Positions 1 to 64,000 of a stretch of 64,000 nt of DNA are shown piece by piece. The translations under genes were made by a program, and so were the position numbers. Numbering within the stretch: the first letter of the stretch is position 1; each line of letters starts with the position of its first letter. Below the pieces are notes generated by a model, which was not told the DNA's origin, searched no databases, and saw only the letters and a list, made by a program, of their open reading frames with translations. Origin of the DNA: an uncultured Melioribacter sp. (lineage in GTDB: Bacteria > Bacteroidota > Ignavibacteria > Kapaibacteriales > Kapaibacteriaceae); assembly GCA_964484755.1 (NCBI GenBank), contig CAZAGH010000002.1, forward strand, positions 24,783-88,782, in the 5' to 3' direction.

Positions 1-453
1 ATTAGACGACGGCGGTGTTAACGAACTTGCTGCGACAAGTGGTTGGTCCCATGAAACGGTAATCGTGAACGAATCAACAGGTGTCCCCTGTCTTTCTGCA
101 ACGTCATGCAGTAAATCCACGACAAGTCTCTTAACGGGATATCCCCCATACGTGCCAGCAGAATAAACATGAACGAAGTCTTTCAGTTCAATCGGGCTAA
201 CCCTGACGTTGACCTGCCCGTTCTCAGGTGCATAGAAGTCGTACTGTAGGACGTCGCGATGTTTCCGTATGTCTTGGTGCGAACCAACCGCTCTGTGCGA
301 AAGTACGTATCGCTGCGAGGCTGTTCTGCTAACAACAGATCGCAACCCGTTCTCCTTTACGGCAACCCCATAGGCCGACGACCGCACTTGAGCACTGGAG
401 CTCAAACACGATAGTAGAATCAGTAATGGTATCGCAATTCGTCGAAGGGACAT
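1..453 (-). CDS. hypothetical secreted protein, 3' end runs off the window
   Basis: Minus-strand frame is open from a stop at 541-543 down to position 1. The ATG at 453 begins MSLRRIAIPLLILLSCLSSSAQ, a signal-peptide-like N-terminus. It lies directly downstream of the 534..1913 membrane protein on the same strand. No recognisable family. Confidence 0.3.
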   Translation of the reverse strand, partial: MSLRRIAIPLLILLSCLSSSAQVRSSAYGVAVKENGLRSVVSRTASQRYVLSHRAVGSHQDIRKHRDVLQYDFYAPENGQVNVRVSPIELKDFVHVYSAGTYGGYPVKRLVVDLLHDVAERQGTPVDSFTITVSWDQPLVAASSLTPPSSN

Positions 454-533
454 ACTTTTTGCTAAAAAGAAACGCCGTGATACAACCAGGTGCATCACGG
501 CGAATAACGTAGTTGCAATTGTTTTGGTTTCTC

Positions 534-1913
534 TTAGCCGTTAGCCTTTGGCGTTGGGAATGCTTCACGCATAGCAACGATGATCTTCTCAGCTACCTTG
601 TCAGACACAACACGCTTGACATTGTCGTCGCTTGCCAAAGCTTCTGCAATAGCAAGTTCAACCTTCTTCTTAATGATTTCTGATGTTTCGCCCACCAAAG
701 CACTGGCCATAGAGTGCATGTCTTCCGAAACATCCTTCATCGTTTCTAGCTGATTCTTGCTTGCGTCTTCCATCTTCTTCATGAGCTTGTCAATGCGCTC
801 TTCAGCACCAGTGTATACAAGACCGAACGCCAAGAGTGCAAGAAGAGTGCCTTCAAGTGAAATAGCAGCAAGGATCAGTGACGGGCGCGTACCTGGAATG
901 AATTTCAAGCCGCGAATACCGATGATAACGATCAGGATGGCAGCACCGAAGTATGCCAAACCTGTTACGTTGTTCGAATACTTTTCCGTGAAGTGGTGAG
1001 CCATGTACAGACGTAGACCTGGAAACAGGCGATGACGTCCACGTGACCACATTATACCACCTGTCGTATCAACGATTTCCTGCACAACAAAGTCCGAGAA
1101 GAACTCATTGATACGAACAAACAATGCCTCTGCGCGGAACGTTGAAAGAGCAATATCAGGAGTGAAGACGTCTTCGAAACGGATAACACGACGGCCGTGA
1201 CCACCGTTCTTCGATTCACTTTCCTGTGCTGTTCGGTCCCAAACTGTCTTGAACGCCGCACGAACATCCTTGTGCTCGAGCGCATCCAGATCAGAATTTG
1301 GCATAGTAAGAAGATCAACGATTTCCTCACTGAAACCTGTCTGCAGACGAATCTTTGTCTTATTGTGGTGGATTTCACGGTCGACCTTTTGCGCCATGAA
1401 TCCAATGGAGCTTGGCATGAAGAAGGTCAAGAAAATTGCAATCGTGAAACCAAGCGAGATGGCGAGCACCGAGAATGCGATTGGAGGCTCGATGAACACC
1501 GAGTTTTCGCCAAGACCGCCTTCTTCTGTGTTACGAAGAACCCACCAGCTCGCAGACTTGTCAAAACCGTCCTTTTCCTTTGTGCGCTCAACACCTGTTG
1601 AGAAGTCGAACACGATATTCGCGTTCTTCATGACCGTCTTGAGACCGCCCTTGTTGACTTCCTCAACACGTTGTTGCATTGTCTTCGAGGCGTCATCAGC
1701 TTCCATTACACCAATAACGTTGGGTATCACCTCGTCGTACTTTGCGCCCTGCTTCAGCTCGTGCGGTGCGAAGAGGCTAGATACGAATCCCTGGACACCC
1801 CACGGAAGCACAGTGAAGTAGAAAAACACCGCAAGAACTGCTGTCAATCCTAACAGTACAAGTCCGTGTTGCATACCAGATTTTGGTATCTCTGCATGAC
1901 CATTTGCCGTCAT
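534..1913 (-). CDS. polytopic inner-membrane protein, MotA/TolQ/ExbB-like topology (function uncertain)
   Basis: 459-aa ORF. Hydrophobic segments at about residues 18-38 and 145-170, then a pair at about 320-375. A ~100-aa loop follows TM1, a ~150-aa loop follows TM2, and the C-terminus is a charged coiled-coil tail. This four-TM layout with a large cytoplasmic loop resembles MotA/ExbB proton-channel proteins. The family assignment is inferred. Confidence 0.3.
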   Translation of the reverse strand: MTANGHAEIPKSGMQHGLVLLGLTAVLAVFFYFTVLPWGVQGFVSSLFAPHELKQGAKYDEVIPNVIGVMEADDASKTMQQRVEEVNKGGLKTVMKNANIVFDFSTGVERTKEKDGFDKSASWWVLRNTEEGGLGENSVFIEPPIAFSVLAISLGFTIAIFLTFFMPSSIGFMAQKVDREIHHNKTKIRLQTGFSEEIVDLLTMPNSDLDALEHKDVRAAFKTVWDRTAQESESKNGGHGRRVIRFEDVFTPDIALSTFRAEALFVRINEFFSDFVVQEIVDTTGGIMWSRGRHRLFPGLRLYMAHHFTEKYSNNVTGLAYFGAAILIVIIGIRGLKFIPGTRPSLILAAISLEGTLLALLAFGLVYTGAEERIDKLMKKMEDASKNQLETMKDVSEDMHSMASALVGETSEIIKKKVELAIAEALASDDNVKRVVSDKVAEKIIVAMREAFPTPKANG

Positions 1914-2059
1914 TGTTACTCCTATCCCAGTGAGTTACAAGTGCTGAAACTGATTACTTTCAATCGGAGGCCAATATACAAAGAACCCCTTTTTGAAAAA
2001 CGACGAAGCTTCAACTTTCATGTATTTTCTGTCAACGAGTTAGGAGTATTTTTGCTCAC

Positions 2060-3403
2060 ATGAACCACGAAAAGCGCTATACACCGAAATTCCACGTCGC
2101 CCCTTCCGACGTGATCCCATCACTGAAGGAGCACATGCTAGTTGATGGCTTCGACCATGTCATCGATCTTGATCGTTCTCATGGGTCGTGGTTTGTCGAG
2201 GCTAGAACGGGTAAAGAGTACCTGGATTTCTTTACGTGCATTGCATCAATGCCGATCGGCATGAATCACCCAAAAATGCTCGACCCTGACTTTGTGCAGT
2301 ATCTCGGTCATGCTGCTCTTAACAAACCCTCGAACTCCGACATTTACACCTCGGAGATGGCCACGTTTGTTAAAACACTGTTCAATCTTGCTGTTCCAGA
2401 GCACTTCCGCTACGCGTTCTTCATTGACGGCGGAACGCTGGCTGTTGAGAACGCCATTAAGACAGCAATGGACTGGAAGGTCCGTCGAAACTTTGCCAAG
2501 GGGTATTCGCACGAACGCGGACACCAGATTATCCATTTTGAACGTGCATTTCATGGACGTTCAGGGTACTGCATGTCTCTAACCAATACCGACCCTACGA
2601 AGGTTGCTCTGTGGCCACGATGGGATTGGCCACGAATTCCTGCTCCATTTCTGTCATTCCCCGTCACTGATCAGGTTCTCGAAGATGTCCAGCGCCGGGA
2701 AGCAGAATCGTTAGCAAAGATTCGGCAGTCCTTTATCGACAACCCCGATGACATTGCTGCAATCATCATTGAACCTATTCAGGGCGAAGGCGGCGACAAT
2801 CATTTCCGCCCAGAGTTTCTCCAAGCCCTACGCAACATCTGCGATGAACATGAGGCTTTGCTCATATTCGACGAGGTTCAGACCGGCGTTGGCATGACAG
2901 GACATTGGTGGGCTCATGAGGGACTTGGCGTTGCACCTGACATCATGTCGTTCGGCAAGAAGATGCAAGTCTGCGGAATTCTAGTTGGTCCTCGCGTTGA
3001 CGAGATTCCAGACAATGTGTTCCATACCTCCAGTCGCATCAACTCTACATGGGGCGGCTCGCTTGTTGATATGGTTCGCTCAACAAAGTACATCGAGATC
3101 ATCGCCGAGGAGAACCTGGTCGAGAACGCAGCAACAATCGGAGCGTACTTGCGCTCGCAGCTTAGCAAGCTGCAGGATCGTTTGGGTGCAGACGTTATCA
3201 GCAATATTCGTGGAATGGGGCTCTTTAGTGCCTTCGACCTGCCCTCCAAAGAAGCTCGCAATGAGTTCGTGAGAAGAGCCTACGACAATGGACTATTGCT
3301 GGTAGGAAGCGGTGACCGGTCCGTGCGTTTTAGACCACCTCTAAATCTGTCTGCCGCTGAGGTAGACTTGGGTGTCCAGATCATTTCGTCGAGCCTTACC
3401 TAA
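2060..3403 (+). CDS. lat: class-III PLP aminotransferase, L-lysine 6-transaminase-like
   Basis: 447 aa. The IFDEVQTGVGMTGHWWAHE block is typical of class-III aminotransferases. Overall length and the N-terminal region resemble lysine epsilon-aminotransferases. Identity was not computed. Confidence 0.65.
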   Translation: MNHEKRYTPKFHVAPSDVIPSLKEHMLVDGFDHVIDLDRSHGSWFVEARTGKEYLDFFTCIASMPIGMNHPKMLDPDFVQYLGHAALNKPSNSDIYTSEMATFVKTLFNLAVPEHFRYAFFIDGGTLAVENAIKTAMDWKVRRNFAKGYSHERGHQIIHFERAFHGRSGYCMSLTNTDPTKVALWPRWDWPRIPAPFLSFPVTDQVLEDVQRREAESLAKIRQSFIDNPDDIAAIIIEPIQGEGGDNHFRPEFLQALRNICDEHEALLIFDEVQTGVGMTGHWWAHEGLGVAPDIMSFGKKMQVCGILVGPRVDEIPDNVFHTSSRINSTWGGSLVDMVRSTKYIEIIAEENLVENAATIGAYLRSQLSKLQDRLGADVISNIRGMGLFSAFDLPSKEARNEFVRRAYDNGLLLVGSGDRSVRFRPPLNLSAAEVDLGVQIISSSLT

Positions 3404-4427
3404 GAGTGTCAAGGTAGGCGCTAGCCTGTTGTTTGACGAGTGCTAACGTTTCGGCAAAAGCAGCTCCTGGGAGCCGCGCACCTGCTGCGTACACGTGTCC
3501 TCCACCACCGTATGCGGCAGCGAGGTCCCTAACATACGCTGCACCCTTTGAACGGAACGAAATCTTGATCTCGTTTGGAAGCTCGGTAACGAGGATGCCC
3601 ATGGTCACCCCCTGCAACGTAAGCGTTTGCTGAACAAAGCCTTCTGTATCCTCTAGTATGCAGCCGTACTGTTCGAGATCTTGTTGCTGGACAGTCATAA
3701 CACAAAGTCGACCGTTAGCCAGAACTGCCATCTGACTGAGTGTCTTACCAAGAAGCTGAGCTCTCCCGACCGATCCCTGATTCATGACCTCCTCATAGGA
3801 CTTTACTGGATCAGCGCCATGATCGACAAGGTTGGCTACGATTCGGAAGACATCAGCAGTTGTGCGTGGGAATCGGAATGAACCAGTATCAGTCATGATA
3901 CCCGTGTAAAGGCACGTTGCTGCTGCTTCGGGCATTGAACTCGTCTCTCCCGAGGCGTTTATCATCTCGGCAATCATGACACACGTCGAGCATGCATTAG
4001 TATCAATCCATGCAAGTCGTGCGAAGTCCTCCGGGTGCGTGTGATGATCGATGTTTATCACCATCGCATGCGACTCTGTGATGGCAGTGCCAAGCTCACC
4101 TAGCCGAGACACAGCATTGAGATCAAGTACGACAATTGTGTCTGCTGCTGCAATAGCTGGCTGGAGACCTTGTTGCCAAATCCTAGCTTCCGACCATCCA
4201 GGCAACCACTGCAGATTGGATGGGGCTGCATTGGGCAGTATCACCGTCGCCTTCCGTCCGTTGCTTTGTAACCAATGCCATAAACCGAGCGCAGATCCCA
4301 AAGCATCACCGTCCGGATTCACGTGTGTGGTAATGACAATGGCATCTGAGGACAGGAGCCGATTTGAAATCGAGAGAATAATGTTGTCAGTCGGCGATGA
4401 ACCGATATTTTCGTGCGATGTGGACAT
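3396..4427 (-). CDS. nrnA: DHH-family phosphoesterase, NrnA-like oligoribonuclease / pAp phosphatase
   Basis: VITTHVNPDGDALGSALGL and a later IDHH motif are present (DHH/DHHA1 fold). The track ORF extends to 4532 but overlaps the convergent PASTA gene. The internal Met (MSTSHENIG...) at 4427 fits the NrnA N-terminus better. Confidence 0.7.
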   Translation of the reverse strand: MSTSHENIGSSPTDNIILSISNRLLSSDAIVITTHVNPDGDALGSALGLWHWLQSNGRKATVILPNAAPSNLQWLPGWSEARIWQQGLQPAIAAADTIVVLDLNAVSRLGELGTAITESHAMVINIDHHTHPEDFARLAWIDTNACSTCVMIAEMINASGETSSMPEAAATCLYTGIMTDTGSFRFPRTTADVFRIVANLVDHGADPVKSYEEVMNQGSVGRAQLLGKTLSQMAVLANGRLCVMTVQQQDLEQYGCILEDTEGFVQQTLTLQGVTMGILVTELPNEIKISFRSKGAAYVRDLAAAYGGGGHVYAAGARLPGAAFAETLALVKQQASAYLDTLR

Positions 4428-5134
4428 GGCGCAAAATAGGGCTTGCTGCAGCAGTAACGATATCATCCGTCGTTGTTGTTGCAGCCATTGTGGATCAGGT
4501 GATTCTACCATTGATCGTTTCAATGACACCAACGATCACTGTTCCCAATGTTGTCGGTCTCAAGGGAGAAGAATCACGTATCATCATGCAAAGTGCCGGA
4601 TTGCAAGTCGCGCAGATACGTGAACAATACAGCGACGATACGCCAGCTGGTATGGTTATGTCACAACTCCCCTATGCTGATGCTATTGTCAAAGAAGGTC
4701 GACGCGCTTACCTGACTGTGAGCAAGGGTGTTGAGCGAATCAGAGTACCACAACTTATTGGATCGTCACAACGAGATGCTCGTCTGGCGTTGATGCGAAA
4801 TGGACTCGTGCTAGGCTCAGTATCATTCCGCTCGGATTCGTTGTCTCCTGCAGGCATCATTATTGGTCAAAGTATACCGGAAGGAACAACCGCACAGCGC
4901 GAGTCGATTGTCGACATAGTGGTTTCGACCGGGAATGGAGCACCAGTTCCAGATGTTGTGGGATTATCGTTATCCGAGGCCGAGCAAATCATACAAACTA
5001 GTGGCTTCACTGTCGGGCCGACCATTCAGCGCTCGTCAACAGCATTTGAGCCCGGCACGGTGATTGGTCAGACGCCAAAGGCAGACAGCGCTGCAGCAAC
5101 GGGTGCGTCTATAACACTCATCATTGCAAAATGA
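4397..5134 (+). CDS. PASTA-domain protein with N-terminal membrane anchor
   Basis: One N-terminal TM helix, then three ~65-aa repeats. Each begins VP[NQD]V/L-IG/VGL (PASTA signature), e.g. VPNVVGLKGEES, VPQLIGSSQRDA, VPDVVGLSLSEA. Confidence 0.6.
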   Translation: MNRYFRAMWTWRKIGLAAAVTISSVVVVAAIVDQVILPLIVSMTPTITVPNVVGLKGEESRIIMQSAGLQVAQIREQYSDDTPAGMVMSQLPYADAIVKEGRRAYLTVSKGVERIRVPQLIGSSQRDARLALMRNGLVLGSVSFRSDSLSPAGIIIGQSIPEGTTAQRESIVDIVVSTGNGAPVPDVVGLSLSEAEQIIQTSGFTVGPTIQRSSTAFEPGTVIGQTPKADSAAATGASITLIIAK

Positions 5135-5456
5135 TATAAACCCACCCGTCGGATTCCAAAACCTCATATGTCTTAAGGGCGCTGTTACCGGTGTCTCGGC
5201 GTCCGGTTCTTACATCGTAGCGCCAACCATGTAGGGGGCATGTCACGATACCTTCCTCGATATGCCCGTCGTAAATCACGGGGCTTCGTTTGTGCGGACA
5301 GACGTTGGAAACGCAGTAAATGACTCCATCGATGCGGAAGAGCGCCAGATCATGCTCGATGTCCACATCAACACGTTTGCCATGTCGCTCTGAAACCTCG
5401 ACTGATCTGCAGATTCGCGTCCACTCCCTACCCTGTCGAACTATGACCTCGAACAT
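5121..5456 (-). CDS. Rieske [2Fe-2S] domain protein (small-subunit NirD-like ferredoxin)
   Basis: CPHKRSPV ... CPLHGWRY, i.e. the CxH-(n)-CxxH Rieske ligand pattern, in a 111-aa protein. Confidence 0.7.
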   Translation of the reverse strand: MFEVIVRQGREWTRICRSVEVSERHGKRVDVDIEHDLALFRIDGVIYCVSNVCPHKRSPVIYDGHIEEGIVTCPLHGWRYDVRTGRRDTGNSALKTYEVLESDGWVYIILQ

Positions 5457-5464
5457 GGGCTACC

Positions 5465-6307
5465 TTATGGCCTCAACGATATCGGTTCCGACAGCACAGG
5501 CCCCTTGCTACCTGATATCACTCGGGCAGCATCACGCAGAGCATCGTGCTCGAAGACAACGATCCATTCCTCGTCGATGATCTGCGGCAACAGCTTCTTC
5601 TTCTCTTCTATTGTTGTGAGCGGGAAATTGTCATAGCCCATCACGTATGGCACCGGAATGTGGGCACCGGTTGGCATGAGGTCGGCAGGAAAAAAGACTG
5701 TTGTGCTGCCGTCTGAGACCTTTACTCCCTGCATTGCTTGTGTGTGGCCATGCAACGGTATCACAGAAATTCCCGGGAACAGCTCGCCAGGACCATCGAG
5801 AAGCTCCATCATGCCAGCCCCTACGAGGGGCTGATACATTTCCGGCATAAATGATGCACGATCTTTTTCCGTAGGCGACAATGCCCAGGCATAGTGCTCT
5901 CTTTGAACGTAGTGTCGAGCGCGTGAAAAACGTGGGGTTCCGTCGGCGAGCATCGCACCGCCGGCATGATCAAAATGCAGGTGTGTGAATATCACATCCG
6001 TTACGTCGTCAGGCGATATTCCCTGCATAGCCATGGATTGTTCGATGTTGTGCTCAGCAAAGTCCATCTTATAAATGCTCGCCAACTTTTCAGGCATGTA
6101 CGGACTATTGCCCGTATCGACAAGTATGCATCGGCCGTTCCCCCTGATGCATAAGACCTTGGCAGCCATCGGGATACGGTTTAGTTCGTCTGATTCAGCA
6201 TATGCCCTTTGCCACAGTGTTTTCGGCACAACACCGAACATAGCGCCGCCGTCAAGGCCAAACCGACAAGTTTCAAGAAGCGAGATTGAATAGGGTCCGA
6301 CGTTCAT
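5465..6307 (-). CDS. MBL-fold metallo-hydrolase
   Basis: THLHFDHAGG (HxHxDH zinc motif), later His residues, and 280 aa length. Confidence 0.75.
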   Translation of the reverse strand: MNVGPYSISLLETCRFGLDGGAMFGVVPKTLWQRAYAESDELNRIPMAAKVLCIRGNGRCILVDTGNSPYMPEKLASIYKMDFAEHNIEQSMAMQGISPDDVTDVIFTHLHFDHAGGAMLADGTPRFSRARHYVQREHYAWALSPTEKDRASFMPEMYQPLVGAGMMELLDGPGELFPGISVIPLHGHTQAMQGVKVSDGSTTVFFPADLMPTGAHIPVPYVMGYDNFPLTTIEEKKKLLPQIIDEEWIVVFEHDALRDAARVISGSKGPVLSEPISLRP

Positions 6308-6404
6308 GTGGCAAACTTACCGACATTCTCCCAGAGTGAAATGACCAACAGGCCGTATATTTGACGTTCGTTTATTTCTTGAATTACGACGGAGGAGTGC
6401 CCAC

Positions 6405-8555
6405 ATGGGTGCTATAACGAAGATTCGGCAGATTAGTCCGTATTTCCTTGCAGTCATTGCGACACTGTTCATTGTGTTCATGGTTGTCCAGGATTCTAGT
6501 TGCACGAACATGCGCAGCGCGCGCAACAGTGGTGCAACCATGGTGGTAGCCGAGGTTAACGGCGAACCAATTTCTGTGGGTGACTTTGAAGCACGTGTAA
6601 AGGAAGTGATCGAAGGCCAACGCAAGCAGAACCCAGACCAGGAGATCGACGACGAGGTTCTTCGTCAGCAGGTCTTCGACGAGATGGTCAATGAGGTCCT
6701 ACGTCGCCAAGAAGCAGAAAAGATGGGCCTCGTGGTCACTCCGCAGCAGATCATCGACGTCTTGCTCGTAAATCCACCCGAACAGTTTCAGTTCGGTAAG
6801 GATACTGCCGGACGATTTGATCCAAAGATGCAGTGGCAGCTTGTTACCAATCCAGAAAGCATGAAGGAACTGCTTGAGCGCAACGGTCTCACCGTTGAAA
6901 AGTGGAAAGAGATGCTCCTGCAGACAGAAGACTATTTGCGTAGCCAGATGCTCCAGCAGGCAATTGCATCGGCTGTTGGCACTGCAGCAAGCACGCCATC
7001 GTTCGCAGTTGGCAAACGACAGTTTGTTCGTGAGAACAGCTCAGCTGATATTGAGTATATCGCTCTTTCGAGCAGCCGCGTTCGTGATGCAGACGTTAAC
7101 GTAACGGATGCAGACATCGCCGCCTACTACGAAAAGAACAAGGAGTTCTACAAGCAGCGTCCAGGCCGTGCGATCAAGTTCATTGCCTTCCCGCCGCTAC
7201 CATCTCGTGACGACACAACCAACGCACTGAAGAAGTCACAGAAGCTTGCAGAGACGTTCGCCAAGTATACCACGCTGGAACAGCGCGATTCTGCATTCAG
7301 TAGCGAAATGGTTACCCTGCGTGGTACAGAGTTCGACTACACGTCACCTTCAGAAATGGACCCGACGGTAGCAACTACCCTAGCCTCCCTTGCACCACGC
7401 GAAGTTTTTGGTCCGCTCAACGTACCTGGAGGCATAGCATACTATCGTCTCGATGGACGCCGCGACGGAGTCAACCCTATCGCACGTGCTTCGCATATTT
7501 TGATCCCATTCGGTGTGAACAAGGATTCAGCCAAGGCAGAAGCAAACTCCGTTTTGGCTAAGGCCAAAAAGGGCGATGACTTTGCTGAACTTGCACGTAC
7601 GTACTCCAAGGATCCAGGATCAGCCCAGCAAGGTGGCGATCTGAACTACTTTGGCAAGGGGCGTATGGTACCTGAATTCGACAGTGCTGTTTTCGCTGCA
7701 TCTGCTGGTTCGATCGTTGGTCCAGTTGAAACGCAGTTCGGCTACCACATTATCAAGGTCGTCGAGAAGCTGTCCGTCGAATACAAGTACTCCGCCATCA
7801 CGATCAAAGCTGGCATCTCAGCTGCGACAAAGCGTGCAATTGCAGCAGCTGCTGAACAAGCTTACCAAGCTCTGCAAAACGGAGAGGCCATTGAAAGCGT
7901 TGCAACGCCTTATGCAAAGAAGTTCTATGCTCAGCTCCAAGAAACACCTGTATTCGGTAACGAAACACCAGTGCTCCAGTCACGTGAGCTAACATCATGG
8001 GCTTTTGAGAACGAAGTTGGTGCGGTTATTCGTCGCGACATCAAATATTACGGCACAGTGATCGCCCAGGTGTCCGACGCCCGCGAAGCAGGTGTTAAGC
8101 CCCTTGCTGACATGAAGGACAAGATCAAGCGCATTCTCACAGAGCGCGCGAAGTTGGCGAAGCTTGAATCTCAGGCGAAGCAAATGGCCTCTGTTGCAGC
8201 GTCACAAGGCCTAGCTGCAGCCCGCGGCGGTGATTCAACTATCACGTTTGCCACGCAGACGGGTGTGAAGGACAACGGCATGATCACGGGTTTTGGTGGA
8301 GAGTATGCTGTAACATCAGCTGCCTTCTCTCAGCCAATTGGATCTGTCGGCAAGGCCATCAAGGGTGAAAATGGTTGGTTCATCATACGTGTGATTAACC
8401 GTACTGATGCCAATGTTGCAGATTATGCAAAGAATCCAACAAGTATCCTCCAGGCGATTTCTCAGCGTGTACGCAACAGTGCTTTTGGAACATGGTTCCA
8501 GAAGGTGCGTGAACGTGCAGAGATCAAGGATAAGCGTTTCAGCTCAGAAGGATAA
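6405..8555 (+). CDS. ppiD: periplasmic chaperone / peptidyl-prolyl isomerase PpiD(SurA)-like
   Basis: 716 aa with an N-terminal TM anchor and a SurA_N-like region. Two parvulin-type rotamase segments (e.g. GGDLNYFGKGRMVPEFDSAVF ... GYHIIKV). GGAGGAG RBS precedes the ATG. Confidence 0.7.
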   Translation: MGAITKIRQISPYFLAVIATLFIVFMVVQDSSCTNMRSARNSGATMVVAEVNGEPISVGDFEARVKEVIEGQRKQNPDQEIDDEVLRQQVFDEMVNEVLRRQEAEKMGLVVTPQQIIDVLLVNPPEQFQFGKDTAGRFDPKMQWQLVTNPESMKELLERNGLTVEKWKEMLLQTEDYLRSQMLQQAIASAVGTAASTPSFAVGKRQFVRENSSADIEYIALSSSRVRDADVNVTDADIAAYYEKNKEFYKQRPGRAIKFIAFPPLPSRDDTTNALKKSQKLAETFAKYTTLEQRDSAFSSEMVTLRGTEFDYTSPSEMDPTVATTLASLAPREVFGPLNVPGGIAYYRLDGRRDGVNPIARASHILIPFGVNKDSAKAEANSVLAKAKKGDDFAELARTYSKDPGSAQQGGDLNYFGKGRMVPEFDSAVFAASAGSIVGPVETQFGYHIIKVVEKLSVEYKYSAITIKAGISAATKRAIAAAAEQAYQALQNGEAIESVATPYAKKFYAQLQETPVFGNETPVLQSRELTSWAFENEVGAVIRRDIKYYGTVIAQVSDAREAGVKPLADMKDKIKRILTERAKLAKLESQAKQMASVAASQGLAAARGGDSTITFATQTGVKDNGMITGFGGEYAVTSAAFSQPIGSVGKAIKGENGWFIIRVINRTDANVADYAKNPTSILQAISQRVRNSAFGTWFQKVRERAEIKDKRFSSEG

Positions 8556-8576
8556 GGTCCAACAACGACGCTGTAA

Positions 8577-8618
8577 GACGTCCTCATGTTCATCCGAGCA
8601 TGAGGACGTTTCATTTTC
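8577..8618 (+). terminator. rho-independent terminator after ppiD
   Basis: Perfect 11-bp stem ACGTCCTCATG / CATGAGGACGT with a 10-nt loop, followed by TTCATTTTC. Confidence 0.6.
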
Positions 8619-8633
8619 AGCGGCAGACTCAAT

Positions 8634-9395
8634 ATGACGCACAACGAAGCTTACGCACACTGCAGACAGATAGCAACATCGCATTACGAGAACTTTCCTG
8701 TTGCATCGGTACTTGTTCCCTCTCGAATGCGAAAGCATCTCTATGCGATCTATGCGTTCTCTCGAAAAGCAGACGACATTGCTGACGAGGGGAATGCCTC
8801 GGTTGAAGAGCGCTTGCGAGAGCTGGAGAAACTTCGATTACTGCTCCGGGCTGAATCATCAGATGACCCAGTCCTTTGTGCTTTGTTGTTGACCATCAAG
8901 GATTGCCGACTTCCACTTTCTCTCTTCGACCGCCTACTGGATGCATTCGAAAGCGATGTAAGCTTTACTCCTTCCACTTCATGGAATCAAGTACTTGCCT
9001 ATTGCCATAATTCTGCGGATCCTGTTGGTGAACTGTTTTTGCGGCTAGATTACGAAGGAGATGAGCCCCCTATCGATGCAATCATGGCCTCAGATCGCAT
9101 CTGTACTGCACTGCAAATCACAAATTTTCTGCAGGACTTATCAATCGACATTCCACGAGGAAGAACCTACCTGCCTCTGCCAGATGCCGAGGTGATCAAT
9201 CGTACTCGACAGTTGTTTGACGAAGGAGCATGTGTCGTGCGGTATGCTCGATCGTGGCGATTGCGCATGGAGCTACGAGCGATCATCTACGGTGGACGTA
9301 CCATGCTTGAACTCTGTGCACGACGGAAAGACCGTCTAACGCGGCCTCGTCTCACCATGTGGACATTGCTGCTTCATCTGTTTCGAACTCGGTAG
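8634..9395 (+). CDS. squalene/phytoene synthase family protein (HpnC-like)
   Basis: YENFPVASVL... YAFSRKADDIADEG carries the first Asp-rich motif. A second Asp-rich region is QDLSIDIPRGRTYLP. This is the trans-isoprenyl diphosphate synthase head-to-head fold. It is the first of a tandem pair. Confidence 0.65.
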   Translation: MTHNEAYAHCRQIATSHYENFPVASVLVPSRMRKHLYAIYAFSRKADDIADEGNASVEERLRELEKLRLLLRAESSDDPVLCALLLTIKDCRLPLSLFDRLLDAFESDVSFTPSTSWNQVLAYCHNSADPVGELFLRLDYEGDEPPIDAIMASDRICTALQITNFLQDLSIDIPRGRTYLPLPDAEVINRTRQLFDEGACVVRYARSWRLRMELRAIIYGGRTMLELCARRKDRLTRPRLTMWTLLLHLFRTR

Positions 9396-10297
9396 TAACT
9401 TGCGCCATGCCGAATCACGTCTTTGCAGAGACTGAAGACGAGCTCACGTTTTCTACTCAGGGCAGTACATCATTTCACTATTCGTTCGGGTTCCTTCCAC
9501 GTGAAGAACGCGAGGCGATCAGGACTGTGTATGCCTTTGCGAGAAGAATCGACGACATCGTTGATGAAGATCCATCAGTTGATCCTGAGGTCATAACTCG
9601 CAAGCGTCAGCGCTTGCATTGGTGGCGCACGCAGATCGAAGCTATGTACGACCCCAATGCAGACGCATCTACTGCTGTCTCTGCGCTAGGTGCAGTCATT
9701 CGGCGATTTACAATCCCGAAGCAGTACTTTCTCACAATCATTGATGGATGTGAGCGCGACCTTGTGCAACACCGTTATTCAACCTTTGCCGAGCTAAAGG
9801 AGTATTGCTACTCCGTTGCCTCAGCAGTTGGCTTGATAAGCATTGAGATCTTTGGCTACAAGCATGAACAGACCAGACAGTATGCCATACATCTTGGTTA
9901 TGCGTTGCAGCTGACGAATATCCTTCGTGATGTCAAGGCCGACAAAGACCGCGGCTACATCTATATTCCGCAAGAAGACCTCGAGCGCTTCAAACTTACC
10001 GAGGCAGACATCTTTAACGAAGTCTACGATGAGCGCTTTATATCGATGATGGAGTATCAAGCAAAACGAGCACGAGAGTATTATCATCATGCTCGGGCAC
10101 TGCTTAGGCCCGATGAGCGTTTAACGATGGTGGCTGCCGAGATCATGGACGCCATCTATTACCGGTTACTTGATAAAATTGAGCTCAATGACTTCAACGT
10201 TTATGAAAAGAAGATCCGCGTCAACACCCTGCACAAGGTTATTACTGCCCTACGGATCTGGCTTGGATCAAAACTGTTTGTCAAGCGCTTGAGATAA
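9359..10297 (+). CDS. squalene/phytoene synthase family protein (HpnD/CrtB-like)
   Basis: YAFARRIDDIVDED and LTNILRDVKADKDRGYIYIP supply both Asp-rich motifs. 312 aa. The true start is probably the internal Met near 9407, which removes the overlap with the upstream paralog. Confidence 0.65.
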   Translation: MDIAASSVSNSVVTCAMPNHVFAETEDELTFSTQGSTSFHYSFGFLPREEREAIRTVYAFARRIDDIVDEDPSVDPEVITRKRQRLHWWRTQIEAMYDPNADASTAVSALGAVIRRFTIPKQYFLTIIDGCERDLVQHRYSTFAELKEYCYSVASAVGLISIEIFGYKHEQTRQYAIHLGYALQLTNILRDVKADKDRGYIYIPQEDLERFKLTEADIFNEVYDERFISMMEYQAKRAREYYHHARALLRPDERLTMVAAEIMDAIYYRLLDKIELNDFNVYEKKIRVNTLHKVITALRIWLGSKLFVKRLR

Positions 10298-10313
10298 TCT
10301 GTATTTTTGCCAC

Positions 10314-10787
10314 ATGAGTACTACATTCACCTCCGACGAGCTGGCCTCGATCAGCGCTCTCAAAGCCAAGTATCCAGAACCAAAAGCTGCCATCATGCCT
10401 GTGCTGTGGATGGCTCAGAAGAAGTGGGGCTGGCTATCTGAGGATGTCATGAAGGAAGTTGCCAACGTAATGGAGCTCCCTTATGCTCACGTCCTCGGTG
10501 TTGCATCGTTTTACACGATGTACTTCAAGAAGCCAATGGGTCGCCACCATGTACAAGTGTGTACGAATGTCAGTTGTATGCTACGCGGCGGCGAGTCCCT
10601 CTATAAGCACGCTCAGCAGCGTCTTGGTATTGGGCATAATCAAGCCACGGCAGATGGTAAGTTCTCACTTGAAGAAGTTGAGTGCATGGGTGCTTGTGGT
10701 GGTGCTCCAATGATCGCCGTCAACGAGACATTCTACGAGAACTGCTCACAACAGCAATTGGATGCTGTGCTTGATGCTTGCCACTAA
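10314..10787 (+). CDS. NuoE-like thioredoxin-fold [2Fe-2S] ferredoxin (NADH dehydrogenase 24-kDa subunit family)
   Basis: Cys ligands in ...HVQVCTNVSCMLRGGE... and ...ECMGACGGAPM..., the classic NuoE/HoxF N-terminal pattern. 157 aa. It stands alone; no nuoF or nuoG is nearby. Confidence 0.7.
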   Translation: MSTTFTSDELASISALKAKYPEPKAAIMPVLWMAQKKWGWLSEDVMKEVANVMELPYAHVLGVASFYTMYFKKPMGRHHVQVCTNVSCMLRGGESLYKHAQQRLGIGHNQATADGKFSLEEVECMGACGGAPMIAVNETFYENCSQQQLDAVLDACH

Positions 10788-10796
10788 TCATCGGTG

Positions 10797-11405
10797 TTAC
10801 TCGACAACTGTCGCAGTATTCTGATAGATCAATCGAAACGTAAGATTTATGCGCGGGCCATGTGCCCGCGTTTTTTTTTCTATACCGTGAAGCCAGTGTT
10901 GTTGTGTGGTCCCTTTCATCACGAGAACACTGCCCGAGCTCAGTGGTATGCGCACGGGTGCAATGTCCCGCCGTGTCTTATGCTTGAGCACAAATGTTCT
11001 CGTTTCGCCAAAGCTCATAGATACAATTGTTGGATTCGAACCTAGCTCGGGTTCATCGTCTGCGTGCAACCCCATGCTGTCGCGTTCATCGCGATAGAGA
11101 TTTGCTAACACAGAATTGAATCTTGCATCCGTGATCTCCTCAGCTATCGATCGAAGTTTGAGCAGTGTCGTGGTCCACGGCTTAGCGCAATAGATTCGTT
11201 TGGAGTACATGTACTCTACGCCGTCATCACCTAGGAACTCAAGCAGACGTGGCTGGTACATTGTCTTACCAAACATGGTAATCGTGTCCTGTCTCCATGG
11301 AATCTCTGTGAACAGTGCGTTGAAATAGTCTGTGCTGGAAAGGGGCGATGAGGCCCCCTCAAATAGAAAAATTTCAGCATCGGGTATTGTCAATTGTATC
11401 GACAT
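10797..11405 (-). CDS. alkB: alpha-ketoglutarate/Fe(II)-dependent dioxygenase AlkB (alkylated DNA repair)
   Basis: The 2OG-Fe(II) oxygenase facial triad is present (LHADDE ... HWLHGI), together with the C-terminal RINLTFR motif. The second in-frame Met at 11405 (MSIQLTIPDAEIF) is taken as the start. Confidence 0.8.
   Translation of the reverse strand: MSIQLTIPDAEIFLFEGASSPLSSTDYFNALFTEIPWRQDTITMFGKTMYQPRLLEFLGDDGVEYMYSKRIYCAKPWTTTLLKLRSIAEEITDARFNSVLANLYRDERDSMGLHADDEPELGSNPTIVSMSFGETRTFVLKHKTRRDIAPVRIPLSSGSVLVMKGTTQQHWLHGIEKKTRAHGPRINLTFRLIYQNTATVVE
10851..10880 (+). terminator. rho-independent terminator for the nuoE-like gene, embedded in the 3' coding end of convergent alkB
   Basis: GCGCGGGC-CATGT-GCCCGCGC hairpin followed by T9 on the plus strand. 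On the minus strand the same bases encode ...KKTRAHGPR... of AlkB. Confidence 0.55.
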
Positions 11406-11441
11406 AATGTAAATTGTCCACATCTATTCAGAGGAGTATTC

Positions 11442-12209
11442 ATGCCTACCCGCGTTCAACTTGGAGTGCGCCATCGTCAGATTCGTGAGTCTTTGCTCAA
11501 AATGACCGTCCAAGAATATGCAAAAATGATGGATGTCAAGGTACCTACTGTCTACTCCTGGGAATCGGGCCGTACATCTGTTCCACAGAACGTACTGGCT
11601 ACACTTGAAAAGCGTTACGGTATATCATCGGGGTGGTTATTGACGGGATATGGCACTCCAATGTTGCCATCACATGTCAGTATAGATCCTGCTACTCAAA
11701 CCAAGAAATCCGTCATGGAACGTCTTGAAGAACACATCATGACTATCAAGCAGCTTGTAGACGAGTTGAAGCATCACTCGCCAGAGGTGATCGCCCCTGC
11801 CCGGCGGGAAAAAGGTTCGAATAAACATCGTATACCAATGTTAGCGTTGGGTGTCAGCGCTGGCCTTCCTACGGCTTCTGATGATACTATAGAACGCGAG
11901 ATCGATCTTGCGGACATGTTGCTCGAACATCCAGAGAGCACATACTTCATTCGGGTCGTTGGCGACTCAATGACAGATGCAGGTATCAGCGATGGCGATA
12001 CGCTGATCGTAGACTGCGCTGTGCAGCCTCGGGCTGGTCAGATCGTGATTGCCAAGGTCTACGGTGAGCTCACTGTAAAGCGATACCTTCAGGTCGACGG
12101 CCGTCCAATTCTGCGCGCTGAAAATCGCCGGTACAAAGACATTGCTATCACTGCTGACATGGACTTTACAATCGTAGGCGTCGTCCGGAACTGTATTAAG
12201 AAGCTATAA
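11442..12209 (+). CDS. LexA-like repressor: HTH_XRE DNA-binding domain fused to S24 LexA/UmuD autopeptidase domain
   Basis: N-terminal VQEYAKMMDVKVPTVYSWESGRTSVP is an XRE-type HTH. C-terminal GDSM ... KRY match the S24 Ser/Lys dyad. GAGGAG RBS at 11431-11436 precedes the ATG at 11442. The track ORF start at 11394 is an upstream extension. Confidence 0.75.
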   Translation: MPTRVQLGVRHRQIRESLLKMTVQEYAKMMDVKVPTVYSWESGRTSVPQNVLATLEKRYGISSGWLLTGYGTPMLPSHVSIDPATQTKKSVMERLEEHIMTIKQLVDELKHHSPEVIAPARREKGSNKHRIPMLALGVSAGLPTASDDTIEREIDLADMLLEHPESTYFIRVVGDSMTDAGISDGDTLIVDCAVQPRAGQIVIAKVYGELTVKRYLQVDGRPILRAENRRYKDIAITADMDFTIVGVVRNCIKKL

Positions 12210-12214
12210 TAACT

Positions 12215-12236
12215 CTACATTTTGTATAATTGCATC
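12215..12236 (+). promoter_or_regulatory. conserved element CTACATTTTGTATAATTG immediately 5' of the imuB-like start codon
   Basis: 17 of 18 positions match the element at the dnaE2 start (16886..16903). See findings. Confidence 0.5.
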
Positions 12237-13220
12237 ATGCTTTTAGCGATGCAATTATACGGCACGTATACAGACGCGTATTGGGATGCACTTGTAGATC
12301 GTATACACATCTGCACGCCTCTGATCAGTCTACCCTGTAGAGGCAGATTATACTGTGGACTTGACGACATACATGGTCTACGTGAACTTGTCTTATCACA
12401 TAAACTCCAGGCAGCTGTAGCCAAAACACGTCATGATGCTCTGCTGCAATCATGCCAAGCGACAAAGGGCCGAATTGATGCACATGATGGTTCGGATGAT
12501 GTACCGGTTTCGGTCCTGAAACGTATTATCGAGCTTGAGATCCAAGATCATGATATCGAGCGTCTTACCCTTTTCGGACTCTACACCATAGGTAGCCTCA
12601 GATCACTCACAGAACGCCACCTCTCAGCTCAGTTTGGTCATCGTGGAACAAAGCTCTACCAATTCCTGCACGAATACGATGATTCGCCACTGCCGTTCTA
12701 CATACCAGCACCATCAATAATTGTAGCTGAACGCTATGATGATGCACAGCAAGAGCCAGGGCCAATTTTTGAGTCATTAGAGCGCTCTGCACATCGTGCA
12801 TGCACATTACTTGGAACGCGATCTACTTGGCGTATAGAAGTCGCATGCCTTGATAAGGCAGATCAGCCTATGGCAGTGCGCGAACGTATTCTTCGATCAG
12901 GCTGCAATCTAGTCCAACAACTACTCACACACCTGCATGCATTGACACGCGACCTTCTGAAGCAGTCAAGACAGTGGTGGGGATTGCGCGTACGATTGGC
13001 TTCATTGGCACTGCCTGTAGCAGAACAAACTGCCCTGTTCTTGCCAGTAAAAGGTGCTCAAGATGTAGCACGTGAAATGATTCCACGCTACGGGCATGTC
13101 ATGAGAAAGATCACGATTCATAACCCATGGTCTATCATTCCAGAGGAGTATGCAAGCTGCACACCTATGATGCAGAGGACTATTGAAGGATCCTCAAGTT
13201 CAGGAGAGGAGCAGCAATGA
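12237..13220 (+). CDS. imuB: ImuB-like Y-family polymerase homolog (catalytically degenerate)
   Basis: The N-terminus MLLAMQLYGTYTDAYWDAL aligns with the ImuB LWLALHLP...LEAL entry. The DMDxFF catalytic Asp/Glu motif of active DinB/UmuC is absent. The thumb/HhH region ERLTLFGLYTIGSLRSLTERHLSAQFG is conserved. It is positioned with lexA-like and dnaE2. At 328 aa it is shorter than typical ImuB. Confidence 0.55.
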   Translation: MLLAMQLYGTYTDAYWDALVDRIHICTPLISLPCRGRLYCGLDDIHGLRELVLSHKLQAAVAKTRHDALLQSCQATKGRIDAHDGSDDVPVSVLKRIIELEIQDHDIERLTLFGLYTIGSLRSLTERHLSAQFGHRGTKLYQFLHEYDDSPLPFYIPAPSIIVAERYDDAQQEPGPIFESLERSAHRACTLLGTRSTWRIEVACLDKADQPMAVRERILRSGCNLVQQLLTHLHALTRDLLKQSRQWWGLRVRLASLALPVAEQTALFLPVKGAQDVAREMIPRYGHVMRKITIHNPWSIIPEEYASCTPMMQRTIEGSSSSGEEQQ

Positions 13221-13453
13221 AAAGTATTCATGAGCCCATAGACGTTGCACAGCAACAACAAACACCGTACATGATCTGTTGGCGTGGGGGGACGTACGCT
13301 GTCGAGCGCATCATTGATTCATGGACTAGTCGCGGACCATGGTGGGGCAACGACGAGATCCGGGGCTACGTACTACTGATCACCAGTTCAGGGGTGATGG
13401 AGATCTATCACAGCAATATTCGCGGATGGATGCTTTCTCGAATGTATGACTAA
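13217..13453 (+). CDS. 78-aa hypothetical protein, translationally coupled to the imuB-like gene
   Basis: The ATG overlaps the imuB TGA as ATGA. Trp-rich (ICWRGG ... GPWWGNDE ... RGWML). No recognisable family. Confidence 0.4.
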   Translation: MKSIHEPIDVAQQQQTPYMICWRGGTYAVERIIDSWTSRGPWWGNDEIRGYVLLITSSGVMEIYHSNIRGWMLSRMYD

Positions 13454-13468
13454 GCTCGATGCAGCTGA

Positions 13469-15955
13469 TCACGATGAATACTTCATACTCACCATGTTGG
13501 CCATGAGCTTCATCGCACCAACAACTCCTACAGGGAGCTGACGAAACAGTGACAAGGATGTGTAAATAAAGTTACCCTTGCCATATCGCGTGTGCAGTAT
13601 GGTTCCTCGCTGCGGCATCTCACCTGTATCATGCATTTCGAGCAACTCAGAGTATCTGGCATCGTATGGACCTGGATTGTAGACTGAACGCTCCTGAACC
13701 CATCCAGCGAAATCTGATGTCGTAATACGATTCGGATACTGCAAGAGCGGATGCATTGGAAGTAAAATGGAAACCTCGGCATCTTCTTCGGTAACACGAT
13801 TCCGCGATATCGTGAGTGGATATGGGGCTATATCAGTAGTACTGAGATCCTGTAATGTGTTGTATTGCATCACGAGTGTGCCTCCCTGCTCTACATACCT
13901 GAGCAATGATGGCATCAGATACTTCATACTCTTACGAGTGTTGATGACACGTATACCGAGCACGAGAGCATCATACGAGAGCAGCTCGGTAGTACGCAAC
14001 AGCTGGTCATCCGTGATTTCATCAACAACTACACCAAGACCACGTAAGAATTCCGGCGTTGACTCTCCAGCACCTGACAGGTAGGCAACTTTCTTTGCTG
14101 CAACCTTGATTGGTTCACTGATCACACGAACGGCAGCAGGTTGCAAATACTGCAACGTTGGAATGTGGTCGTAACTGATTGTAACAACCGTCCTATCGTG
14201 GATAACAGACCCTATCTGAAGCCCTACGCGTAAATCGGTCGTATACGACGTCGACACATCGATTGAAACAAGCGTATCAGTCTGCGCTCGCAGGCGTATT
14301 CCATCAAGCCGAGCAAGAGTACGCTCACCATCCTGAACAAGAAGCGAAGCCGATTCGACAGTACCATAGGCACGTATTCGTACAGAAATCGGTGCCTTGC
14401 CTGATGTCTGATAGACAACTGCCCTTGTAGGCTCGATGCTCACCACCGGTACTATGCGCAGTTCTTCAATGACATCGCCCTTGAGCGGGTCGAGCTTTTT
14501 GAAACTAACAGGCAGCGACAACACGAACGTCTCATAGCCAATGGTCATGATTACTGGAACTTCAAGAACCGGTGCACTAATGGAAGTTCCTAGTAAGAAC
14601 TCTGAAGAAAGACGAAACAGGCCGCCGGCGGGATCTTGTTCGAGCCAGTATGGCTGGCTAACTGCTGTACCATAGGGTACGGTAAATCGGGCCTCTGCGA
14701 TATGGGTAGAATCGTTCACACATGAGAAACCATCGATGATTGCACCACCAGGTAGGGATATCGGCAAAATGGATACAGACCTTCCGGCACGTGTTGTAAA
14801 TCGAATGGTAGCTCTGGCAGTGTCACCACTCGTCATGATCGGCATTGGTACTGATACATCCGCGGTAAGTCCGATGCAAGACGTGATAATCTTGTCGATC
14901 TCCTTGATCTTCAGCTGGTTCCAAAAAGGATCCCTTACTTCGTTGATCTTTCCGCGTATGTTTAGAAGTTTATCAAGTGATCGATGTGGCGCAAGCATAT
15001 CATAGGTTGCGATCACCGAGTCAATTGCTGCACCGATTGAGGTTGCACCAATACGATTCCACGTTGTATCGATACCGTCAAACAAACTGCGTTGCGGTGC
15101 ATCACCAACAAGGGTCTCAAAATACTCCGGCTGAACACCTGGTGTACTTGGCGTCCCAGCCCCCTGACTTCTATGAATGCTGCGACTGATTCCAGCCAGT
15201 TCGCCATATCCCATGCCAAGCAACGGATCGTATTGTCCAACGTCGATCTTGAACATTCCTGGTTTGATGGTGCTGCGATTACCGAAGCGAAATGCATTGA
15301 AGAGCAATCTTTTAGGCTTCCACGGCTCTTCTCCGGTAACTATGGGATTGGCACGCAGAATAGAATCGACACGGTCTTTGCTTTCCTTTGAGAGTGTCGA
15401 TACTCCATAACAATAGCGCACGGCCTCTTCGGTGATGATTGCTGAAGCACTGTGCTGACCATGCCCTGCCATGCTATCCTTAGGGAAACGGCATATCACG
15501 ACGTCGGGCCGAAACTCTCGAATCACGCGCACAACATCTGCGATGAGAATCACACTATCCCAGTGTTGAAAGGTCTCTTTCGGATTCTTTGAAAACCCAA
15601 AATCAAGTGCACGTGAAAAGAACTGTTCTGCACCATCAAGCTTGCGTGCAGCAAGCAACTCATGTGTACGTATGAGTCCAAGCGCAGCCCCCTGCTCTGA
15701 ACCGATAATGTTCTGTCCTCCATCTCCACGTGTGAGTGAGAGATATCCTGTCCTGATGTTACGTCCATTTGCTAGCCACGAGAGAAGTCGTGTATTCTCA
15801 TCATCGGGATGAGCTGCAACGTAGAGCACCGATGTCATTGATCGAAGCTGTTGCAGCTTACCATAAATTCTGGATGACGGTAAGGGGCGTATCTGCTGAG
15901 CAGATACCGTTACGACGCAGCAAACGCCAATCAGTGCAGTGAGCAGTGTGTGCAT
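13469..15955 (-). CDS. large PIG-L/LmbE-family deacetylase (Bacteroidetes ~830-aa type)
   Basis: Signal peptide, then VLYVAAHPDDENTRLLSWL (PIG-L AHPDDE motif). 828 aa. Confidence 0.65.
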   Translation of the reverse strand: MHTLLTALIGVCCVVTVSAQQIRPLPSSRIYGKLQQLRSMTSVLYVAAHPDDENTRLLSWLANGRNIRTGYLSLTRGDGGQNIIGSEQGAALGLIRTHELLAARKLDGAEQFFSRALDFGFSKNPKETFQHWDSVILIADVVRVIREFRPDVVICRFPKDSMAGHGQHSASAIITEEAVRYCYGVSTLSKESKDRVDSILRANPIVTGEEPWKPKRLLFNAFRFGNRSTIKPGMFKIDVGQYDPLLGMGYGELAGISRSIHRSQGAGTPSTPGVQPEYFETLVGDAPQRSLFDGIDTTWNRIGATSIGAAIDSVIATYDMLAPHRSLDKLLNIRGKINEVRDPFWNQLKIKEIDKIITSCIGLTADVSVPMPIMTSGDTARATIRFTTRAGRSVSILPISLPGGAIIDGFSCVNDSTHIAEARFTVPYGTAVSQPYWLEQDPAGGLFRLSSEFLLGTSISAPVLEVPVIMTIGYETFVLSLPVSFKKLDPLKGDVIEELRIVPVVSIEPTRAVVYQTSGKAPISVRIRAYGTVESASLLVQDGERTLARLDGIRLRAQTDTLVSIDVSTSYTTDLRVGLQIGSVIHDRTVVTISYDHIPTLQYLQPAAVRVISEPIKVAAKKVAYLSGAGESTPEFLRGLGVVVDEITDDQLLRTTELLSYDALVLGIRVINTRKSMKYLMPSLLRYVEQGGTLVMQYNTLQDLSTTDIAPYPLTISRNRVTEEDAEVSILLPMHPLLQYPNRITTSDFAGWVQERSVYNPGPYDARYSELLEMHDTGEMPQRGTILHTRYGKGNFIYTSLSLFRQLPVGVVGAMKLMANMVSMKYSS

Positions 15956-15974
15956 AGGTAGTGTTTTCGGTGAC

Positions 15975-16811
15975 TTACTTCAATGTCTTGAGCAGATCGT
16001 TGGCATACTTTGTGTACTCGGCTTCCGCTGATGTACCCTTTGCCAATTCGATAGTCTTCTGTGCCGCCTCGCGTGCAACATCAACATTGTTGAGTTTAGC
16101 TGCGATGCGCGCGCGAAGCAACTGGATCCAATAAGCCTTAGGGTTCTTCTCTGCGGCCTTAGTAGCGTATTCAAGAGCTTTGTCAAGTTGCTGATTCGTT
16201 TCATAGAGATACGATGCAGCTGGTTGATATGGGATTGTTGGATTGTTGATAGCTTTATCGATGGAAGTGAGCAGACGTTCCTGGTTACTGATCGCTACCG
16301 GGATTGATACATGCGTCTTTTCCCATGCAAGGTCGATGGTGCATGATGAGAATGCGATTGAACCGATTGAGATAGTAAAGGTCTCTACTGCTGACTCTAG
16401 TGCAACTGGTCGAACTTTTAGGCGGACAACATCATCTTTTGTGTCGTATCCAGTGGCTCCCCAATTACCGGTGTTCTTGTTGATGATTACTTCCCATTCC
16501 GACTTATCAGGTATTGTGTAGAGCGAATACGATCCAGCCTTGATATTCACACCGCCAATACGAACATCTTCACCAAAGGTGACCTTTGTGGCCGAGTTTG
16601 CTCCTGTGCGCCAGACAGTACCAAATGGAACAACATCTCCGAAGATTGTTCGACCACGCATCGAAGGCCTGCTATACACGATCTCGATCTTAGAAGTTGA
16701 TATGTCTTGAATGATCGTTGCGTTGGGACTCAGCGCTGGTAGTTTGAGTTCTTGTGCCGCAGTGACCTGAACGGCAAAAACAACGCAGAGAAGAAGATAT
16801 ACGTACTTCAT
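15975..16811 (-). CDS. DUF2911-like secreted protein with C-terminal TPR-like helical region
   Basis: Signal peptide; the 278-aa size and beta-rich region fit the DUF2911 family. Weak family-level call. Confidence 0.4.
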   Translation of the reverse strand: MKYVYLLLCVVFAVQVTAAQELKLPALSPNATIIQDISTSKIEIVYSRPSMRGRTIFGDVVPFGTVWRTGANSATKVTFGEDVRIGGVNIKAGSYSLYTIPDKSEWEVIINKNTGNWGATGYDTKDDVVRLKVRPVALESAVETFTISIGSIAFSSCTIDLAWEKTHVSIPVAISNQERLLTSIDKAINNPTIPYQPAASYLYETNQQLDKALEYATKAAEKNPKAYWIQLLRARIAAKLNNVDVAREAAQKTIELAKGTSAEAEYTKYANDLLKTLK

Positions 16812-16885
16812 GGGGCTTGCTTTATGGATGATGAATAGTGGCGTAGAAACGATGCGAAACTACGAGAAGTTTCGCGCATAGGTCT

Positions 16886-16910
16886 CTACGTTTTGTATAT
16901 TGTTTATACA
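16886..16910 (+). promoter_or_regulatory. conserved element CTACGTTTTGTATATTG plus perfect palindrome TGTATA-TTGTT-TATACA overlapping the dnaE2 ATG
   Basis: Palindrome at 16894..16910. Its last A is the A of the start codon. It shares CTACRTTTTGTATAWTTG with the imuB upstream element. Confidence 0.55.
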
Positions 16911-19900
16911 TGCAGTTTGGATCCCTACATACACGATCTCACTTTTCCTTTCTTGATGGTGCGTCATCTCCTGAAAGCATGGCCATAACAGCTGCACAGT
17001 TGGGTCACACCGCAATTGTGCTGACCGATGTAATGGGGGTGTATGGTGCTGTGCGATTGCAGAGAGCATGCAAGGCCGTTGGAATTCGTGCTCTTATGGG
17101 CGCTGATTTCATCATCCATAATGTTACCATAAGTGCAATAGCTCGAAACGCCGAAGGGTATCGTCAGATATGTAGTCTTGTTACTACTCTACGCGATGGC
17201 GGTCTGATTGAAGAGAATATCCAAAGAAGCCCCCTTACTGAATGCGTGATCATCATCCACGGATGCAATGTCGATCTAGATTTGCTTAGCAGGGTCTGCT
17301 CGATCCTACGCGGAGGACGCGAATGCTATCTTGGTATAGAGCACGACGGCAGACCCTGGGCCCTTCGAAGGGCACGCCGGGTTGTAAACCTGGCAGAATC
17401 TCTCAAGATCCCATGCGTGATTGCACAAGATGTTCGTTATGCTACTCGTGATGAATACGCAGCACACGATCTGATGGTATGCATTCGTGAAGGTATCACC
17501 ATTCATGAACCTCACCCACTGCGACCTGTCAACGATCGACAATGTCTACGCTCTGAGCAGGAAGTCCGAGAACTGCTCCCGTTTCCTGAGGCATTTGAAA
17601 ACGTAGACCTAATTCTTTCAGCATGCACATTTGACATACTGCCTGACAGAGTTACTCCCCCATCAGCTCGCATCCCCGAGCGTACTACTGCCAAAGAAGT
17701 GCTACGGGAACTTGCCATAAAGGGACTTGAGCGGCGTTATCAGAGTTGCGACGCATACACAATAGAGCGAGCATGGGCGCAGCTGGAACATGAACTTCGC
17801 GTACTAGATGAACTGGAGCTTTCGGATTTCTTTCTTGTAGTGAATGAGGTTGTAAGTGAGGCACGACGCCGCGGCATACGTTGTAGCGGACGTGGTTCTG
17901 CAGCAAACTCTATCGTAGCCTATGTTCTCAACATCACTGGCGTATGCCCTATTCGACATCATCTGTTGTTTGAGCGCTTCTTGCATAGGGGGCGCAAAGG
18001 AACGCCAGATATCGATGTTGATTTCGACAGTGATCGGCGCTCAGAGATCATTGCATGGATGGAAGAACGCTTTGGTCTGGCTCAGACAGCAATGACAGCT
18101 ACAATGATCATGTACCGGATCCGCATGGCGATCCGTGATGTAGCCAAAGCACTTGGCTTTCCAATGGAGACTGTTCGCAGTCTTTCCAAGAGTGTGCCCT
18201 CATGGACCAATCAACCAGTGGAATCATACCGTGATGCCTTAGCCTCTATCATAGGTCATATTCCGATGCTCAATATACTACTTCGCGGTGTTGAGCTTCT
18301 CATCGATCACCCACGACACCTAGGACAACACTCAGGAGGAATGGTCTTATCAAGCAAGCCACTAGAGATGCTTACACCAGTACAGCGATCTTCTAATGGT
18401 GTTGCTGTTGTTCAATTCGACAAAGACGACATCGAAGCTATGGGGCTTGTAAAGTTTGACGTGCTGGGACTTCGTATGCTCGCCTGCATCAGTGAAGCCG
18501 TTGAGCTTCTTGAAGTTTATCAAGGCATTGTTATCGACATAGATGAAGTACCGCTGGACGACCCTGATACATTTCAGCTTATTCGCAGTGGCAAGACACT
18601 TGGGATCTTTCAAATTGAATCGCAGGGGCAAATGCATCTGCTTGCTAAACATCAACCCGAGTGTTTCGATGATCTCATTACGGAAGTAGCACTGTTCAGA
18701 CCTGGTCCACTCCAAGGTGGAATGGTACATCCATACATCGCAAGACGAACAGGCAAGGCACCTGTCGAATATGTTCATCCCGACCTCGAACCGCTTTTAT
18801 CAGACACGTTAGGCATTGTTCTGTTCCAAGAGCAGGTGCTAGAGATCGCGCACAGGTTTGCTGGCATGCCGCTCGACGAAGCCGATGATTTTCGGTCACT
18901 TGTCTCAAAGAACAGAGACCGAGTGCTTATGGCTGCAATGAAGGATACATTCATCAATGGAGCTATGTCAAGGGGCGTAGATCATGCATCAGCCGAGCGC
19001 GTGTATGATATTGTATCACACTTTGTAGGGTATGGCTTCTGTAGATCTCATGCAGCGGCATTTGCAAAGATCGTCTATCAAAGTGCGTGGCTCAAGGCCC
19101 ATCATCCTGCTGCATACATGGCGGCGTTCATGCAGCATAGGCCTGGGATGTATAATCTTATGACACTGGAAGAAGAATCACGTCGATTTGGTGTTGATGT
19201 TCTTCTGCCGGACATACGTTACTCACACATCCGCTATACGATAGAGCAACACCAGAATCAGCGATGGTGCATACGCAAGCCCCTTACTTCGATTCGTGAT
19301 GTTAGCGAAGATGTAGCTCGTGATATCATCATCGAACGAGCAAAGTCAACCTTTGTAAGCGTCGAGGATTTCGTCCTCCGATTACCAGGTATTTCTCGAG
19401 ATGTTCTTGAATCAATTGCTCTTGCAGGCGCACTGACACATCTTGATGAAGATGTCCGACGCACGATATGGATTATAGGGGTTGTACGCCAGCGGCAACA
19501 AACATCTACCACAGGGAGCCTCTTTACCACAGCACATATTCATGAGACAGAGATACCGGAGCTTCCAGAGCTCAGGGCACAGGAACGCTTAGCCTATGAC
19601 TACATTACACACGGAGCAGCACGTGTGCATCCAATGACACTCTTTCGACGCCTTATGACTACGATGGAGATACGTTCGATTGAGACAGTACACAGAATGC
19701 CAATAGAAAAACCCATGGTTGTTGTCACGGCCGGTATTGTGATGCTTCGCCAGGCGCCACCTACTGCACGAGGGATGCTGTTCGTTACGATCGAGGATGA
19801 GACAGGCTTTTTGCAGTGCGTAGTGCCCCCAAATGTGCGTCAAGCATATGCTACAGAGCTACGGTCGGCAGCGCTAATGCTAAAAGGAACCGTAACTGGT

Positions 19901-20035
19901 ATCGGCTCATGGAGGAGCATTATGGTGCGTGAGGTTGTTGTGCTAAATAACATCATTGGTGGATACCACGGACACCTTTCCTATGCTGGTGGACGTGATA
20001 CGCTAGAAGTTGGCAGCGTAGTTAGTTTTGCATGA
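16910..20035 (+). CDS. dnaE2: error-prone DNA polymerase DnaE2 (ImuC)
   Basis: N-terminal PHP domain (LHTRSHFSFLDGASSPESM), Pol III alpha core, and C-terminal OB fold. 1041 aa, and it ends without the tau/beta-binding tail, as in DnaE2 rather than replicative DnaE. Confidence 0.85.
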   Translation: MQFGSLHTRSHFSFLDGASSPESMAITAAQLGHTAIVLTDVMGVYGAVRLQRACKAVGIRALMGADFIIHNVTISAIARNAEGYRQICSLVTTLRDGGLIEENIQRSPLTECVIIIHGCNVDLDLLSRVCSILRGGRECYLGIEHDGRPWALRRARRVVNLAESLKIPCVIAQDVRYATRDEYAAHDLMVCIREGITIHEPHPLRPVNDRQCLRSEQEVRELLPFPEAFENVDLILSACTFDILPDRVTPPSARIPERTTAKEVLRELAIKGLERRYQSCDAYTIERAWAQLEHELRVLDELELSDFFLVVNEVVSEARRRGIRCSGRGSAANSIVAYVLNITGVCPIRHHLLFERFLHRGRKGTPDIDVDFDSDRRSEIIAWMEERFGLAQTAMTATMIMYRIRMAIRDVAKALGFPMETVRSLSKSVPSWTNQPVESYRDALASIIGHIPMLNILLRGVELLIDHPRHLGQHSGGMVLSSKPLEMLTPVQRSSNGVAVVQFDKDDIEAMGLVKFDVLGLRMLACISEAVELLEVYQGIVIDIDEVPLDDPDTFQLIRSGKTLGIFQIESQGQMHLLAKHQPECFDDLITEVALFRPGPLQGGMVHPYIARRTGKAPVEYVHPDLEPLLSDTLGIVLFQEQVLEIAHRFAGMPLDEADDFRSLVSKNRDRVLMAAMKDTFINGAMSRGVDHASAERVYDIVSHFVGYGFCRSHAAAFAKIVYQSAWLKAHHPAAYMAAFMQHRPGMYNLMTLEEESRRFGVDVLLPDIRYSHIRYTIEQHQNQRWCIRKPLTSIRDVSEDVARDIIIERAKSTFVSVEDFVLRLPGISRDVLESIALAGALTHLDEDVRRTIWIIGVVRQRQQTSTTGSLFTTAHIHETEIPELPELRAQERLAYDYITHGAARVHPMTLFRRLMTTMEIRSIETVHRMPIEKPMVVVTAGIVMLRQAPPTARGMLFVTIEDETGFLQCVVPPNVRQAYATELRSAALMLKGTVTGIGSWRSIMVREVVVLNNIIGGYHGHLSYAGGRDTLEVGSVVSFA

Positions 20036-20793
20036 TGCAACGTATAGCACTGCTCATAGAATACGATGGAGCACGTTACGCTGGATGGCAACGTCAGCGC
20101 AATGGCATCACAGTGCAACAGCGCGTCGAGGAGGCATTAACAAAAACCTACGGACACACCTGCATCATCCATGGGGCCGGTAGAACCGATGCTGGAGTGC
20201 ACGCCTCAGGCCAGGTTGCCCATATTCAGCTCCATGAGCAGGCTCACAACATTCCTCTCGAGAAACTCCCAGTTGCATTGAACACGCGTCTCCCGTTTGA
20301 TGTACGCGTACGTGCTGCTACGAGTGTGCATGATGAGTTTCATGCACGGTTCAGCGCCATCTGGAGGGAATACATCTATACTATTACTACGTCGGATAGC
20401 GTGTTCCACAGGCATTATGCTTGGAATCCAGAGATACCGTTCTCTGCAGACACGCTACGTGAGGCACTTGAAGTCATGATTGGCGAACATGACTTCACGG
20501 CCATCTCTAAACACAATCCCGATACCAAATCCTACGTCTGCAACGTTGACACGTGCAGCCTGTCAATTGATGGATCACTCATGCAGATACGAATACGTGC
20601 CAATCGGTTTGTATATGGCATGTGCCGCGCAATTGTTGGCGTAGCAATGTCTGTAGCTCGCGGCCGAATGACCCCGAATGATCTGCGCGATCTTCTTGCT
20701 ACAAAACAACGACAAAAAGCTCCTATCATTGTCCCTGCTCACGGACTCAACCTTCACGCAATAGGATATGAATCAGAAATCTTCCCTCACTAG
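20032..20793 (+). CDS. truA: tRNA pseudouridine(38-40) synthase TruA
   Basis: IEYDGARYAGWQRQ ... GAGRTDAGVHASGQVAH (catalytic Asp in RTDAGVHA). The start overlaps the dnaE2 stop (ATGA). Confidence 0.85.
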   Translation: MMQRIALLIEYDGARYAGWQRQRNGITVQQRVEEALTKTYGHTCIIHGAGRTDAGVHASGQVAHIQLHEQAHNIPLEKLPVALNTRLPFDVRVRAATSVHDEFHARFSAIWREYIYTITTSDSVFHRHYAWNPEIPFSADTLREALEVMIGEHDFTAISKHNPDTKSYVCNVDTCSLSIDGSLMQIRIRANRFVYGMCRAIVGVAMSVARGRMTPNDLRDLLATKQRQKAPIIVPAHGLNLHAIGYESEIFPH

Positions 20794-21634
20794 TCTTATC
20801 CCACAAATGCAACAAGGACATTTACTGCGTGCAATGCTCTATTGGTGTATCCTTGTGCCATCGATGCTGATCTCGTCCTGTGGCGAGCTCAACATCTATC
20901 CCATCGATGAAGACAAGAAGCTTGGTGCACAGTTTCACAACGAGATCCTACGCGATCCGGTCAACTACAAGCCATTACAGAACAAGTCTGCAACAGACTA
21001 CGTACAGAATATTGTCAATCGTATCATTGGTGTTCCCGGCATAGAGTACAAGGGTATTTTTTCCTACAGCGTTATGCTCATCGACGATGACGAAACGATC
21101 AACGCGTTCTGTACTCCAGGTGGCTATATCTACGTCTACACAGCTCTCTTGAAGGCTGTACCCAACGAAGCAGCCTTAGCATCGGTTTTGGCCCATGAGA
21201 TCGCCCACGCTGAACGACGTCATGCCACAAAGCGCATGACTACCCATTTGGGCGTACAGACAGTTCTCTCAATTGCGTTATACGACAATCGTGGCGGGCT
21301 TACCGAACTTGCTGCCAATGCTTTCACTGGAGCTGGACTACTCATGAACAGCCGATCAGATGAAGACGAAGCCGATGAATTCTCATTCAAGTATTTGCGC
21401 GAGACTTCATGGTATCCTGGCGGACTACTTTACTTCTTCGATGTGGTCAAGGGGCGTAAAGGCACCGCAGTAGATCGATTCTTCTCAACACACCCGCTTC
21501 CAGAAGACCGCATCCAGAACACGCACAAACGACTTGCTGAGGCTAAGATTCCCGAGCCCACAGAGATACAGCTTCGCACACGTGAGTACGAAGCCTTCAA
21601 GCGCACGCTAGATGGCGCAAAGAGTGGTAGATGA
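20768..21634 (+). CDS. M48-family zinc metallopeptidase (BepA/Ste24-like), probable lipoprotein
   Basis: HEIAHAERRH supplies the HExxH motif. The N-terminus MLYWCILVPSMLISSCG looks like a lipobox. The likely start is an internal Met at about 20807-20837. Confidence 0.75.
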   Translation: MNQKSSLTSLIPQMQQGHLLRAMLYWCILVPSMLISSCGELNIYPIDEDKKLGAQFHNEILRDPVNYKPLQNKSATDYVQNIVNRIIGVPGIEYKGIFSYSVMLIDDDETINAFCTPGGYIYVYTALLKAVPNEAALASVLAHEIAHAERRHATKRMTTHLGVQTVLSIALYDNRGGLTELAANAFTGAGLLMNSRSDEDEADEFSFKYLRETSWYPGGLLYFFDVVKGRKGTAVDRFFSTHPLPEDRIQNTHKRLAEAKIPEPTEIQLRTREYEAFKRTLDGAKSGR

Positions 21635-21642
21635 TATAGATA

Positions 21643-22491
21643 TCAACGCAGCCATAACGGCGGTTCGCCCAATGCCGTCAGGCACACACTCCACAAGTGA
21701 CGGAAGGCATCCGCTGCGTTATCGGCCTCGACTGCAAACGTTGATGCGGAAACAGCAATTGCCTGTGGGTGCGAGCACGCGCGTTCGCACTGCTCGGACT
21801 GTTTTGTATCAACCTCGAATCTCGTAGGGCCAATATCTTGGAGATACCATGTCTCTCTCGAATTCATAGCTTTTGATGCTGCCATACGCAGTTCAAGAGC
21901 CGTGCGCTCGGGAGTCTTACATATGGCTGCTGTAGGTCCAAGAGTTCGTTTAGTGGCAACAAACGTCGTATTAGACGTCCACATGCGTACTTCACTCTCG
22001 AGATCACTGTTGCCACTGATCAGCACGAGTGGAATGTTCAAGGATGAAAGAACTGCTGCATTGGCTTGTACTTCACCTACTGCTCGTCCATTCATGCGAA
22101 GCTCTGCAATCAACGAACCAATGTAGGTGTGAGCCAGCAGGCCCCCTTGCGTTCCTGCCTTCGTATGGTATCCAATACACATCGCAACGTCAGTACCTAA
22201 TTGCACGCCCTCAAGCTGACACAGAGGTTTGTTGCTCGCAGTTGCCGGCCCCATAACGAGCTGTGCGGCAGGATGCAGTTCTTCAAGCAGAACATTTCGC
22301 ATTGTGGCGTGTCCATCACCAACGGTAATCTCAGCATCAGGGTATACATGAAGTATTCCATTGATCACAGCATTGACGTCGCCTACGAGATACTTCTGAG
22401 CTTGAGAATAATTCCGTCCCTCTGGAGTTAACTGATCTGGATGAACAACACCCGTGGCTCCCTCCATATCTACGGCGATAAACACTCTCAT
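21643..22491 (-). CDS. dppA: D-aminopeptidase DppA (peptidase M55)
   Basis: MRVFIAVDMEGATGV is the N-terminal signature of the M55 family. 282 aa. Confidence 0.65.
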   Translation of the reverse strand: MRVFIAVDMEGATGVVHPDQLTPEGRNYSQAQKYLVGDVNAVINGILHVYPDAEITVGDGHATMRNVLLEELHPAAQLVMGPATASNKPLCQLEGVQLGTDVAMCIGYHTKAGTQGGLLAHTYIGSLIAELRMNGRAVGEVQANAAVLSSLNIPLVLISGNSDLESEVRMWTSNTTFVATKRTLGPTAAICKTPERTALELRMAASKAMNSRETWYLQDIGPTRFEVDTKQSEQCERACSHPQAIAVSASTFAVEADNAADAFRHLWSVCLTALGEPPLWLR

Positions 22492-23795
22492 TTTGTGCGA
22501 GCCTCGATAGGTTCTACACGTACTTTGTCACCAGTTGATTCGACCAGCCGAACATTCATTCGGATCTTTTCGATTGAGTAAGGGGCATGCATGATCGACG
22601 CAACATGATTCTCTGTCCATCCTGTCCATGCATGGACCTCAACATCATATCCCTCAGGCAGAAACACGCGTTCTGTGCCTATCTGCTGCTGATGAAACTC
22701 TAAGGTACGTTTCTGACTATGTGCTCGAAGAATGCGTGTTCGCTCCCGACGCTCATTCATCGGCACCGCACCTGAATAGTTCGCTGCCGGAGTGAGCTCT
22801 CGCTCGGAATACGTAAACACATGAAGGTACGTCCATGGAATCGAGTGAAGGAACTGGACGGTTTCATCAAAGTGCGCTTGGGTCTCACCAGGATACCCTG
22901 CGATGACATCGATTCCCATACCAGCATCAGGGAACAGCTGGGCAAATGCTTGTATACGTTCCCGGTACATGGATGTATTGTAGCGTCGCTTCATTGAACG
23001 AAGGATCGCATCGCACCCACTTTGCAGCGGCATGTGAAGATGCGGTACAATGTTCGAGCATTTAGACCATATGCGAAGAACATCATCATTCAGCGTATTC
23101 GGCTCAATCGAACCGATACGAATTCGATACGGGAGATCCATATCCGCGATCATGGTAAGAACGTCGGCAAACCGGTGATCGCCCTGCGACCTGTACTCAC
23201 CGAGATTGATCCCCGTCAGAATGCACTCTTGATATCCCTCTAGGGCGATGGCCTGCAACTCCCTGCGGATTGCATCAAGCGGCATAGCTCGTGCTGGCCC
23301 CCTAGCAAGCGGAATGGTACAAAACGAGCAAGAATAATCGCAGCCATCTTGAATCTTGAGAAATGCGCGAGTACGACTGTTCCCGTTTCCAGATCGAGCA
23401 CCTATGAAGGTTGTGCCGGACGAGAGCTCGTCAACTCGAACGGTCACCGTTTCACTGCTCAACAAATCAGATAACTGTTCAACAATCTTGAGTTTGTCGG
23501 CTGTGCCGACAACGGCGGTAACGCCGTCAATGCTGGCAACTTCTTCCGGTTGCAGTTGAGCATAACAGCCAGTTACGATCACACGCGCATCAGGTGCTGC
23601 ACGGAGTCCTTTGCGTACTACTTTTCTACACTCAACATCGGCCTGTTCTGTTACGGTACAGGTGTTGATCAACAGTAGATCAGCATCGCTACCGTATTGT
23701 ACTATCTCATGTCCCTGCTCCCGAAACTGACGCTCAATTGCCGCCGTCTCCGTGGAGTTTAACTTGCAGCCTAATGTGTGAAACGCAACTCGCAT
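22488..23795 (-). CDS. mtaB: radical-SAM methylthiotransferase MtaB (tRNA t6A37 methylthiolation)
   Basis: MRVAFHTLGCKLN begins an MTTase N-domain, followed by a CxxxCxxC radical-SAM cluster (CSFCTIP) and a TRAM-like C-terminus. 435 aa. Confidence 0.75.
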   Translation of the reverse strand: MRVAFHTLGCKLNSTETAAIERQFREQGHEIVQYGSDADLLLINTCTVTEQADVECRKVVRKGLRAAPDARVIVTGCYAQLQPEEVASIDGVTAVVGTADKLKIVEQLSDLLSSETVTVRVDELSSGTTFIGARSGNGNSRTRAFLKIQDGCDYSCSFCTIPLARGPARAMPLDAIRRELQAIALEGYQECILTGINLGEYRSQGDHRFADVLTMIADMDLPYRIRIGSIEPNTLNDDVLRIWSKCSNIVPHLHMPLQSGCDAILRSMKRRYNTSMYRERIQAFAQLFPDAGMGIDVIAGYPGETQAHFDETVQFLHSIPWTYLHVFTYSERELTPAANYSGAVPMNERRERTRILRAHSQKRTLEFHQQQIGTERVFLPEGYDVEVHAWTGWTENHVASIMHAPYSIEKIRMNVRLVESTGDKVRVEPIEARTK

Positions 23796-24206
23796 GGTGC
23801 AAATATGAAGCCTGGTATCGAATCAGCGGTAGGATTGATCACGTTTGTTGTAACGAGCGATATGACGGCACAGCTGGATGGACGTGAAATTCACCCCGTC
23901 TACGGTACCTTTTGGGCTGGATATCACAGCGAAGTGGCCGCACGCCGTGCTATTGAGCCCTACTTCGAGGAGGGAGAAAACGCTGTTGGTAGCGCTCTTT
24001 CGATCAACCACAAAGCAATGGCTGCAGTCGGGACATCCATTGAGGTGATTGCACAGGTAACAAGCATCTCAGGTAACAGGATTATCTGCTCAGTACAAAT
24101 TCGGACCTGCGAAACAAACACGCTGCTAGCAGAGGGCACACAAGAGCAGGTTGTACTGCCAGATGCCAAGCTCCGAGAGCTTGTGGCAAGGGCATACACG
24201 CGCTGA
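23778..24206 (+). CDS. hotdog-fold thioesterase (FlK/fluoroacetyl-CoA thioesterase-like family)
   Basis: ~140 aa with a GENAVGSALSINHKAMAAVG core typical of the FlK-like hotdog family. The probable start is an internal Met near 23805. Confidence 0.45.
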   Translation: MKRNSHGANMKPGIESAVGLITFVVTSDMTAQLDGREIHPVYGTFWAGYHSEVAARRAIEPYFEEGENAVGSALSINHKAMAAVGTSIEVIAQVTSISGNRIICSVQIRTCETNTLLAEGTQEQVVLPDAKLRELVARAYTR

Positions 24207-24227
24207 TGAGCATTTGAACAACCGAAC

Positions 24228-24860
24228 CTATTTCAGGATGTGTCCTGTCTGAGCACACCAAAAGAGCAGGTCGACTTCATCCATATCGATTCCAATTTCC
24301 TGACAATACGATTGGAATGCCCGCTCCACTGCATGGTACTTGCTAGAAGTAGACACTGATGGCACGTCTTGATACACTCCACACCTGACAAGATTTGTCA
24401 GCAGGTGCCGGTCGATGATGGCAAGACCACGTCTGCCGATGTTTCGTAGAAAATGACTAGCCTCCTTGAGGCCGAAACCATTGACACGCTCCGCAAGTTG
24501 ATTACGCAATTCATAGATCGACATTGACTGCGCGGCAATCATCGCGTGTAACTCTTGCCAATGCTCGCGTGCCGCATGGAGCCGAGCATGCTTTGTGTTG
24601 TGAAATCGGATGTAGCATGCCTGATCGCGCAGCACGTGTAGCACATCCTGGCCCGTTCGAAGGAAATCAATGCTCTGCAGCTGCTGTTGCACGGCAAAGG
24701 CATGAACCGCGCTCGACTGAGGCGTGCATAGACAGAAGCATAGCTCGTAGAACCATTGTTCCTCTGGAACAGCCGCAAACTCAGACAATCTCTGACGTAT
24801 CGCTTGCTGCTGTTCACGGTAGAGATGCTCAAGCGTCTCTGGCAAGCGTTGCGCGTTCAC
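24228..24860 (-). CDS. ogg: 8-oxoguanine DNA glycosylase, Ogg2-type (HhH-GPD)
   Basis: ~210 aa. HhH-GPD elements GLKEASHFLRNIG and AIIDRHL (catalytic Asp). The size matches short archaeal/bacterial Ogg. Confidence 0.7.
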   Translation of the reverse strand: MNAQRLPETLEHLYREQQQAIRQRLSEFAAVPEEQWFYELCFCLCTPQSSAVHAFAVQQQLQSIDFLRTGQDVLHVLRDQACYIRFHNTKHARLHAAREHWQELHAMIAAQSMSIYELRNQLAERVNGFGLKEASHFLRNIGRRGLAIIDRHLLTNLVRCGVYQDVPSVSTSSKYHAVERAFQSYCQEIGIDMDEVDLLFWCAQTGHILK

Positions 24861-27028
24861 ACGAGCCCCTTACGCTTGCGCAGGAACCACTCGAGCGAGA
24901 ATGCTACGAGGGCTGCTGCCACGAACCACGGGAGGTGATACAAGGCGTGCTCCCGGTCAGAGGTGCGAACTATCGGGCGCAAGCGACTATCGTTCTTGAG
25001 CTTTTCAAGCAGTGACTCCACGTCGGCAGCTGGTGCGTATGCACCACCTGTTCTTTGTGCGAGTAATTGTAAAAGTCCACTATTTAACGTTAGTGCCGAC
25101 TCTTCGATACTTCCCTTACCTACGGTAAAACGGCCATTATCAGAGCCCAACTGCACTCCCCTTCGCGTAGCAGTTCCCTTGTACGCGTAATCTCCCGGTG
25201 GAAGGGAACCAATCGAAGCTGCATACTGTCCACCACCAAGGCTTGAGAACACAATGCGCCGTGTTCCGCTTGGCCCTGTGATGTCAACTGAAACCTCAGC
25301 ATCATCAACTACGGACAGTGTTTGATCAAGCACTGAGGCACTGAAACTGATCGTTTCACCAGCAGCGTAAAAATCATGAGAACTTCGGATGCGAATACGG
25401 TCATCGTCATCTTTAACGCTGAGCCACTTGACAGTGTTACCAATAAAGGACTGCAGGACGTCATCGACACTCGAACCGCGAGATACTGCCGGCCCCTGTC
25501 CAAGCAGCTTCCAGCGATAGAGTCCGTAACCAAGGATCGCTAAGGATCGTACCCCACCGCGCTCACTCTTGATGATAAGGGGCTCATCAATCGACGCAGA
25601 TCCTACCTTGAGGTCAGCAAGTACGGTAGCATTTTGTAAAGGTTCTACGAACAGCTCTGTGCGATAAATTGGCGGAAGCTGATTCCATGTATCAACGTCT
25701 GACTCCTCACCTCGAATCTTCATGACAGGATCGGCAGATGCTCGAGCAGAAACATCGGGCACTACGAGAATCTCCTGAGCTCTGTTGCTGCGAACCGCAA
25801 ACGGAATGGCGTCCTGGAATCGTGTAAGTTTAGAGTAGTCCGTCTGGAAAGATGGGATGAACAGCAATGACGTGCGCTTAGCCTTTTCTGCTAGTCGTTC
25901 AAGAGCATCATTGGAAGATCCTGCTGTTGGGTAGCCAATCAAAACGATTGCCTGAACCTCTTGCAAGGAAGCTGCATCAATTGGACCTTCATAAAACGAA
26001 ACAGCATCACGCTGAATGCGTGTAACAACCTCAACTGTTGGGTCATATTCTAAGGCCGACTTAACGAACGTGACATCTGGACTGGCAGCGCCTGCCACGA
26101 GAAGGATTTTACGTTTATTTTTTTGCACACGGACAAACGACTGAGCGATGTTATTCGCACGCGTAAACTCCTGCTGTTGTGTAACGAACTCAGCAGTAAG
26201 CTTATGTATTCCATCGGACGTTGGCGTCCACGTAAACGAAACCCGACGTGATGCAGGACCTCGTGTTAACAGCACCTGCTGCCGCGCGACCACCGTATTG
26301 TTATCCTTCAGGACTACCTCTGCACTGCCATCGACCATACCGTTGTATTCGAGATCAACGATAATTGGCATTGGCTGCTGCACGATCGCAACTCCTCGAG
26401 AGTACAAACCAACCACGCGTGCATCACTCGGAGCTACGGTATCGCCTACACCGATGGTGTACAATCCAAGGCCAGTCTTTTCTGCAACGTAGACAGGTTG
26501 CTCGCCTGAGTTGTAGTTGCCGTCTGTAACAAGGACCATGGCCGCATAACGTACATTCTCTGTTGTGTTACCAACGAACCGTATAGCCTTGCCAATATCC
26601 GAGCGAAATCCATTCAATCGGAGAGAATCGACAGTACCCAGTGTAAAGGGGCGAACCTGCTGGTCAAAGACGAGAACATCTGCCTTGTCACCAAGATTTT
26701 GTGTGATTTTCGAATAGAGCTCCTTGACAACTGCACTACGATCAACGCTGCGATCCTTCATTGCCATTGAGCGTGAGACATCTATCGCAATTGCAATCCG
26801 AGGCTCAACAGTATCGGATTGCCGAATACGCAGTAGTGGCTCAAACAGGGTAAACAACAACAGTGCAAGGCCAATCGCACGCAGAACTGCAAGCAGTCCT
26901 CGATCGCCTGAGGAAAGAGCTGGAGTTGTTCTTCTGTAACTAAACCATGCAACAGCCGAAGCAATGATGGTTAAAACGAGGTACATCCACCATGAACCAG
27001 CACCAAATGCAAATCGAAGTGATTCCAT
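24857..27028 (-). CDS. membrane-anchored von Willebrand factor A (VWA) domain protein, BatA-like but greatly extended
   Basis: Two N-terminal TM helices, then a VWA MIDAS motif (IAIDVSRSMAM) and a ~450-aa extracytoplasmic region. A C-terminal TM (LPWFVAAALVAFSLEWFL) is followed by a basic tail. Confidence 0.55.
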   Translation of the reverse strand: MESLRFAFGAGSWWMYLVLTIIASAVAWFSYRRTTPALSSGDRGLLAVLRAIGLALLLFTLFEPLLRIRQSDTVEPRIAIAIDVSRSMAMKDRSVDRSAVVKELYSKITQNLGDKADVLVFDQQVRPFTLGTVDSLRLNGFRSDIGKAIRFVGNTTENVRYAAMVLVTDGNYNSGEQPVYVAEKTGLGLYTIGVGDTVAPSDARVVGLYSRGVAIVQQPMPIIVDLEYNGMVDGSAEVVLKDNNTVVARQQVLLTRGPASRRVSFTWTPTSDGIHKLTAEFVTQQQEFTRANNIAQSFVRVQKNKRKILLVAGAASPDVTFVKSALEYDPTVEVVTRIQRDAVSFYEGPIDAASLQEVQAIVLIGYPTAGSSNDALERLAEKAKRTSLLFIPSFQTDYSKLTRFQDAIPFAVRSNRAQEILVVPDVSARASADPVMKIRGEESDVDTWNQLPPIYRTELFVEPLQNATVLADLKVGSASIDEPLIIKSERGGVRSLAILGYGLYRWKLLGQGPAVSRGSSVDDVLQSFIGNTVKWLSVKDDDDRIRIRSSHDFYAAGETISFSASVLDQTLSVVDDAEVSVDITGPSGTRRIVFSSLGGGQYAASIGSLPPGDYAYKGTATRRGVQLGSDNGRFTVGKGSIEESALTLNSGLLQLLAQRTGGAYAPAADVESLLEKLKNDSRLRPIVRTSDREHALYHLPWFVAAALVAFSLEWFLRKRKGLV

Positions 27029-27037
27029 AGCCGGACA

Positions 27038-27769
27038 TTACCTCAAGGAGGAAGGGGCAAGAACGAGGATGCTCTGTGCCACCAATAGACTCGTGGTGAA
27101 AAAGAAGGCTACCTCTTCCCACGGGAGAACACTCGCAACATATACACCCGTGATCTGTGAGGAATCAAAAAACCATATTCCCTTCCGTACCGCCCAGACA
27201 TCGGCAATCGAGAGGATCCCACCAATTGCGATGGTCGAGATAGCAATCTCCGGGATGCGAGCGATCAAAATGTTGTACCCAAACATCCACTGCAACACGA
27301 TCACTGGCAGAAACCAATAAAACAAGTGCCAGGCATAGCTTAGGTACCGTCGGTTTGCACGCCACTGTTTTGAGAGCAAACCAGCGGTTAACCATAGTGC
27401 AATGAAGAGCCCCATGACCATCAGATTACTCTGAGAAAAGTCCACATCAGCGACCCGATCAAGAGGCCGAAGAGCACACAGAGACATCGTGAGGAAGGTA
27501 ACCTGAAGGGTTTGAAGCACAAAAAAAGCAATCTCCTCGATGGGTAAACGGTCGATCCTGAACAGTAGACGATCGTCTGGGAAATCCCAGAGTCGCCTAT
27601 GGACGGCCCAGTTATCCCACGGAAAGGTAAAGACAATGACGACCACACAGAGCGCGAATATCGGCAAGGCAATGGGTGCCTCTGGCCCGACAAACATCCA
27701 GAGCCCGGCACAGAGAACAAGCAGGGGCAATGTCACCCGGTAATGGAAACCGCGATAGGTCATGGTCAC
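27038..27769 (-). CDS. lycopene cyclase domain protein, fused two-repeat CrtYcd type
   Basis: Polytopic membrane protein with two copies of the PxEE-xFF lycopene-cyclase-domain signature (LPIEEIAFFVL and LPWEEVAFFFT). Confidence 0.55.
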   Translation of the reverse strand: MTMTYRGFHYRVTLPLLVLCAGLWMFVGPEAPIALPIFALCVVVIVFTFPWDNWAVHRRLWDFPDDRLLFRIDRLPIEEIAFFVLQTLQVTFLTMSLCALRPLDRVADVDFSQSNLMVMGLFIALWLTAGLLSKQWRANRRYLSYAWHLFYWFLPVIVLQWMFGYNILIARIPEIAISTIAIGGILSIADVWAVRKGIWFFDSSQITGVYVASVLPWEEVAFFFTTSLLVAQSILVLAPSSLR

Positions 27770-28713
27770 AGCGCCGAAGACACGGAAAGACGGTGCAGAA
27801 CGGCAGAGGCTCCGAGCACGTTCAGTGCATAATCGACATTCAACAGTGTAGTACGGATTCCAAGCCCTGCACTGAAACCGCTCAATTGGGTCGACACACT
27901 CACCGCAGACGTGTTGCGAAGGGAGTTGTCATAGGCAACGCGGAATTGCACGTATTTGCCAACGTAGAACTCGCCACCGATGCTGAAGTTTGAGAACCGT
28001 GATGCAAAGTCTTCGACGTCGTCGGTAAGATGATTGAACGATGCATTGATAAGAAGTGGAAGACCACGTAATCGATGATTGATACCTATACGCATGTCTA
28101 CTGGCAAGCGATCGCTGGTGCCGTCATAGGTTGAGAGTTGTGTTCCGAGATTGACGATGCTGATTCCGATGTTTGTTCGTTTAGCCGGAAAACGGAACAA
28201 CAAACCAGCATCTAATGCAATCGCGGTTGAACGCATATCGGTGAGCGACGAGTGCAGGATTTTTCCCGTTACGCCATACGCGATCAGAGTGTCGAATTCC
28301 TTTGCATAGGAAACACCCAGCGAGACATCAGAGGCAGTAAAGCTACCAGTAATCGTACCATCGATTGTCGATCGCGAAAAATCACCGTAGTTGGCGTATC
28401 CAATTGTGATGGCACCCATGCCGTCTGCAATGTCAGTAGAGTATGTCAGCAGTCCTGCATTGATATCCAAGACATGCTTGATAAACGTACCGTGAATGTT
28501 TGAAGAATCAGTTGTGGCCAGTCCTGCGGGATTCACAACTACGTTATTGGCGTCTCCCACGAGAGCGACCGTAGAGCCCCCTAGCGCGGCTGCTCTGCTG
28601 CTAATGAGGCTGCGCATGAAAGGGAAAATCGATGCCTGCTGTGCTTGCAGATCTACAGAAGCAGAAATGAGTGCTGCAACAACGACGACCAGGGGGATGT
28701 ACGATTTGATCAT
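27766..28713 (-). CDS. porQ: type IX secretion outer-membrane beta-barrel, PorQ/PorV family
   Basis: Signal peptide, then the family-typical start ...AAALGGSTVALVGDANNVVVNPAGLA... (compare PorV/PorQ ALGGAxxAxxxDAxAxxWNPAGL). Sequence is beta-strand-rich; 315 aa. Confidence 0.55.
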   Translation of the reverse strand: MIKSYIPLVVVVAALISASVDLQAQQASIFPFMRSLISSRAAALGGSTVALVGDANNVVVNPAGLATTDSSNIHGTFIKHVLDINAGLLTYSTDIADGMGAITIGYANYGDFSRSTIDGTITGSFTASDVSLGVSYAKEFDTLIAYGVTGKILHSSLTDMRSTAIALDAGLLFRFPAKRTNIGISIVNLGTQLSTYDGTSDRLPVDMRIGINHRLRGLPLLINASFNHLTDDVEDFASRFSNFSIGGEFYVGKYVQFRVAYDNSLRNTSAVSVSTQLSGFSAGLGIRTTLLNVDYALNVLGASAVLHRLSVSSAL

Positions 28714-29129
28714 TCAACATGATCCTTTACAATGTCGAGAAAGAACCTTGGTGGACGTACTGGCTTGAATTCATTGGCCGTCACAAAAGCATGACGCGTC
28801 CAACCAGTGACAAGTGTATCAACACCCCGTGTTATGGCATAGGTAATCGTCATTCGAGCCGAGATCTCCGTATCAATTGTCGCATGCAACGTCAGCAAAT
28901 CATCATAGCGCGCGGGCATGATGTATTCAGCATGCGATGTCAACACCGGAAGCATGTATCCCGAGGATTCCAACTCCGCGTATGGCAATCCGCGAGAGCG
29001 CAGCAGCTCCGTACGGGCGATCTCAAAGAGCCGGAGATAGTTACCATGATAAACAACACCCATCTTATCGGTGTCACTATACCGAACCCGGTACTGGCAG
29101 GCATGTTCGATGACCTTGTCCAATGTCAA
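28710..29129 (-). CDS. acyl-CoA thioesterase, YbgC/4HBT family
   Basis: YRVRYSDTDKMGVVYHGNYLRLFE carries the 4HBT catalytic Asp and HGG-like motif. 139 aa. Confidence 0.7.
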   Translation of the reverse strand: MTLDKVIEHACQYRVRYSDTDKMGVVYHGNYLRLFEIARTELLRSRGLPYAELESSGYMLPVLTSHAEYIMPARYDDLLTLHATIDTEISARMTITYAITRGVDTLVTGWTRHAFVTANEFKPVRPPRFFLDIVKDHVE

Positions 29130-30124
29130 TCACCTTGAGGATGCAACGAGAGCATCATTTCCAACAAGCGCTCGAGTTCCTCTAGAGAGTAAAAATCGAT
29201 CTCAAATGATCCAGCTTCGCTGGACTTCATCTTGACCTTGACCTGTGTACCGAAAAGGTGACGCAGAGAGTCTTCAATGGTGCTAAGTGTTGATGACGAG
29301 GTGTCTGCCTTCTGGGCACGCGGCGCAGAAGGTTGTGCCGGGGTCTGCGCGACGGGTACGATATCCCCATTGCGGGCCACTTCCTTGTGACCCAATTCCA
29401 TGTCTTTAACGAGAGCCTCTGTCTTGCGGACTGAGAGTTCCTTGCGGACGACCTCTCGAAGCACGGCAAGCTGTGCCCTCTCTGTAGACAGCGCAAGCAG
29501 AGCACGAGCGTGCCCCATAGAAATGCGCTTGTTGCGAAGAGATGCCTGGGCATCATCAGGCAACTTTAAGAGACGAAGGAAATTCGCAACCGTGCTGCGA
29601 TCCTTCCCTACCTTAACGGCAACATCTTCCTGTTTGAGCCCACACTCCTCGATCAACCGCTGATAGCCAATGGCGATCTCGAGTGGATTGAGATCTTCAC
29701 GTTGGACATTCTCAACGAGGGCTATCTCCAGCATCTGAGCATCCGAACCTACGTTGATCACGAATGCGGGGATGGTAGTCTTTCCCGCCATTTGCGATGC
29801 ACGCAGTCGACGTTCGCCAGAGATCAACTCGTATGCATCAAAATGCGGTCGCACCGTAATAGGCGTGATAACGCCATGTACAGCAATCGACTGCGCTAGC
29901 TCTTCTAATGCCTGTTGATCAAAGTGATGTCGGGGCTGCACCGGGTTCATCGAGATCTTGTCAATATCGATGAAGGAGACTCCCGATGATCCCTCGGGGA
30001 TATCGGCAAGGGGCTGCTGCGATGTACCCTCAGGACGTATCAATTCCTTTGGTATCAGAGCACCTATACCCTTACCAAGCCCCATTCCCTGTTTCACGCT
30101 TTTGTTCCTTACTGAATTACGCAA
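29126..30124 (-). CDS. parB: chromosome partitioning protein ParB
   Basis: ParB box [12 protein letters not shown] and an HTH region. 332 aa. Overlaps the parA stop by 8 nt. Confidence 0.85.
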
Positions 30125-30899
30125 CAGCTACCGGCATGCCATTCTTGGCAAGAATCTCAGTAGCAAGTGCCAAATAGTTTTGTGCGCCCATGCTCGACGC
30201 ATCGTATAACAGGACTGGCTTACCGTGACTTGGTGCCTCAGAGAGTCGGACGTTTCGTGTGATCACGGTTCGACAAGCCTTATCCTCAAAGTGCCGGCGT
30301 ACCTCGTCGACAACCTGGTTGCTGAGTCTTAGACGTGAATCATACATTGTCAGGAGTACACCTTCGATTTCAAGATCTGGATTCGTCGTGCGACGAACAA
30401 TTGAAATCGTGTTAAGGAGCTGCCCCAACCCCTCAAGGGCGTAGAATTCACATTGTACTGGAATAAGCACACTATCTGCGGCTGTAAGCGAGTTTAGTGT
30501 TAGCAGACCGAGTGACGGCGGACAATCAATGATGATGTAGTCATATGTTTCCTTGAGGCTAGCCAGCGCACTCTTGAGTAGTTGCTCACGTTGTGGAAGC
30601 TCTACTAGCTCGATCTCCGCACCAACAAGATTAATGTGAGAAGGCACGATGTCAAGAAAGGGCATGGCCGAAGTAACGACAACATCTTGAATTGGCAGGT
30701 GGTTAACCAACACTTCGTAAACGGTCTTATCAAGTTGCGCAGTTTCAACGCCAAATCCGTGCGAGGCATTCGCTTGTGGGTCTATGTCGACAAGCAGCGT
30801 ACGCTGTTCAGTAGCCGCAAGTGATGCGGCGAGATTGACCGACGTCGTGGTCTTGCCTACCCCACCTTTTTGGTTCGCAACGGCAATGATTTTGCCCAT
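30117..30899 (-). CDS. parA: chromosome partitioning ATPase ParA/Soj
   Basis: Deviant Walker [12 protein letters not shown]. The internal Met ([13 protein letters not shown]) at 30899 is taken as the start; the track ORF is extended to 30959. Confidence 0.9.
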
Positions 30900-30990
30900 A
30901 TACGTATTGCTCCGATGTGCCACTGTGGCATGGTGATTCGTGTTGTTTCTGCAAGGCAAAGCTACGAAGCCACGGCAACTTCAAGAAGTG

Positions 30991-31012
30991 CATGTTTCAC
31001 ACATGTTTCACA
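30991..31012. repeat. tandem direct repeat 2 x CATGTTTCACA abutting the sprA stop; each unit contains a parS half-site (TGTTTCAC)
   Basis: Read directly: catgtttcaca catgtttcaca at 30991-31001 and 31002-31012. Confidence 0.6.
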
Positions 31013-34000
31013 CTACCTGCCGCCAGAGATCGAAAGACGGATGTCAAGTCCAACCTGGGTTGTACTGAATCCTGGATTTGCCGCGCCCTCACTGAAATTG
31101 CCCTCATACTTGACAAATGCCGAGGCAGTCACCCGATTGCTAATGGTATACTTTGCCCGAGGTTCGATCACGATCTGTGTGGTTCCGTCTACAACGGCGC
31201 CACCTGGTCCCTTGTAGTCGAGGATGTCATATTGGGCACGGCGATTTCTTCGCACTTGGGTGTTGAGCGTGATCTCCAGATCATTCTTTAGGTCCATTCC
31301 AAAAAGCTTCAGCGGAACTGCCCTACGCAGATACGAGGCCTGCAGCTGGAATTCGTGCGACGTCTCGAGTGAGATGACGCTTCGAGCCGAGGCATTAAAT
31401 CCATGCGTATTCGTAACGCTGTACCGGCCCGTTGCCGTTAACACACCCTCAAGTTTTCGCTCATCGAATGACAGGTTAATGCCCACCAAGGGGGAGAAAC
31501 CTGACTTTACTTGCTGAACCTCTATGAACCGTCCGTTGTCATTTATACGGGCATTCTCGGTGTACGTCGACTGATACGCATGCTCAAGAAACACACGTTG
31601 TGCGAGCCCCTTGAAGAGTGGAAACTTTTCTAATCCATCCCAGCGGAATGTCCAGTTTACACCGGGAAGAACCCTTCCAAGCTCTCCCGAAAAGAACTGC
31701 CATGATTCAAATCCCTCGCGGAATGAGGTAGAAAGTGCATCCAGAAGCTGTGCACTGCGAGTAGCCGTGTCGCTGGTGGCCTCAATGGCAGCCTTACGCT
31801 CATTGTACAAGCGGACTACTGTCTCGACATTGTCGTCTGATAAACCGAACGGTAGACTTGAGAAACTGACAAACGTTCGGTCGAGTGTTTGACGCTTGTT
31901 GACGTTTGAGAATGTAGGAACTCCAAGAGCATCTGTTTGTAGACGTTGATTCCTACTGAAACCAAGGTCGGTCTTCATCGTAAGATCCAGTGTTGCCCCC
32001 GGCCAAAGGGTCCTGTTTGTCTGGAATTGGAAGTTCGATTTCTGTGCGTAGTCATCCTGCATAACAGCGTTGGCTGGACGAACACCAGGGCCCGTTTCGA
32101 AACGGAAGAACGGGAACGATGGTGATGAGACCATCTTCAGCTCGCCATGAGGATCAGGGATAAGTCCGAGTTGATACGCTGTATTCGGACCATTCGCAGT
32201 GAGATTATCTCGGAACAGGAGTGATCTTCCCCAGAGATTCGAAAAGCCTGATTCACCAAGAATACCGCGGTTCACAGCGTTGGTGCTTTGATTTAAGGTC
32301 AACGTGAAGTTTTCAAAACCGAAGAAGATGTCTTGTATCACCCTGCCGATTGAGGAGTCGCCTTTAGCAGGAGTGCCAAAGATCTCGTTACCAAACTGAC
32401 GCCATTTCCATACTGGACTTAACCGAAAGTTCGACGTGTACTTACCTTCTCGAACGACATCACGCTGAGCCGGATCGGTCTGCAGTGGGTCGACAAGATT
32501 GTAGACCACATTGTAGGATCCAGTGGTTTCAAGCAGTCTGTTCAGGCCAAAGACATCGGGAAGACGGGGCTTAAAGGAAAGCGTAATCGTTTGATTGTAG
32601 TTGCTGACCGCCCCGAGGTTCAACAGGCCGCCGCCTGGATTGAATATCTGACTGGAGAGCTGGCTGGCGGTGCGCTGACGACCGTTCTCATCAAGTTCAA
32701 AGGGCACAAGCGTCGACATCGAAGCGACTTTGTAATCCAGTACGGGGCTAAGTAAGCTGTTTTCAACAAGTCGCCAGTTGAAGCCGAACATCTTGTCGGC
32801 CATGAACTCACGAATGATTGGACTAGGCTGCAACAAGAATCGGGATTGCTCAGTAATGCGGGCGCGCGTCATATTGAGACTCGCGTTGATGGTCTGCGGC
32901 AGCAGGTTGATTTTTGTGTCCTTATAGGCTCGCAGACCCCATGTGTTCCCTATCCATGTCCAGGGCTGGAATGAAAGCTTACCAGGTAACGTAAGAGCAT
33001 AGTCAACTTTGAATCTCCATCTCCAGTCGAACTTATGCTGAACAACCTGCGATCGCTCAAACTCCTGTGCGTATGAGAAGTTGAACGTCAGTTTGTTAAA
33101 GATATCGTCGACGTACCATGCTTTGACTGGAATTCCGAGACGAACGCCATTGAGCGCCCATTGATCTTGCACTCGCACTCGTTGCGAACGCTGGCGAACC
33201 TGCTGAGCAACCTGCTGGGCAACCTCCGGAGTTGCTCCTTTTTGCAAGGTATCACTCGAGGCAGCATTGGCTGCCGCATCTAACTCTACGTCGTTCTGTG
33301 CCTGAAACTGAGGTGTTTCTGAAATCTCTGCGTGCGTATAGCTGATTGGAATACGAGTATCCTTCATGGCCTTGGGCAGAAGCTTCTCGGCACCCACTTG
33401 CACCGTTGTGGTCCATGTGGTACTCTGAACACGGTTTCCATATCGCTCTTCGAGTCTATGGAAGTTCGGTGTCGAATGATTCACCGCGGATGTGATCTCA
33501 CCGATATCGGCCAGCTTTAACGTGGCGTTACCAATGGCCGCCCAGTCATTGTCTGCCGTTGGATCTACAACCCGCAATTCATCGATCCACATGGTCGTAG
33601 ATAGTTCATTCGGGAACCGTTCTTTCGGATTTGCAAGTCCAAATCCAAAGAACGACACCCTTGTCATGATAGGGTTGCCTTTAATGGCAAAGCTCGCATC
33701 AGGATCACCCGGAACAGGGAACTCCTGACGTTGATCTGTTCGACTTCGATCTCGTGTTTCTTTCAGTGCAGTAATGTCTGCAATCTTGATGCGCAGATCC
33801 TGCCAGCCCCGTAACAGAGGCCTTCTGTACTCGTAATAGTTGGCCGAATCCACACCAAAACGGATGAAGCAATATGCTGGTGGTACCGAGCCAGGCGTCA
33901 CAGTGCTAGGCATCGTGTTGTCGCCGTGAATGAAGAAAGCGACTTCTTTGTAGTAGAACAGATCCCACGGCCGGAAGATCCGAGCTGCGAATCGCTCTTC

Positions 34001-37000
34001 CCCTGCACGAAGGCTGCGGGATCGAACAACCAACGACTGTTCGTTGAGATAAAGCTGCTGATATGGATCAGGATTCTGAAGCTGCTGCGGTGGTGTTACG
34101 CCCGGCGGCATAGTGTAGTAATCCGGGGCATCTTGGTTTTCTTCGCGGTTAACGTAGGCTACCTGAAGCACTGTGTCGGTCTGTTCGACATTTGGTTGGA
34201 ACTGGTGGTTCCTAAGCCAGAATGATCCAACAAGACCCCAGTCGGCAATGGCTACCTTAACAACTCCGCCCTGAAAATGGATACGAGCATACTGCACGTT
34301 GGTAAACAATGGGTTCCCCACAACCGTATCCGGTCTGCGCACTGGAATACGAAACTGGTACCATCCTGTGGCCGGATTACCACCAACGATCTGTGGATTG
34401 GTGGCCGGATTGGGATTGAGATTTACCTCGTAACGGAAATAGCTGTTATCGAGAGAGATAGTCTGACCATTGTTTCTGTTCAGGATTTCCGTGTCAGGGA
34501 ACTGCCCCATTTCTGATTGTGTGGCATTGCCCTCAAAGTTGTTGTACCTACGGAACTGATCTTCGGTCTGATTCTGTCGATCAGCGGTAAAGTTGAACTG
34601 GTAATCATCTCGCGCGGGGTCAGCCTCTTCGCTGAGCGGGAATGGATACACCAGCTTTTCGCCGGCATTATCCAGGTTGTCGATTCCCAAGTCTTCCCCT
34701 TCGTCGATGAGGTTGTTCGCAGGGGGCTGATCTTCCGTGTTCAAGCGCTGGTTGGGTATCACGTCTTCGCTAATCTGCCCTAGATCGATGTACATCTTCG
34801 ATCCTGGTTCGAAGCCGTCAATGCGCATCATAACTTCAATGAAGTCAATGTTTTCGTTGTCGAAGTTGGTATTGAACGGCGAAAGTAGCCGCATCATACC
34901 ACCCCAGACTTTCTGACGATTATCACGCTGGAAACGCTGGGCTTGTTCGCGGACGGCATTACTGTCCGGACCGTTCCAGGTTGGATTCTGATTGTCAACA
35001 AACTCAGGGTTTGCGTTGTAGATGCCCCGTTCATCGGGGATGAATGTGATGCGAATCGGATTGATATTGTTGCGACCCTGAACGTTGGCACGATTCGGAT
35101 AGACATCCAATTGCGGCACATCCGGCACAAAGCGCTGATACCAGAACATCTTACCACGATAACTCGAGGCAGTTGTATCGTCCTGCCACAACGTTGAATC
35201 TTTTGCTGCTGATGAATGCAACCACAAGGTTGGCGTCAAGCCAAACGAAAGATATCTGCGCGCACTTTCAAAGTCGTCCACGTATGCAACAGACTTCAGC
35301 ATGTCGCTGGCAACAGTCGACACACGCTTGTTTGGTGTGGGAGATACCATGGCCCATTCGCCGTTGATGGCGAACGTTGACTTTTCCTTGGTGTCGATGA
35401 ACGGCAACGCGTTGAGCGCACGAGTTAGCCATGGAAGCTCCGCATTAAGTTTGGCATCAAAACCAAACATCAGGTTCGCATTTGGCTCCTGGCCAGGTAG
35501 AACTCGGTCTACGATTGCGGCCTGGTCGTAATTCATCAATGTCATACCAACAGAACTCGTAATGCGTCGTTTGTTCAGCAACAACATGTCGGCGCGCACA
35601 CCTAAGAGCGTACGAGTTGTTAGGTTAAAGATGTCGTTCTGCTCATACTCAATGTTCAGATTGGCATTCGGAAGCAGCGCGCGCTGATTCAGTAGAGACA
35701 GTGTTCCGGTGTAGTAATCAACCGTAAAATCAACTCCCTCGCGAAGCTGCATACCATCAAGCGTTACACGCACACTACCGGGAGAGAGCTGATATGCCAG
35801 TGGAATTCGACTCCCTGTCATGGTTCCCATCGCCTCACCAACGATCAGGAAACGATCCTTGGCGCTCACCAAACGAGCAGCAATTTCCGTTGTATCGTAT
35901 ACCTCGTTAAAAACATACTGTTCGGCCAGTTGAGCGTTACCCTTGGATGCAAAGTACTCGCGCAGACCATCACGGAAAGGCTCAAGGCTTGGGAAGGTAA
36001 TCTCACCACGCTGGGCATTAAACACCGGCTGGCGGGCATCGAACTGTCCATCGGCAGGGGGCACACCCGTTCCATTATTCACCTGGTCGATACGAAAGAT
36101 CGTCATGATCTTATCTGGTGCACCTTCGAGAACATCAGTCGAGTCGTTCGTTTGCCGGTAATACCACATGCCGATCTTGGCTTCCTGTGGATTGATGTTC
36201 GGAACACCGATGTTATATCTGTTCCGCATCATACGCTTCCAGAGCGTTTTGAAGCCTGGCTGCATTTGCGGACGGGCAACAAGCTTTAAAATGAGGGTAT
36301 CGCGCTCGTTGGCATTTGTTGTTAACGTGCCATAGTACTGGTCATCCGCGTTGTCAGTGGTTGGCCCCTCGGTGCGGTAGCTTACGGCATAGTACCGGTC
36401 ATTACGAATGTTCAGAATAGTTAACGTGCCAAGGTTGAGATCTACCTCGTAGCGTTTGGGATCGAGCCTTACGAAACGGCCACGCTCAACAATACCTGCT
36501 TTGATCTCCTGATTCCGAAGCGCTGGATCATAGCGCTCCCCTTGCGCATAGTTGATGGGCTTGAGATCTGCAATAGCCACGGCTTCGCTGGCCTGCACCT
36601 CCTTGAGATCGGTCGTCGACTCCCATACTTCGATATCACCCTTGACGACAAGAGACGCCCCCTCAATAGGAAGAACCGGGGTAACCGACTTGTGATATGC
36701 ACGCCAAACAGCAAAGTATGCCGTATCAAGGAAGAAGTGGTTCTTTGCGTAATCATATGCCCGTATCGAGAACTGCTGCCGGGATGCACCACCGCGAGCA
36801 TTGATGAATCGTCGCTCTGCCCGACGCTGCGATGCGATGGTCTTGAGAAACAATGGACCGAACTGGAAGTCAGCCCGTATGCCGAACAGAGTTTGTCCAC
36901 CACCAATCAGCGAGCTCTGAGTTTCAAGGTTAACGTTGCCAAACTCGACCTTCTTGATGATATCATCGTCATAGCCATCGAAGCCAACCTTGAAACGGTT

Positions 37001-37789
37001 GTTGAACTCAAACTGGTTCAATGTGTTCCAGTCAACGTTCATTTTGAACTTATCACCAATACGGCCGCTTACATTGACCTGGATGTTCTGATTGAACACT
37101 GGTGCAGACTGTGATTGCCCCACGATCGAAGCTGTTCCAAGAGCTTGAGAGTCCCATCGCCAACCAGCAGTTACGTTCACCTCACCGTTCACGGTGATCG
37201 AAATCTCTGGTTTACCGAATATGCTGCTGAAAAGAGCACTTTGTGGAAGCGGTATCGTAATGTTCGTGGCCTGGTCAAGAAGCTTTGTGAGTTCGGCCTC
37301 TGAGAGCGGTTTCTTGAGTTCGTACTTTGCCAGTGAACTATCACGAAGTTTATGCAGGATTTGTTCCCGTCTGAGCTTGAAGTACTCATCGAGCGACATC
37401 GGCGTTATCGTGCCAACATCTACGCCTTCGATCAACTCGTACAGTCTGATAGTTGACAGAGTGCTGTCTACCGAGCCGGCCTGCGAGAAACCTTTTGGAG
37501 TGGTACCATAACGATCCGGCTGCTGCGGACGGGAAAGCCCCCTTCTGTTGAGGAGTGTGCTGGGGTAGTAAAATGGAAGATCTGTGTTGGTGGGATCGCC
37601 TATACCCACAGGGCCCATATTCTTCTTTGTGCTATCGGCAAGCGTTGAGTCTGCACGCAACAGCACGCCCCAAGCGAACATCTCGGCCGGCAGCACAAGC
37701 TCGGCCCCTTCGAGAGGTTGCAGGAATACGAGGCACAGCCCTAACAGGGCAAGGCATGTTCGTACTGTGTGGGCGAACACGATGGGCAA
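31013..37789 (-). CDS. sprA: type IX secretion system translocon SprA (Sov)
   Basis: 2258-aa single ORF with an N-terminal signal peptide and a very large beta-rich protein. The size and composition are unique to SprA. Plus-strand ORFs inside it are antisense artefacts. Confidence 0.85.
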   Translation of the reverse strand: MPIVFAHTVRTCLALLGLCLVFLQPLEGAELVLPAEMFAWGVLLRADSTLADSTKKNMGPVGIGDPTNTDLPFYYPSTLLNRRGLSRPQQPDRYGTTPKGFSQAGSVDSTLSTIRLYELIEGVDVGTITPMSLDEYFKLRREQILHKLRDSSLAKYELKKPLSEAELTKLLDQATNITIPLPQSALFSSIFGKPEISITVNGEVNVTAGWRWDSQALGTASIVGQSQSAPVFNQNIQVNVSGRIGDKFKMNVDWNTLNQFEFNNRFKVGFDGYDDDIIKKVEFGNVNLETQSSLIGGGQTLFGIRADFQFGPLFLKTIASQRRAERRFINARGGASRQQFSIRAYDYAKNHFFLDTAYFAVWRAYHKSVTPVLPIEGASLVVKGDIEVWESTTDLKEVQASEAVAIADLKPINYAQGERYDPALRNQEIKAGIVERGRFVRLDPKRYEVDLNLGTLTILNIRNDRYYAVSYRTEGPTTDNADDQYYGTLTTNANERDTLILKLVARPQMQPGFKTLWKRMMRNRYNIGVPNINPQEAKIGMWYYRQTNDSTDVLEGAPDKIMTIFRIDQVNNGTGVPPADGQFDARQPVFNAQRGEITFPSLEPFRDGLREYFASKGNAQLAEQYVFNEVYDTTEIAARLVSAKDRFLIVGEAMGTMTGSRIPLAYQLSPGSVRVTLDGMQLREGVDFTVDYYTGTLSLLNQRALLPNANLNIEYEQNDIFNLTTRTLLGVRADMLLLNKRRITSSVGMTLMNYDQAAIVDRVLPGQEPNANLMFGFDAKLNAELPWLTRALNALPFIDTKEKSTFAINGEWAMVSPTPNKRVSTVASDMLKSVAYVDDFESARRYLSFGLTPTLWLHSSAAKDSTLWQDDTTASSYRGKMFWYQRFVPDVPQLDVYPNRANVQGRNNINPIRITFIPDERGIYNANPEFVDNQNPTWNGPDSNAVREQAQRFQRDNRQKVWGGMMRLLSPFNTNFDNENIDFIEVMMRIDGFEPGSKMYIDLGQISEDVIPNQRLNTEDQPPANNLIDEGEDLGIDNLDNAGEKLVYPFPLSEEADPARDDYQFNFTADRQNQTEDQFRRYNNFEGNATQSEMGQFPDTEILNRNNGQTISLDNSYFRYEVNLNPNPATNPQIVGGNPATGWYQFRIPVRRPDTVVGNPLFTNVQYARIHFQGGVVKVAIADWGLVGSFWLRNHQFQPNVEQTDTVLQVAYVNREENQDAPDYYTMPPGVTPPQQLQNPDPYQQLYLNEQSLVVRSRSLRAGEERFAARIFRPWDLFYYKEVAFFIHGDNTMPSTVTPGSVPPAYCFIRFGVDSANYYEYRRPLLRGWQDLRIKIADITALKETRDRSRTDQRQEFPVPGDPDASFAIKGNPIMTRVSFFGFGLANPKERFPNELSTTMWIDELRVVDPTADNDWAAIGNATLKLADIGEITSAVNHSTPNFHRLEERYGNRVQSTTWTTTVQVGAEKLLPKAMKDTRIPISYTHAEISETPQFQAQNDVELDAAANAASSDTLQKGATPEVAQQVAQQVRQRSQRVRVQDQWALNGVRLGIPVKAWYVDDIFNKLTFNFSYAQEFERSQVVQHKFDWRWRFKVDYALTLPGKLSFQPWTWIGNTWGLRAYKDTKINLLPQTINASLNMTRARITEQSRFLLQPSPIIREFMADKMFGFNWRLVENSLLSPVLDYKVASMSTLVPFELDENGRQRTASQLSSQIFNPGGGLLNLGAVSNYNQTITLSFKPRLPDVFGLNRLLETTGSYNVVYNLVDPLQTDPAQRDVVREGKYTSNFRLSPVWKWRQFGNEIFGTPAKGDSSIGRVIQDIFFGFENFTLTLNQSTNAVNRGILGESGFSNLWGRSLLFRDNLTANGPNTAYQLGLIPDPHGELKMVSSPSFPFFRFETGPGVRPANAVMQDDYAQKSNFQFQTNRTLWPGATLDLTMKTDLGFSRNQRLQTDALGVPTFSNVNKRQTLDRTFVSFSSLPFGLSDDNVETVVRLYNERKAAIEATSDTATRSAQLLDALSTSFREGFESWQFFSGELGRVLPGVNWTFRWDGLEKFPLFKGLAQRVFLEHAYQSTYTENARINDNGRFIEVQQVKSGFSPLVGINLSFDERKLEGVLTATGRYSVTNTHGFNASARSVISLETSHEFQLQASYLRRAVPLKLFGMDLKNDLEITLNTQVRRNRRAQYDILDYKGPGGAVVDGTTQIVIEPRAKYTISNRVTASAFVKYEGNFSEGAANPGFSTTQVGLDIRLSISGGR

Positions 37790-37925
37790 CTCACCTATTC
37801 CTAAAGTTTACCGAAACAGCAGACTTCGGTCATCGAAGCAGCAAAACCACGTAGCAAATGGCGAGAATACCCCACTCCATGAAACTCCCTAATGCGCAAA
37901 GATAACGGCTGGTTAGTTTTGTACG

Positions 37926-40559
37926 TTGCAGAAATGCACGAACGAGCTTCTTTCCTATTGCAAACCGATTATGCGACAACCTATACGACTGTTGTTACAA
38001 CTTCTCATTCTTGTCCTTTTGTCCGCGAATGCCGTCTCTGGTGTGGGGTATGCCAATCTGACCCCCGACCAGTACGCTTCGTTCATTTCCAATGACACAC
38101 GCAAGGTCTATGACTTGAGTGGTTCGTGGCAAATCATCGAAGATGGTAAACCCGTTGCTGCCCTCAGTGTTCCAAGTCATATCCTTGGACGTGACTACGT
38201 GAAGCTGCGCAAGACGGTCAAGATGGAGCAAGCCGCGATTCTTTCACATACGTGGCATCTTCATCTGCTCGGAGCCGTTGAAGAAGTCGAGCTCTTCGTT
38301 AATGGACGCTACATCATGCGTTATCCCGGTGGAATGGCCCCATTCATGATCAGGGTACCTGATGGACTCTTGCAAGCCGGACAAAACACGATTGAACTTG
38401 GAATCTCAAGACTAACAGGCCTCACCTACCGCATTCAGCGCAACGCTCGTGCTTCGTCGGTGCAGCGGATGGGGCTCCTGCGAGAAGTCTTCTTGATTGG
38501 CACTCCGCATGTATGGACGGAGGACATACAGGTTCGCTCCTCTGTGCGTTCAGGAGTCGGCACTATTAACGTGAAGGCTCGAATCAAGAGTGGACTTGTT
38601 GAGAATATCGTTCGTCAGCAGGTCTCCGACGGATTATCCGTAGGCAGTGCAACAGTGCAAGTCGAGGCAATACTGATCGACCGTGCAAGTAAGCAGGTTA
38701 TCGCCCGCTCGGGCTCTCGCTCTCTCAGCATCGCGAGGTCTCGTGAGGTAAGCCTTCCATTTACGCTCAATGTCTATAATCCAAATCAGTGGACGCTATC
38801 CAACCCGCACCTATATGAGTTGGTGGTTCGCGTAGACCACAACGGGACACTACTCGATACCTACACACGCAACTTTGGTTTCCGCACTGTTTCGATTACA
38901 ACGATTGATGGAGTTCGTCGGTTTACACTCAATGACTCCGTGATTCGCCTGCACTCAATCGACTATATCGAAGACTATCCAGTCCTCGGTGCTTCGATGT
39001 CCTACGGACAATTCCGCCGCGACGTTTCCATGCTAAAGACGCTCGGTGTCAATGCCATTCGGATACGGCATAGTGTTCCCCATCCAGTCCTGCTCGACCT
39101 TTGTGACCAATATGGCATCATGGTCATGGTTGAGGCCCCTCTTGCTGACGTTCCGACGTCAATGCTGAAGAACGACGAAGTAGTTACACGATATCGCAAT
39201 GCGGCAGAGCGCATAAGTCTCTACGTTGAGTCGCACCCATCAGTGATGGCCGTTGGTATTAGTGATGGCCTTGATGAAGCATCGGCAGCTGTGCCGGAAT
39301 ATCATCGTCAGGTATTGCAGGTCTTCCGAAAGCAAACGAGCAAGCAACTGTACAAGGTAGTGCCTTCCTCGCTGCTGAATTCAACTAGTGAAGGGGGCTT
39401 TGACTTCATCGTTATTAAGTTCTATTCTCCCTCCGACAGCACAGTATTCACGACACTTCGGCAGGATGTTGCCCGAATGTTCCGGAGCGCTGCCGTGCTT
39501 GCCGAATTCGGCACTGCGATTTCGCCGGTCAACCTGAATGGGTTTAGCGATGCTTTGTCTAACGAAGCCCAGGCATTAAATATCAGCAAGTTCTATAACT
39601 GGTCATTTTCTGCTGGTCTTGCCGGTGTGGTTGTATGGTCGTTCAATGATTACACCCTCGATCGTCCAACAATGCTCGTTGACCATTTCGACTCGCACAT
39701 CTCAACAAGTGGACTGGTAGATGTGTATCGACAGCGCCGAGTTGCCTATGATGTCTACAAAGCGCTCATCAACGATGAAAAGCTTCCACTTCTACAGGCC
39801 CGTGACAACGTGTTTACTACACCGTTTGTGTTCATTATTGCTGGTCTGCTGCTGGCACTCGCCATTGCATTTACTGCTAACCAGTCGCGTCGATTCCGCG
39901 AGTATGTTATCCGTGCCGTGCTACGTCCGTATAATTTTTACTCTGACATTCGTGATCAGAGAATTCTGTCGATCTCACAGACAACCTTACTTGCAATTGT
40001 ACTCTCCTCGAGTGTAGGTCTGGTAATGTCTTCATTCTTTTTCTTTATACGCATTGATCCAGCAGTAGAGTATCTACTACACATTCTACTTGCAAGTGAT
40101 GCTACGTATGAAGTTCTGCGATATATCTCATGGCACCCTGAGGTTGGCATCATAGCTTGGACTGTTGCTGTGCTCCTGGCATTCATCATTCTCGCTGCAT
40201 TGCTTCGCATTGGAGCGATGTTTGTGAGAGGTCGTATCTACATGCGCGATACATTCACGATTGTCGTCTGGTCGTCACTGCCGCTCCTTGCTTTGCTACC
40301 AATCGGGATCGGACTCTACCAGGCTCTATCAACAAATCAGTTGTCCGTTGTTGTGCCGCTATTGATGTTCGGCCTAGCCTTTTGGAGCATCATACGCGTA
40401 CTACGTGCAACATCCGTTGTTTTTGACGTACGATCCTCGATCGTCTACCTCCTCGGGCTTAGCGTGTTCTCCTTGATCGTGGCCACAGCTGTCATCTCAT
40501 GGAACATGTCGTACGATGGATTCGCGTTCCTTGGATACTACCTATCAGTTGTTTCGTAA
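37926..40559 (+). CDS. glycoside hydrolase family 2-like domain fused to C-terminal polytopic membrane domain
   Basis: Signal peptide (MRQPIRLLLQLLILVLLSANA, probable start near 37971). GH2 TIM-barrel signature GVNAIRIRHSVPHPVLLDLCDQYGIMVMVEAP matches LacZ NAVRCSHYPNHP...LCDRYGLYVVDEA. A nucleophile-like AVLAEFGTA motif is followed by the VWSFNDY motif. The last ~290 aa carry about 6-7 hydrophobic helices. Confidence 0.55.
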   Translation: MQKCTNELLSYCKPIMRQPIRLLLQLLILVLLSANAVSGVGYANLTPDQYASFISNDTRKVYDLSGSWQIIEDGKPVAALSVPSHILGRDYVKLRKTVKMEQAAILSHTWHLHLLGAVEEVELFVNGRYIMRYPGGMAPFMIRVPDGLLQAGQNTIELGISRLTGLTYRIQRNARASSVQRMGLLREVFLIGTPHVWTEDIQVRSSVRSGVGTINVKARIKSGLVENIVRQQVSDGLSVGSATVQVEAILIDRASKQVIARSGSRSLSIARSREVSLPFTLNVYNPNQWTLSNPHLYELVVRVDHNGTLLDTYTRNFGFRTVSITTIDGVRRFTLNDSVIRLHSIDYIEDYPVLGASMSYGQFRRDVSMLKTLGVNAIRIRHSVPHPVLLDLCDQYGIMVMVEAPLADVPTSMLKNDEVVTRYRNAAERISLYVESHPSVMAVGISDGLDEASAAVPEYHRQVLQVFRKQTSKQLYKVVPSSLLNSTSEGGFDFIVIKFYSPSDSTVFTTLRQDVARMFRSAAVLAEFGTAISPVNLNGFSDALSNEAQALNISKFYNWSFSAGLAGVVVWSFNDYTLDRPTMLVDHFDSHISTSGLVDVYRQRRVAYDVYKALINDEKLPLLQARDNVFTTPFVFIIAGLLLALAIAFTANQSRRFREYVIRAVLRPYNFYSDIRDQRILSISQTTLLAIVLSSSVGLVMSSFFFFIRIDPAVEYLLHILLASDATYEVLRYISWHPEVGIIAWTVAVLLAFIILAALLRIGAMFVRGRIYMRDTFTIVVWSSLPLLALLPIGIGLYQALSTNQLSVVVPLLMFGLAFWSIIRVLRATSVVFDVRSSIVYLLGLSVFSLIVATAVISWNMSYDGFAFLGYYLSVVS

Positions 40560-40561
40560 TA

Positions 40562-41668
40562 ATGCAGGTACATCGCACACACTCTCATCCTGAACAACGT
40601 TCTTTAACTCAGCGCGAGACCTCGATCCTCCAAGCGGTCGTGCACCTGTTCATCCTGCATGGAGTGCCCGTTGGGTCGAGGAATGTCTCAAAGTACCTAG
40701 AACGTACGCTGCCCCTCAGTCCGGCAACGGTACGTAACAGTATGATGGATCTGGAAGAGATGGGATACATTATGCATCCGCACACATCTGCTGGACGCAT
40801 TCCTACGGATAAGGGTTACCGTTTCTACGTTGATTCCCTAGCTCCAACGCCCCCTGAGATCAATGCGGCACATCTTCATCTACCAGAATTCTCCGGGGCA
40901 TCACACGAGAGTATCATCAAGGATGCCTCACGGGTGCTCAGCTCGCTGAGTCGCCATCTTGCGTTGGTTCAGATCCCACAGTTACAGAGTGCGCTTGTGC
41001 GACGGGTCGAGCTTGTTCGCCTCTCATCAGAGCGCTTGGTCGTTATCATTGATCTGGACAGCGACACTATTCGCACGATCAGTTTGGAGACAACAACACC
41101 TATCGATTATGAAATGATTGATAGTCTGTCGCGGTTTGTAAATGAAAAACTTGCTGGACGACCTCTCCACGTCATAGACTCTGTCATTTCAGAGTCCGTC
41201 GATCAATTGACGTTTGCAGACCCATCATTGCTTCGGCTGTTTATTGATCAGCTCGGTAACATCACCCGCGAACACTCCTCGGGTAGCATTCATGTAAGTG
41301 GTACCACAAATCTGATAGACCAACCGGAAAGTGCCTCTCCCGACCGCTTACGCAGTGTTATTGAACTAATTGAAAATGAGGATGTGATCGTTCACCTTCT
41401 CGGCAGTGCATCAACGGCAGATGGTGTCTCAGTCCGCATCGGCAATGAGATCACGGACGCCAATCTTGCAGACTACTCACTTATCGCCACCACATATCGC
41501 GCTGGCACTGCACAGGGATCACTTGGCATCATCGGTCCGCGTCGAATGGACTATGGTCGCATGATCTCAATCGTGCAGATGATGTCCAGCGTATTGACGA
41601 GTACATTCAATTCACCTACACCAGATGGCTCGGAAAGTCGTCTATTGACCTCGATTAGAAAGCGTTAG
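40562..41668 (+). CDS. hrcA: heat-inducible transcription repressor HrcA
   Basis: N-terminal winged HTH (RETSILQAVVHLFILHGVPVGSRNVSK) and the HrcA C-domain. An internal ATG at 40562 avoids overlap with the upstream gene. grpE and dnaJ follow. Confidence 0.8.
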   Translation: MQVHRTHSHPEQRSLTQRETSILQAVVHLFILHGVPVGSRNVSKYLERTLPLSPATVRNSMMDLEEMGYIMHPHTSAGRIPTDKGYRFYVDSLAPTPPEINAAHLHLPEFSGASHESIIKDASRVLSSLSRHLALVQIPQLQSALVRRVELVRLSSERLVVIIDLDSDTIRTISLETTTPIDYEMIDSLSRFVNEKLAGRPLHVIDSVISESVDQLTFADPSLLRLFIDQLGNITREHSSGSIHVSGTTNLIDQPESASPDRLRSVIELIENEDVIVHLLGSASTADGVSVRIGNEITDANLADYSLIATTYRAGTAQGSLGIIGPRRMDYGRMISIVQMMSSVLTSTFNSPTPDGSESRLLTSIRKR

Positions 41669-41672
41669 AACA

Positions 41673-42197
41673 ATGGAACACACAACACAACAAGAAGACA
41701 ATCACCTGGAGCAAGACCAATCTCAGCAGGAGACAACGGACCTCCATGCCGAGCTTGCCCAGTGGAAGGAGCTTGCGATACGTCGGTTAGCCGAAGTAGA
41801 GAACATCCGCCGTCGCACCAACCTTGAAAAGCAAGAATTGCTCATGCATGCTGCTCAGCATACGATCACAAAAATGCTCCCAATCCTTGATGATCTCCAT
41901 GCTGCCGTCGAGGCTTCGCGCACAACACGCGATGCGGAGTCACTGATACAGGGCATCGAGATGATCTACACAAAGACCGTCAAGATCTTTGAAGAGTCTG
42001 GCGTGCAGGCCATAGAGGCGGCATCTGGGGAGCAGTTTGATGTAGAACGCCACGAAGCTCTCATGCACACACCGTCGGAGCATCCCGAAGGCTCTGTTAT
42101 TCAAAACGTACAGCGTGGATACCTGCTGCACGATAAAGTATTGCGACATGCTAAGGTCATCACATCAGCCGGGTCTGCGGCACAGAAGGGCGAGTAA
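41673..42197 (+). CDS. grpE: nucleotide exchange factor GrpE
   Basis: Acidic N-terminus, a coiled coil ([21 protein letters not shown]), and a C-terminal beta domain. 174 aa. Confidence 0.85.
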
Positions 42198-42199
42198 GC

Positions 42200-43348
42200 A
42201 TGTCGCAACGTGATTTTTACGAGATACTTGGCGTCGAACGCGGTGCGTCAGCAGAAGAGATTAAGGGTGCCTATCGCAAGATGGCAATGAAGTACCACCC
42301 GGATCGCAACCCCGATAACGCCGAAGCCGAGGCAAAGTTTAAAGAGGCTGCCGCTGCTTACGATGTGTTAAGCGACCAGGATAAACGAGCCCGTTACGAC
42401 CAATACGGCCACGCTGGTGTTGGCGGTCAACAGGGATACCACGAGTACACCAACGTCAACGACATTTTTAGTGCTTTCGGCGACATTTTCGGACAGTCGA
42501 TCTTTGGCGACATGTTCGGTGGCCAGCAACGTGGATCTCGGCAGCGCTCTCGCAAGGAGCAAGGCGCCGATCTCAGAGTTCGCATGCCCCTTTCGCTCGA
42601 GGAGATAGCGACAGGTGTTGAAAAGACCATTAAGATCCGTCACATGAAAACATGTGGTTCGTGTTCGGGATCGGGCGCAAAGGGCAGTGGCGGCTATGCA
42701 TCCTGCAGCGCTTGCGGTGGTTCTGGCGAGGTGCGCCAGGTATCTCGCAGCGTATTCGGTCAATTCATCAACATCGCCCCTTGCGCCGCTTGCAGTGGCA
42801 ACGGCGAGATCCTGCAGGACAAGTGCGATACATGCTCGGGTGAAGGGCGTGTAGAGGGAGAAACGACCGTAAAAGTCACGATTCCAGCCGGTGTACGCAC
42901 AGGGAATTATATACCTCTCACCGGTAAGGGGCATGCAGGCCGCCGCGGTGGCCAGTCCGGTGATGCCATGGTCGTAATCGAAGAGGTCGAGCACGAGATC
43001 TTTGAACGTGAGGAAGACGACGTGCACATGCGGCACACTATTGACTTCCCTACCGCAGCCCTTGGTGGCGAAGTTGAGGTCCGCACACTGACGGGCGTGG
43101 CATCGTTGACAATCGAACCTGGCACCCAGCCCGGCAGCATTCTGCGTATGAAGGGCAAAGGGATACCCCATGTAAACCATCGTGGAACTGGGGATCAGTT
43201 GGTTCACATCGACATCTATGTGCCGACAAAGTTGAGTTCTGAAGAGCGTTCTGCGCTCCGCAAACTCTCAGGAAGCAACCACTTCAAACCTGTTGATCAA
43301 CGTCAAGCAGGAGATTTTTTCCAAAAAGTAAAAGAGGTTTTCTCGTAG
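42200..43348 (+). CDS. dnaJ: molecular chaperone DnaJ
   Basis: J domain (YHPDRNPD), a G/F-rich linker, four CxxCxGxG zinc-finger repeats, and a C-terminal domain. 382 aa. Confidence 0.9.
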
Positions 43349-43384
43349 CATGACGAAAAGCCTCTGTGAAAGGGGCTATTAGCC

Positions 43385-43834
43385 ATGAAACGCATTATTA
43401 CCAATCTGCGCACGCACCTTATCGTAACACACCAAGAAGCCACAGTGATTCTGTGGCTTTCCTGTTTGATGGTCGCTGGAACCATTGGTAGCTCGCTCTG
43501 GCCAGAAACGGCAGTTCATGCACACGTTCCTGCACAGCAGATCATTACGATCCTCGACAGCATCCAACATCCGGCCAAGAGTTCGCCAACCGATTCTGTC
43601 GAACAGACAGACCCCGCACCGGCGAAATCGCCAGCACTCTCGATCCGGCTGGATATCAACCGAGCTTCCTCGACACAGCTGGAGAGTATTCCAGGCATCG
43701 GCCCTGCTACTGCCAGACGGATCATCGAGAGTCGTTCAAAGCGGAAGTTCACATCCGTAGAAGACCTGCTCGACGTCAAAGGAATCGGCAAAAAGAAACT
43801 TGATCGTATGCGACCATACATCTTCACACCGTAA
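43385..43834 (+). CDS. comEA: ComEA-like helix-hairpin-helix DNA-binding protein
   Basis: N-terminal TM segment and a C-terminal tandem HhH (DINRASSTQLESIPGIGPATARRIIESR ... LLDVKGIGKKKLDRM). Confidence 0.7.
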   Translation: MKRIITNLRTHLIVTHQEATVILWLSCLMVAGTIGSSLWPETAVHAHVPAQQIITILDSIQHPAKSSPTDSVEQTDPAPAKSPALSIRLDINRASSTQLESIPGIGPATARRIIESRSKRKFTSVEDLLDVKGIGKKKLDRMRPYIFTP

Positions 43835-43846
43835 TTTGCCGGGCAT

Positions 43847-44683
43847 ATGAACCTGACCGTGTACCTACATCCCGAGCGCCTGTTGATTGCATCATGGGCC
43901 CTCGAAGAGAATGTGCCCGTATTGCACGGATACCGGGAACTGCACCCGTATACCGAGATCAACCTTCGAGACTATGCCGTAGATCGTGTGCACGTTGTGC
44001 TTCACAGTTCAGATGTGCAGCTGCATTGGTTTCCCATCGACTTGAGCGAGGATCTTGATCAGCGCAGAGGCTTCGAAGCGTCAGCTTGGTTCAATCGCCC
44101 TGGGATGCAACCGTTGGAGTCTTCAGCATTTGCAACAGCGCTCATTTCGAGATCCACAATGCGAGCATTGGCATCCGCACAGTCCACCGTGCTTGATCGA
44201 CGCGATCACATGATAGGCCAATCTTGCATCACGGGTGTTGACCTTGATCTTGACATCCAAGCAGCCCTTGCCACGGCCTCTGCGCGACGCTCTCCATGGC
44301 TGCTTCTAGGGAGACGCTCAAACACGTGGCATGCGGTAATCATTGGCACCGAGCATCAGGCAACAGCACACGCCATGTTCCCAAATGAAGCGAATCTTGG
44401 CCATACGTCCACGGTCCACAAGATTCATCGCACCATGGAAGAACGATACGGGTGTTCACTTGATGCGCTTATGATGTTCGGAGATATGCTCACATCCGAC
44501 GATGTTGCCCAGTTACGGGATGACATCAACTTTGCCGACATCAAGGTCGCCCGTCTTCAACCGTTCAAACGTGTTCGTTCGCTTCTTGACGATGCAACAG
44601 AACAACGTCTACTGCGCCGCGCGCATGTGGTTGCTCCAATCGCGGGAACGATGTTCGCCCACACACTCGCACCGATCGACTAA
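43847..44683 (+). CDS. hypothetical protein (278 aa)
   Basis: Clean ORF between comEA and rsmD. No family recognised by eye. Confidence 0.4.
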   Translation: MNLTVYLHPERLLIASWALEENVPVLHGYRELHPYTEINLRDYAVDRVHVVLHSSDVQLHWFPIDLSEDLDQRRGFEASAWFNRPGMQPLESSAFATALISRSTMRALASAQSTVLDRRDHMIGQSCITGVDLDLDIQAALATASARRSPWLLLGRRSNTWHAVIIGTEHQATAHAMFPNEANLGHTSTVHKIHRTMEERYGCSLDALMMFGDMLTSDDVAQLRDDINFADIKVARLQPFKRVRSLLDDATEQRLLRRAHVVAPIAGTMFAHTLAPID

Positions 44684-44693
44684 CTGACGTAGT

Positions 44694-45254
44694 ATGCGGA
44701 TCATCGCTGGAACGCTCAAGAATAGGACAATTCCCTCGCCTGCTAGCGACGGTACAAGGCCAACGTCCGATCGCGGCCGTGAGACGCTCTTTCACATTCT
44801 TGCGCATCACTGTCCATTTGAAGAACGAAGTGTACTCGACCTCTACGCAGGTACGGGGGCACTTGGTTTCGAAGCTTTATCCCGCGGCGCATCATCAGTC
44901 ACATTTGTCGATACATCAACTGATGTCTGCCGACAACTGCGATCAACAGCCATTGAACTTGATGTCTCAGATGCTGTCCGAATCATACGTGCAGATGCCG
45001 CTGAGTACCTTCGCCATGGGGCTCCACACGAGCACGACATTGTGTTCGTCGACCCACCGTATGCACTGAAGTCGTGCAACGTTATTGCCGCATTGTTGCT
45101 TCAATCCAATGCACTTGCAGCGGGCGGCGTTGTGACACTTGAGCACAGCGACCAGGAACACCTCTTACCCAGTGATGAACTCGAACTGTTACGAAGGATC
45201 GAAATGGGGCTCACTACGTTCGATGTGCTCCGCCGTGTGAGCCCCGTAACGTAA
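44694..45254 (+). CDS. rsmD: 16S rRNA (guanine966-N2)-methyltransferase RsmD
   Basis: MRIIAGTLKNRTIPSP... with SAM-binding LDLYAGTGALGFEALSRGA and the FVDPPY motif. Confidence 0.8.
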   Translation: MRIIAGTLKNRTIPSPASDGTRPTSDRGRETLFHILAHHCPFEERSVLDLYAGTGALGFEALSRGASSVTFVDTSTDVCRQLRSTAIELDVSDAVRIIRADAAEYLRHGAPHEHDIVFVDPPYALKSCNVIAALLLQSNALAAGGVVTLEHSDQEHLLPSDELELLRRIEMGLTTFDVLRRVSPVT

Positions 45255-45263
45255 GTTTGCATC

Positions 45264-45743
45264 ATGCTTCGGCACGCTATATATCCTGGATCGTTCGATC
45301 CTATTACAAACGGCCATGTGGACGTCATCGAGCGAGCTGCTCAAATGTTCGACATTGTGACCGTTGTGATTGCGATCAACAGTAAGAAGACACCGCTCTT
45401 CAATGAGCAAGAACGTCTTGATATGGCAACCGAGGCCCTCTCGCATTTGCCAACCGTAAAGGTTGCTGTCCACTCAGGATTAGTCGTTGATTACGCCAAT
45501 GATCACGGGGCCAGTGTGATCGTCCGCGGGATTCGCGCCGTGAGCGATTTCGAGTATGAGTTTCAGATTGCGCTCATGAATCGCAAGCTGCAACCAAGCG
45601 TTTCAACGATCTTTCTCATGCCTCACGAGAAGTATACCTACCTGAATTCAAGCATCATACGCGAACTTGCCCGCTATAATCAGAACTTGGCGGACTTTGT
45701 GCCGTCATGCGTGGCACAACGCTTACAACAGAAGTTTCAATGA
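45264..45743 (+). CDS. coaD: phosphopantetheine adenylyltransferase CoaD
   Basis: AIYPGSFDPITNGHVDVIERA carries the (H/T)xGH motif. 159 aa. The rsmD-coaD pairing is conserved. Confidence 0.85.
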   Translation: MLRHAIYPGSFDPITNGHVDVIERAAQMFDIVTVVIAINSKKTPLFNEQERLDMATEALSHLPTVKVAVHSGLVVDYANDHGASVIVRGIRAVSDFEYEFQIALMNRKLQPSVSTIFLMPHEKYTYLNSSIIRELARYNQNLADFVPSCVAQRLQQKFQ

Positions 45744-47017
45744 AAGTACACATCGTTACGCTCGGATGCAGCAAGAACACCGTCGACAGTGAGACGCTTG
45801 CCGGACATCTGACAGCAAATCAACTTGAACTAGCCGGTTCAATTGAAGAGGCCGATACCCTTGTCATCAACACCTGCGGCTTCATCGATCAGGCTAAGGA
45901 AGAAAGTGTTAACACCATCCTCGAAGCTGCTGAACTGAAACGACAAGGTGCCATTCAGAAGTTGGTTGTTGCAGGGTGCCTCTCAGAGCGCTACGGCAGT
46001 GATCTACAATCAGAGATACCTGAGGTTGACCATTTCTTCGGCACCGAGGCCTACGAACAGATCATCAAGGCGATTTCTCCTGATCTGAAGTACTCACTTC
46101 TTGGCGAGCGGATCCTTTCCACGCCAAGTCACTACGCATATCTCAAAATTTCTGAGGGCTGCGACCATCCTTGTTCGTTCTGTGCAATTCCGTTGATGCG
46201 AGGAAAGCATCGAAGCATCCCGGAAGACACGCTTATTGCCTCGGCGAAGAATCTAACCTCACAGGGAGTTAAAGAGCTCGTGTTGGTAGCTCAAGACCTC
46301 ACCTATTACGGTAAGGACACCAACGATGAACGTACGCTCGCCCACCTTATCGAGCGTATGGCCAATGAATCTGGAGCAGAGTGGATTCGGCTCATGTACG
46401 CCTACCCATCAAAGTTTCCGCTTGATGTGCTTAAGGTGATCCGCGATAACAAAAATGTTTGCACCTATCTCGATATGCCGCTGCAGCATGCATCAACTGA
46501 AGTGCTGAAGAATATGCGTCGTGGAATCACCCGGCGGACAACTGAAGAACTCCTCGATCGTATTCGTCAGGAGGTACCTGGTATCGTGTTGCGGAGCACA
46601 TTCATTGTTGGATACCCCTCGGAAAACGAACGTGACGTTGATGAATTAGCAGAGTTCATTTCCAAGCAGCAATTCGACCGTCTTGGCGTCTTCACGTATT
46701 CACAGGAAGACGACACGTACGCCTATATCCTCGGTGATCCAATCGCTGCAGAGATCAAGGAAGAGCGCAGACAGCGCATCATGGATATTCAGAAGGAGAT
46801 CTCATTCGCAAAGAACCAGCAGAAGATCGGCTCAGTGCAGCGGGTTCTCATCGAAGAGGAAATCAATGGTGAGTACCGCGGCAGGACTGAGGCGGACGCT
46901 CCTGAAGTGGACAATGAGATCTACGTGCGATCAGCAAGCCCCTTGGCACCTGGTACATTCGTTAATGTGCTCGTTGACGACGCCATCGAATTCGACCTGT
47001 TTGGATCTCCGGTTTAA
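45707..47017 (+). CDS. rimO: ribosomal protein S12 methylthiotransferase RimO
   Basis: MKVHIVTLGCSKN begins an MTTase N-domain. Radical-SAM CDHPCSFCAIP and a TRAM domain follow. 436 aa. Confidence 0.75.
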   Translation: MRGTTLTTEVSMKVHIVTLGCSKNTVDSETLAGHLTANQLELAGSIEEADTLVINTCGFIDQAKEESVNTILEAAELKRQGAIQKLVVAGCLSERYGSDLQSEIPEVDHFFGTEAYEQIIKAISPDLKYSLLGERILSTPSHYAYLKISEGCDHPCSFCAIPLMRGKHRSIPEDTLIASAKNLTSQGVKELVLVAQDLTYYGKDTNDERTLAHLIERMANESGAEWIRLMYAYPSKFPLDVLKVIRDNKNVCTYLDMPLQHASTEVLKNMRRGITRRTTEELLDRIRQEVPGIVLRSTFIVGYPSENERDVDELAEFISKQQFDRLGVFTYSQEDDTYAYILGDPIAAEIKEERRQRIMDIQKEISFAKNQQKIGSVQRVLIEEEINGEYRGRTEADAPEVDNEIYVRSASPLAPGTFVNVLVDDAIEFDLFGSPV

Positions 47018-47397
47018 CGGCGATTGCTCCTATAAAGGACGACTGCCACGAACGCGCTAACGGCTGCCATGACCGTAAGAAGCAGAGCCACCTTCGCGTT
47101 GAAGTTGTGAGTCGGCCCAAAGAAGTCCCACATGCTCCATTGCAACCAGGCTCGCCATAGGAATGTCAAACAGAAGATGATCGTAGCCGACAGCGCCGCC
47201 GTATGGGTCCATGTCCTGCCATAGGCGTGCAGAATACCTAACACAACGAATAACGCTCCGAAGACGCCTCCGTTGAAGAGTGATGAGGTACTGTGGTTGG
47301 CCGTTATCTGATAGCCGTAAAGCCCCATGCCGACAAGAAACAAGCCGTAGCCGACCATAACAGCAGCTCGTCGAGTTGGTGTTGATACTATACGCAT
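47014..47397 (-). CDS. small four-TM membrane protein (TMEM14-like topology)
   Basis: 127 aa with four hydrophobic helices. No further assignment. Confidence 0.4.
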   Translation of the reverse strand: MRIVSTPTRRAAVMVGYGLFLVGMGLYGYQITANHSTSSLFNGGVFGALFVVLGILHAYGRTWTHTAALSATIIFCLTFLWRAWLQWSMWDFFGPTHNFNAKVALLLTVMAAVSAFVAVVLYRSNRR

Positions 47398-48068
47398 ACA
47401 CCATCTGTGATGTGCACGATGCGTGTGGCACTCTCGGCTAGCTCGATACTATGTGTTGCCACAATACATGTGAGCGACTCTTCTTGCTGGAGCTCACGCA
47501 GCAGTGCGCGGACATGCTGCGCATTTGCAGAGTCAAGGTTTCCGGTTGGCTCATCAGCAAACAACAACGCAGGCTTGTTCATGATGGCACGCGCAATAGC
47601 CACGCGCTGTTGTTCTCCACCAGACAGCTCCGACGGCATGTGCCGTGATCGTTCGCCTAGTCCGACGCGGTCCAAGAGCATCTCTGCGCGTATCGTGGCA
47701 TCCTTGCGGGCATCACCCCGGATAAGGGCCGGCATCATGATATTCTCAAGAGCAGTGAACTCAGGAAGTAGATGATGAAACTGATAGACAAACCCCACGT
47801 GCTCTAGTCGGAAACGTGCAAACTCATGTTCCTTCATGGAAGTATAATCGAAGATCCTGTCGCGAAGACGAACCCGCACCGAGCCCGAATCGAATGTGTC
47901 GATTGACGCCAACACATGCAACAACGTACTCTTGCCTGCTCCACTGGGTCCGACGATGGCTACAAACTCATGCGGCTCGACCGTGAATGAAGCCCCGCGA
48001 AGCACGCTAGCTGAGACTACGCCTTCAGTTCTGTAGACCTTACAGAGATCACGTGCCTCGAGTATCAT
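47388..48068 (-). CDS. lolD: ABC transporter ATP-binding protein, LolD/MacB-type
   Basis: Walker A GPSGAGKST, signature LSGGEQQRVAIARA, and Walker B LLFADEPTGNLD. 226 aa. Confidence 0.8.
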   Translation of the reverse strand: MILEARDLCKVYRTEGVVSASVLRGASFTVEPHEFVAIVGPSGAGKSTLLHVLASIDTFDSGSVRVRLRDRIFDYTSMKEHEFARFRLEHVGFVYQFHHLLPEFTALENIMMPALIRGDARKDATIRAEMLLDRVGLGERSRHMPSELSGGEQQRVAIARAIMNKPALLFADEPTGNLDSANAQHVRALLRELQQEESLTCIVATHSIELAESATRIVHITDGVCV

Positions 48069-49096
48069 TGGGCAGAGAACTGCGAGAGTACACGGAAATC
48101 ATTGTCGTATAGGTGGCGTATATCATCAATGCCAGTGAGCATAAGAACAACTCGCTCGACTCCAAATCCAAAGGCAAATCCGCTATACTCCTCTGGATCT
48201 ATCCCGTTCGCACGTAGAACATTTGGATGCACCATGCCGGCACCACATATCTCTAGCCAACCAGAATGCTTACAGATTCGGCAACCTTCGCCCTTGCAGA
48301 GAAAGCATGACATATCTATCTCGCAGCTGGGCTCGGTAAATGGGAAATAGGATGTGCGGAATCGAAATTCTGCGTGCTCGTCATAAAACTTGCGGGCAAA
48401 AGCCATGATCGTCCCCTTGAGGTCGGCCATGCTGACGCCTTTATCGATATAAAGTCCCTCGATCTGATGAAACTCAGCTAAAGACCGTGCACTTACCGCT
48501 TCGTTGCGGTAGACACGACCCGGCATGATACATCGAATAGGGGGCTTCATAGACTCCATGACACGCACCTGCACACTGGATGTGTGGGTACGCAAGAGAA
48601 TATCCGCACGGTCGGCATGTTCAACAAAGAAGGTGTCCTGCATATCGCGCGCAGGATGATCAGACGCAAAATTCAATCGTCCAAAATTGTGTGCATCGTC
48701 TTCAACATCCGGACCTTCGGCAACTTCAAATCCCATTGCTGCGAAGATCCCAATCAATCGATCGATGGTCTGTGTGATCGGATGTATTGCACCAGTGCTT
48801 TCGTCGCGACCAGGTAGCGTAACATCTACACGCTCCACTCCTGCATTGCCTTCAAAGGACGCAAGCGACGTGTCGTAGGCTGTCTGCACGCGGTCTCGAA
48901 GCGTGTTGAGAAGCCTGCCAACCTCAGGTTTGTCTTCTTTGGGCACCGATCGAAGCTGCTCTACGAGCGCCTGCAAAGTACCCTTCTTTACTAAGTGTCG
49001 AAGCCTAAACGCCTCCACGTCATCACGTGATTGCAGAAGAGGAATCTCAACCTCGATCTGCGTGGCCAGCTGGAGTAGTTGTTCGCGAAGGTTCAT
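48065..49096 (-). CDS. pheS: phenylalanine--tRNA ligase alpha subunit PheS
   Basis: Class-II aaRS motifs (FRTSYFPFTEPS, GAGMVHPNV). It follows rplT, as in the usual operon order. Confidence 0.85.
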   Translation of the reverse strand: MNLREQLLQLATQIEVEIPLLQSRDDVEAFRLRHLVKKGTLQALVEQLRSVPKEDKPEVGRLLNTLRDRVQTAYDTSLASFEGNAGVERVDVTLPGRDESTGAIHPITQTIDRLIGIFAAMGFEVAEGPDVEDDAHNFGRLNFASDHPARDMQDTFFVEHADRADILLRTHTSSVQVRVMESMKPPIRCIMPGRVYRNEAVSARSLAEFHQIEGLYIDKGVSMADLKGTIMAFARKFYDEHAEFRFRTSYFPFTEPSCEIDMSCFLCKGEGCRICKHSGWLEICGAGMVHPNVLRANGIDPEEYSGFAFGFGVERVVLMLTGIDDIRHLYDNDFRVLSQFSAQ

Positions 49097-49183
49097 AGTG
49101 CAAATCTATGTATCAATAGCAACGGCGACAGCATCTTTCGTTGCTGTCGCCGTTGATCATGACGTCGAAGTTATGTGAACGGA

Positions 49184-49525
49184 TTACAGCGACTTTACGA
49201 TAGCTGTAAACACGTCTGGATGGTTCATTGCGATATTGGCAAGAACCTTGCGATTAACGGCAATGTTCTTCTGCTTCATACCGTGCATCATACGCGAGTA
49301 TGTAGTACCGTTAAGGCGTGCTGCCGCGTTGATACGCACGATCCAAAGCGAACGGAACGTACGCTTTTTGTTTCGGCGATCGCGGTATGCATACTGCAGA
49401 CCCTTTTCAACGTGGTGCTTGACGATTGTCCAAACTTTTGAACGGGCACCCCAGTAACCTTTGGCAAGCTTGTAATACTTACGCTTTCTCTGGTGTGCCG
49501 CTACTTTATTGACGCTGCGTGGCAT
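49184..49525 (-). CDS. rplT: 50S ribosomal protein L20
   Basis: [29 protein letters not shown]. 113 aa. Confidence 0.9.
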
Positions 49526-49591
49526 GTCAACTCTCCCTTACTGTTTTGTCGGCAGGAGAACGGCGTGTCCCTGCCAGACGATGGAAAAAAA

Positions 49592-49789
49592 TTAGCGCAT
49601 TGCAAGGCAATGCAGCACGTTCGGCATGTTGGTTGGGTCAACCAACGTGTCCTGACGCAAGTTGCGCTTACGCTTGCGGCTCTTGCTTGTCAGAATGTGA
49701 CTGCGATTTGCCTTTTGGCGCTTGATGGCACCGCTACCGGTTACTTTGAACCGCTTCTTAGCGCCACTATTCGTCTTCATCTTTGGCAT
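49592..49789 (-). CDS. rpmI: 50S ribosomal protein L35
   Basis: [20 protein letters not shown]. 65 aa. Confidence 0.9.
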
Positions 49790-49792
49790 TGT

Positions 49793-50437
49793 TTACTCCT
49801 TACTCTTTTCTGCCTGTTCTGATTCTAGAGCTGGTGTCTCCGATGTCTCGGAGGTTGTTTTCGTCTCTTTCTTCTTCACGATCTTCTTTGATTCCGGCGC
49901 TAACATGACACCAAGGAACCGGCCCTCCATCCGCATTGGCTGATCGACCTTCGAGATATCAGCCAGAGCATCGATGAACCTCTGCAACAAAACCTCACCG
50001 AGTTCTTTGTGCAGGATTTCCCGCCCCTTGAACATCACCGTAGCCTTAACCTTGTGGCCGTCTTCGAGAAACTCACGAGCATGACGTGTCTTGAAGTCAA
50101 AGTCGTGTGTGTCGGTTCCAGCCTTGAAGCGGACTTCTTTGAGCGTCGTTTGCGTTTGAGCCTTCTTCTGAAGCTTTTCACGCTTTTGCTGCTCATAGAC
50201 GAACTTACCGTAGTCGATGATCTTACACACTGGCGGATTCGCCTGTGGAGCGATCTCAACAAGATCAAGTTCTCGTTCTTGTGCGATTCGAAGTGCTTCG
50301 CGTCGAGGAAGAATCCCCAACGGCTGGCCTGTTGAATCGAGAACACGGAGCTCTGGAGCGCCGATTTCGTCGTTGATCTTGTGTTTACGCTGAGTCTCTT
50401 GTCGCGGACCTTGCGGCGGGATGTACGGACGCCTCAA
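49793..50437 (-). CDS. infC: translation initiation factor IF-3
   Basis: INDEIGAPELRVLDSTGQPLGILPRREALRIAQERELDLVEI and a Lys/Glu-rich C-terminal tail. The true start may be a non-AUG codon inside the track ORF. Confidence 0.85.
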   Translation of the reverse strand: MRRPYIPPQGPRQETQRKHKINDEIGAPELRVLDSTGQPLGILPRREALRIAQERELDLVEIAPQANPPVCKIIDYGKFVYEQQKREKLQKKAQTQTTLKEVRFKAGTDTHDFDFKTRHAREFLEDGHKVKATVMFKGREILHKELGEVLLQRFIDALADISKVDQPMRMEGRFLGVMLAPESKKIVKKKETKTTSETSETPALESEQAEKSKE

Positions 50438-50577
50438 ACAGACCTTCGGTTATTGTGAATGTAGATGTTAGCAAAGAACGCAAATATAGGTGTTTAATGT
50501 GCTTAGGTGCAAACCGAGCGTCTGCGAAAACAACAATGTGTTGTAATTTTCGGGTCCTTTAAACGTCAGCTAGGCAC

Positions 50578-53079
50578 ATGAACGACCACTCAGAAGTCCT
50601 CGATTCGATCGAACAGGCGGAAAAGCGCACTCCGGCAACCCCAGAGAAGATTCCTGTTCTCCCCCTACGTGACATCGTCATCTACCCTCATATGATCTTT
50701 CCCGTCCTGATCGGACGGGCCTCCTCACTGAAAGCCGTGGCTGAGGCCCTTGAGCGGGAAAAATTCATCCTCGTCGTTTCGCAGAAGCAAGCCACAACGG
50801 ACGATGCAGGATTCTCCGACATTTACGAAGTAGGCACCGTTGCCAAGATTCTGCAGGTCATGAGGCTGCCGAACAACCTACTTAAAGTCCTCGTAGAGGG
50901 GGCTGTTCCAGCCCGTATTGTTGGACACGAGCAGACCACACCGTTTCTTGAAGCACGGATCGAGCCAGTTTCGCATACGTATGACGAGGAAGACCGCAGC
51001 CTTATGGCGCTGATTCGTCATGCTACGGAGCTTTTCGAGGAGTACGTCAAGGACAATCGAAATCTGCCACCCGAGGTTTTAGGTGCGTTTCAGAATCTTG
51101 AAGACCCCCATCGCAAACTCTATTACGCAGCAGCAAACATTTCGCAAAAGGTTGATGCCAAACAACGTATCCTTGATGCTACCACGCTAAAGGATCAGTA
51201 TTACGAGCTTGTTCAGCTTTTGACAAATGAGCTCGAGCTACTCAAACTTGAAGTCGAGATAGACTCAAAGGTTCACGACCAGATACAGAAGTCACAAAGG
51301 AAATACTTCATCCAGGAGCAGATCCGTGCCTTGCAAACAGAGCTGGGCGAGGAAGATGACGGTGGGCCGGAACTCTCCTCGCTAAAGGAGTTGCTTGACA
51401 AGGCTGGGCTGCCTGAATCGGTCAAAACAAAGGTCCACGAGGAGTTCGACAGGCTTAAACGCACGCCTTCGATGTCTCCAGAGTTTGGCGTCAATAGGAC
51501 ATGGCTCGAATGGATCGCCAACGTTCCTTGGTCGGCAAAGACCGACGACAATCTTCAGATAAAACACGTGAAGAAGATCCTTGATGAGGATCACTATGAC
51601 CTGGAAAAGCCGAAGCAGCGCATCCTGGAATACATTTCCGTGCTCAATCTTGTGGGTTCAATGCGCGGGCAGATCCTCTGCCTGACTGGACCTCCGGGAG
51701 TTGGCAAGACCTCTCTTGCAAAGTCCATCGCTCGTGCACTCGGTCGCAACTTTGTTCGGCTTTCACTGGGTGGTGTGCGCGACGAAGCGGAGATTCGAGG
51801 ACACCGCCGCACTTACATCGGAGCAATGCCTGGTAAGATCATTCAAGCAATGAAGCGTGCCGGAAGCACAAACCCTGTCATTCTACTTGACGAAATCGAT
51901 AAGATGTCGATGGATTTTCGTGGAGATCCAAGTGCTGCGTTGCTCGAAGTGCTCGATCCAGAGCAGAACAGCACGTTCAACGACCACTATCTGGAAGTTG
52001 ATTACGATTTGTCCAATGTTCTGTTCATCGCTACTGCGAATGTTAAGTACAATATCCCGGGGCCATTACTCGATCGCCTAGAGGTTATCGAACTATCCAG
52101 CTACCTCGAACCAGACAAGGTGCAGATCGCGAAGAAGTATATCGTACCGAAGCTCACAGAAAAGCACGGTCTTACCGATTTTTCGATCACGTTCCCCGAC
52201 GCTGCCCTCTTGAAGCTGGTTAGGGAATACACACGTGAGGCAGGTGTGCGGAATCTCGAGCGCGAGATTGCCAGCATCCTGCGCAAGGTCGCAATGGAGG
52301 TGGTCAGCGATGTTGGTAAGAAGTCAGGCAGCAAGTCACTGTCAGATGTAAAGTCAACTGCCGCCTACAAGACTTTGGCCAAAAAGAAGACGTGGACAAT
52401 TGACGAAAAGACGATCGAGCGGCTTCTGCGAGCACCGAAGTTCAAAGTCAAAGCTGAAGAACTGTCAGACAAAGTCGGTGTGGCTGTCGGACTTGCATGG
52501 ACATCTCTCGGAGGCGATACCCTCCCCGTTGAGGTCACCTTCATGCCAGGCCCTGAACGTCTGACGCTTACAGGTAAGCTTGGAGATGTTATGAAAGAGT
52601 CTGCCATGGCGGCTCTGTCATTCCTTCGCAGTGCTCACGAACAATTCGGCCTTGAGCAGAACTTTGCCAAAGACAGGCAAATCCACGTGCACGTTCCAGA
52701 GGGGGCAATCCCCAAGGATGGGCCGTCGGCTGGCATCACAATCTCGCTAGCATTGCTTTCAGCAGCTTCTGGTCGTCCGCTCCGTGGCGACGTAGCAATG
52801 ACAGGCGAAGTAACTCTGCGCGGGAACGTCCTGGCTATCGGCGGGCTAAACGAAAAGCTGCTTGCTGCAAAGAGAGCAGGAATGACAACCGTGCTTGTTC
52901 CGAAGGACAACAAACGGGACGTACTTGAATTGCAGCCGGCTGTTACCGAGGGGTTAACGATCGTGTATGTGGGTCATGTGTCTGAGGCCATTAAGATCGC
53001 TTTTCGTTCAACGACCGCAGCAAAACGTGCTTCGTCAAAGTCAAAGGCCCCTGCAAAGACCAGCATCAAAAAACGCTAA
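50578..53079 (+). CDS. lon: ATP-dependent Lon protease
   Basis: LON N-domain, AAA+ module (GPPGVGKTS, Walker B ILLDEIDK) and the S16 protease domain with catalytic Ser (DGPSAGIT). 833 aa. Confidence 0.9.
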   Translation: MNDHSEVLDSIEQAEKRTPATPEKIPVLPLRDIVIYPHMIFPVLIGRASSLKAVAEALEREKFILVVSQKQATTDDAGFSDIYEVGTVAKILQVMRLPNNLLKVLVEGAVPARIVGHEQTTPFLEARIEPVSHTYDEEDRSLMALIRHATELFEEYVKDNRNLPPEVLGAFQNLEDPHRKLYYAAANISQKVDAKQRILDATTLKDQYYELVQLLTNELELLKLEVEIDSKVHDQIQKSQRKYFIQEQIRALQTELGEEDDGGPELSSLKELLDKAGLPESVKTKVHEEFDRLKRTPSMSPEFGVNRTWLEWIANVPWSAKTDDNLQIKHVKKILDEDHYDLEKPKQRILEYISVLNLVGSMRGQILCLTGPPGVGKTSLAKSIARALGRNFVRLSLGGVRDEAEIRGHRRTYIGAMPGKIIQAMKRAGSTNPVILLDEIDKMSMDFRGDPSAALLEVLDPEQNSTFNDHYLEVDYDLSNVLFIATANVKYNIPGPLLDRLEVIELSSYLEPDKVQIAKKYIVPKLTEKHGLTDFSITFPDAALLKLVREYTREAGVRNLEREIASILRKVAMEVVSDVGKKSGSKSLSDVKSTAAYKTLAKKKTWTIDEKTIERLLRAPKFKVKAEELSDKVGVAVGLAWTSLGGDTLPVEVTFMPGPERLTLTGKLGDVMKESAMAALSFLRSAHEQFGLEQNFAKDRQIHVHVPEGAIPKDGPSAGITISLALLSAASGRPLRGDVAMTGEVTLRGNVLAIGGLNEKLLAAKRAGMTTVLVPKDNKRDVLELQPAVTEGLTIVYVGHVSEAIKIAFRSTTAAKRASSKSKAPAKTSIKKR

Positions 53080-53138
53080 CTATTTGGAAATAGTACTCTA
53101 GCCCGTATATTTGCGAGCTATAACCGAAGGAGAAAACA

Positions 53139-53318
53139 ATGGCAAAGAAGGGCGCACGCGTCATCATTACGCTCGAGTGCACTGAAGCGAAGAAGGAAGG
53201 TAAGCCAGCTTCGCGCTATACAACTATGAAGAACAAGCAGAACACAACGGAGCGTCTTGAGATCAAGAAGTACAATCCGTTCCTCAAGCGTCATACTGTG
53301 CACCGCGAAGTGCGCTAA
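53139..53318 (+). CDS. rpmG: 50S ribosomal protein L33 (not in the ORF track; below its length cut-off)
   Basis: Translates to [59 protein letters not shown] (59 aa). An AAGGAG RBS lies 8 nt upstream. Confidence 0.8.
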
Positions 53319-53346
53319 TCGGCGTCTGTTTTAGCTCGAATACTAC

Positions 53347-53376
53347 AAAGCCCCTTTTTTGAAGGGGCTTTTTTCG
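53347..53376. terminator. bidirectional rho-independent terminator between rpmG (+) and the mazG-like gene (-)
   Basis: AAAGCCCCTTTTTTGAAGGGGCTTTTTT. The GC stem is flanked by A-runs on one side and T-runs on the other. Confidence 0.7.
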
Positions 53377-53381
53377 TTTCT

Positions 53382-53705
53382 CTAAGGTTTTGAGTGGGGT
53401 ATTCGACGCAGCTTATCCACGACTGCACTCGTAAGGTCTATGCCGCGTGCGTTGGCAAAGTTCATCAGCGAGATCAACACGTCTGCTGCTTCATCTGCCG
53501 TTGCAGCATCGGCTATCTGCTGGCCACGCCAGCGCTTCTTCTCCAAATTAGCAAGCTCCCCTGCCTCGCCGCAGAGTTCGAGTGCAAAGAACTCGGGCGG
53601 ACGTGCAATGAAGAACTCGTTCTGGTAAATATCAAACGCACGCTGAATGTTTGAGAGGCCATCCTCAATGCGCTCGACTAGATGTTGTCCTGAGGCCGAA
53701 GTCAT
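53382..53705 (-). CDS. MazG-like nucleotide pyrophosphohydrolase domain protein
   Basis: 107 aa. ELCGEAGELANL ... ADEAADVLISL is the EExxE/D metal-binding helix pair of the all-alpha NTP-PPase fold. Confidence 0.55.
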   Translation of the reverse strand: MTSASGQHLVERIEDGLSNIQRAFDIYQNEFFIARPPEFFALELCGEAGELANLEKKRWRGQQIADAATADEAADVLISLMNFANARGIDLTSAVVDKLRRIPHSKP

Positions 53706-54418
53706 GAAATCCCCTCCTCTGTTTCCAAATCACCAGGACCGTGTTCGCGTATCCTGTACCCTACGCCACGAATCGAATGGATCATCTGGCCTTGACCAGC
53801 CTTCTCAATCTTTTGTCGTATCCGCTTGATGTAGACGTCGATGATGTTTGACTCGGGGTCGAAGTTATGCTTCCAAACGTGCTGCATGATCATCGAGCGC
53901 GACAAAATGCGGTCTTTGTTGCGCATCAGATACTCTAGCAGCGCATACTCTTTTGTTGTCAGCTCGATCTCGCGTTCTCCTCGATAGGCAAAATGTGTCA
54001 CCAAGTCTAGGGTGAGATCACCACATTGGAGCTTTGTCGTCTTTTCCGTTGTGGACCTGCGCAGTATGGATCGAAGCCTCGCTGCTAGTTCCTCAAAATG
54101 GAATGGTTTTGCGAGGTAATCATCGGCACCAAGATCCAAGCCCTGTACTCTGTCTTCGGTTGAACTGCGGGCCGTCAGCATGATAACAGGAACTGAATTT
54201 CCATCGTCTCGCAGTCTACGCAAAACCGAGTATCCATCAAGCTTGGGAAGCATCACATCGAGCACAATAGCATCAAAGAGATTGTTGCGGGCCAGCAGAA
54301 GCCCCTCTTCTCCATCTGATGCTGTCTCTACGATGTAGCGCTCCTCTTCCAGACCTCGCTTGATAAAGCTGGCGACTTTGCGCTCGTCTTCTATGACAAG
54401 TATTCTCATACCTCGCAA
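53702..54418 (-). CDS. OmpR-family DNA-binding response regulator (orphan; no adjacent kinase)
   Basis: Receiver domain (MRILVIEDE ... DAIVLDVMLPKLDG) plus a winged-helix trans_reg_C domain. 238 aa. Confidence 0.8.
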   Translation of the reverse strand: MRGMRILVIEDERKVASFIKRGLEEERYIVETASDGEEGLLLARNNLFDAIVLDVMLPKLDGYSVLRRLRDDGNSVPVIMLTARSSTEDRVQGLDLGADDYLAKPFHFEELAARLRSILRRSTTEKTTKLQCGDLTLDLVTHFAYRGEREIELTTKEYALLEYLMRNKDRILSRSMIMQHVWKHNFDPESNIIDVYIKRIRQKIEKAGQGQMIHSIRGVGYRIREHGPGDLETEEGIS

Positions 54419-54445
54419 AATACGACGCGACGTATCTTCGCGGCT

Positions 54446-55579
54446 ATGCTATGGGAACGTATTATCGGACAACAGCACCTGCAAGAGATGCTTCAACAGA
54501 GTATCATCGGTGCCAGGATTCCACAGGCTCTTTTATTGAGTGGGTCGCGCGGAAGGGGCTCGCTTGCTCTGGCAATTGAGTTTGCTAAGACCCTGAACTG
54601 CTTTACTCCCGTACGAACCCAATTCTCGGTTGCCCCATGCGGTACATGTCAGTCATGTGCGCAGGCCAGATCACTTCAGCATCCAAACATCACGATCGTA
54701 ACGGCACTGCCTGCTGGCAAGGTTGAGCAGGAGTCAGATTTCAAGGAAGACGTTCTTGAAGAAATGCGCGAGCAGATCGCTGAGATCGCTGCCGACCCAT
54801 ACACAACGTTCAAGGTGTCGAATGCGAACGTTATTCGCATCTGGCAGATTCGCGAACTCAATCGCTCAATGGCACTATCGACGCTTCAGCAAGGACGACG
54901 TATTGTCATTATTGTTGACGCCGAAAACATGAATACCGAGGCTGCCAATGCCTTCTTAAAGACGCTTGAAGAGCCTCATCAGGGGGTCAGTATCATCCTT
55001 ACCTCGTCACAACCAGAGCGACTTCTTCAGACAATCGTTTCTCGTTGCCAAGAGCTTGTTGTTCCGCCACTCGATGATGATTCAATCATTGAAGAGCTCC
55101 TCCGCCGAGGTGAATGCACGACACATGAAGCGCAGATCATTGCAGCATGCGCAGATGGCGATATGTCGGCAGCGTTAGAGTTTATTCACGAGGATGTACA
55201 AGAGATTCGTTCCGATGTGATATCGATGCTGCGAGGTGCCTTACGAGGACGAGACCATCGCCTTGGAATAGCTGATGCTGCAGAGTCTGTTGCAGAACAC
55301 CGCGACAAGGCGCGCGCCCTTACCTATCTTCGCTTCATGTCTGTCTGGTTGCGAGACACCCACGTGATTGCGCAGACTGGCTCTGCGTCAATGATCACCA
55401 ACAAAGACCTTGAAGAGACCCTGATCAAGTTTGCATCAGCGTTTGGTCAGGCTGACCTTGATCGCGCGCTGCGTTGCATTGACCGGGCAGCCTATGACGT
55501 CTCACATCATGTCTCGATCAATCTTACCCTAACGACGCTGCTCATGGAGCTTCGCTCAATCCTCGGTCAACGTCGCTAG
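54446..55579 (+). CDS. holB: DNA polymerase III delta' subunit HolB
   Basis: An AAA+ clamp-loader N-domain with the Zn module CGTCQSCAQ follows IIGQQHLQEMLQQSI. 377 aa. Confidence 0.7.
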   Translation: MLWERIIGQQHLQEMLQQSIIGARIPQALLLSGSRGRGSLALAIEFAKTLNCFTPVRTQFSVAPCGTCQSCAQARSLQHPNITIVTALPAGKVEQESDFKEDVLEEMREQIAEIAADPYTTFKVSNANVIRIWQIRELNRSMALSTLQQGRRIVIIVDAENMNTEAANAFLKTLEEPHQGVSIILTSSQPERLLQTIVSRCQELVVPPLDDDSIIEELLRRGECTTHEAQIIAACADGDMSAALEFIHEDVQEIRSDVISMLRGALRGRDHRLGIADAAESVAEHRDKARALTYLRFMSVWLRDTHVIAQTGSASMITNKDLEETLIKFASAFGQADLDRALRCIDRAAYDVSHHVSINLTLTTLLMELRSILGQRR

Positions 55580-57515
55580 GCCTATTGCGAGAGGTTCGCA
55601 ACAAAACAGGCAACACGCAGCAAGATTCTGCCGAAACGCTGACACGTATTTCATCAGGCTTGACAACTACGCCGGCCACTACTGCTGCATCGACGACAAT
55701 TGATCGCGAAATGGATACTTCCTCGTCATCTGTTGAATGATTCAAGCAAACCAGAATTGCACGGCGCGAGCGTTGCGGCCTGCGCACGTACCCAATGACG
55801 CCCACAGGCAGTCCATCAAGCATTACAACGTCATCGTCGTGCTGAAGTAGGCTAATGATCTGCCAAGACGATTCCCAGCGCAGACGATGCTGCAGACGAG
55901 CAAGAACGCTACTCGAAGCCATCCACGGCAGCGGTACATCGTCGAAAAGCGGCAGTCCGTGCTGTCGGAAGTACTCCATCTCCTCTGCCTGAAAATCTAG
56001 CCCGGTGTTGATGGGACAGGTCTCTCCAAGCTCAAAGCCTGCAACAACATATGGCAGTGCTTTGGGGAGCAGTGAAAGGAACCACCAAGCTGCAAATGAC
56101 GCACTGTCTGTATATGTTGATGCGATTCGTGGAGTGTTGTGCGAATCGACAGCGCCGAAGTACGAAATAGGTACGTCGTGAGTTGAACACCTCTGGGCGA
56201 ATTCAGCTAGACCCTTACTTGATCGTGATACGTGTGGCAGGTAACCAATTACGGCATCAACACCCTGCTCTGCAAGCTTGCTATCGAGTTCAAAACACTC
56301 CTCATAGATCGTAAAACCGGGACAATGTTCACGTGCTCGCTGGAGGATCTCATGACGCAGTGCAAGGGGCAGTGCATGCCCCATATCGATCATTGCACCA
56401 TCAATTCCCAATGTGCGCTGATAATGCGGTATGATCTGTGACAATAGGTTCCAAAGATCTCGTTGCATGCACTCCTCATGCTCGAGTCGTTCGTCGAACA
56501 TGCGCAGCGTGTTGTATGCAGGGTACAAGAATTCTGCGTGTTGATGCAGCCGCAGGTACGTTACGTCCGACCACGCTGGTTGTGGATCATCTGGCGGCCA
56601 ATCAGCAAAGGCGCCAGGTAGGCGCACAACATACCCGTCGGCGTCCACTCCTGACCAGCCTTGATGGTCCAGCAAAACTTCTGCAGGTGGCTGAGAGAAC
56701 ATGCTCCTGTATTCAGGGTCTGGCTCGGGTAATCGGACACGATCACCAGAATTGATCCTTGTATGGATCTCCTCAAGCACTGGCGCAGAGAACGCAGGGG
56801 CACGAAGAGATGCGTTGGCAAGGACATGTTGCTTTACCCAGTAGAACCAATGCGGTGCGTGTGAAACGAGATCAGAGTCGAGACTCGCTGTTCGAAGCAC
56901 TACCTCGAAAACGACGGAGATTCCAGCAAGATGAAGGGCCTCGATCATAGCCTTAGCCTGCTGCTCGGTCGTCATTGCAAGACAAGGCTCTGCCAGGTCA
57001 TCGTCGAGAGCAAATGGATTGCGCACCGCATACGGTGAGCCGATACTTCCTTTTCTTCCGATGCTTCCTCGGGCGAAGACAGGTAGCAGAACAACCTGTG
57101 TTACTCCCATCGAGCGTAAGTGCGGAATCAATGCTAGAAACTTGGTGAATGTGCCCGTCGATCGCCAGCGATCACTTCCGCCGCTGCCCCTTGATTCATC
57201 ACTATGATCAAACGATGTAATGTGACGGAGAAGAGCGTTATACACAAGTGGCCTTGCTGGTCGGACTGATGGCAGCGATCGAATAGCGTGAATCTGCCCT
57301 AAAAGAAACTCTGTACCAGACCCCACGACGACTTCGCCTTCTCTACCTAGCCAACGACCTGGCACCCGATACGGAACATCATCCGATGCATGCATCTGTT
57401 GCAACAAGTCATGCAGACGATCAAGATTGGGCGTCTTCATCGGACACATTCGCAGTAAGGTGACCACGGACCTTAGCGGCCATAGAGACTCCAACCAGCG
57501 CTGCAATAGACTCAA
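55542..57515 (-). CDS. alpha-amylase (GH13) family protein
   Basis: GH13 conserved regions are recognisable: GIDGAMIDMGHAL (region II, catalytic Asp), FTIYEECFE (region III Glu), AVDSHNTP (region IV). The start is uncertain; the track start overlaps uvrC. Confidence 0.5.
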   Translation of the reverse strand: MSLLQRWLESLWPLRSVVTLLRMCPMKTPNLDRLHDLLQQMHASDDVPYRVPGRWLGREGEVVVGSGTEFLLGQIHAIRSLPSVRPARPLVYNALLRHITSFDHSDESRGSGGSDRWRSTGTFTKFLALIPHLRSMGVTQVVLLPVFARGSIGRKGSIGSPYAVRNPFALDDDLAEPCLAMTTEQQAKAMIEALHLAGISVVFEVVLRTASLDSDLVSHAPHWFYWVKQHVLANASLRAPAFSAPVLEEIHTRINSGDRVRLPEPDPEYRSMFSQPPAEVLLDHQGWSGVDADGYVVRLPGAFADWPPDDPQPAWSDVTYLRLHQHAEFLYPAYNTLRMFDERLEHEECMQRDLWNLLSQIIPHYQRTLGIDGAMIDMGHALPLALRHEILQRAREHCPGFTIYEECFELDSKLAEQGVDAVIGYLPHVSRSSKGLAEFAQRCSTHDVPISYFGAVDSHNTPRIASTYTDSASFAAWWFLSLLPKALPYVVAGFELGETCPINTGLDFQAEEMEYFRQHGLPLFDDVPLPWMASSSVLARLQHRLRWESSWQIISLLQHDDDVVMLDGLPVGVIGYVRRPQRSRRAILVCLNHSTDDEEVSISRSIVVDAAVVAGVVVKPDEIRVSVSAESCCVLPVLLRTSRNRPSDVDRGLSEAP

Positions 57516-59292
57516 ATGAGGCCTGTCGGATCGCTTCTACAGAACCGAAGCTGCGCAGCAACTTCGTGGCAGTTGTCTTCCCTATCCCAGGTATGTCGAG
57601 CAACTCCGTGTTTATCGTGCGCTTGTCTCTGAGTTTTCTGTGATAGGAAATTGCAAAGCGGTGCGCCTCGTCGCGAGCCTGCTGCAGTAACCGCAAACTC
57701 GAACTCGTCTTCGCAAGAAAGAGCGGAACAGTTGTCCCTGGAAGGAAGACCTCTTCGAGTCGCTTGGCAAGACCAATGACCACGAACTTGCCACGTAACC
57801 CTAACTGATCGATCACTTCCATGGCATGTGAGAGTTGCCCCTTGCCACCATCGAGTATCAGCAGGTCTGGTAGAACCACCTCCGATTCGGTATCCTTACT
57901 CGTGAATCGTCGCGTAAGAACTTGCTTCATCGCCTCAACGTCATCATTACCGGCAAGTGTCCGTAGTTTGTAGTGCCTGTACTCCGATTTACGGGGCTTA
58001 CCATCGATAAACGTCACAATTGAAGACACATAATCCGTTCCCTGCATGTGGGAGTTATCAACGCACTCAATACGTCTTGGCAGAGACTCCATGCGAAGAT
58101 CCTTCTGCAGCGTAAGAACTGCTCGGGACACCGACTGATCCTTCTCCGCCTGCTGCGACAAATACTCACGAAGTTGAACATCGGCGTTCTGCTCGGCTAG
58201 GGTAACAAGTTTGCGCTTATCGCCGATTTTGGGGACATGAACGGCGACAGTATGTCCGGCGCGTTCTTTGAGGAAATTCTGCAGCAGCTCAACATCCTCG
58301 GGCTCACTCTGAACCAGCACCTCATCAGGAAAGTGTTCGGCATCGGCATACCATTGCTCGATTGTGCGCGAGAGCACCTCGGCATCATCCTTGTCGGCAA
58401 TGTTCGTGACGATGAAATGGCGTTTACCAACAAGTTTGCCATCCCGTATCGTGAGCACGATACTGCATCCAATACTTTCCGACCGAACGAGTGCAAAGAC
58501 ATCTTGATCTAGATCATTGCTGCCCAGGACCTTTTGCTTGGCCGTATACTCTCGAAGCTTTTCAAGACGCTGACGCACGACGAGTGCATCTTCGAATCGC
58601 ATAGCATCTGAGAGTTCGTACATCCGTTGTTCCAACTGACGCTCAAGATCTTTGGTCTTGCCTTGCAGCACTTGCTGTACCTGCTTGATGTACTGCTGGT
58701 ATTCATCGGCAGATATGAACCCTTGGCATGGGCCATCACATTTCTTGATATGATAGTCGAGACAGACCTTCCATCTACCCTCCTCTACCCCTAGAGCCGT
58801 CAGAGGCAGATCACAGGAACGTAGAGGAAAGATGCTCCTAATCGACTTCAAGAGATAGAACAGATATGTTCCATCTGTGTACGGGCCGAAGTACTTTGAA
58901 CCATCCTTGATAATTGTACGCGTCTTAAACACGCGTGGATACTGCTCCTTGGTGATGCGGATGAAGGGATATGACTTATCATCCTTAAGCAGGATGTTGT
59001 ACTTCGGTCGGTGCTCCTTGATCAGCGTATTCTCTAGTAGAAATGCCTCAACCTCCGTATCAGTCACGATGATGTCAAGATCGCAGATCTGCCGCACCAA
59101 CACCGCTGTCTTTGCATCTATCGATCTACCCTCCTGGAAATACGAACGTACTCGGTTGCGTAGATTTTTTGCCTTTCCGACGTATATGATCGTACCCTTG
59201 GCGTCCTTGTGTAGGTATACACCAGGACGTGTTGGCAGATTGGCAAGCTTTTGCTGAATAAGCTCTGTAACAAGGGTGTCTGCGTGTTTCAC
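57421..59292 (-). CDS. uvrC: excinuclease ABC subunit C UvrC
   Basis: GIY-YIG domain (PGVYLHKDAKGTIIYVGKAKNLRNRVRSYF), UvrBC-binding domain, RNase H-like domain, and C-terminal (HhH)2. A GTG at 59292 is proposed as the start; the track ORF extends to 59430. Confidence 0.85.
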   Translation of the reverse strand: MKHADTLVTELIQQKLANLPTRPGVYLHKDAKGTIIYVGKAKNLRNRVRSYFQEGRSIDAKTAVLVRQICDLDIIVTDTEVEAFLLENTLIKEHRPKYNILLKDDKSYPFIRITKEQYPRVFKTRTIIKDGSKYFGPYTDGTYLFYLLKSIRSIFPLRSCDLPLTALGVEEGRWKVCLDYHIKKCDGPCQGFISADEYQQYIKQVQQVLQGKTKDLERQLEQRMYELSDAMRFEDALVVRQRLEKLREYTAKQKVLGSNDLDQDVFALVRSESIGCSIVLTIRDGKLVGKRHFIVTNIADKDDAEVLSRTIEQWYADAEHFPDEVLVQSEPEDVELLQNFLKERAGHTVAVHVPKIGDKRKLVTLAEQNADVQLREYLSQQAEKDQSVSRAVLTLQKDLRMESLPRRIECVDNSHMQGTDYVSSIVTFIDGKPRKSEYRHYKLRTLAGNDDVEAMKQVLTRRFTSKDTESEVVLPDLLILDGGKGQLSHAMEVIDQLGLRGKFVVIGLAKRLEEVFLPGTTVPLFLAKTSSSLRLLQQARDEAHRFAISYHRKLRDKRTINTELLDIPGIGKTTATKLLRSFGSVEAIRQASFESIAALVGVSMAAKVRGHLTANVSDEDAQS

Positions 59293-59374
59293 AAGAGCAA
59301 ATCTACGGCCTTTGCGCGGAGCATGAACGCCAGTGCTATATTGTACGGGGCTTATTATCACATGGAGAGATTCA

Positions 59375-60691
59375 GTGGCAAAGCAAACAGAATCACTTGG
59401 ATCAATAGAAGAAATCGCAAAAGAGCTCAAGGACGCGGCTTGGTTTATCGGTCAGCGCGTGATCAATCGTGAGGAAGTGATCGAGCAGGCAATCTGTGCC
59501 TTATTGACCGCGGAGCACTTGTTGCTACAAAGCCGTACCGGCGTCGGAAAATCGCTGCTTGCCGAACAGATTTTCAACATGTTTGAGGGGGCTCGGCTAT
59601 TTCGTGTGCAGGCATCAAAAGAACAGCAACCTGACACGTATTTCGGTGGACTCGACCTCGAGCAGCTTAAGACAGGTCGTATAATCCATAACACAAGTGA
59701 TTCTCTTGTGGAAAGCGAGTTTGGCTTTATCGATGAGATCTTCGATGCCAACGACTTTACGCTACGTGCCCTGTTATCATTGCTTAACGAGCGAAGGCTG
59801 ATGCGTGGCGTGCAGGATGTTCATTCGCCTCTTCACACAGTCATCGCCGCGACAAACTACTTGCGTGTGAGCGAGGTCACGGAAGCCCTTCTGGACCGAT
59901 TCTTGTTCAAGGCAGTTATCCTCCCCGACAAAGACCCTTTCATTCAGTATCAGATATCACAGCGCTATCTGCAGCATGGCGGCAAACCGATTGTTCCGCC
60001 AAAGAAGATCTCGTTTGAACGTCTCAAACACATGAATCGGCTCATTTCAGGAAGAAGCGAAGAATACTCGATCGAGATCTCCAATGAGGTGCTGTACTTT
60101 ACGAACATTGTGATTCGGCACTTCGAGTTTCTGAGAAATCGTCAACTTCACGAGCATGTCAAATCAAATGACGGCGCTGATTTCTACATCTCACCTCGAA
60201 CGCAGGCAAAGTCATTAGACCTTTTACGCGCATTAGCTCTCCTTAAGGGGCGCAGCCATGTCGTTCACGATGACGTGAGCAGATTATACTTTGTCTTTGC
60301 AACGGTTGGCCTGCCGGAAGAGATCGCGACCTTTAAGAAGTCATACTCGACGGTATTGAACTCACTCACGGCTGCTCGTGGATTCGATCAGATCACGATG
60401 CTTCTTGACTTTACGAATCTTCTTCGTGATATCAAGGAAGAGCCCGCGCTGATGCTACGACCGCTCTCACAGTTTGCCGATGCAGCTGTGCGCAGAACGT
60501 TTTTTGAGTGGTTCAAGGAAAAGTTCGGTGCGGAGCAGCCACAAGATCAAAACAAGAAGATTCTAGAGCAGTTTCTTACCGACTTCATTCCGGTCTGTGA
60601 CGAGGTACGTGAGCTGAAGCATAGCGTCGAAAAGACTCTGCAATCGACCCTGATCACAGTCGAACGTGAACTAAATCGCATGGAACGATAA
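59375..60691 (+). CDS. MoxR-family AAA+ ATPase, RavA-like
   Basis: Walker A QSRTGVGKSLLA, Walker B FGFIDEIF, and sensor-1 IAATN. Block-wise similarity to E. coli RavA (LNERRLMRGVQDVHSPLHTVIAATN vs [25 protein letters not shown]). GGAGAG RBS precedes a GTG start at 59375. Confidence 0.75.
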   Translation: MAKQTESLGSIEEIAKELKDAAWFIGQRVINREEVIEQAICALLTAEHLLLQSRTGVGKSLLAEQIFNMFEGARLFRVQASKEQQPDTYFGGLDLEQLKTGRIIHNTSDSLVESEFGFIDEIFDANDFTLRALLSLLNERRLMRGVQDVHSPLHTVIAATNYLRVSEVTEALLDRFLFKAVILPDKDPFIQYQISQRYLQHGGKPIVPPKKISFERLKHMNRLISGRSEEYSIEISNEVLYFTNIVIRHFEFLRNRQLHEHVKSNDGADFYISPRTQAKSLDLLRALALLKGRSHVVHDDVSRLYFVFATVGLPEEIATFKKSYSTVLNSLTAARGFDQITMLLDFTNLLRDIKEEPALMLRPLSQFADAAVRRTFFEWFKEKFGAEQPQDQNKKILEQFLTDFIPVCDEVRELKHSVEKTLQSTLITVERELNRMER

Positions 60692-62257
60692 ATGAGTTTG
60701 CGTACGGATATCGAAACGGCTGCATTCTTCTCGCAGATGGAGGAGTTTGGCTTCTTCGATACCGTTGAGGAACATCTTCCTGAGGCATTCACGATGATCT
60801 ACGAGATCGCGCGAATCCTGGAAAACTCCTCTCTTCTGATTGCACAATCACTTGCTCCAATCCTCGAACTACACGACCCACTAGCCGAACGCGACAGCGT
60901 AGATACGATCGTTGTACCCCATGTTCCTGATGCCAAGGAATACGAGGCAGATCTCATAACGAGCGTTACAGAAGTTCGATACATCTATCCGTATCAGCAT
61001 TTACTGCCGGAGCCGGTGTTCTTACGGAAACTTGCCGAGCGATCGCTATGGATGCCCCGAGCTAAGAGCCCGCGCAACTTCCGATATCAATCAGACAGCG
61101 ATCGATTCGCTCCCGATGATCGTAAGCAGAAGGTCTACATTCTGTTTGACACCTCAAGCTCGATGCAGCAGCACTACCGTATTCATCTGGCGAAGGCTAT
61201 TGCATACATTTTCCTACGACGAAATCAACGGGAACTTGGGACCGTGTTCTTCCGAACATTTGACCTCAAGATTGGAGAGCTGAAGATTGCCCGAGACTTA
61301 CCGAGCTACGAACGCGTGATCAGCGAGATGATGCATTTGAATGCCACGGGCAACGGCACATCACTGCAAAAGGCACTGCAGACGGCCATCGACGACATCT
61401 CGCATGAAAGTCAACTAAGTCATGCGCAGATCCTCGTCATCACCGATGGTGTTGCGCATATCGACCTTGACAACTTGCAGCATCAGCTCGGAACGCAGAT
61501 CACCGTGAACACGGTGAAAATTGGGTCGTCCCGACTTCAGCTTGACAACGTGTTGATTGAGGGCGTACTTGCTTCATCACACTCACCCTACGCAGAGCGC
61601 ATTCGTGAACTCGTGCAGCAGCGGAAAGACCTCGAGCTACAGCTGCGAACAGCTACCGGCCAACATCGCATCTCTGCACTTCAGGCTCAGATCGCCTCAA
61701 TCAGTGGCATGATCCAAACGCAGACAGAGAAGTTCTCGGGTCAACTTGCAGAACGATACGGGCTTGAAATTGAAAAGCTCAGCACGGTGTATGTTCAGGT
61801 AGATGATATCACGCCTCATGAACTATTCTCGTTACCCGAAGACAAAGTTGTTGAGTTTGAACAACTTGCTGCATCGTTGTTGAAGACGCTGCAATCAGAA
61901 CGTCAAGTGGAGGATCTTCAAAGAGCCGCGATCCTCTACGATCATCTCATGCTATTGATGCGGTATAATAAAGTTGATGCTCCTCGGTTCGAGCATGCCG
62001 CTAAAGAACTCGAACGCATGCTTGACCATATCTTGAATAAGCCAAGCAGTGCTGCAGATGATGTGCAGATTAGTGAACTGGAGCGGGCGCAGCTGCGGAA
62101 CAAACTTGATTCAGGTTCGATCAAGACATCGACATCACTGGCGATGATTCTGCGTCTGGCGTGGCTTCGCGTTGTGCAGTGGTGGCGTAACCGCAGACAA
62201 ATGCGTGCCTTCGCGCTCCTACGTGGACGCAAACTCAAACAACGCACATATCGCTAA
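60692..62257 (+). CDS. VWA-domain protein partnered with the RavA-like ATPase (non-ViaA architecture)
   Basis: MIDAS motif KVYILFDTSSSMQ at about residue 150, a central VWA fold, then a ~200-aa coiled-coil C-terminal half ending in a basic Trp/Arg tail. Its start abuts the ATPase stop (TAAATG). Confidence 0.65.
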   Translation: MSLRTDIETAAFFSQMEEFGFFDTVEEHLPEAFTMIYEIARILENSSLLIAQSLAPILELHDPLAERDSVDTIVVPHVPDAKEYEADLITSVTEVRYIYPYQHLLPEPVFLRKLAERSLWMPRAKSPRNFRYQSDSDRFAPDDRKQKVYILFDTSSSMQQHYRIHLAKAIAYIFLRRNQRELGTVFFRTFDLKIGELKIARDLPSYERVISEMMHLNATGNGTSLQKALQTAIDDISHESQLSHAQILVITDGVAHIDLDNLQHQLGTQITVNTVKIGSSRLQLDNVLIEGVLASSHSPYAERIRELVQQRKDLELQLRTATGQHRISALQAQIASISGMIQTQTEKFSGQLAERYGLEIEKLSTVYVQVDDITPHELFSLPEDKVVEFEQLAASLLKTLQSERQVEDLQRAAILYDHLMLLMRYNKVDAPRFEHAAKELERMLDHILNKPSSAADDVQISELERAQLRNKLDSGSIKTSTSLAMILRLAWLRVVQWWRNRRQMRAFALLRGRKLKQRTYR

Positions 62258-62260
62258 CGC

Positions 62261-63601
62261 TTACGACTTGCGAACCGTCCGCCGTCCTACGGAGTGGTAC
62301 TCGAATTCCCTGCCTTCCATCGCATCAAGCTCATAGATATTTCTGCCGTCAAAGATGATAGGCTCTGCAAGCAGTGATGCCATTTTCGGGAAGTCTGGCT
62401 CCTTGAACTCATTCCACTCGGTTGCAATGATCAACGCATGCGCTCCATCTAGCGCTGCGTAGGCTGAATCGGCATACGTGATCGTATCGCGTAAAACAGT
62501 TCGTGATGTCTCTGCCGCCTCTGGATCAAATGCCGTAATGTGAGCCCCCTTGGCAAGCAGCGCATTGATGATGACGAATGAGGGGGCTTCCCGCACATCG
62601 TCTGTGTTCGGTTTAAACGCCAAGCCCCAAACAGCAAATCGCTTTCCTTGAACGTCGCCATTAAAGCGGTCACAGATTCGCGTTACAAACCTGCGAACCT
62701 GGTGGTCATTCACCGACTTGGTTGCCTGAATGATCTCTAATGGTGCTCCTACTTCGTTTGCAGCGTGGATAATGGCCTTTACATCCTTGGGGAAACAACT
62801 GCCACCATATCCGATGCCAGCATACAAGAACCGGCTCCCAATGCGTGGATCACTACCGATTCCAACGCGCACGTTCTCGATGTCTGCACCAACAATCTCA
62901 CAGTATTCAGAGAGGTCGTTCATGAACGATATCTTCATCGCCAAGAAGGCATTGGCAGCATACTTGGCGATCTCTGAACTCTTCTCATCAAAGACAACGA
63001 ACTGCGAGCCCCTTCCGATAAAAGCCGAATAGATCGATTTCATCACGGTGATCGCATGGGGGCTTTTCGTACCGACGATGATGCGCTCTGGATTCATGAA
63101 ATCCTGAACTGCAAATCCTTCGCGAAGGAATTCTGGATTGCTAACGACATCCACATGACGATTTGGTGCACGTTGCTTGAAGATCGCATCCACCCGAGCG
63201 GCAGTACCAACAGGTACGGTACTTTTGTTGACAACAATCTTTGGTTCGTGGATGTCATGCTCGACCAGAATGTCGGCAACACGTTCAGCTGCACTCATGA
63301 CCATAGCAAGATCTGCTTGACCATCCTTACCAGGGGGCGTAGGCAGACAGAACATAAGGATGTTGCATGTTGTAACTGCCTCTACCAGATCCATAGAAAA
63401 GCTGATGCGCTCTTCACGAATCGCACGGGCAAGAACGATATCAAGCCCTGGCTCGTAGATAGGAACGTGACCCAAGCGGAGCTTCTCGATCTTTATGGGA
63501 TCAACGTCAATGCAGAGCACTTCGTTGCCCACATCGGCAAGACATGCACCAGTTACAAGTCCTACGTACCCTGTTCCGATAACAGCGATTCTTTGAGCCA
63601 T
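62261..63601 (-). CDS. ugd: UDP-glucose 6-dehydrogenase (nucleotide-sugar dehydrogenase)
   Basis: N-terminal Rossmann MAQRIAVIGTGYVGLVTGACLA and the catalytic Cys in GYGGSCFPKD. The internal Met at 63601 is taken as the start. Confidence 0.85.
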   Translation of the reverse strand: MAQRIAVIGTGYVGLVTGACLADVGNEVLCIDVDPIKIEKLRLGHVPIYEPGLDIVLARAIREERISFSMDLVEAVTTCNILMFCLPTPPGKDGQADLAMVMSAAERVADILVEHDIHEPKIVVNKSTVPVGTAARVDAIFKQRAPNRHVDVVSNPEFLREGFAVQDFMNPERIIVGTKSPHAITVMKSIYSAFIGRGSQFVVFDEKSSEIAKYAANAFLAMKISFMNDLSEYCEIVGADIENVRVGIGSDPRIGSRFLYAGIGYGGSCFPKDVKAIIHAANEVGAPLEIIQATKSVNDHQVRRFVTRICDRFNGDVQGKRFAVWGLAFKPNTDDVREAPSFVIINALLAKGAHITAFDPEAAETSRTVLRDTITYADSAYAALDGAHALIIATEWNEFKEPDFPKMASLLAEPIIFDGRNIYELDAMEGREFEYHSVGRRTVRKS

Positions 63602-63634
63602 TCGGTTACAATCCGACAACGTGAGTGATCTGTG

Positions 63635-63820
63635 TTACAAGCCAATCTGCGTCCACAAGACGCGTATTGCTACGATAAGGACGAGCAATATCGTGATCAT
63701 CAACGCAACTTTCACAAGCTTTTTCACAAGAGAATACACGATCGACAGCAGGAGAAACACAAGAACATACTTCCCTGCTGTTGGTATCTCTGTAAGAGAT
63801 TGTATGATCGAATCTATCAT
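63635..63820 (-). CDS. 61-aa small hydrophobic protein
   Basis: A single strongly hydrophobic helix (YVLVFLLLSIVYSLV ... MITILLVLIVAI). Its ATG overlaps the stop of the upstream TonB-like fragment (ATGA). Confidence 0.35.
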   Translation of the reverse strand: MIDSIIQSLTEIPTAGKYVLVFLLLSIVYSLVKKLVKVALMITILLVLIVAIRVLWTQIGL

Positions 63821-64000
63821 TGATACGTGACCCTAAATGTGATGATGCCTTCCATCACAGTTGTTGTTTGGAGCTTATTGAATCGCCATCGGCGCAAGGC
63901 TGCAATAGCAGCCTGCTCAACGGCCTTGTTGCCAGATCGTGTCTTGACCTCTGCATGCACAACGGTGCCGTCCGGTGCTACGCGAAAGAGCAGTGTGATC
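63817..64000 (-). CDS. TonB C-terminal domain protein; N-terminal part lies outside the window
   Basis: Minus-strand translation ...ITLLFRVAPDGTVVHAEVKTRSGNKAVEQAAIAALRRWRFNKLQTTTVMEGIITFRVTYQ* resembles the TonB C-terminal beta-alpha-beta module. Confidence 0.35.
   Translation of the reverse strand, partial: ITLLFRVAPDGTVVHAEVKTRSGNKAVEQAAIAALRRWRFNKLQTTTVMEGIITFRVTYQ

Follow-up and report, generated by a model that had tools for sequence, protein, structure and literature searches.

Proteins of the alpha-Klotho type are membrane-anchored, GH1-like pseudo-glycosidases in which a catalytic glutamate has been lost and which bind instead of hydrolyzing. Eukaryotic YIPF proteins, which belong to the Yip1 domain family, possess five transmembrane (TM) helices, with the N-terminal side in the cytosol and the C terminus in the lumen, and prokaryotic proteins carrying a Yip1 domain are without a reported function (PMC6682643). 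YknW is an accessory protein of an ABC exporter (PMC4887032). The gene analyzed here, which lies within a 64,000-nucleotide stretch of DNA (the window), encodes a protein in which a predicted periplasmic module with the three-domain fold of glycoside hydrolase family 2 (GH2) enzymes precedes a Yip1-like membrane domain. No description of such a GH2-Yip1 fusion, or of a function for one, was found in the literature searched, and the fusion is an undescribed variant made of known parts.

The open reading frame (ORF) at positions 37926 to 40559 of the forward strand was single and without interruption. Alignment with close relatives placed the conserved, and probable, start at ATG 37971 (Table 1). 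The upstream TTG 37926 was rejected as a start, a stop codon or a 1-nucleotide indel being present before ATG 37971 in close relatives, and the N-terminal extension of the 888-residue database entries (MRKDNGWLVLY...) represents readthrough of conserved noncoding DNA. The initial annotation had allowed that the gene might in fact be two ORFs separated by a frameshift. Such an artifact was rejected as well: the reading frame runs through without a break, and colinearity with it was seen in 49 homologues, each of them a single gene (40 of the 49 span at least 96% of the query, and the remainder are shorter entries). At the N terminus, where a Sec-type signal peptide was assigned, hydropathy peaked over residues 4 to 30 and the AlphaFold2 (AF2) model contained a helix at residues 2 to 19 followed by a low-confidence segment at residues 20 to 25; the cleavage site was inferred from the AxA rule.

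Table 1. Features of the GH2-Yip1 locus, in positions of the window
Feature	Position	Strand	Basis and remarks
sprA (T9SS outer-membrane translocon), divergent neighbor	31013..37780	-	TIGR04189, 893 bits; Pfam SprA_N
Conserved noncoding block, would-be sprA leader, core ...CGTAGCAAATGGCGAGAATACCCCACTCC.TG...	37837..37896	-	Conservation across loci
Promoter-like -7 box TATCTTTG, towards sprA	37897..37904	-	TAnnTTTG pattern match; CAAAGATA invariant in 14/14 aligned loci
Promoter-like -7 box TAGTTTTG, towards GH2-Yip1 gene	37914..37921	+	Pattern match; GTTA.TTTTG invariant in 14 loci
GH2-like/Yip1-like fusion CDS	37971..40559	+	862 residues plus stop; ATGCGACA start kept in close relatives
Sec-type signal peptide, predicted	37971..38036	+	Residues 1-22, MRQPIR-LLLQLLILVLLS-ANA
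Jelly-roll "sugar-binding" domain	38088..38510	+	Residues ~40-180; weak Glyco_hydro_2_N match, beta-strands of the model, GH2 Foldseek matches
Immunoglobulin-like GH2 domain	38511..38885	+	Residues ~181-305; PF00703, 47.9 bits; model; Foldseek
(beta/alpha)8 barrel, GH2-like, degenerate active site	38919..39770	+	Residues ~317-600; PF02836 (partial); model
D432-G433 (canonical N-E position)	39264-39269	+	Alignments to 6xxw and LacZ
E436 (within GLDEA)	39276-39278	+	Three residues downstream of the canonical acid/base position
E512 (nucleophile position, LAEFG)	39504-39506	+	Alignments to 6xxw and LacZ
TM1	39804..39887	+	Residues 612-639; predicted to join periplasmic module to cytoplasmic loop; hydropathy, AF2, charge count
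Cytoplasmic arginine-rich loop RRFREYVIRAVLRPYNFYSDIRDQRILS	39888..39971	+	Residues 640-667; 7 K+R; pLDDT 62-76
Yip1-like five-helix membrane domain, TM2-TM6, with short periplasmic tail	39972..40556	+	Residues 668-846; Pfam Yip1; helices in models
hrcA	40564..41668	+	Starts 4 nucleotides after the GH2-Yip1 stop; TIGR00331, 288 bits; followed by grpE and dnaJ

The secreted GH2 fold proposed in the initial annotation, with sugar-binding, Ig-like and TIM-barrel domains, was borne out by Pfam, AF2, and Foldseek, which together indicated the jelly-roll, Ig-like and (beta/alpha)8 barrel architecture of GH2. Upon domain annotation, Glyco_hydro_2 (PF00703; Ig-like; residues 219 to 305) exceeded its cutoff of 23 bits and Glyco_hydro_2_C (PF02836; TIM barrel; residues 317 to 426) scored 42.3 bits against a cutoff of 21, with a match that covered only profile positions 7 to 128 of 302; Glyco_hydro_2_N (PF02837) stayed below its cutoff (17.5 versus 28 bits). 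In the AF2 model of the protein (pLDDT 85; pTM 0.81), the barrel domain contained eight strand/helix alternations, and residues ~40 to 600 matched GH2 beta-glucuronidases in Foldseek over ~610 to 650 columns (E, ~1e-36; target TM score, 0.74 to 0.85). Normalized to the query, the TM score reached only ~0.55, the GH2 structures having no counterpart to the last ~250 residues. NCBIfam equivalog models for GH2 enzymes gave 34 to 119 bits, versus cutoffs of 544 to 2000. Every one of the motifs quoted initially was located in the protein sequence; numbered from the methionine at 37971, these are NAIRIRHSVPHP (residues 361 to 372), LCDQYG (377 to 382), GLDEA (433 to 437), AEFG (511 to 514), and VWSFND (555 to 560).

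The canonical catalytic pair, for which structure prediction had been suggested as a check, was not recovered. In profile alignments to the solved GH2 enzymes 6xxw and LacZ, the canonical N-E motif, whose glutamate is the acid/base at the end of barrel strand 4, fell on D432-G433, and the acid/base position was thus occupied by Gly433. The sequence GLDEA is indeed present in place of NE, as had been pointed out, but its glutamate is displaced from the canonical position (Table 1). Among 120 Kapabacteria-type relatives, 112 have Gly at position 433 and 117 have Glu at position 436. At the nucleophile position, Glu512 was found in 40 of the 120, comprising all 16 relatives that are at least 70% identical and 24 of the 37 that are 48 to 70% identical (together, 40 of 53 at 48% or above). 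It occurred in none of the 67 more distant relatives, which carry S, T, H, N, or C instead, and within the subclade of the window protein itself the replacements were H, Q, L, R, C, G, or V. Members of the Ignavibacteriales clade have D, Q, E, or N at the acid/base position and S, G, or R at the nucleophile position (Glu in 2 of 118), and Ser is found at position 436 in 111 of 118. A substrate-assisted D-E or D-D mechanism resembling that of GH20 and GH84 was considered for this clade because GDE, GDD, or GDQ stands at the end of strand 4; it was rejected as a conserved mechanism, the second position being Gln or Asn in 48 of 118 sequences.

Both canonical catalytic glutamates occurred together in 0 of 276 aligned family members. 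As judged from these alignments, the family as a whole carries a pseudo-enzyme as its GH2 module, in which the fold-defining motifs were kept and the catalytic pair was lost. Since the motifs persist without the pair, selection would be acting on something other than hydrolysis of the retaining type, and since no examined relative has both canonical glutamates, the protein is probably a binding or scaffolding protein rather than an ordinary glycosidase. The module had initially been described as a glycosidase or a glycan-binding module; the first half of that description does not agree with the residues found, and the second would be the better one. Since the window protein keeps both E436 and the nucleophile-position E512, as do 25 of the 276 relatives with Glu at the two positions, residual or noncanonical activity in the subclade may be possible.

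The C-terminal region, for which about six to seven TM helices had been predicted, contained six hydrophobic helices after residue 611 by both hydropathy and the AF2 model; the doubt raised at the outset, that a topology prediction might not find it TM-like, was removed, the region being predicted to be helical and membrane-like. The positive-inside rule fits this arrangement, with 14 K+R in the odd loops against 1 in the even loops and C-terminal tail combined. Family-wide, conservation is highest in the cytoplasmic loop after TM1 (RRFREY..RPYNFYxDIRDQR; residues 641 to 662), which includes the best-conserved 20-residue stretch of the protein and where 17 columns between residues 641 and 667 were invariant in one homologue alignment and F642, E644, R648, R652, N655, F656, D659, R661, and D662 were each at least 93% conserved among 276 sequences. 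Pfam Yip1 (PF04893) matched residues 650 to 840 with 16.9 bits (E, 0.006) in the full protein and 20.8 bits (E, 3.9e-4) when the domain was searched alone, both under the gathering score of 28.6 bits. Of 22 C-terminal domains from the family, 20 matched PF04893 (E up to 1; best E, 7.5e-8), so the Yip1 relationship is likely but distant. The Yip1 match and the charge distribution also predict the topology of that family, namely, five TM helices with a cytoplasmic N-terminal side and an exoplasmic C terminus. No solved-structure relative of the membrane domain was found (best Foldseek E, 1.7), and in a sequence-profile search of the PDB, which gave 136 matches, the best 60 were all GH2 enzymes. 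Together, these results support the fusion of a secreted or periplasmic GH2 module to a polytopic membrane domain that the initial annotation had put forward.

Moreover, the same fusion was found in other genomes and is conserved across the Kapabacteria/Ignavibacteria lineage. A profile of the C-terminal domain retrieved 551 clusters (50% identity), of which the best 150 were mostly proteins of ~800 to 900 residues with the domain at the C terminus; shorter matches looked like fragments. When 10 matches were scanned, 8 contained GH2 domains and 2 contained Yip1 alone. Relatives were encoded in 287 stretches of species-representative genomes, mostly Kapabacteria and Ignavibacteria metagenome-assembled genomes (MAGs), and the Ignavibacteriales clade contributed at least 456 further clusters. 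The GH2-Yip1 fusion is a fixed architecture.

Upstream, the presence of sprA as the divergent neighbor was confirmed (Table 1). Its likely start is GTG 37780, which is preceded by the Shine-Dalgarno-like sequence AGGTGAG and at which ATG or GTG is kept in an alignment of related loci. The control region of ~140 bp reported for the pair is correct as the distance from ORF to ORF, but the likely starts (GTG 37780 and ATG 37971) are separated by ~190 bp. Within it, the conserved noncoding block hardly varied among 6 loci that share no more than 76 to 91% identity in their proteins and was 73 to 79% identical over 73 to 87 nucleotides in 10 loci whose proteins are ~52 to 54% identical. No Rfam family was detected in the block at the gathering threshold or at E values up to 10, and its consensus RNA fold was unconvincing (only -5 kcal/mol, with covariation in one terminal helix alone). 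A small minus-strand upstream ORF in the block (MEWGILAICYVVLLLR) was rejected, its ATG being lost in more distant loci. No inverted repeats were found in the intergenic region, and a scan with the sigma-70 consensus gave nothing above the shuffled expectation. The Bacteroidota-type -7 consensus is TAnnTTTG; of its matches in the window, about 11 of 18, as read by eye, lie within 50 nucleotides upstream of a correctly oriented ORF. Two such boxes stand back to back between sprA and the GH2-Yip1 gene, 9 nucleotides apart.

We favor, with moderate confidence, the interpretation that the gene encodes a housekeeping envelope protein in which an inner-membrane, periplasm-facing pseudo-GH2 is fused to a Yip1-type domain. 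The N-terminal module of ~590 residues would be exported via a cleavable signal peptide, would fold like a complete GH2 enzyme, and would be tethered to the membrane by TM1; the invariant arginine-rich loop would then lie in the cytoplasm, followed by the Yip1-type five-helix bundle and a periplasmic C terminus. The ligand of the GH2-like module may be a glycan of the envelope or else a partner in the periplasm or outer membrane. By way of the Yip1-like domain and the loop, such binding may be coupled to another partner, in the membrane or the cytoplasm, and the protein would then serve as a scaffold, a receptor, or an accessory to a transporter. Such a protein would be the product of a lineage-wide housekeeping envelope gene of the Kapabacteria and Ignavibacteriales. 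In this genome, the gene is transcribed divergently from sprA and probably forms one transcript with hrcA-grpE-dnaJ. The fusion is widespread in the sampled MAGs of both groups, which makes a part in some basic envelope process probable. Envelope-type neighbors recur in different clades (sprA; glycosyltransferase and peptidoglycan genes; lpxB-lpxK). In distant Kapabacteria clades, the neighbors include DegT, GT2, GT9 heptosyltransferase-type, peptidoglycan transglycosylase, and RodA/FtsW-like proteins and an ADH with a Gfo/Idh/MocA oxidoreductase, and the Ignavibacteriales orthologues lie upstream of smc...lpxB-lpxK, with lpxB-lpxK four genes downstream. Most of the genes near family members are of a general housekeeping kind (parAB, smc, hrcA, purC, and recA), so the envelope association is weak guilt by association. 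A more specific, Klotho-like proposal is that the dead GH2, possibly oligomerizing as GH2 enzymes do, recognizes an envelope glycan (LPS core, lipid A sugars, or peptidoglycan) and gates or signals via the assembled Yip1-type bundle and the RPYNFYxDIRDQR loop, as a receptor or transport accessory; we regard this as tentative and rather unlikely.

The complete GH2 fold seen with AF2 and Foldseek, the many GH2 structural motifs kept, the near-constant E436 of the Kapabacteria-type relatives, and the E512 shared with all of the closest relatives and most of those at 48 to 70% identity would also suit a working, membrane-anchored periplasmic beta-glycosidase of the beta-glucuronidase or beta-galactosidase type, which would trim imported or envelope oligosaccharides with E512 as the nucleophile and E436 as a relocated acid/base. 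However, Gly stands at the canonical acid/base position, the NE motif has lost its Asn, and H367, aligned by eye with LacZ H391, is variable; the glucuronide N-K motif looks absent (also an alignment by eye), E512 is replaced within the subclade and throughout the more distant relatives, Ser takes the place of E436 in most of the Ignavibacteriales clade, and the Pfam match to the TIM barrel extends no further than profile position 128. We judge a working glycosidase to be improbable. The neighboring genes suggest two other roles. A T9SS accessory, for example, an inner-membrane or periplasmic partner for glycosylated cargo, might be co-regulated with the SprA translocon via the shared divergent promoter region: sprA adjoins the gene in 40 of 80 loci, namely, those of the closer subclade on contigs that extend sufficiently far upstream, plus two distant loci (L059 and L060; 34% protein identity), the back-to-back -7 boxes are invariant, the intergenic block is highly conserved, and a protein with a T9SS C-terminal sorting domain adjoins the GH2-Yip1 gene in another clade. 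Yet sprA adjacency was lacking in 36 of 38 distant Kapabacteria loci and in all four Ignavibacteriales-clade genomes looked up; parA and parB follow sprA, which gives the region the look of conserved housekeeping synteny; and no similarity of the protein to known T9SS components was found in Pfam or NCBIfam. With neither homology nor consistent colocalization, the T9SS connection implied by the initial annotation is real as a divergent linkage but clade restricted and weak, and a T9SS accessory is highly improbable. On the downstream side, no TAnnTTTG box was found between the GH2-Yip1 gene and hrcA, and 40 of 80 related loci share the order of the gene, hrcA, grpE, and dnaJ. As the first gene of a heat-shock or envelope-stress transcript, the GH2-Yip1 gene might connect the state of the periplasm or membrane with the chaperone regulon, an arrangement favored also by the close spacing to hrcA. 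We consider this to have very little probability, as most distant Kapabacteria loci do not keep the linkage, smc lies downstream in the Ignavibacteriales clade, and a CIRCE/HrcA operator 5' of the GH2-Yip1 gene or hrcA was rejected, the window having 0 matches with 3 or fewer mismatches and half-sites occurring at chance level.

Relatives are currently labeled "beta-galactosidase," "beta-glucuronidase," [quoted passage not shown] or "YIP1 family protein." In metagenome surveys of Kapabacteria and Ignavibacteria, such labels would add to the tally of carbohydrate-degrading capacity; since the catalytic pair is missing family-wide, the relatives should not be counted in this way. The favored reading, a binding or scaffolding protein of the envelope, would also be of relevance to two poorly studied lineages, the Kapabacteria and the Ignavibacteriales. 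A Yip1 domain permanently fused to a recognizable periplasmic fold and an invariant cytoplasmic loop offers a concrete experimental handle on prokaryotic Yip1 function, for which the Klotho-like proposal, if true, would be the first assigned mechanism.

Compared with GH2 enzymes (beta-glucuronidases and LacZ-type beta-galactosidases; PDB entries 8dhe, 6jz6, 5uj6, 6xxw, and 1dp0), the GH2-Yip1 protein has the same three-domain fold in the same order and shares the motifs NAxR..HP, LCDxYG, xEFG, SxExQ, and WxFxD. Unlike those enzymes, it has Gly in place of the acid/base Glu, and its nucleophile Glu is not conserved among orthologues; the six-helix domain belongs to the GH2-Yip1 protein, whereas the matched GH2 structures are without a membrane domain. 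With the Yip1 domain family (PF04893), which includes the eukaryotic YIPF proteins and prokaryotic "YIP1 family proteins" such as YknW of B. subtilis, it would share the same five helices, a cytoplasmic N-terminal side, and a short C terminus on the far side of the membrane. The similarity to the Yip1 HMM is weak but family-wide, with the window protein under the gathering threshold. In contrast to the Yip1 family, the GH2-Yip1 protein has an extra TM helix and a periplasmic pseudo-GH2 module of ~590 residues in front, together with its own invariant loop motif, RPYNFYxDIRDQR. Alpha-Klotho differs in that it is GH1 and not GH2, comes from another kingdom, has a single-pass rather than a polytopic anchor, and shows no sequence relationship to the GH2-Yip1 protein; the likeness would be one of concept only, offered as an analogy, in that both would present a glycosidase fold, minus its catalytic Glu, tethered to a membrane.

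The gene encoding the GH2-Yip1 protein, a GH2-like module with a C-terminal Yip1-like membrane domain, forms a single ORF without interruption (37926..40559), as the initial annotation had it. Its mechanical start is TTG 37926 and its conserved start is ATG 37971 (MRQPIRLLLQ..., 862 aa). Aligning the upstream region to that of five related loci showed a stop codon or a 1-nt indel between the two codons in relatives, while ATGCGACA at ATG 37971 was conserved, and therefore residues are numbered from ATG 37971. The closest database homologues (P0001-P0005, 888 aa) carry a 26-residue N-terminal extension (MRKDNGWLVLYVAEMH...) translated from a conserved intergenic block; since the matching DNA in the window (37893-37970) is out of frame through a 1-nt indel, this extension is probably a start-codon misannotation. 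Elsewhere in the window, four sizeable ORFs (723, 315, 278, and 657 aa) had no Pfam match at the thresholds used. An 828-aa ORF (13469-15955, reverse strand) has an N-terminal PIG-L (GlcNAc de-N-acetylase) domain as its sole recognised domain, leaving ~650 residues beyond it without assignment.

Pfam searches with the GH2-Yip1 protein matched residues 219-305 to the GH2 Ig-like domain (47.9 bits) and residues 317-426 to the initial ~40% of the TIM-barrel model of GH2 (42.3 bits); the GH2 sugar-binding domain scored below threshold, and NCBIfam GH2 equivalogs gave partial matches far below their cut-offs. The AlphaFold2 model, for which a 34-sequence family alignment was the input, was confident (mean pLDDT 85, pTM 0.81) and contained, up to residue ~600, two beta-sandwiches and eight strand/helix alternations. 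Its top Foldseek matches in the PDB were GH2 beta-glucuronidases and beta-galacturonidases (E ~1e-36, target-normalised TM 0.74-0.85, ~610-650 aligned columns); normalised to the query, the TM was only ~0.55, since the matched structures lack a counterpart of the last ~250 residues. The model thus indicates a complete GH2 fold for the N-terminal module, and all of the GH2 motifs quoted in the initial annotation were found in the protein.

A word-indexed search recovered 49 colinear relatives, mostly full-length and 33-91% identical; below these the score fell sharply, from 485 bits to 82, the level at which ordinary soluble GH2 enzymes first appear. The source names of these relatives were 'hypothetical', 'beta-galactosidase', or 'YIP1 family protein', and their organism labels were those of Candidatus Kapabacteria or Ignavibacteria MAGs. 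Scanning GTDB at one genome per species yielded 287 stretches that encode a relative, mostly titled as Kapaibacterium or Ignavibacteria MAGs, several bins being obviously mislabelled. With a profile of the C-terminal domain, 551 proteins among 1.84 billion cluster representatives were matched at an E value of <=1e-3 and 509 at <=1e-10; among the best 150 of the 551, most were ~800-900 aa with the domain at the C terminus, and the shorter ones look like fragments. When ten profile matches were scanned with Pfam, eight had GH2 domains in front and two matched Yip1 only. Moreover, a search seeded with the distant member P0224 uncovered a large sister clade of at least 456 clusters, labelled Ignavibacteriales or Bacteroidota and annotated as 'glycoside hydrolase family 2 TIM barrel-domain containing protein' or 'beta galactosidase jelly roll domain-containing protein'. 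Judged from these sequences, the fusion is a fixed, widespread architecture. The MAG CAYXKK01 has a family copy on each of two contigs (L010 and L036; 53% and 55% identical to the query), which are either paralogues or the product of a mixed bin, and the record titles of many loci (Patescibacteria, Hyphomicrobiales, Chloroflexota, Chitinophaga) look like mislabelled Kapabacteria bins.

Enzymes of GH2 are retaining; their acid/base glutamate follows strand 4 and is part of an N-E motif (LacZ E461, Escherichia coli GUS E413), and their nucleophile glutamate follows strand 7 (LacZ E537, GUS E504). In profile alignments to D. thermophilum GUS (6xxw) and LacZ, the canonical N-E fell on D432-G433 and the nucleophile position on E512 (LAEFG). 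The initial annotation had read the acid/base position as GLDEA rather than NE; NE is indeed absent, but the canonical position is D432-G433, E436 lying three residues on. Among 120 non-identical Kapabacteria-type relatives, position 433 was Gly in 112 and position 436 Glu in 117, and only 40 had Glu at position 512, the others having S, T, H, C, N, etc. That the protein is an active glycosidase in the window's subclade finds some support in the distribution of E512, which was present in 16/16 relatives at >=70% identity and 24/37 at 48-70%, and such proteins could keep some non-canonical activity through E512 and E436. The counter-evidence is clear, as E512 occurred in 0/67 relatives below 48% identity and none of the 276 aligned family members had both canonical glutamates together. 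In the Ignavibacteriales clade (n = 118), the acid/base position was D in 45, Q in 42, E in 15, and N in 6, the nucleophile position was S in 51, G in 23, R in 18, and Glu in 2, and position 436 was Ser in 111. H367, aligned by eye with LacZ H391, was variable among relatives. The barrel positions conserved family-wide are fold-type GH2 motifs (N361, P370, P372, C378, G382, D478, G524, S530, Q534, G552, D560, and G581). Because these motifs are conserved while the catalytic pair is not, we conclude from the alignments that the selected function of the family is probably not canonical retaining hydrolysis.

Two further readings, that the protein is a T9SS accessory or that its gene is a member of a heat-shock operon, draw some support from gene order. 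In 40 of the 80 fetched loci sprA lies divergently upstream, and nearly all of these 40 also have hrcA-grpE-dnaJ directly downstream; in the window, hrcA most likely starts 4 nt past the GH2-Yip1 stop codon. Clear counter-evidence comes from the more distant loci. The loci linked to sprA were those with a protein of >=43% identity to the query, provided that the contig reaches far enough, and two distant loci (L059 and L060, 34% identity) retained sprA only. One distant Kapabacteria clade (7 loci) has BipA, RecA, a monofunctional peptidoglycan transglycosylase, glutamine synthetase III, and a DegT aminotransferase upstream and a T9SS-sorting-domain protein, GT2, GT9 (heptosyltransferase family), and an SDR downstream; another (~10 loci) has an ADH+Gfo/Idh/MocA oxidoreductase upstream and purC, a RodA/FtsW-like gene, and pdxA downstream. 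The order in the Ignavibacteriales clade, read from five contigs and four proteins, is glgP (divergent), the GH2-Yip1 gene, smc, a HAD phosphatase, a PEMT-like methyltransferase, lpxB, and lpxK, except that L081 has sucC-tpiA upstream instead of glgP and ends ahead of lpxB and lpxK, both of which are present in L082-L085. In all five contigs the GH2-Yip1 stop codon overlaps the smc start. Putative translational coupling to smc was noted in this clade, and in the public protein P0188 the orthologue and smc are fused by read-through. Across the 80 loci and these five contigs no family-wide conserved partner gene was found; the gene was always among core genes, with cell-envelope neighbours recurrent and not exclusive. 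As to heat shock, no CIRCE operator was recognisable before hrcA or elsewhere in the 64-kb window; in this lineage HrcA may recognise an operator unlike the classical consensus, or one situated elsewhere, e.g., at groES or dnaK.

The consensus TAnnTTTG is the Bacteroidota-type -7 box known from Bacteroides and Flavobacterium promoters. Two such boxes stand back to back, 9 nt apart, between sprA and the GH2-Yip1 gene, so each promoter's upstream region falls inside the other transcription unit, and both are invariant in 14 loci (~52-91% protein identity). A divergent control region shared with sprA, as initially proposed, is therefore reasonable, its length being ~190 bp and not ~140 bp. The pattern is not over-represented in the window (18 matches versus 23 expected); by our reading, some 11 of the 18 precede a correctly oriented ORF by no more than 50 nt, which favours a promoter role for the pattern here. 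Several other matches are 5-13 nt ahead of a start codon (e.g., 2047, 6312, 10302, 20023, 45252, and 49101), suggesting mRNAs with a very short leader or none. The presumed sprA leader contains, downstream of its -7 box and ahead of the start codon, a ~60-nt noncoding block (37837-37896; core CGTAGCAAATGGCGAGAATACCCCACTCC.TG) that is more conserved than the flanking coding DNA, being near-invariant where the proteins are 76-91% identical and 73-79% identical where they are ~52-54% identical. It is also carried by loci L002, L003, L021, L007, L009, L012-L016, L026, L030, and L034. The block gave no Rfam match and no convincing RNA fold and may be a regulator binding site or an sprA leader element.

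Coordinates of features in the window and of the Ignavibacteriales-clade loci
Feature	Coordinates	Strand	Remarks
GH2-Yip1 gene	37926-40559	+	conserved start ATG 37971
sprA			upstream, divergent from GH2-Yip1 gene; TIGR04189, 893 bits
-7 box towards sprA	37897-37904	-	TATCTTTG; TAnnTTTG pattern match
-7 box towards GH2-Yip1 gene	37914-37921	+	TAGTTTTG; TAnnTTTG pattern match
hrcA, grpE, dnaJ	40564-43348		three ORFs downstream of GH2-Yip1 gene; Pfam/NCBIfam; hrcA start most likely ATG 40564
ORF without Pfam match	24857-27028	-	
ORF without Pfam match	27766-28713	-	
ORF without Pfam match	43847-44683	+	
ORF without Pfam match	55542-57515	-	
Remaining window genes			ordinary housekeeping: parA, parB, dnaE, SurA-like PPIase, lon, uvrC, pheS, MiaB-type enzymes
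Locus L081	8001-14200		Ignavibacteriales clade
Locus L082	7001-13092		Ignavibacteriales clade
Locus L083	7001-13215		Ignavibacteriales clade
Locus L084	3738-9952		Ignavibacteriales clade
Locus L085	7001-13245		Ignavibacteriales clade

Hydropathy analysis revealed a signal-peptide-like N-terminal segment and six hydrophobic segments past residue 611, which are long helices in the predicted models of both the full-length protein and the isolated domain. The C-terminal polytopic region initially claimed, with ~6-7 TM helices, was thereby borne out with six. Loops 1, 3, and 5 contain 14 Lys and Arg residues versus 1 in loops 2 and 4 plus the C-terminal tail; under the positive-inside rule, this distribution predicts a periplasmic GH2 module and C terminus and cytoplasmic loops 1, 3, and 5. 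The strongest conservation in the protein is in the cytoplasmic loop after TM1: residues 641-660 are the most conserved 20-residue block across all 276 sequences; F642, E644, R648, R652, N655, F656, D659, R661, and D662 of the loop are >=93% conserved, and 17 columns of residues 641-667 are invariant in the 34-sequence alignment. Further on, W721 and P723 (periplasmic loop 2), W767, P771, and P777 (TM4), W805 and R809 (TM5), and D819 (loop 5) are near-invariant. The post-TM1 loop was modelled at a lower pLDDT (62-76) than its surroundings; since high conservation with low model confidence is typical of partner-binding segments, it is a candidate for one.

The best-supported reading places the GH2-Yip1 protein in the inner membrane, its catalytically degenerate GH2 module facing the periplasm and linked by TM1 and an invariant cytoplasmic loop to a predicted Yip1-type five-helix domain; its gene is widespread in the sampled Kapabacteria and Ignavibacteriales MAGs and apparently a housekeeping one. 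The pseudo-GH2 module would bind an envelope glycan or a partner, and this binding would be coupled to a partner in the membrane or the cytoplasm. Each half is a member of a known superfamily, and public entries are named after one or the other; we found no paper that reports the fusion, describes the missing catalytic pair, or assigns a function. The fusion is of interest chiefly as a caution for annotation and as an entry point to prokaryotic Yip1 domains. Pfam Yip1 (PF04893) spans TM2 to TM6 at 16.9-20.8 bits, below its gathering score of 28.6, and matched 20/22 orthologous C-terminal domains (best E 7.5e-8); the model of the isolated membrane domain (pLDDT 79) had no significant match among solved structures (best E 1.7). 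Eukaryotic YIPF proteins have five TM helices with the N side cytosolic and the C terminus luminal (PMC6682643), and the predicted orientation of the GH2-Yip1 membrane domain agrees with this reported topology.
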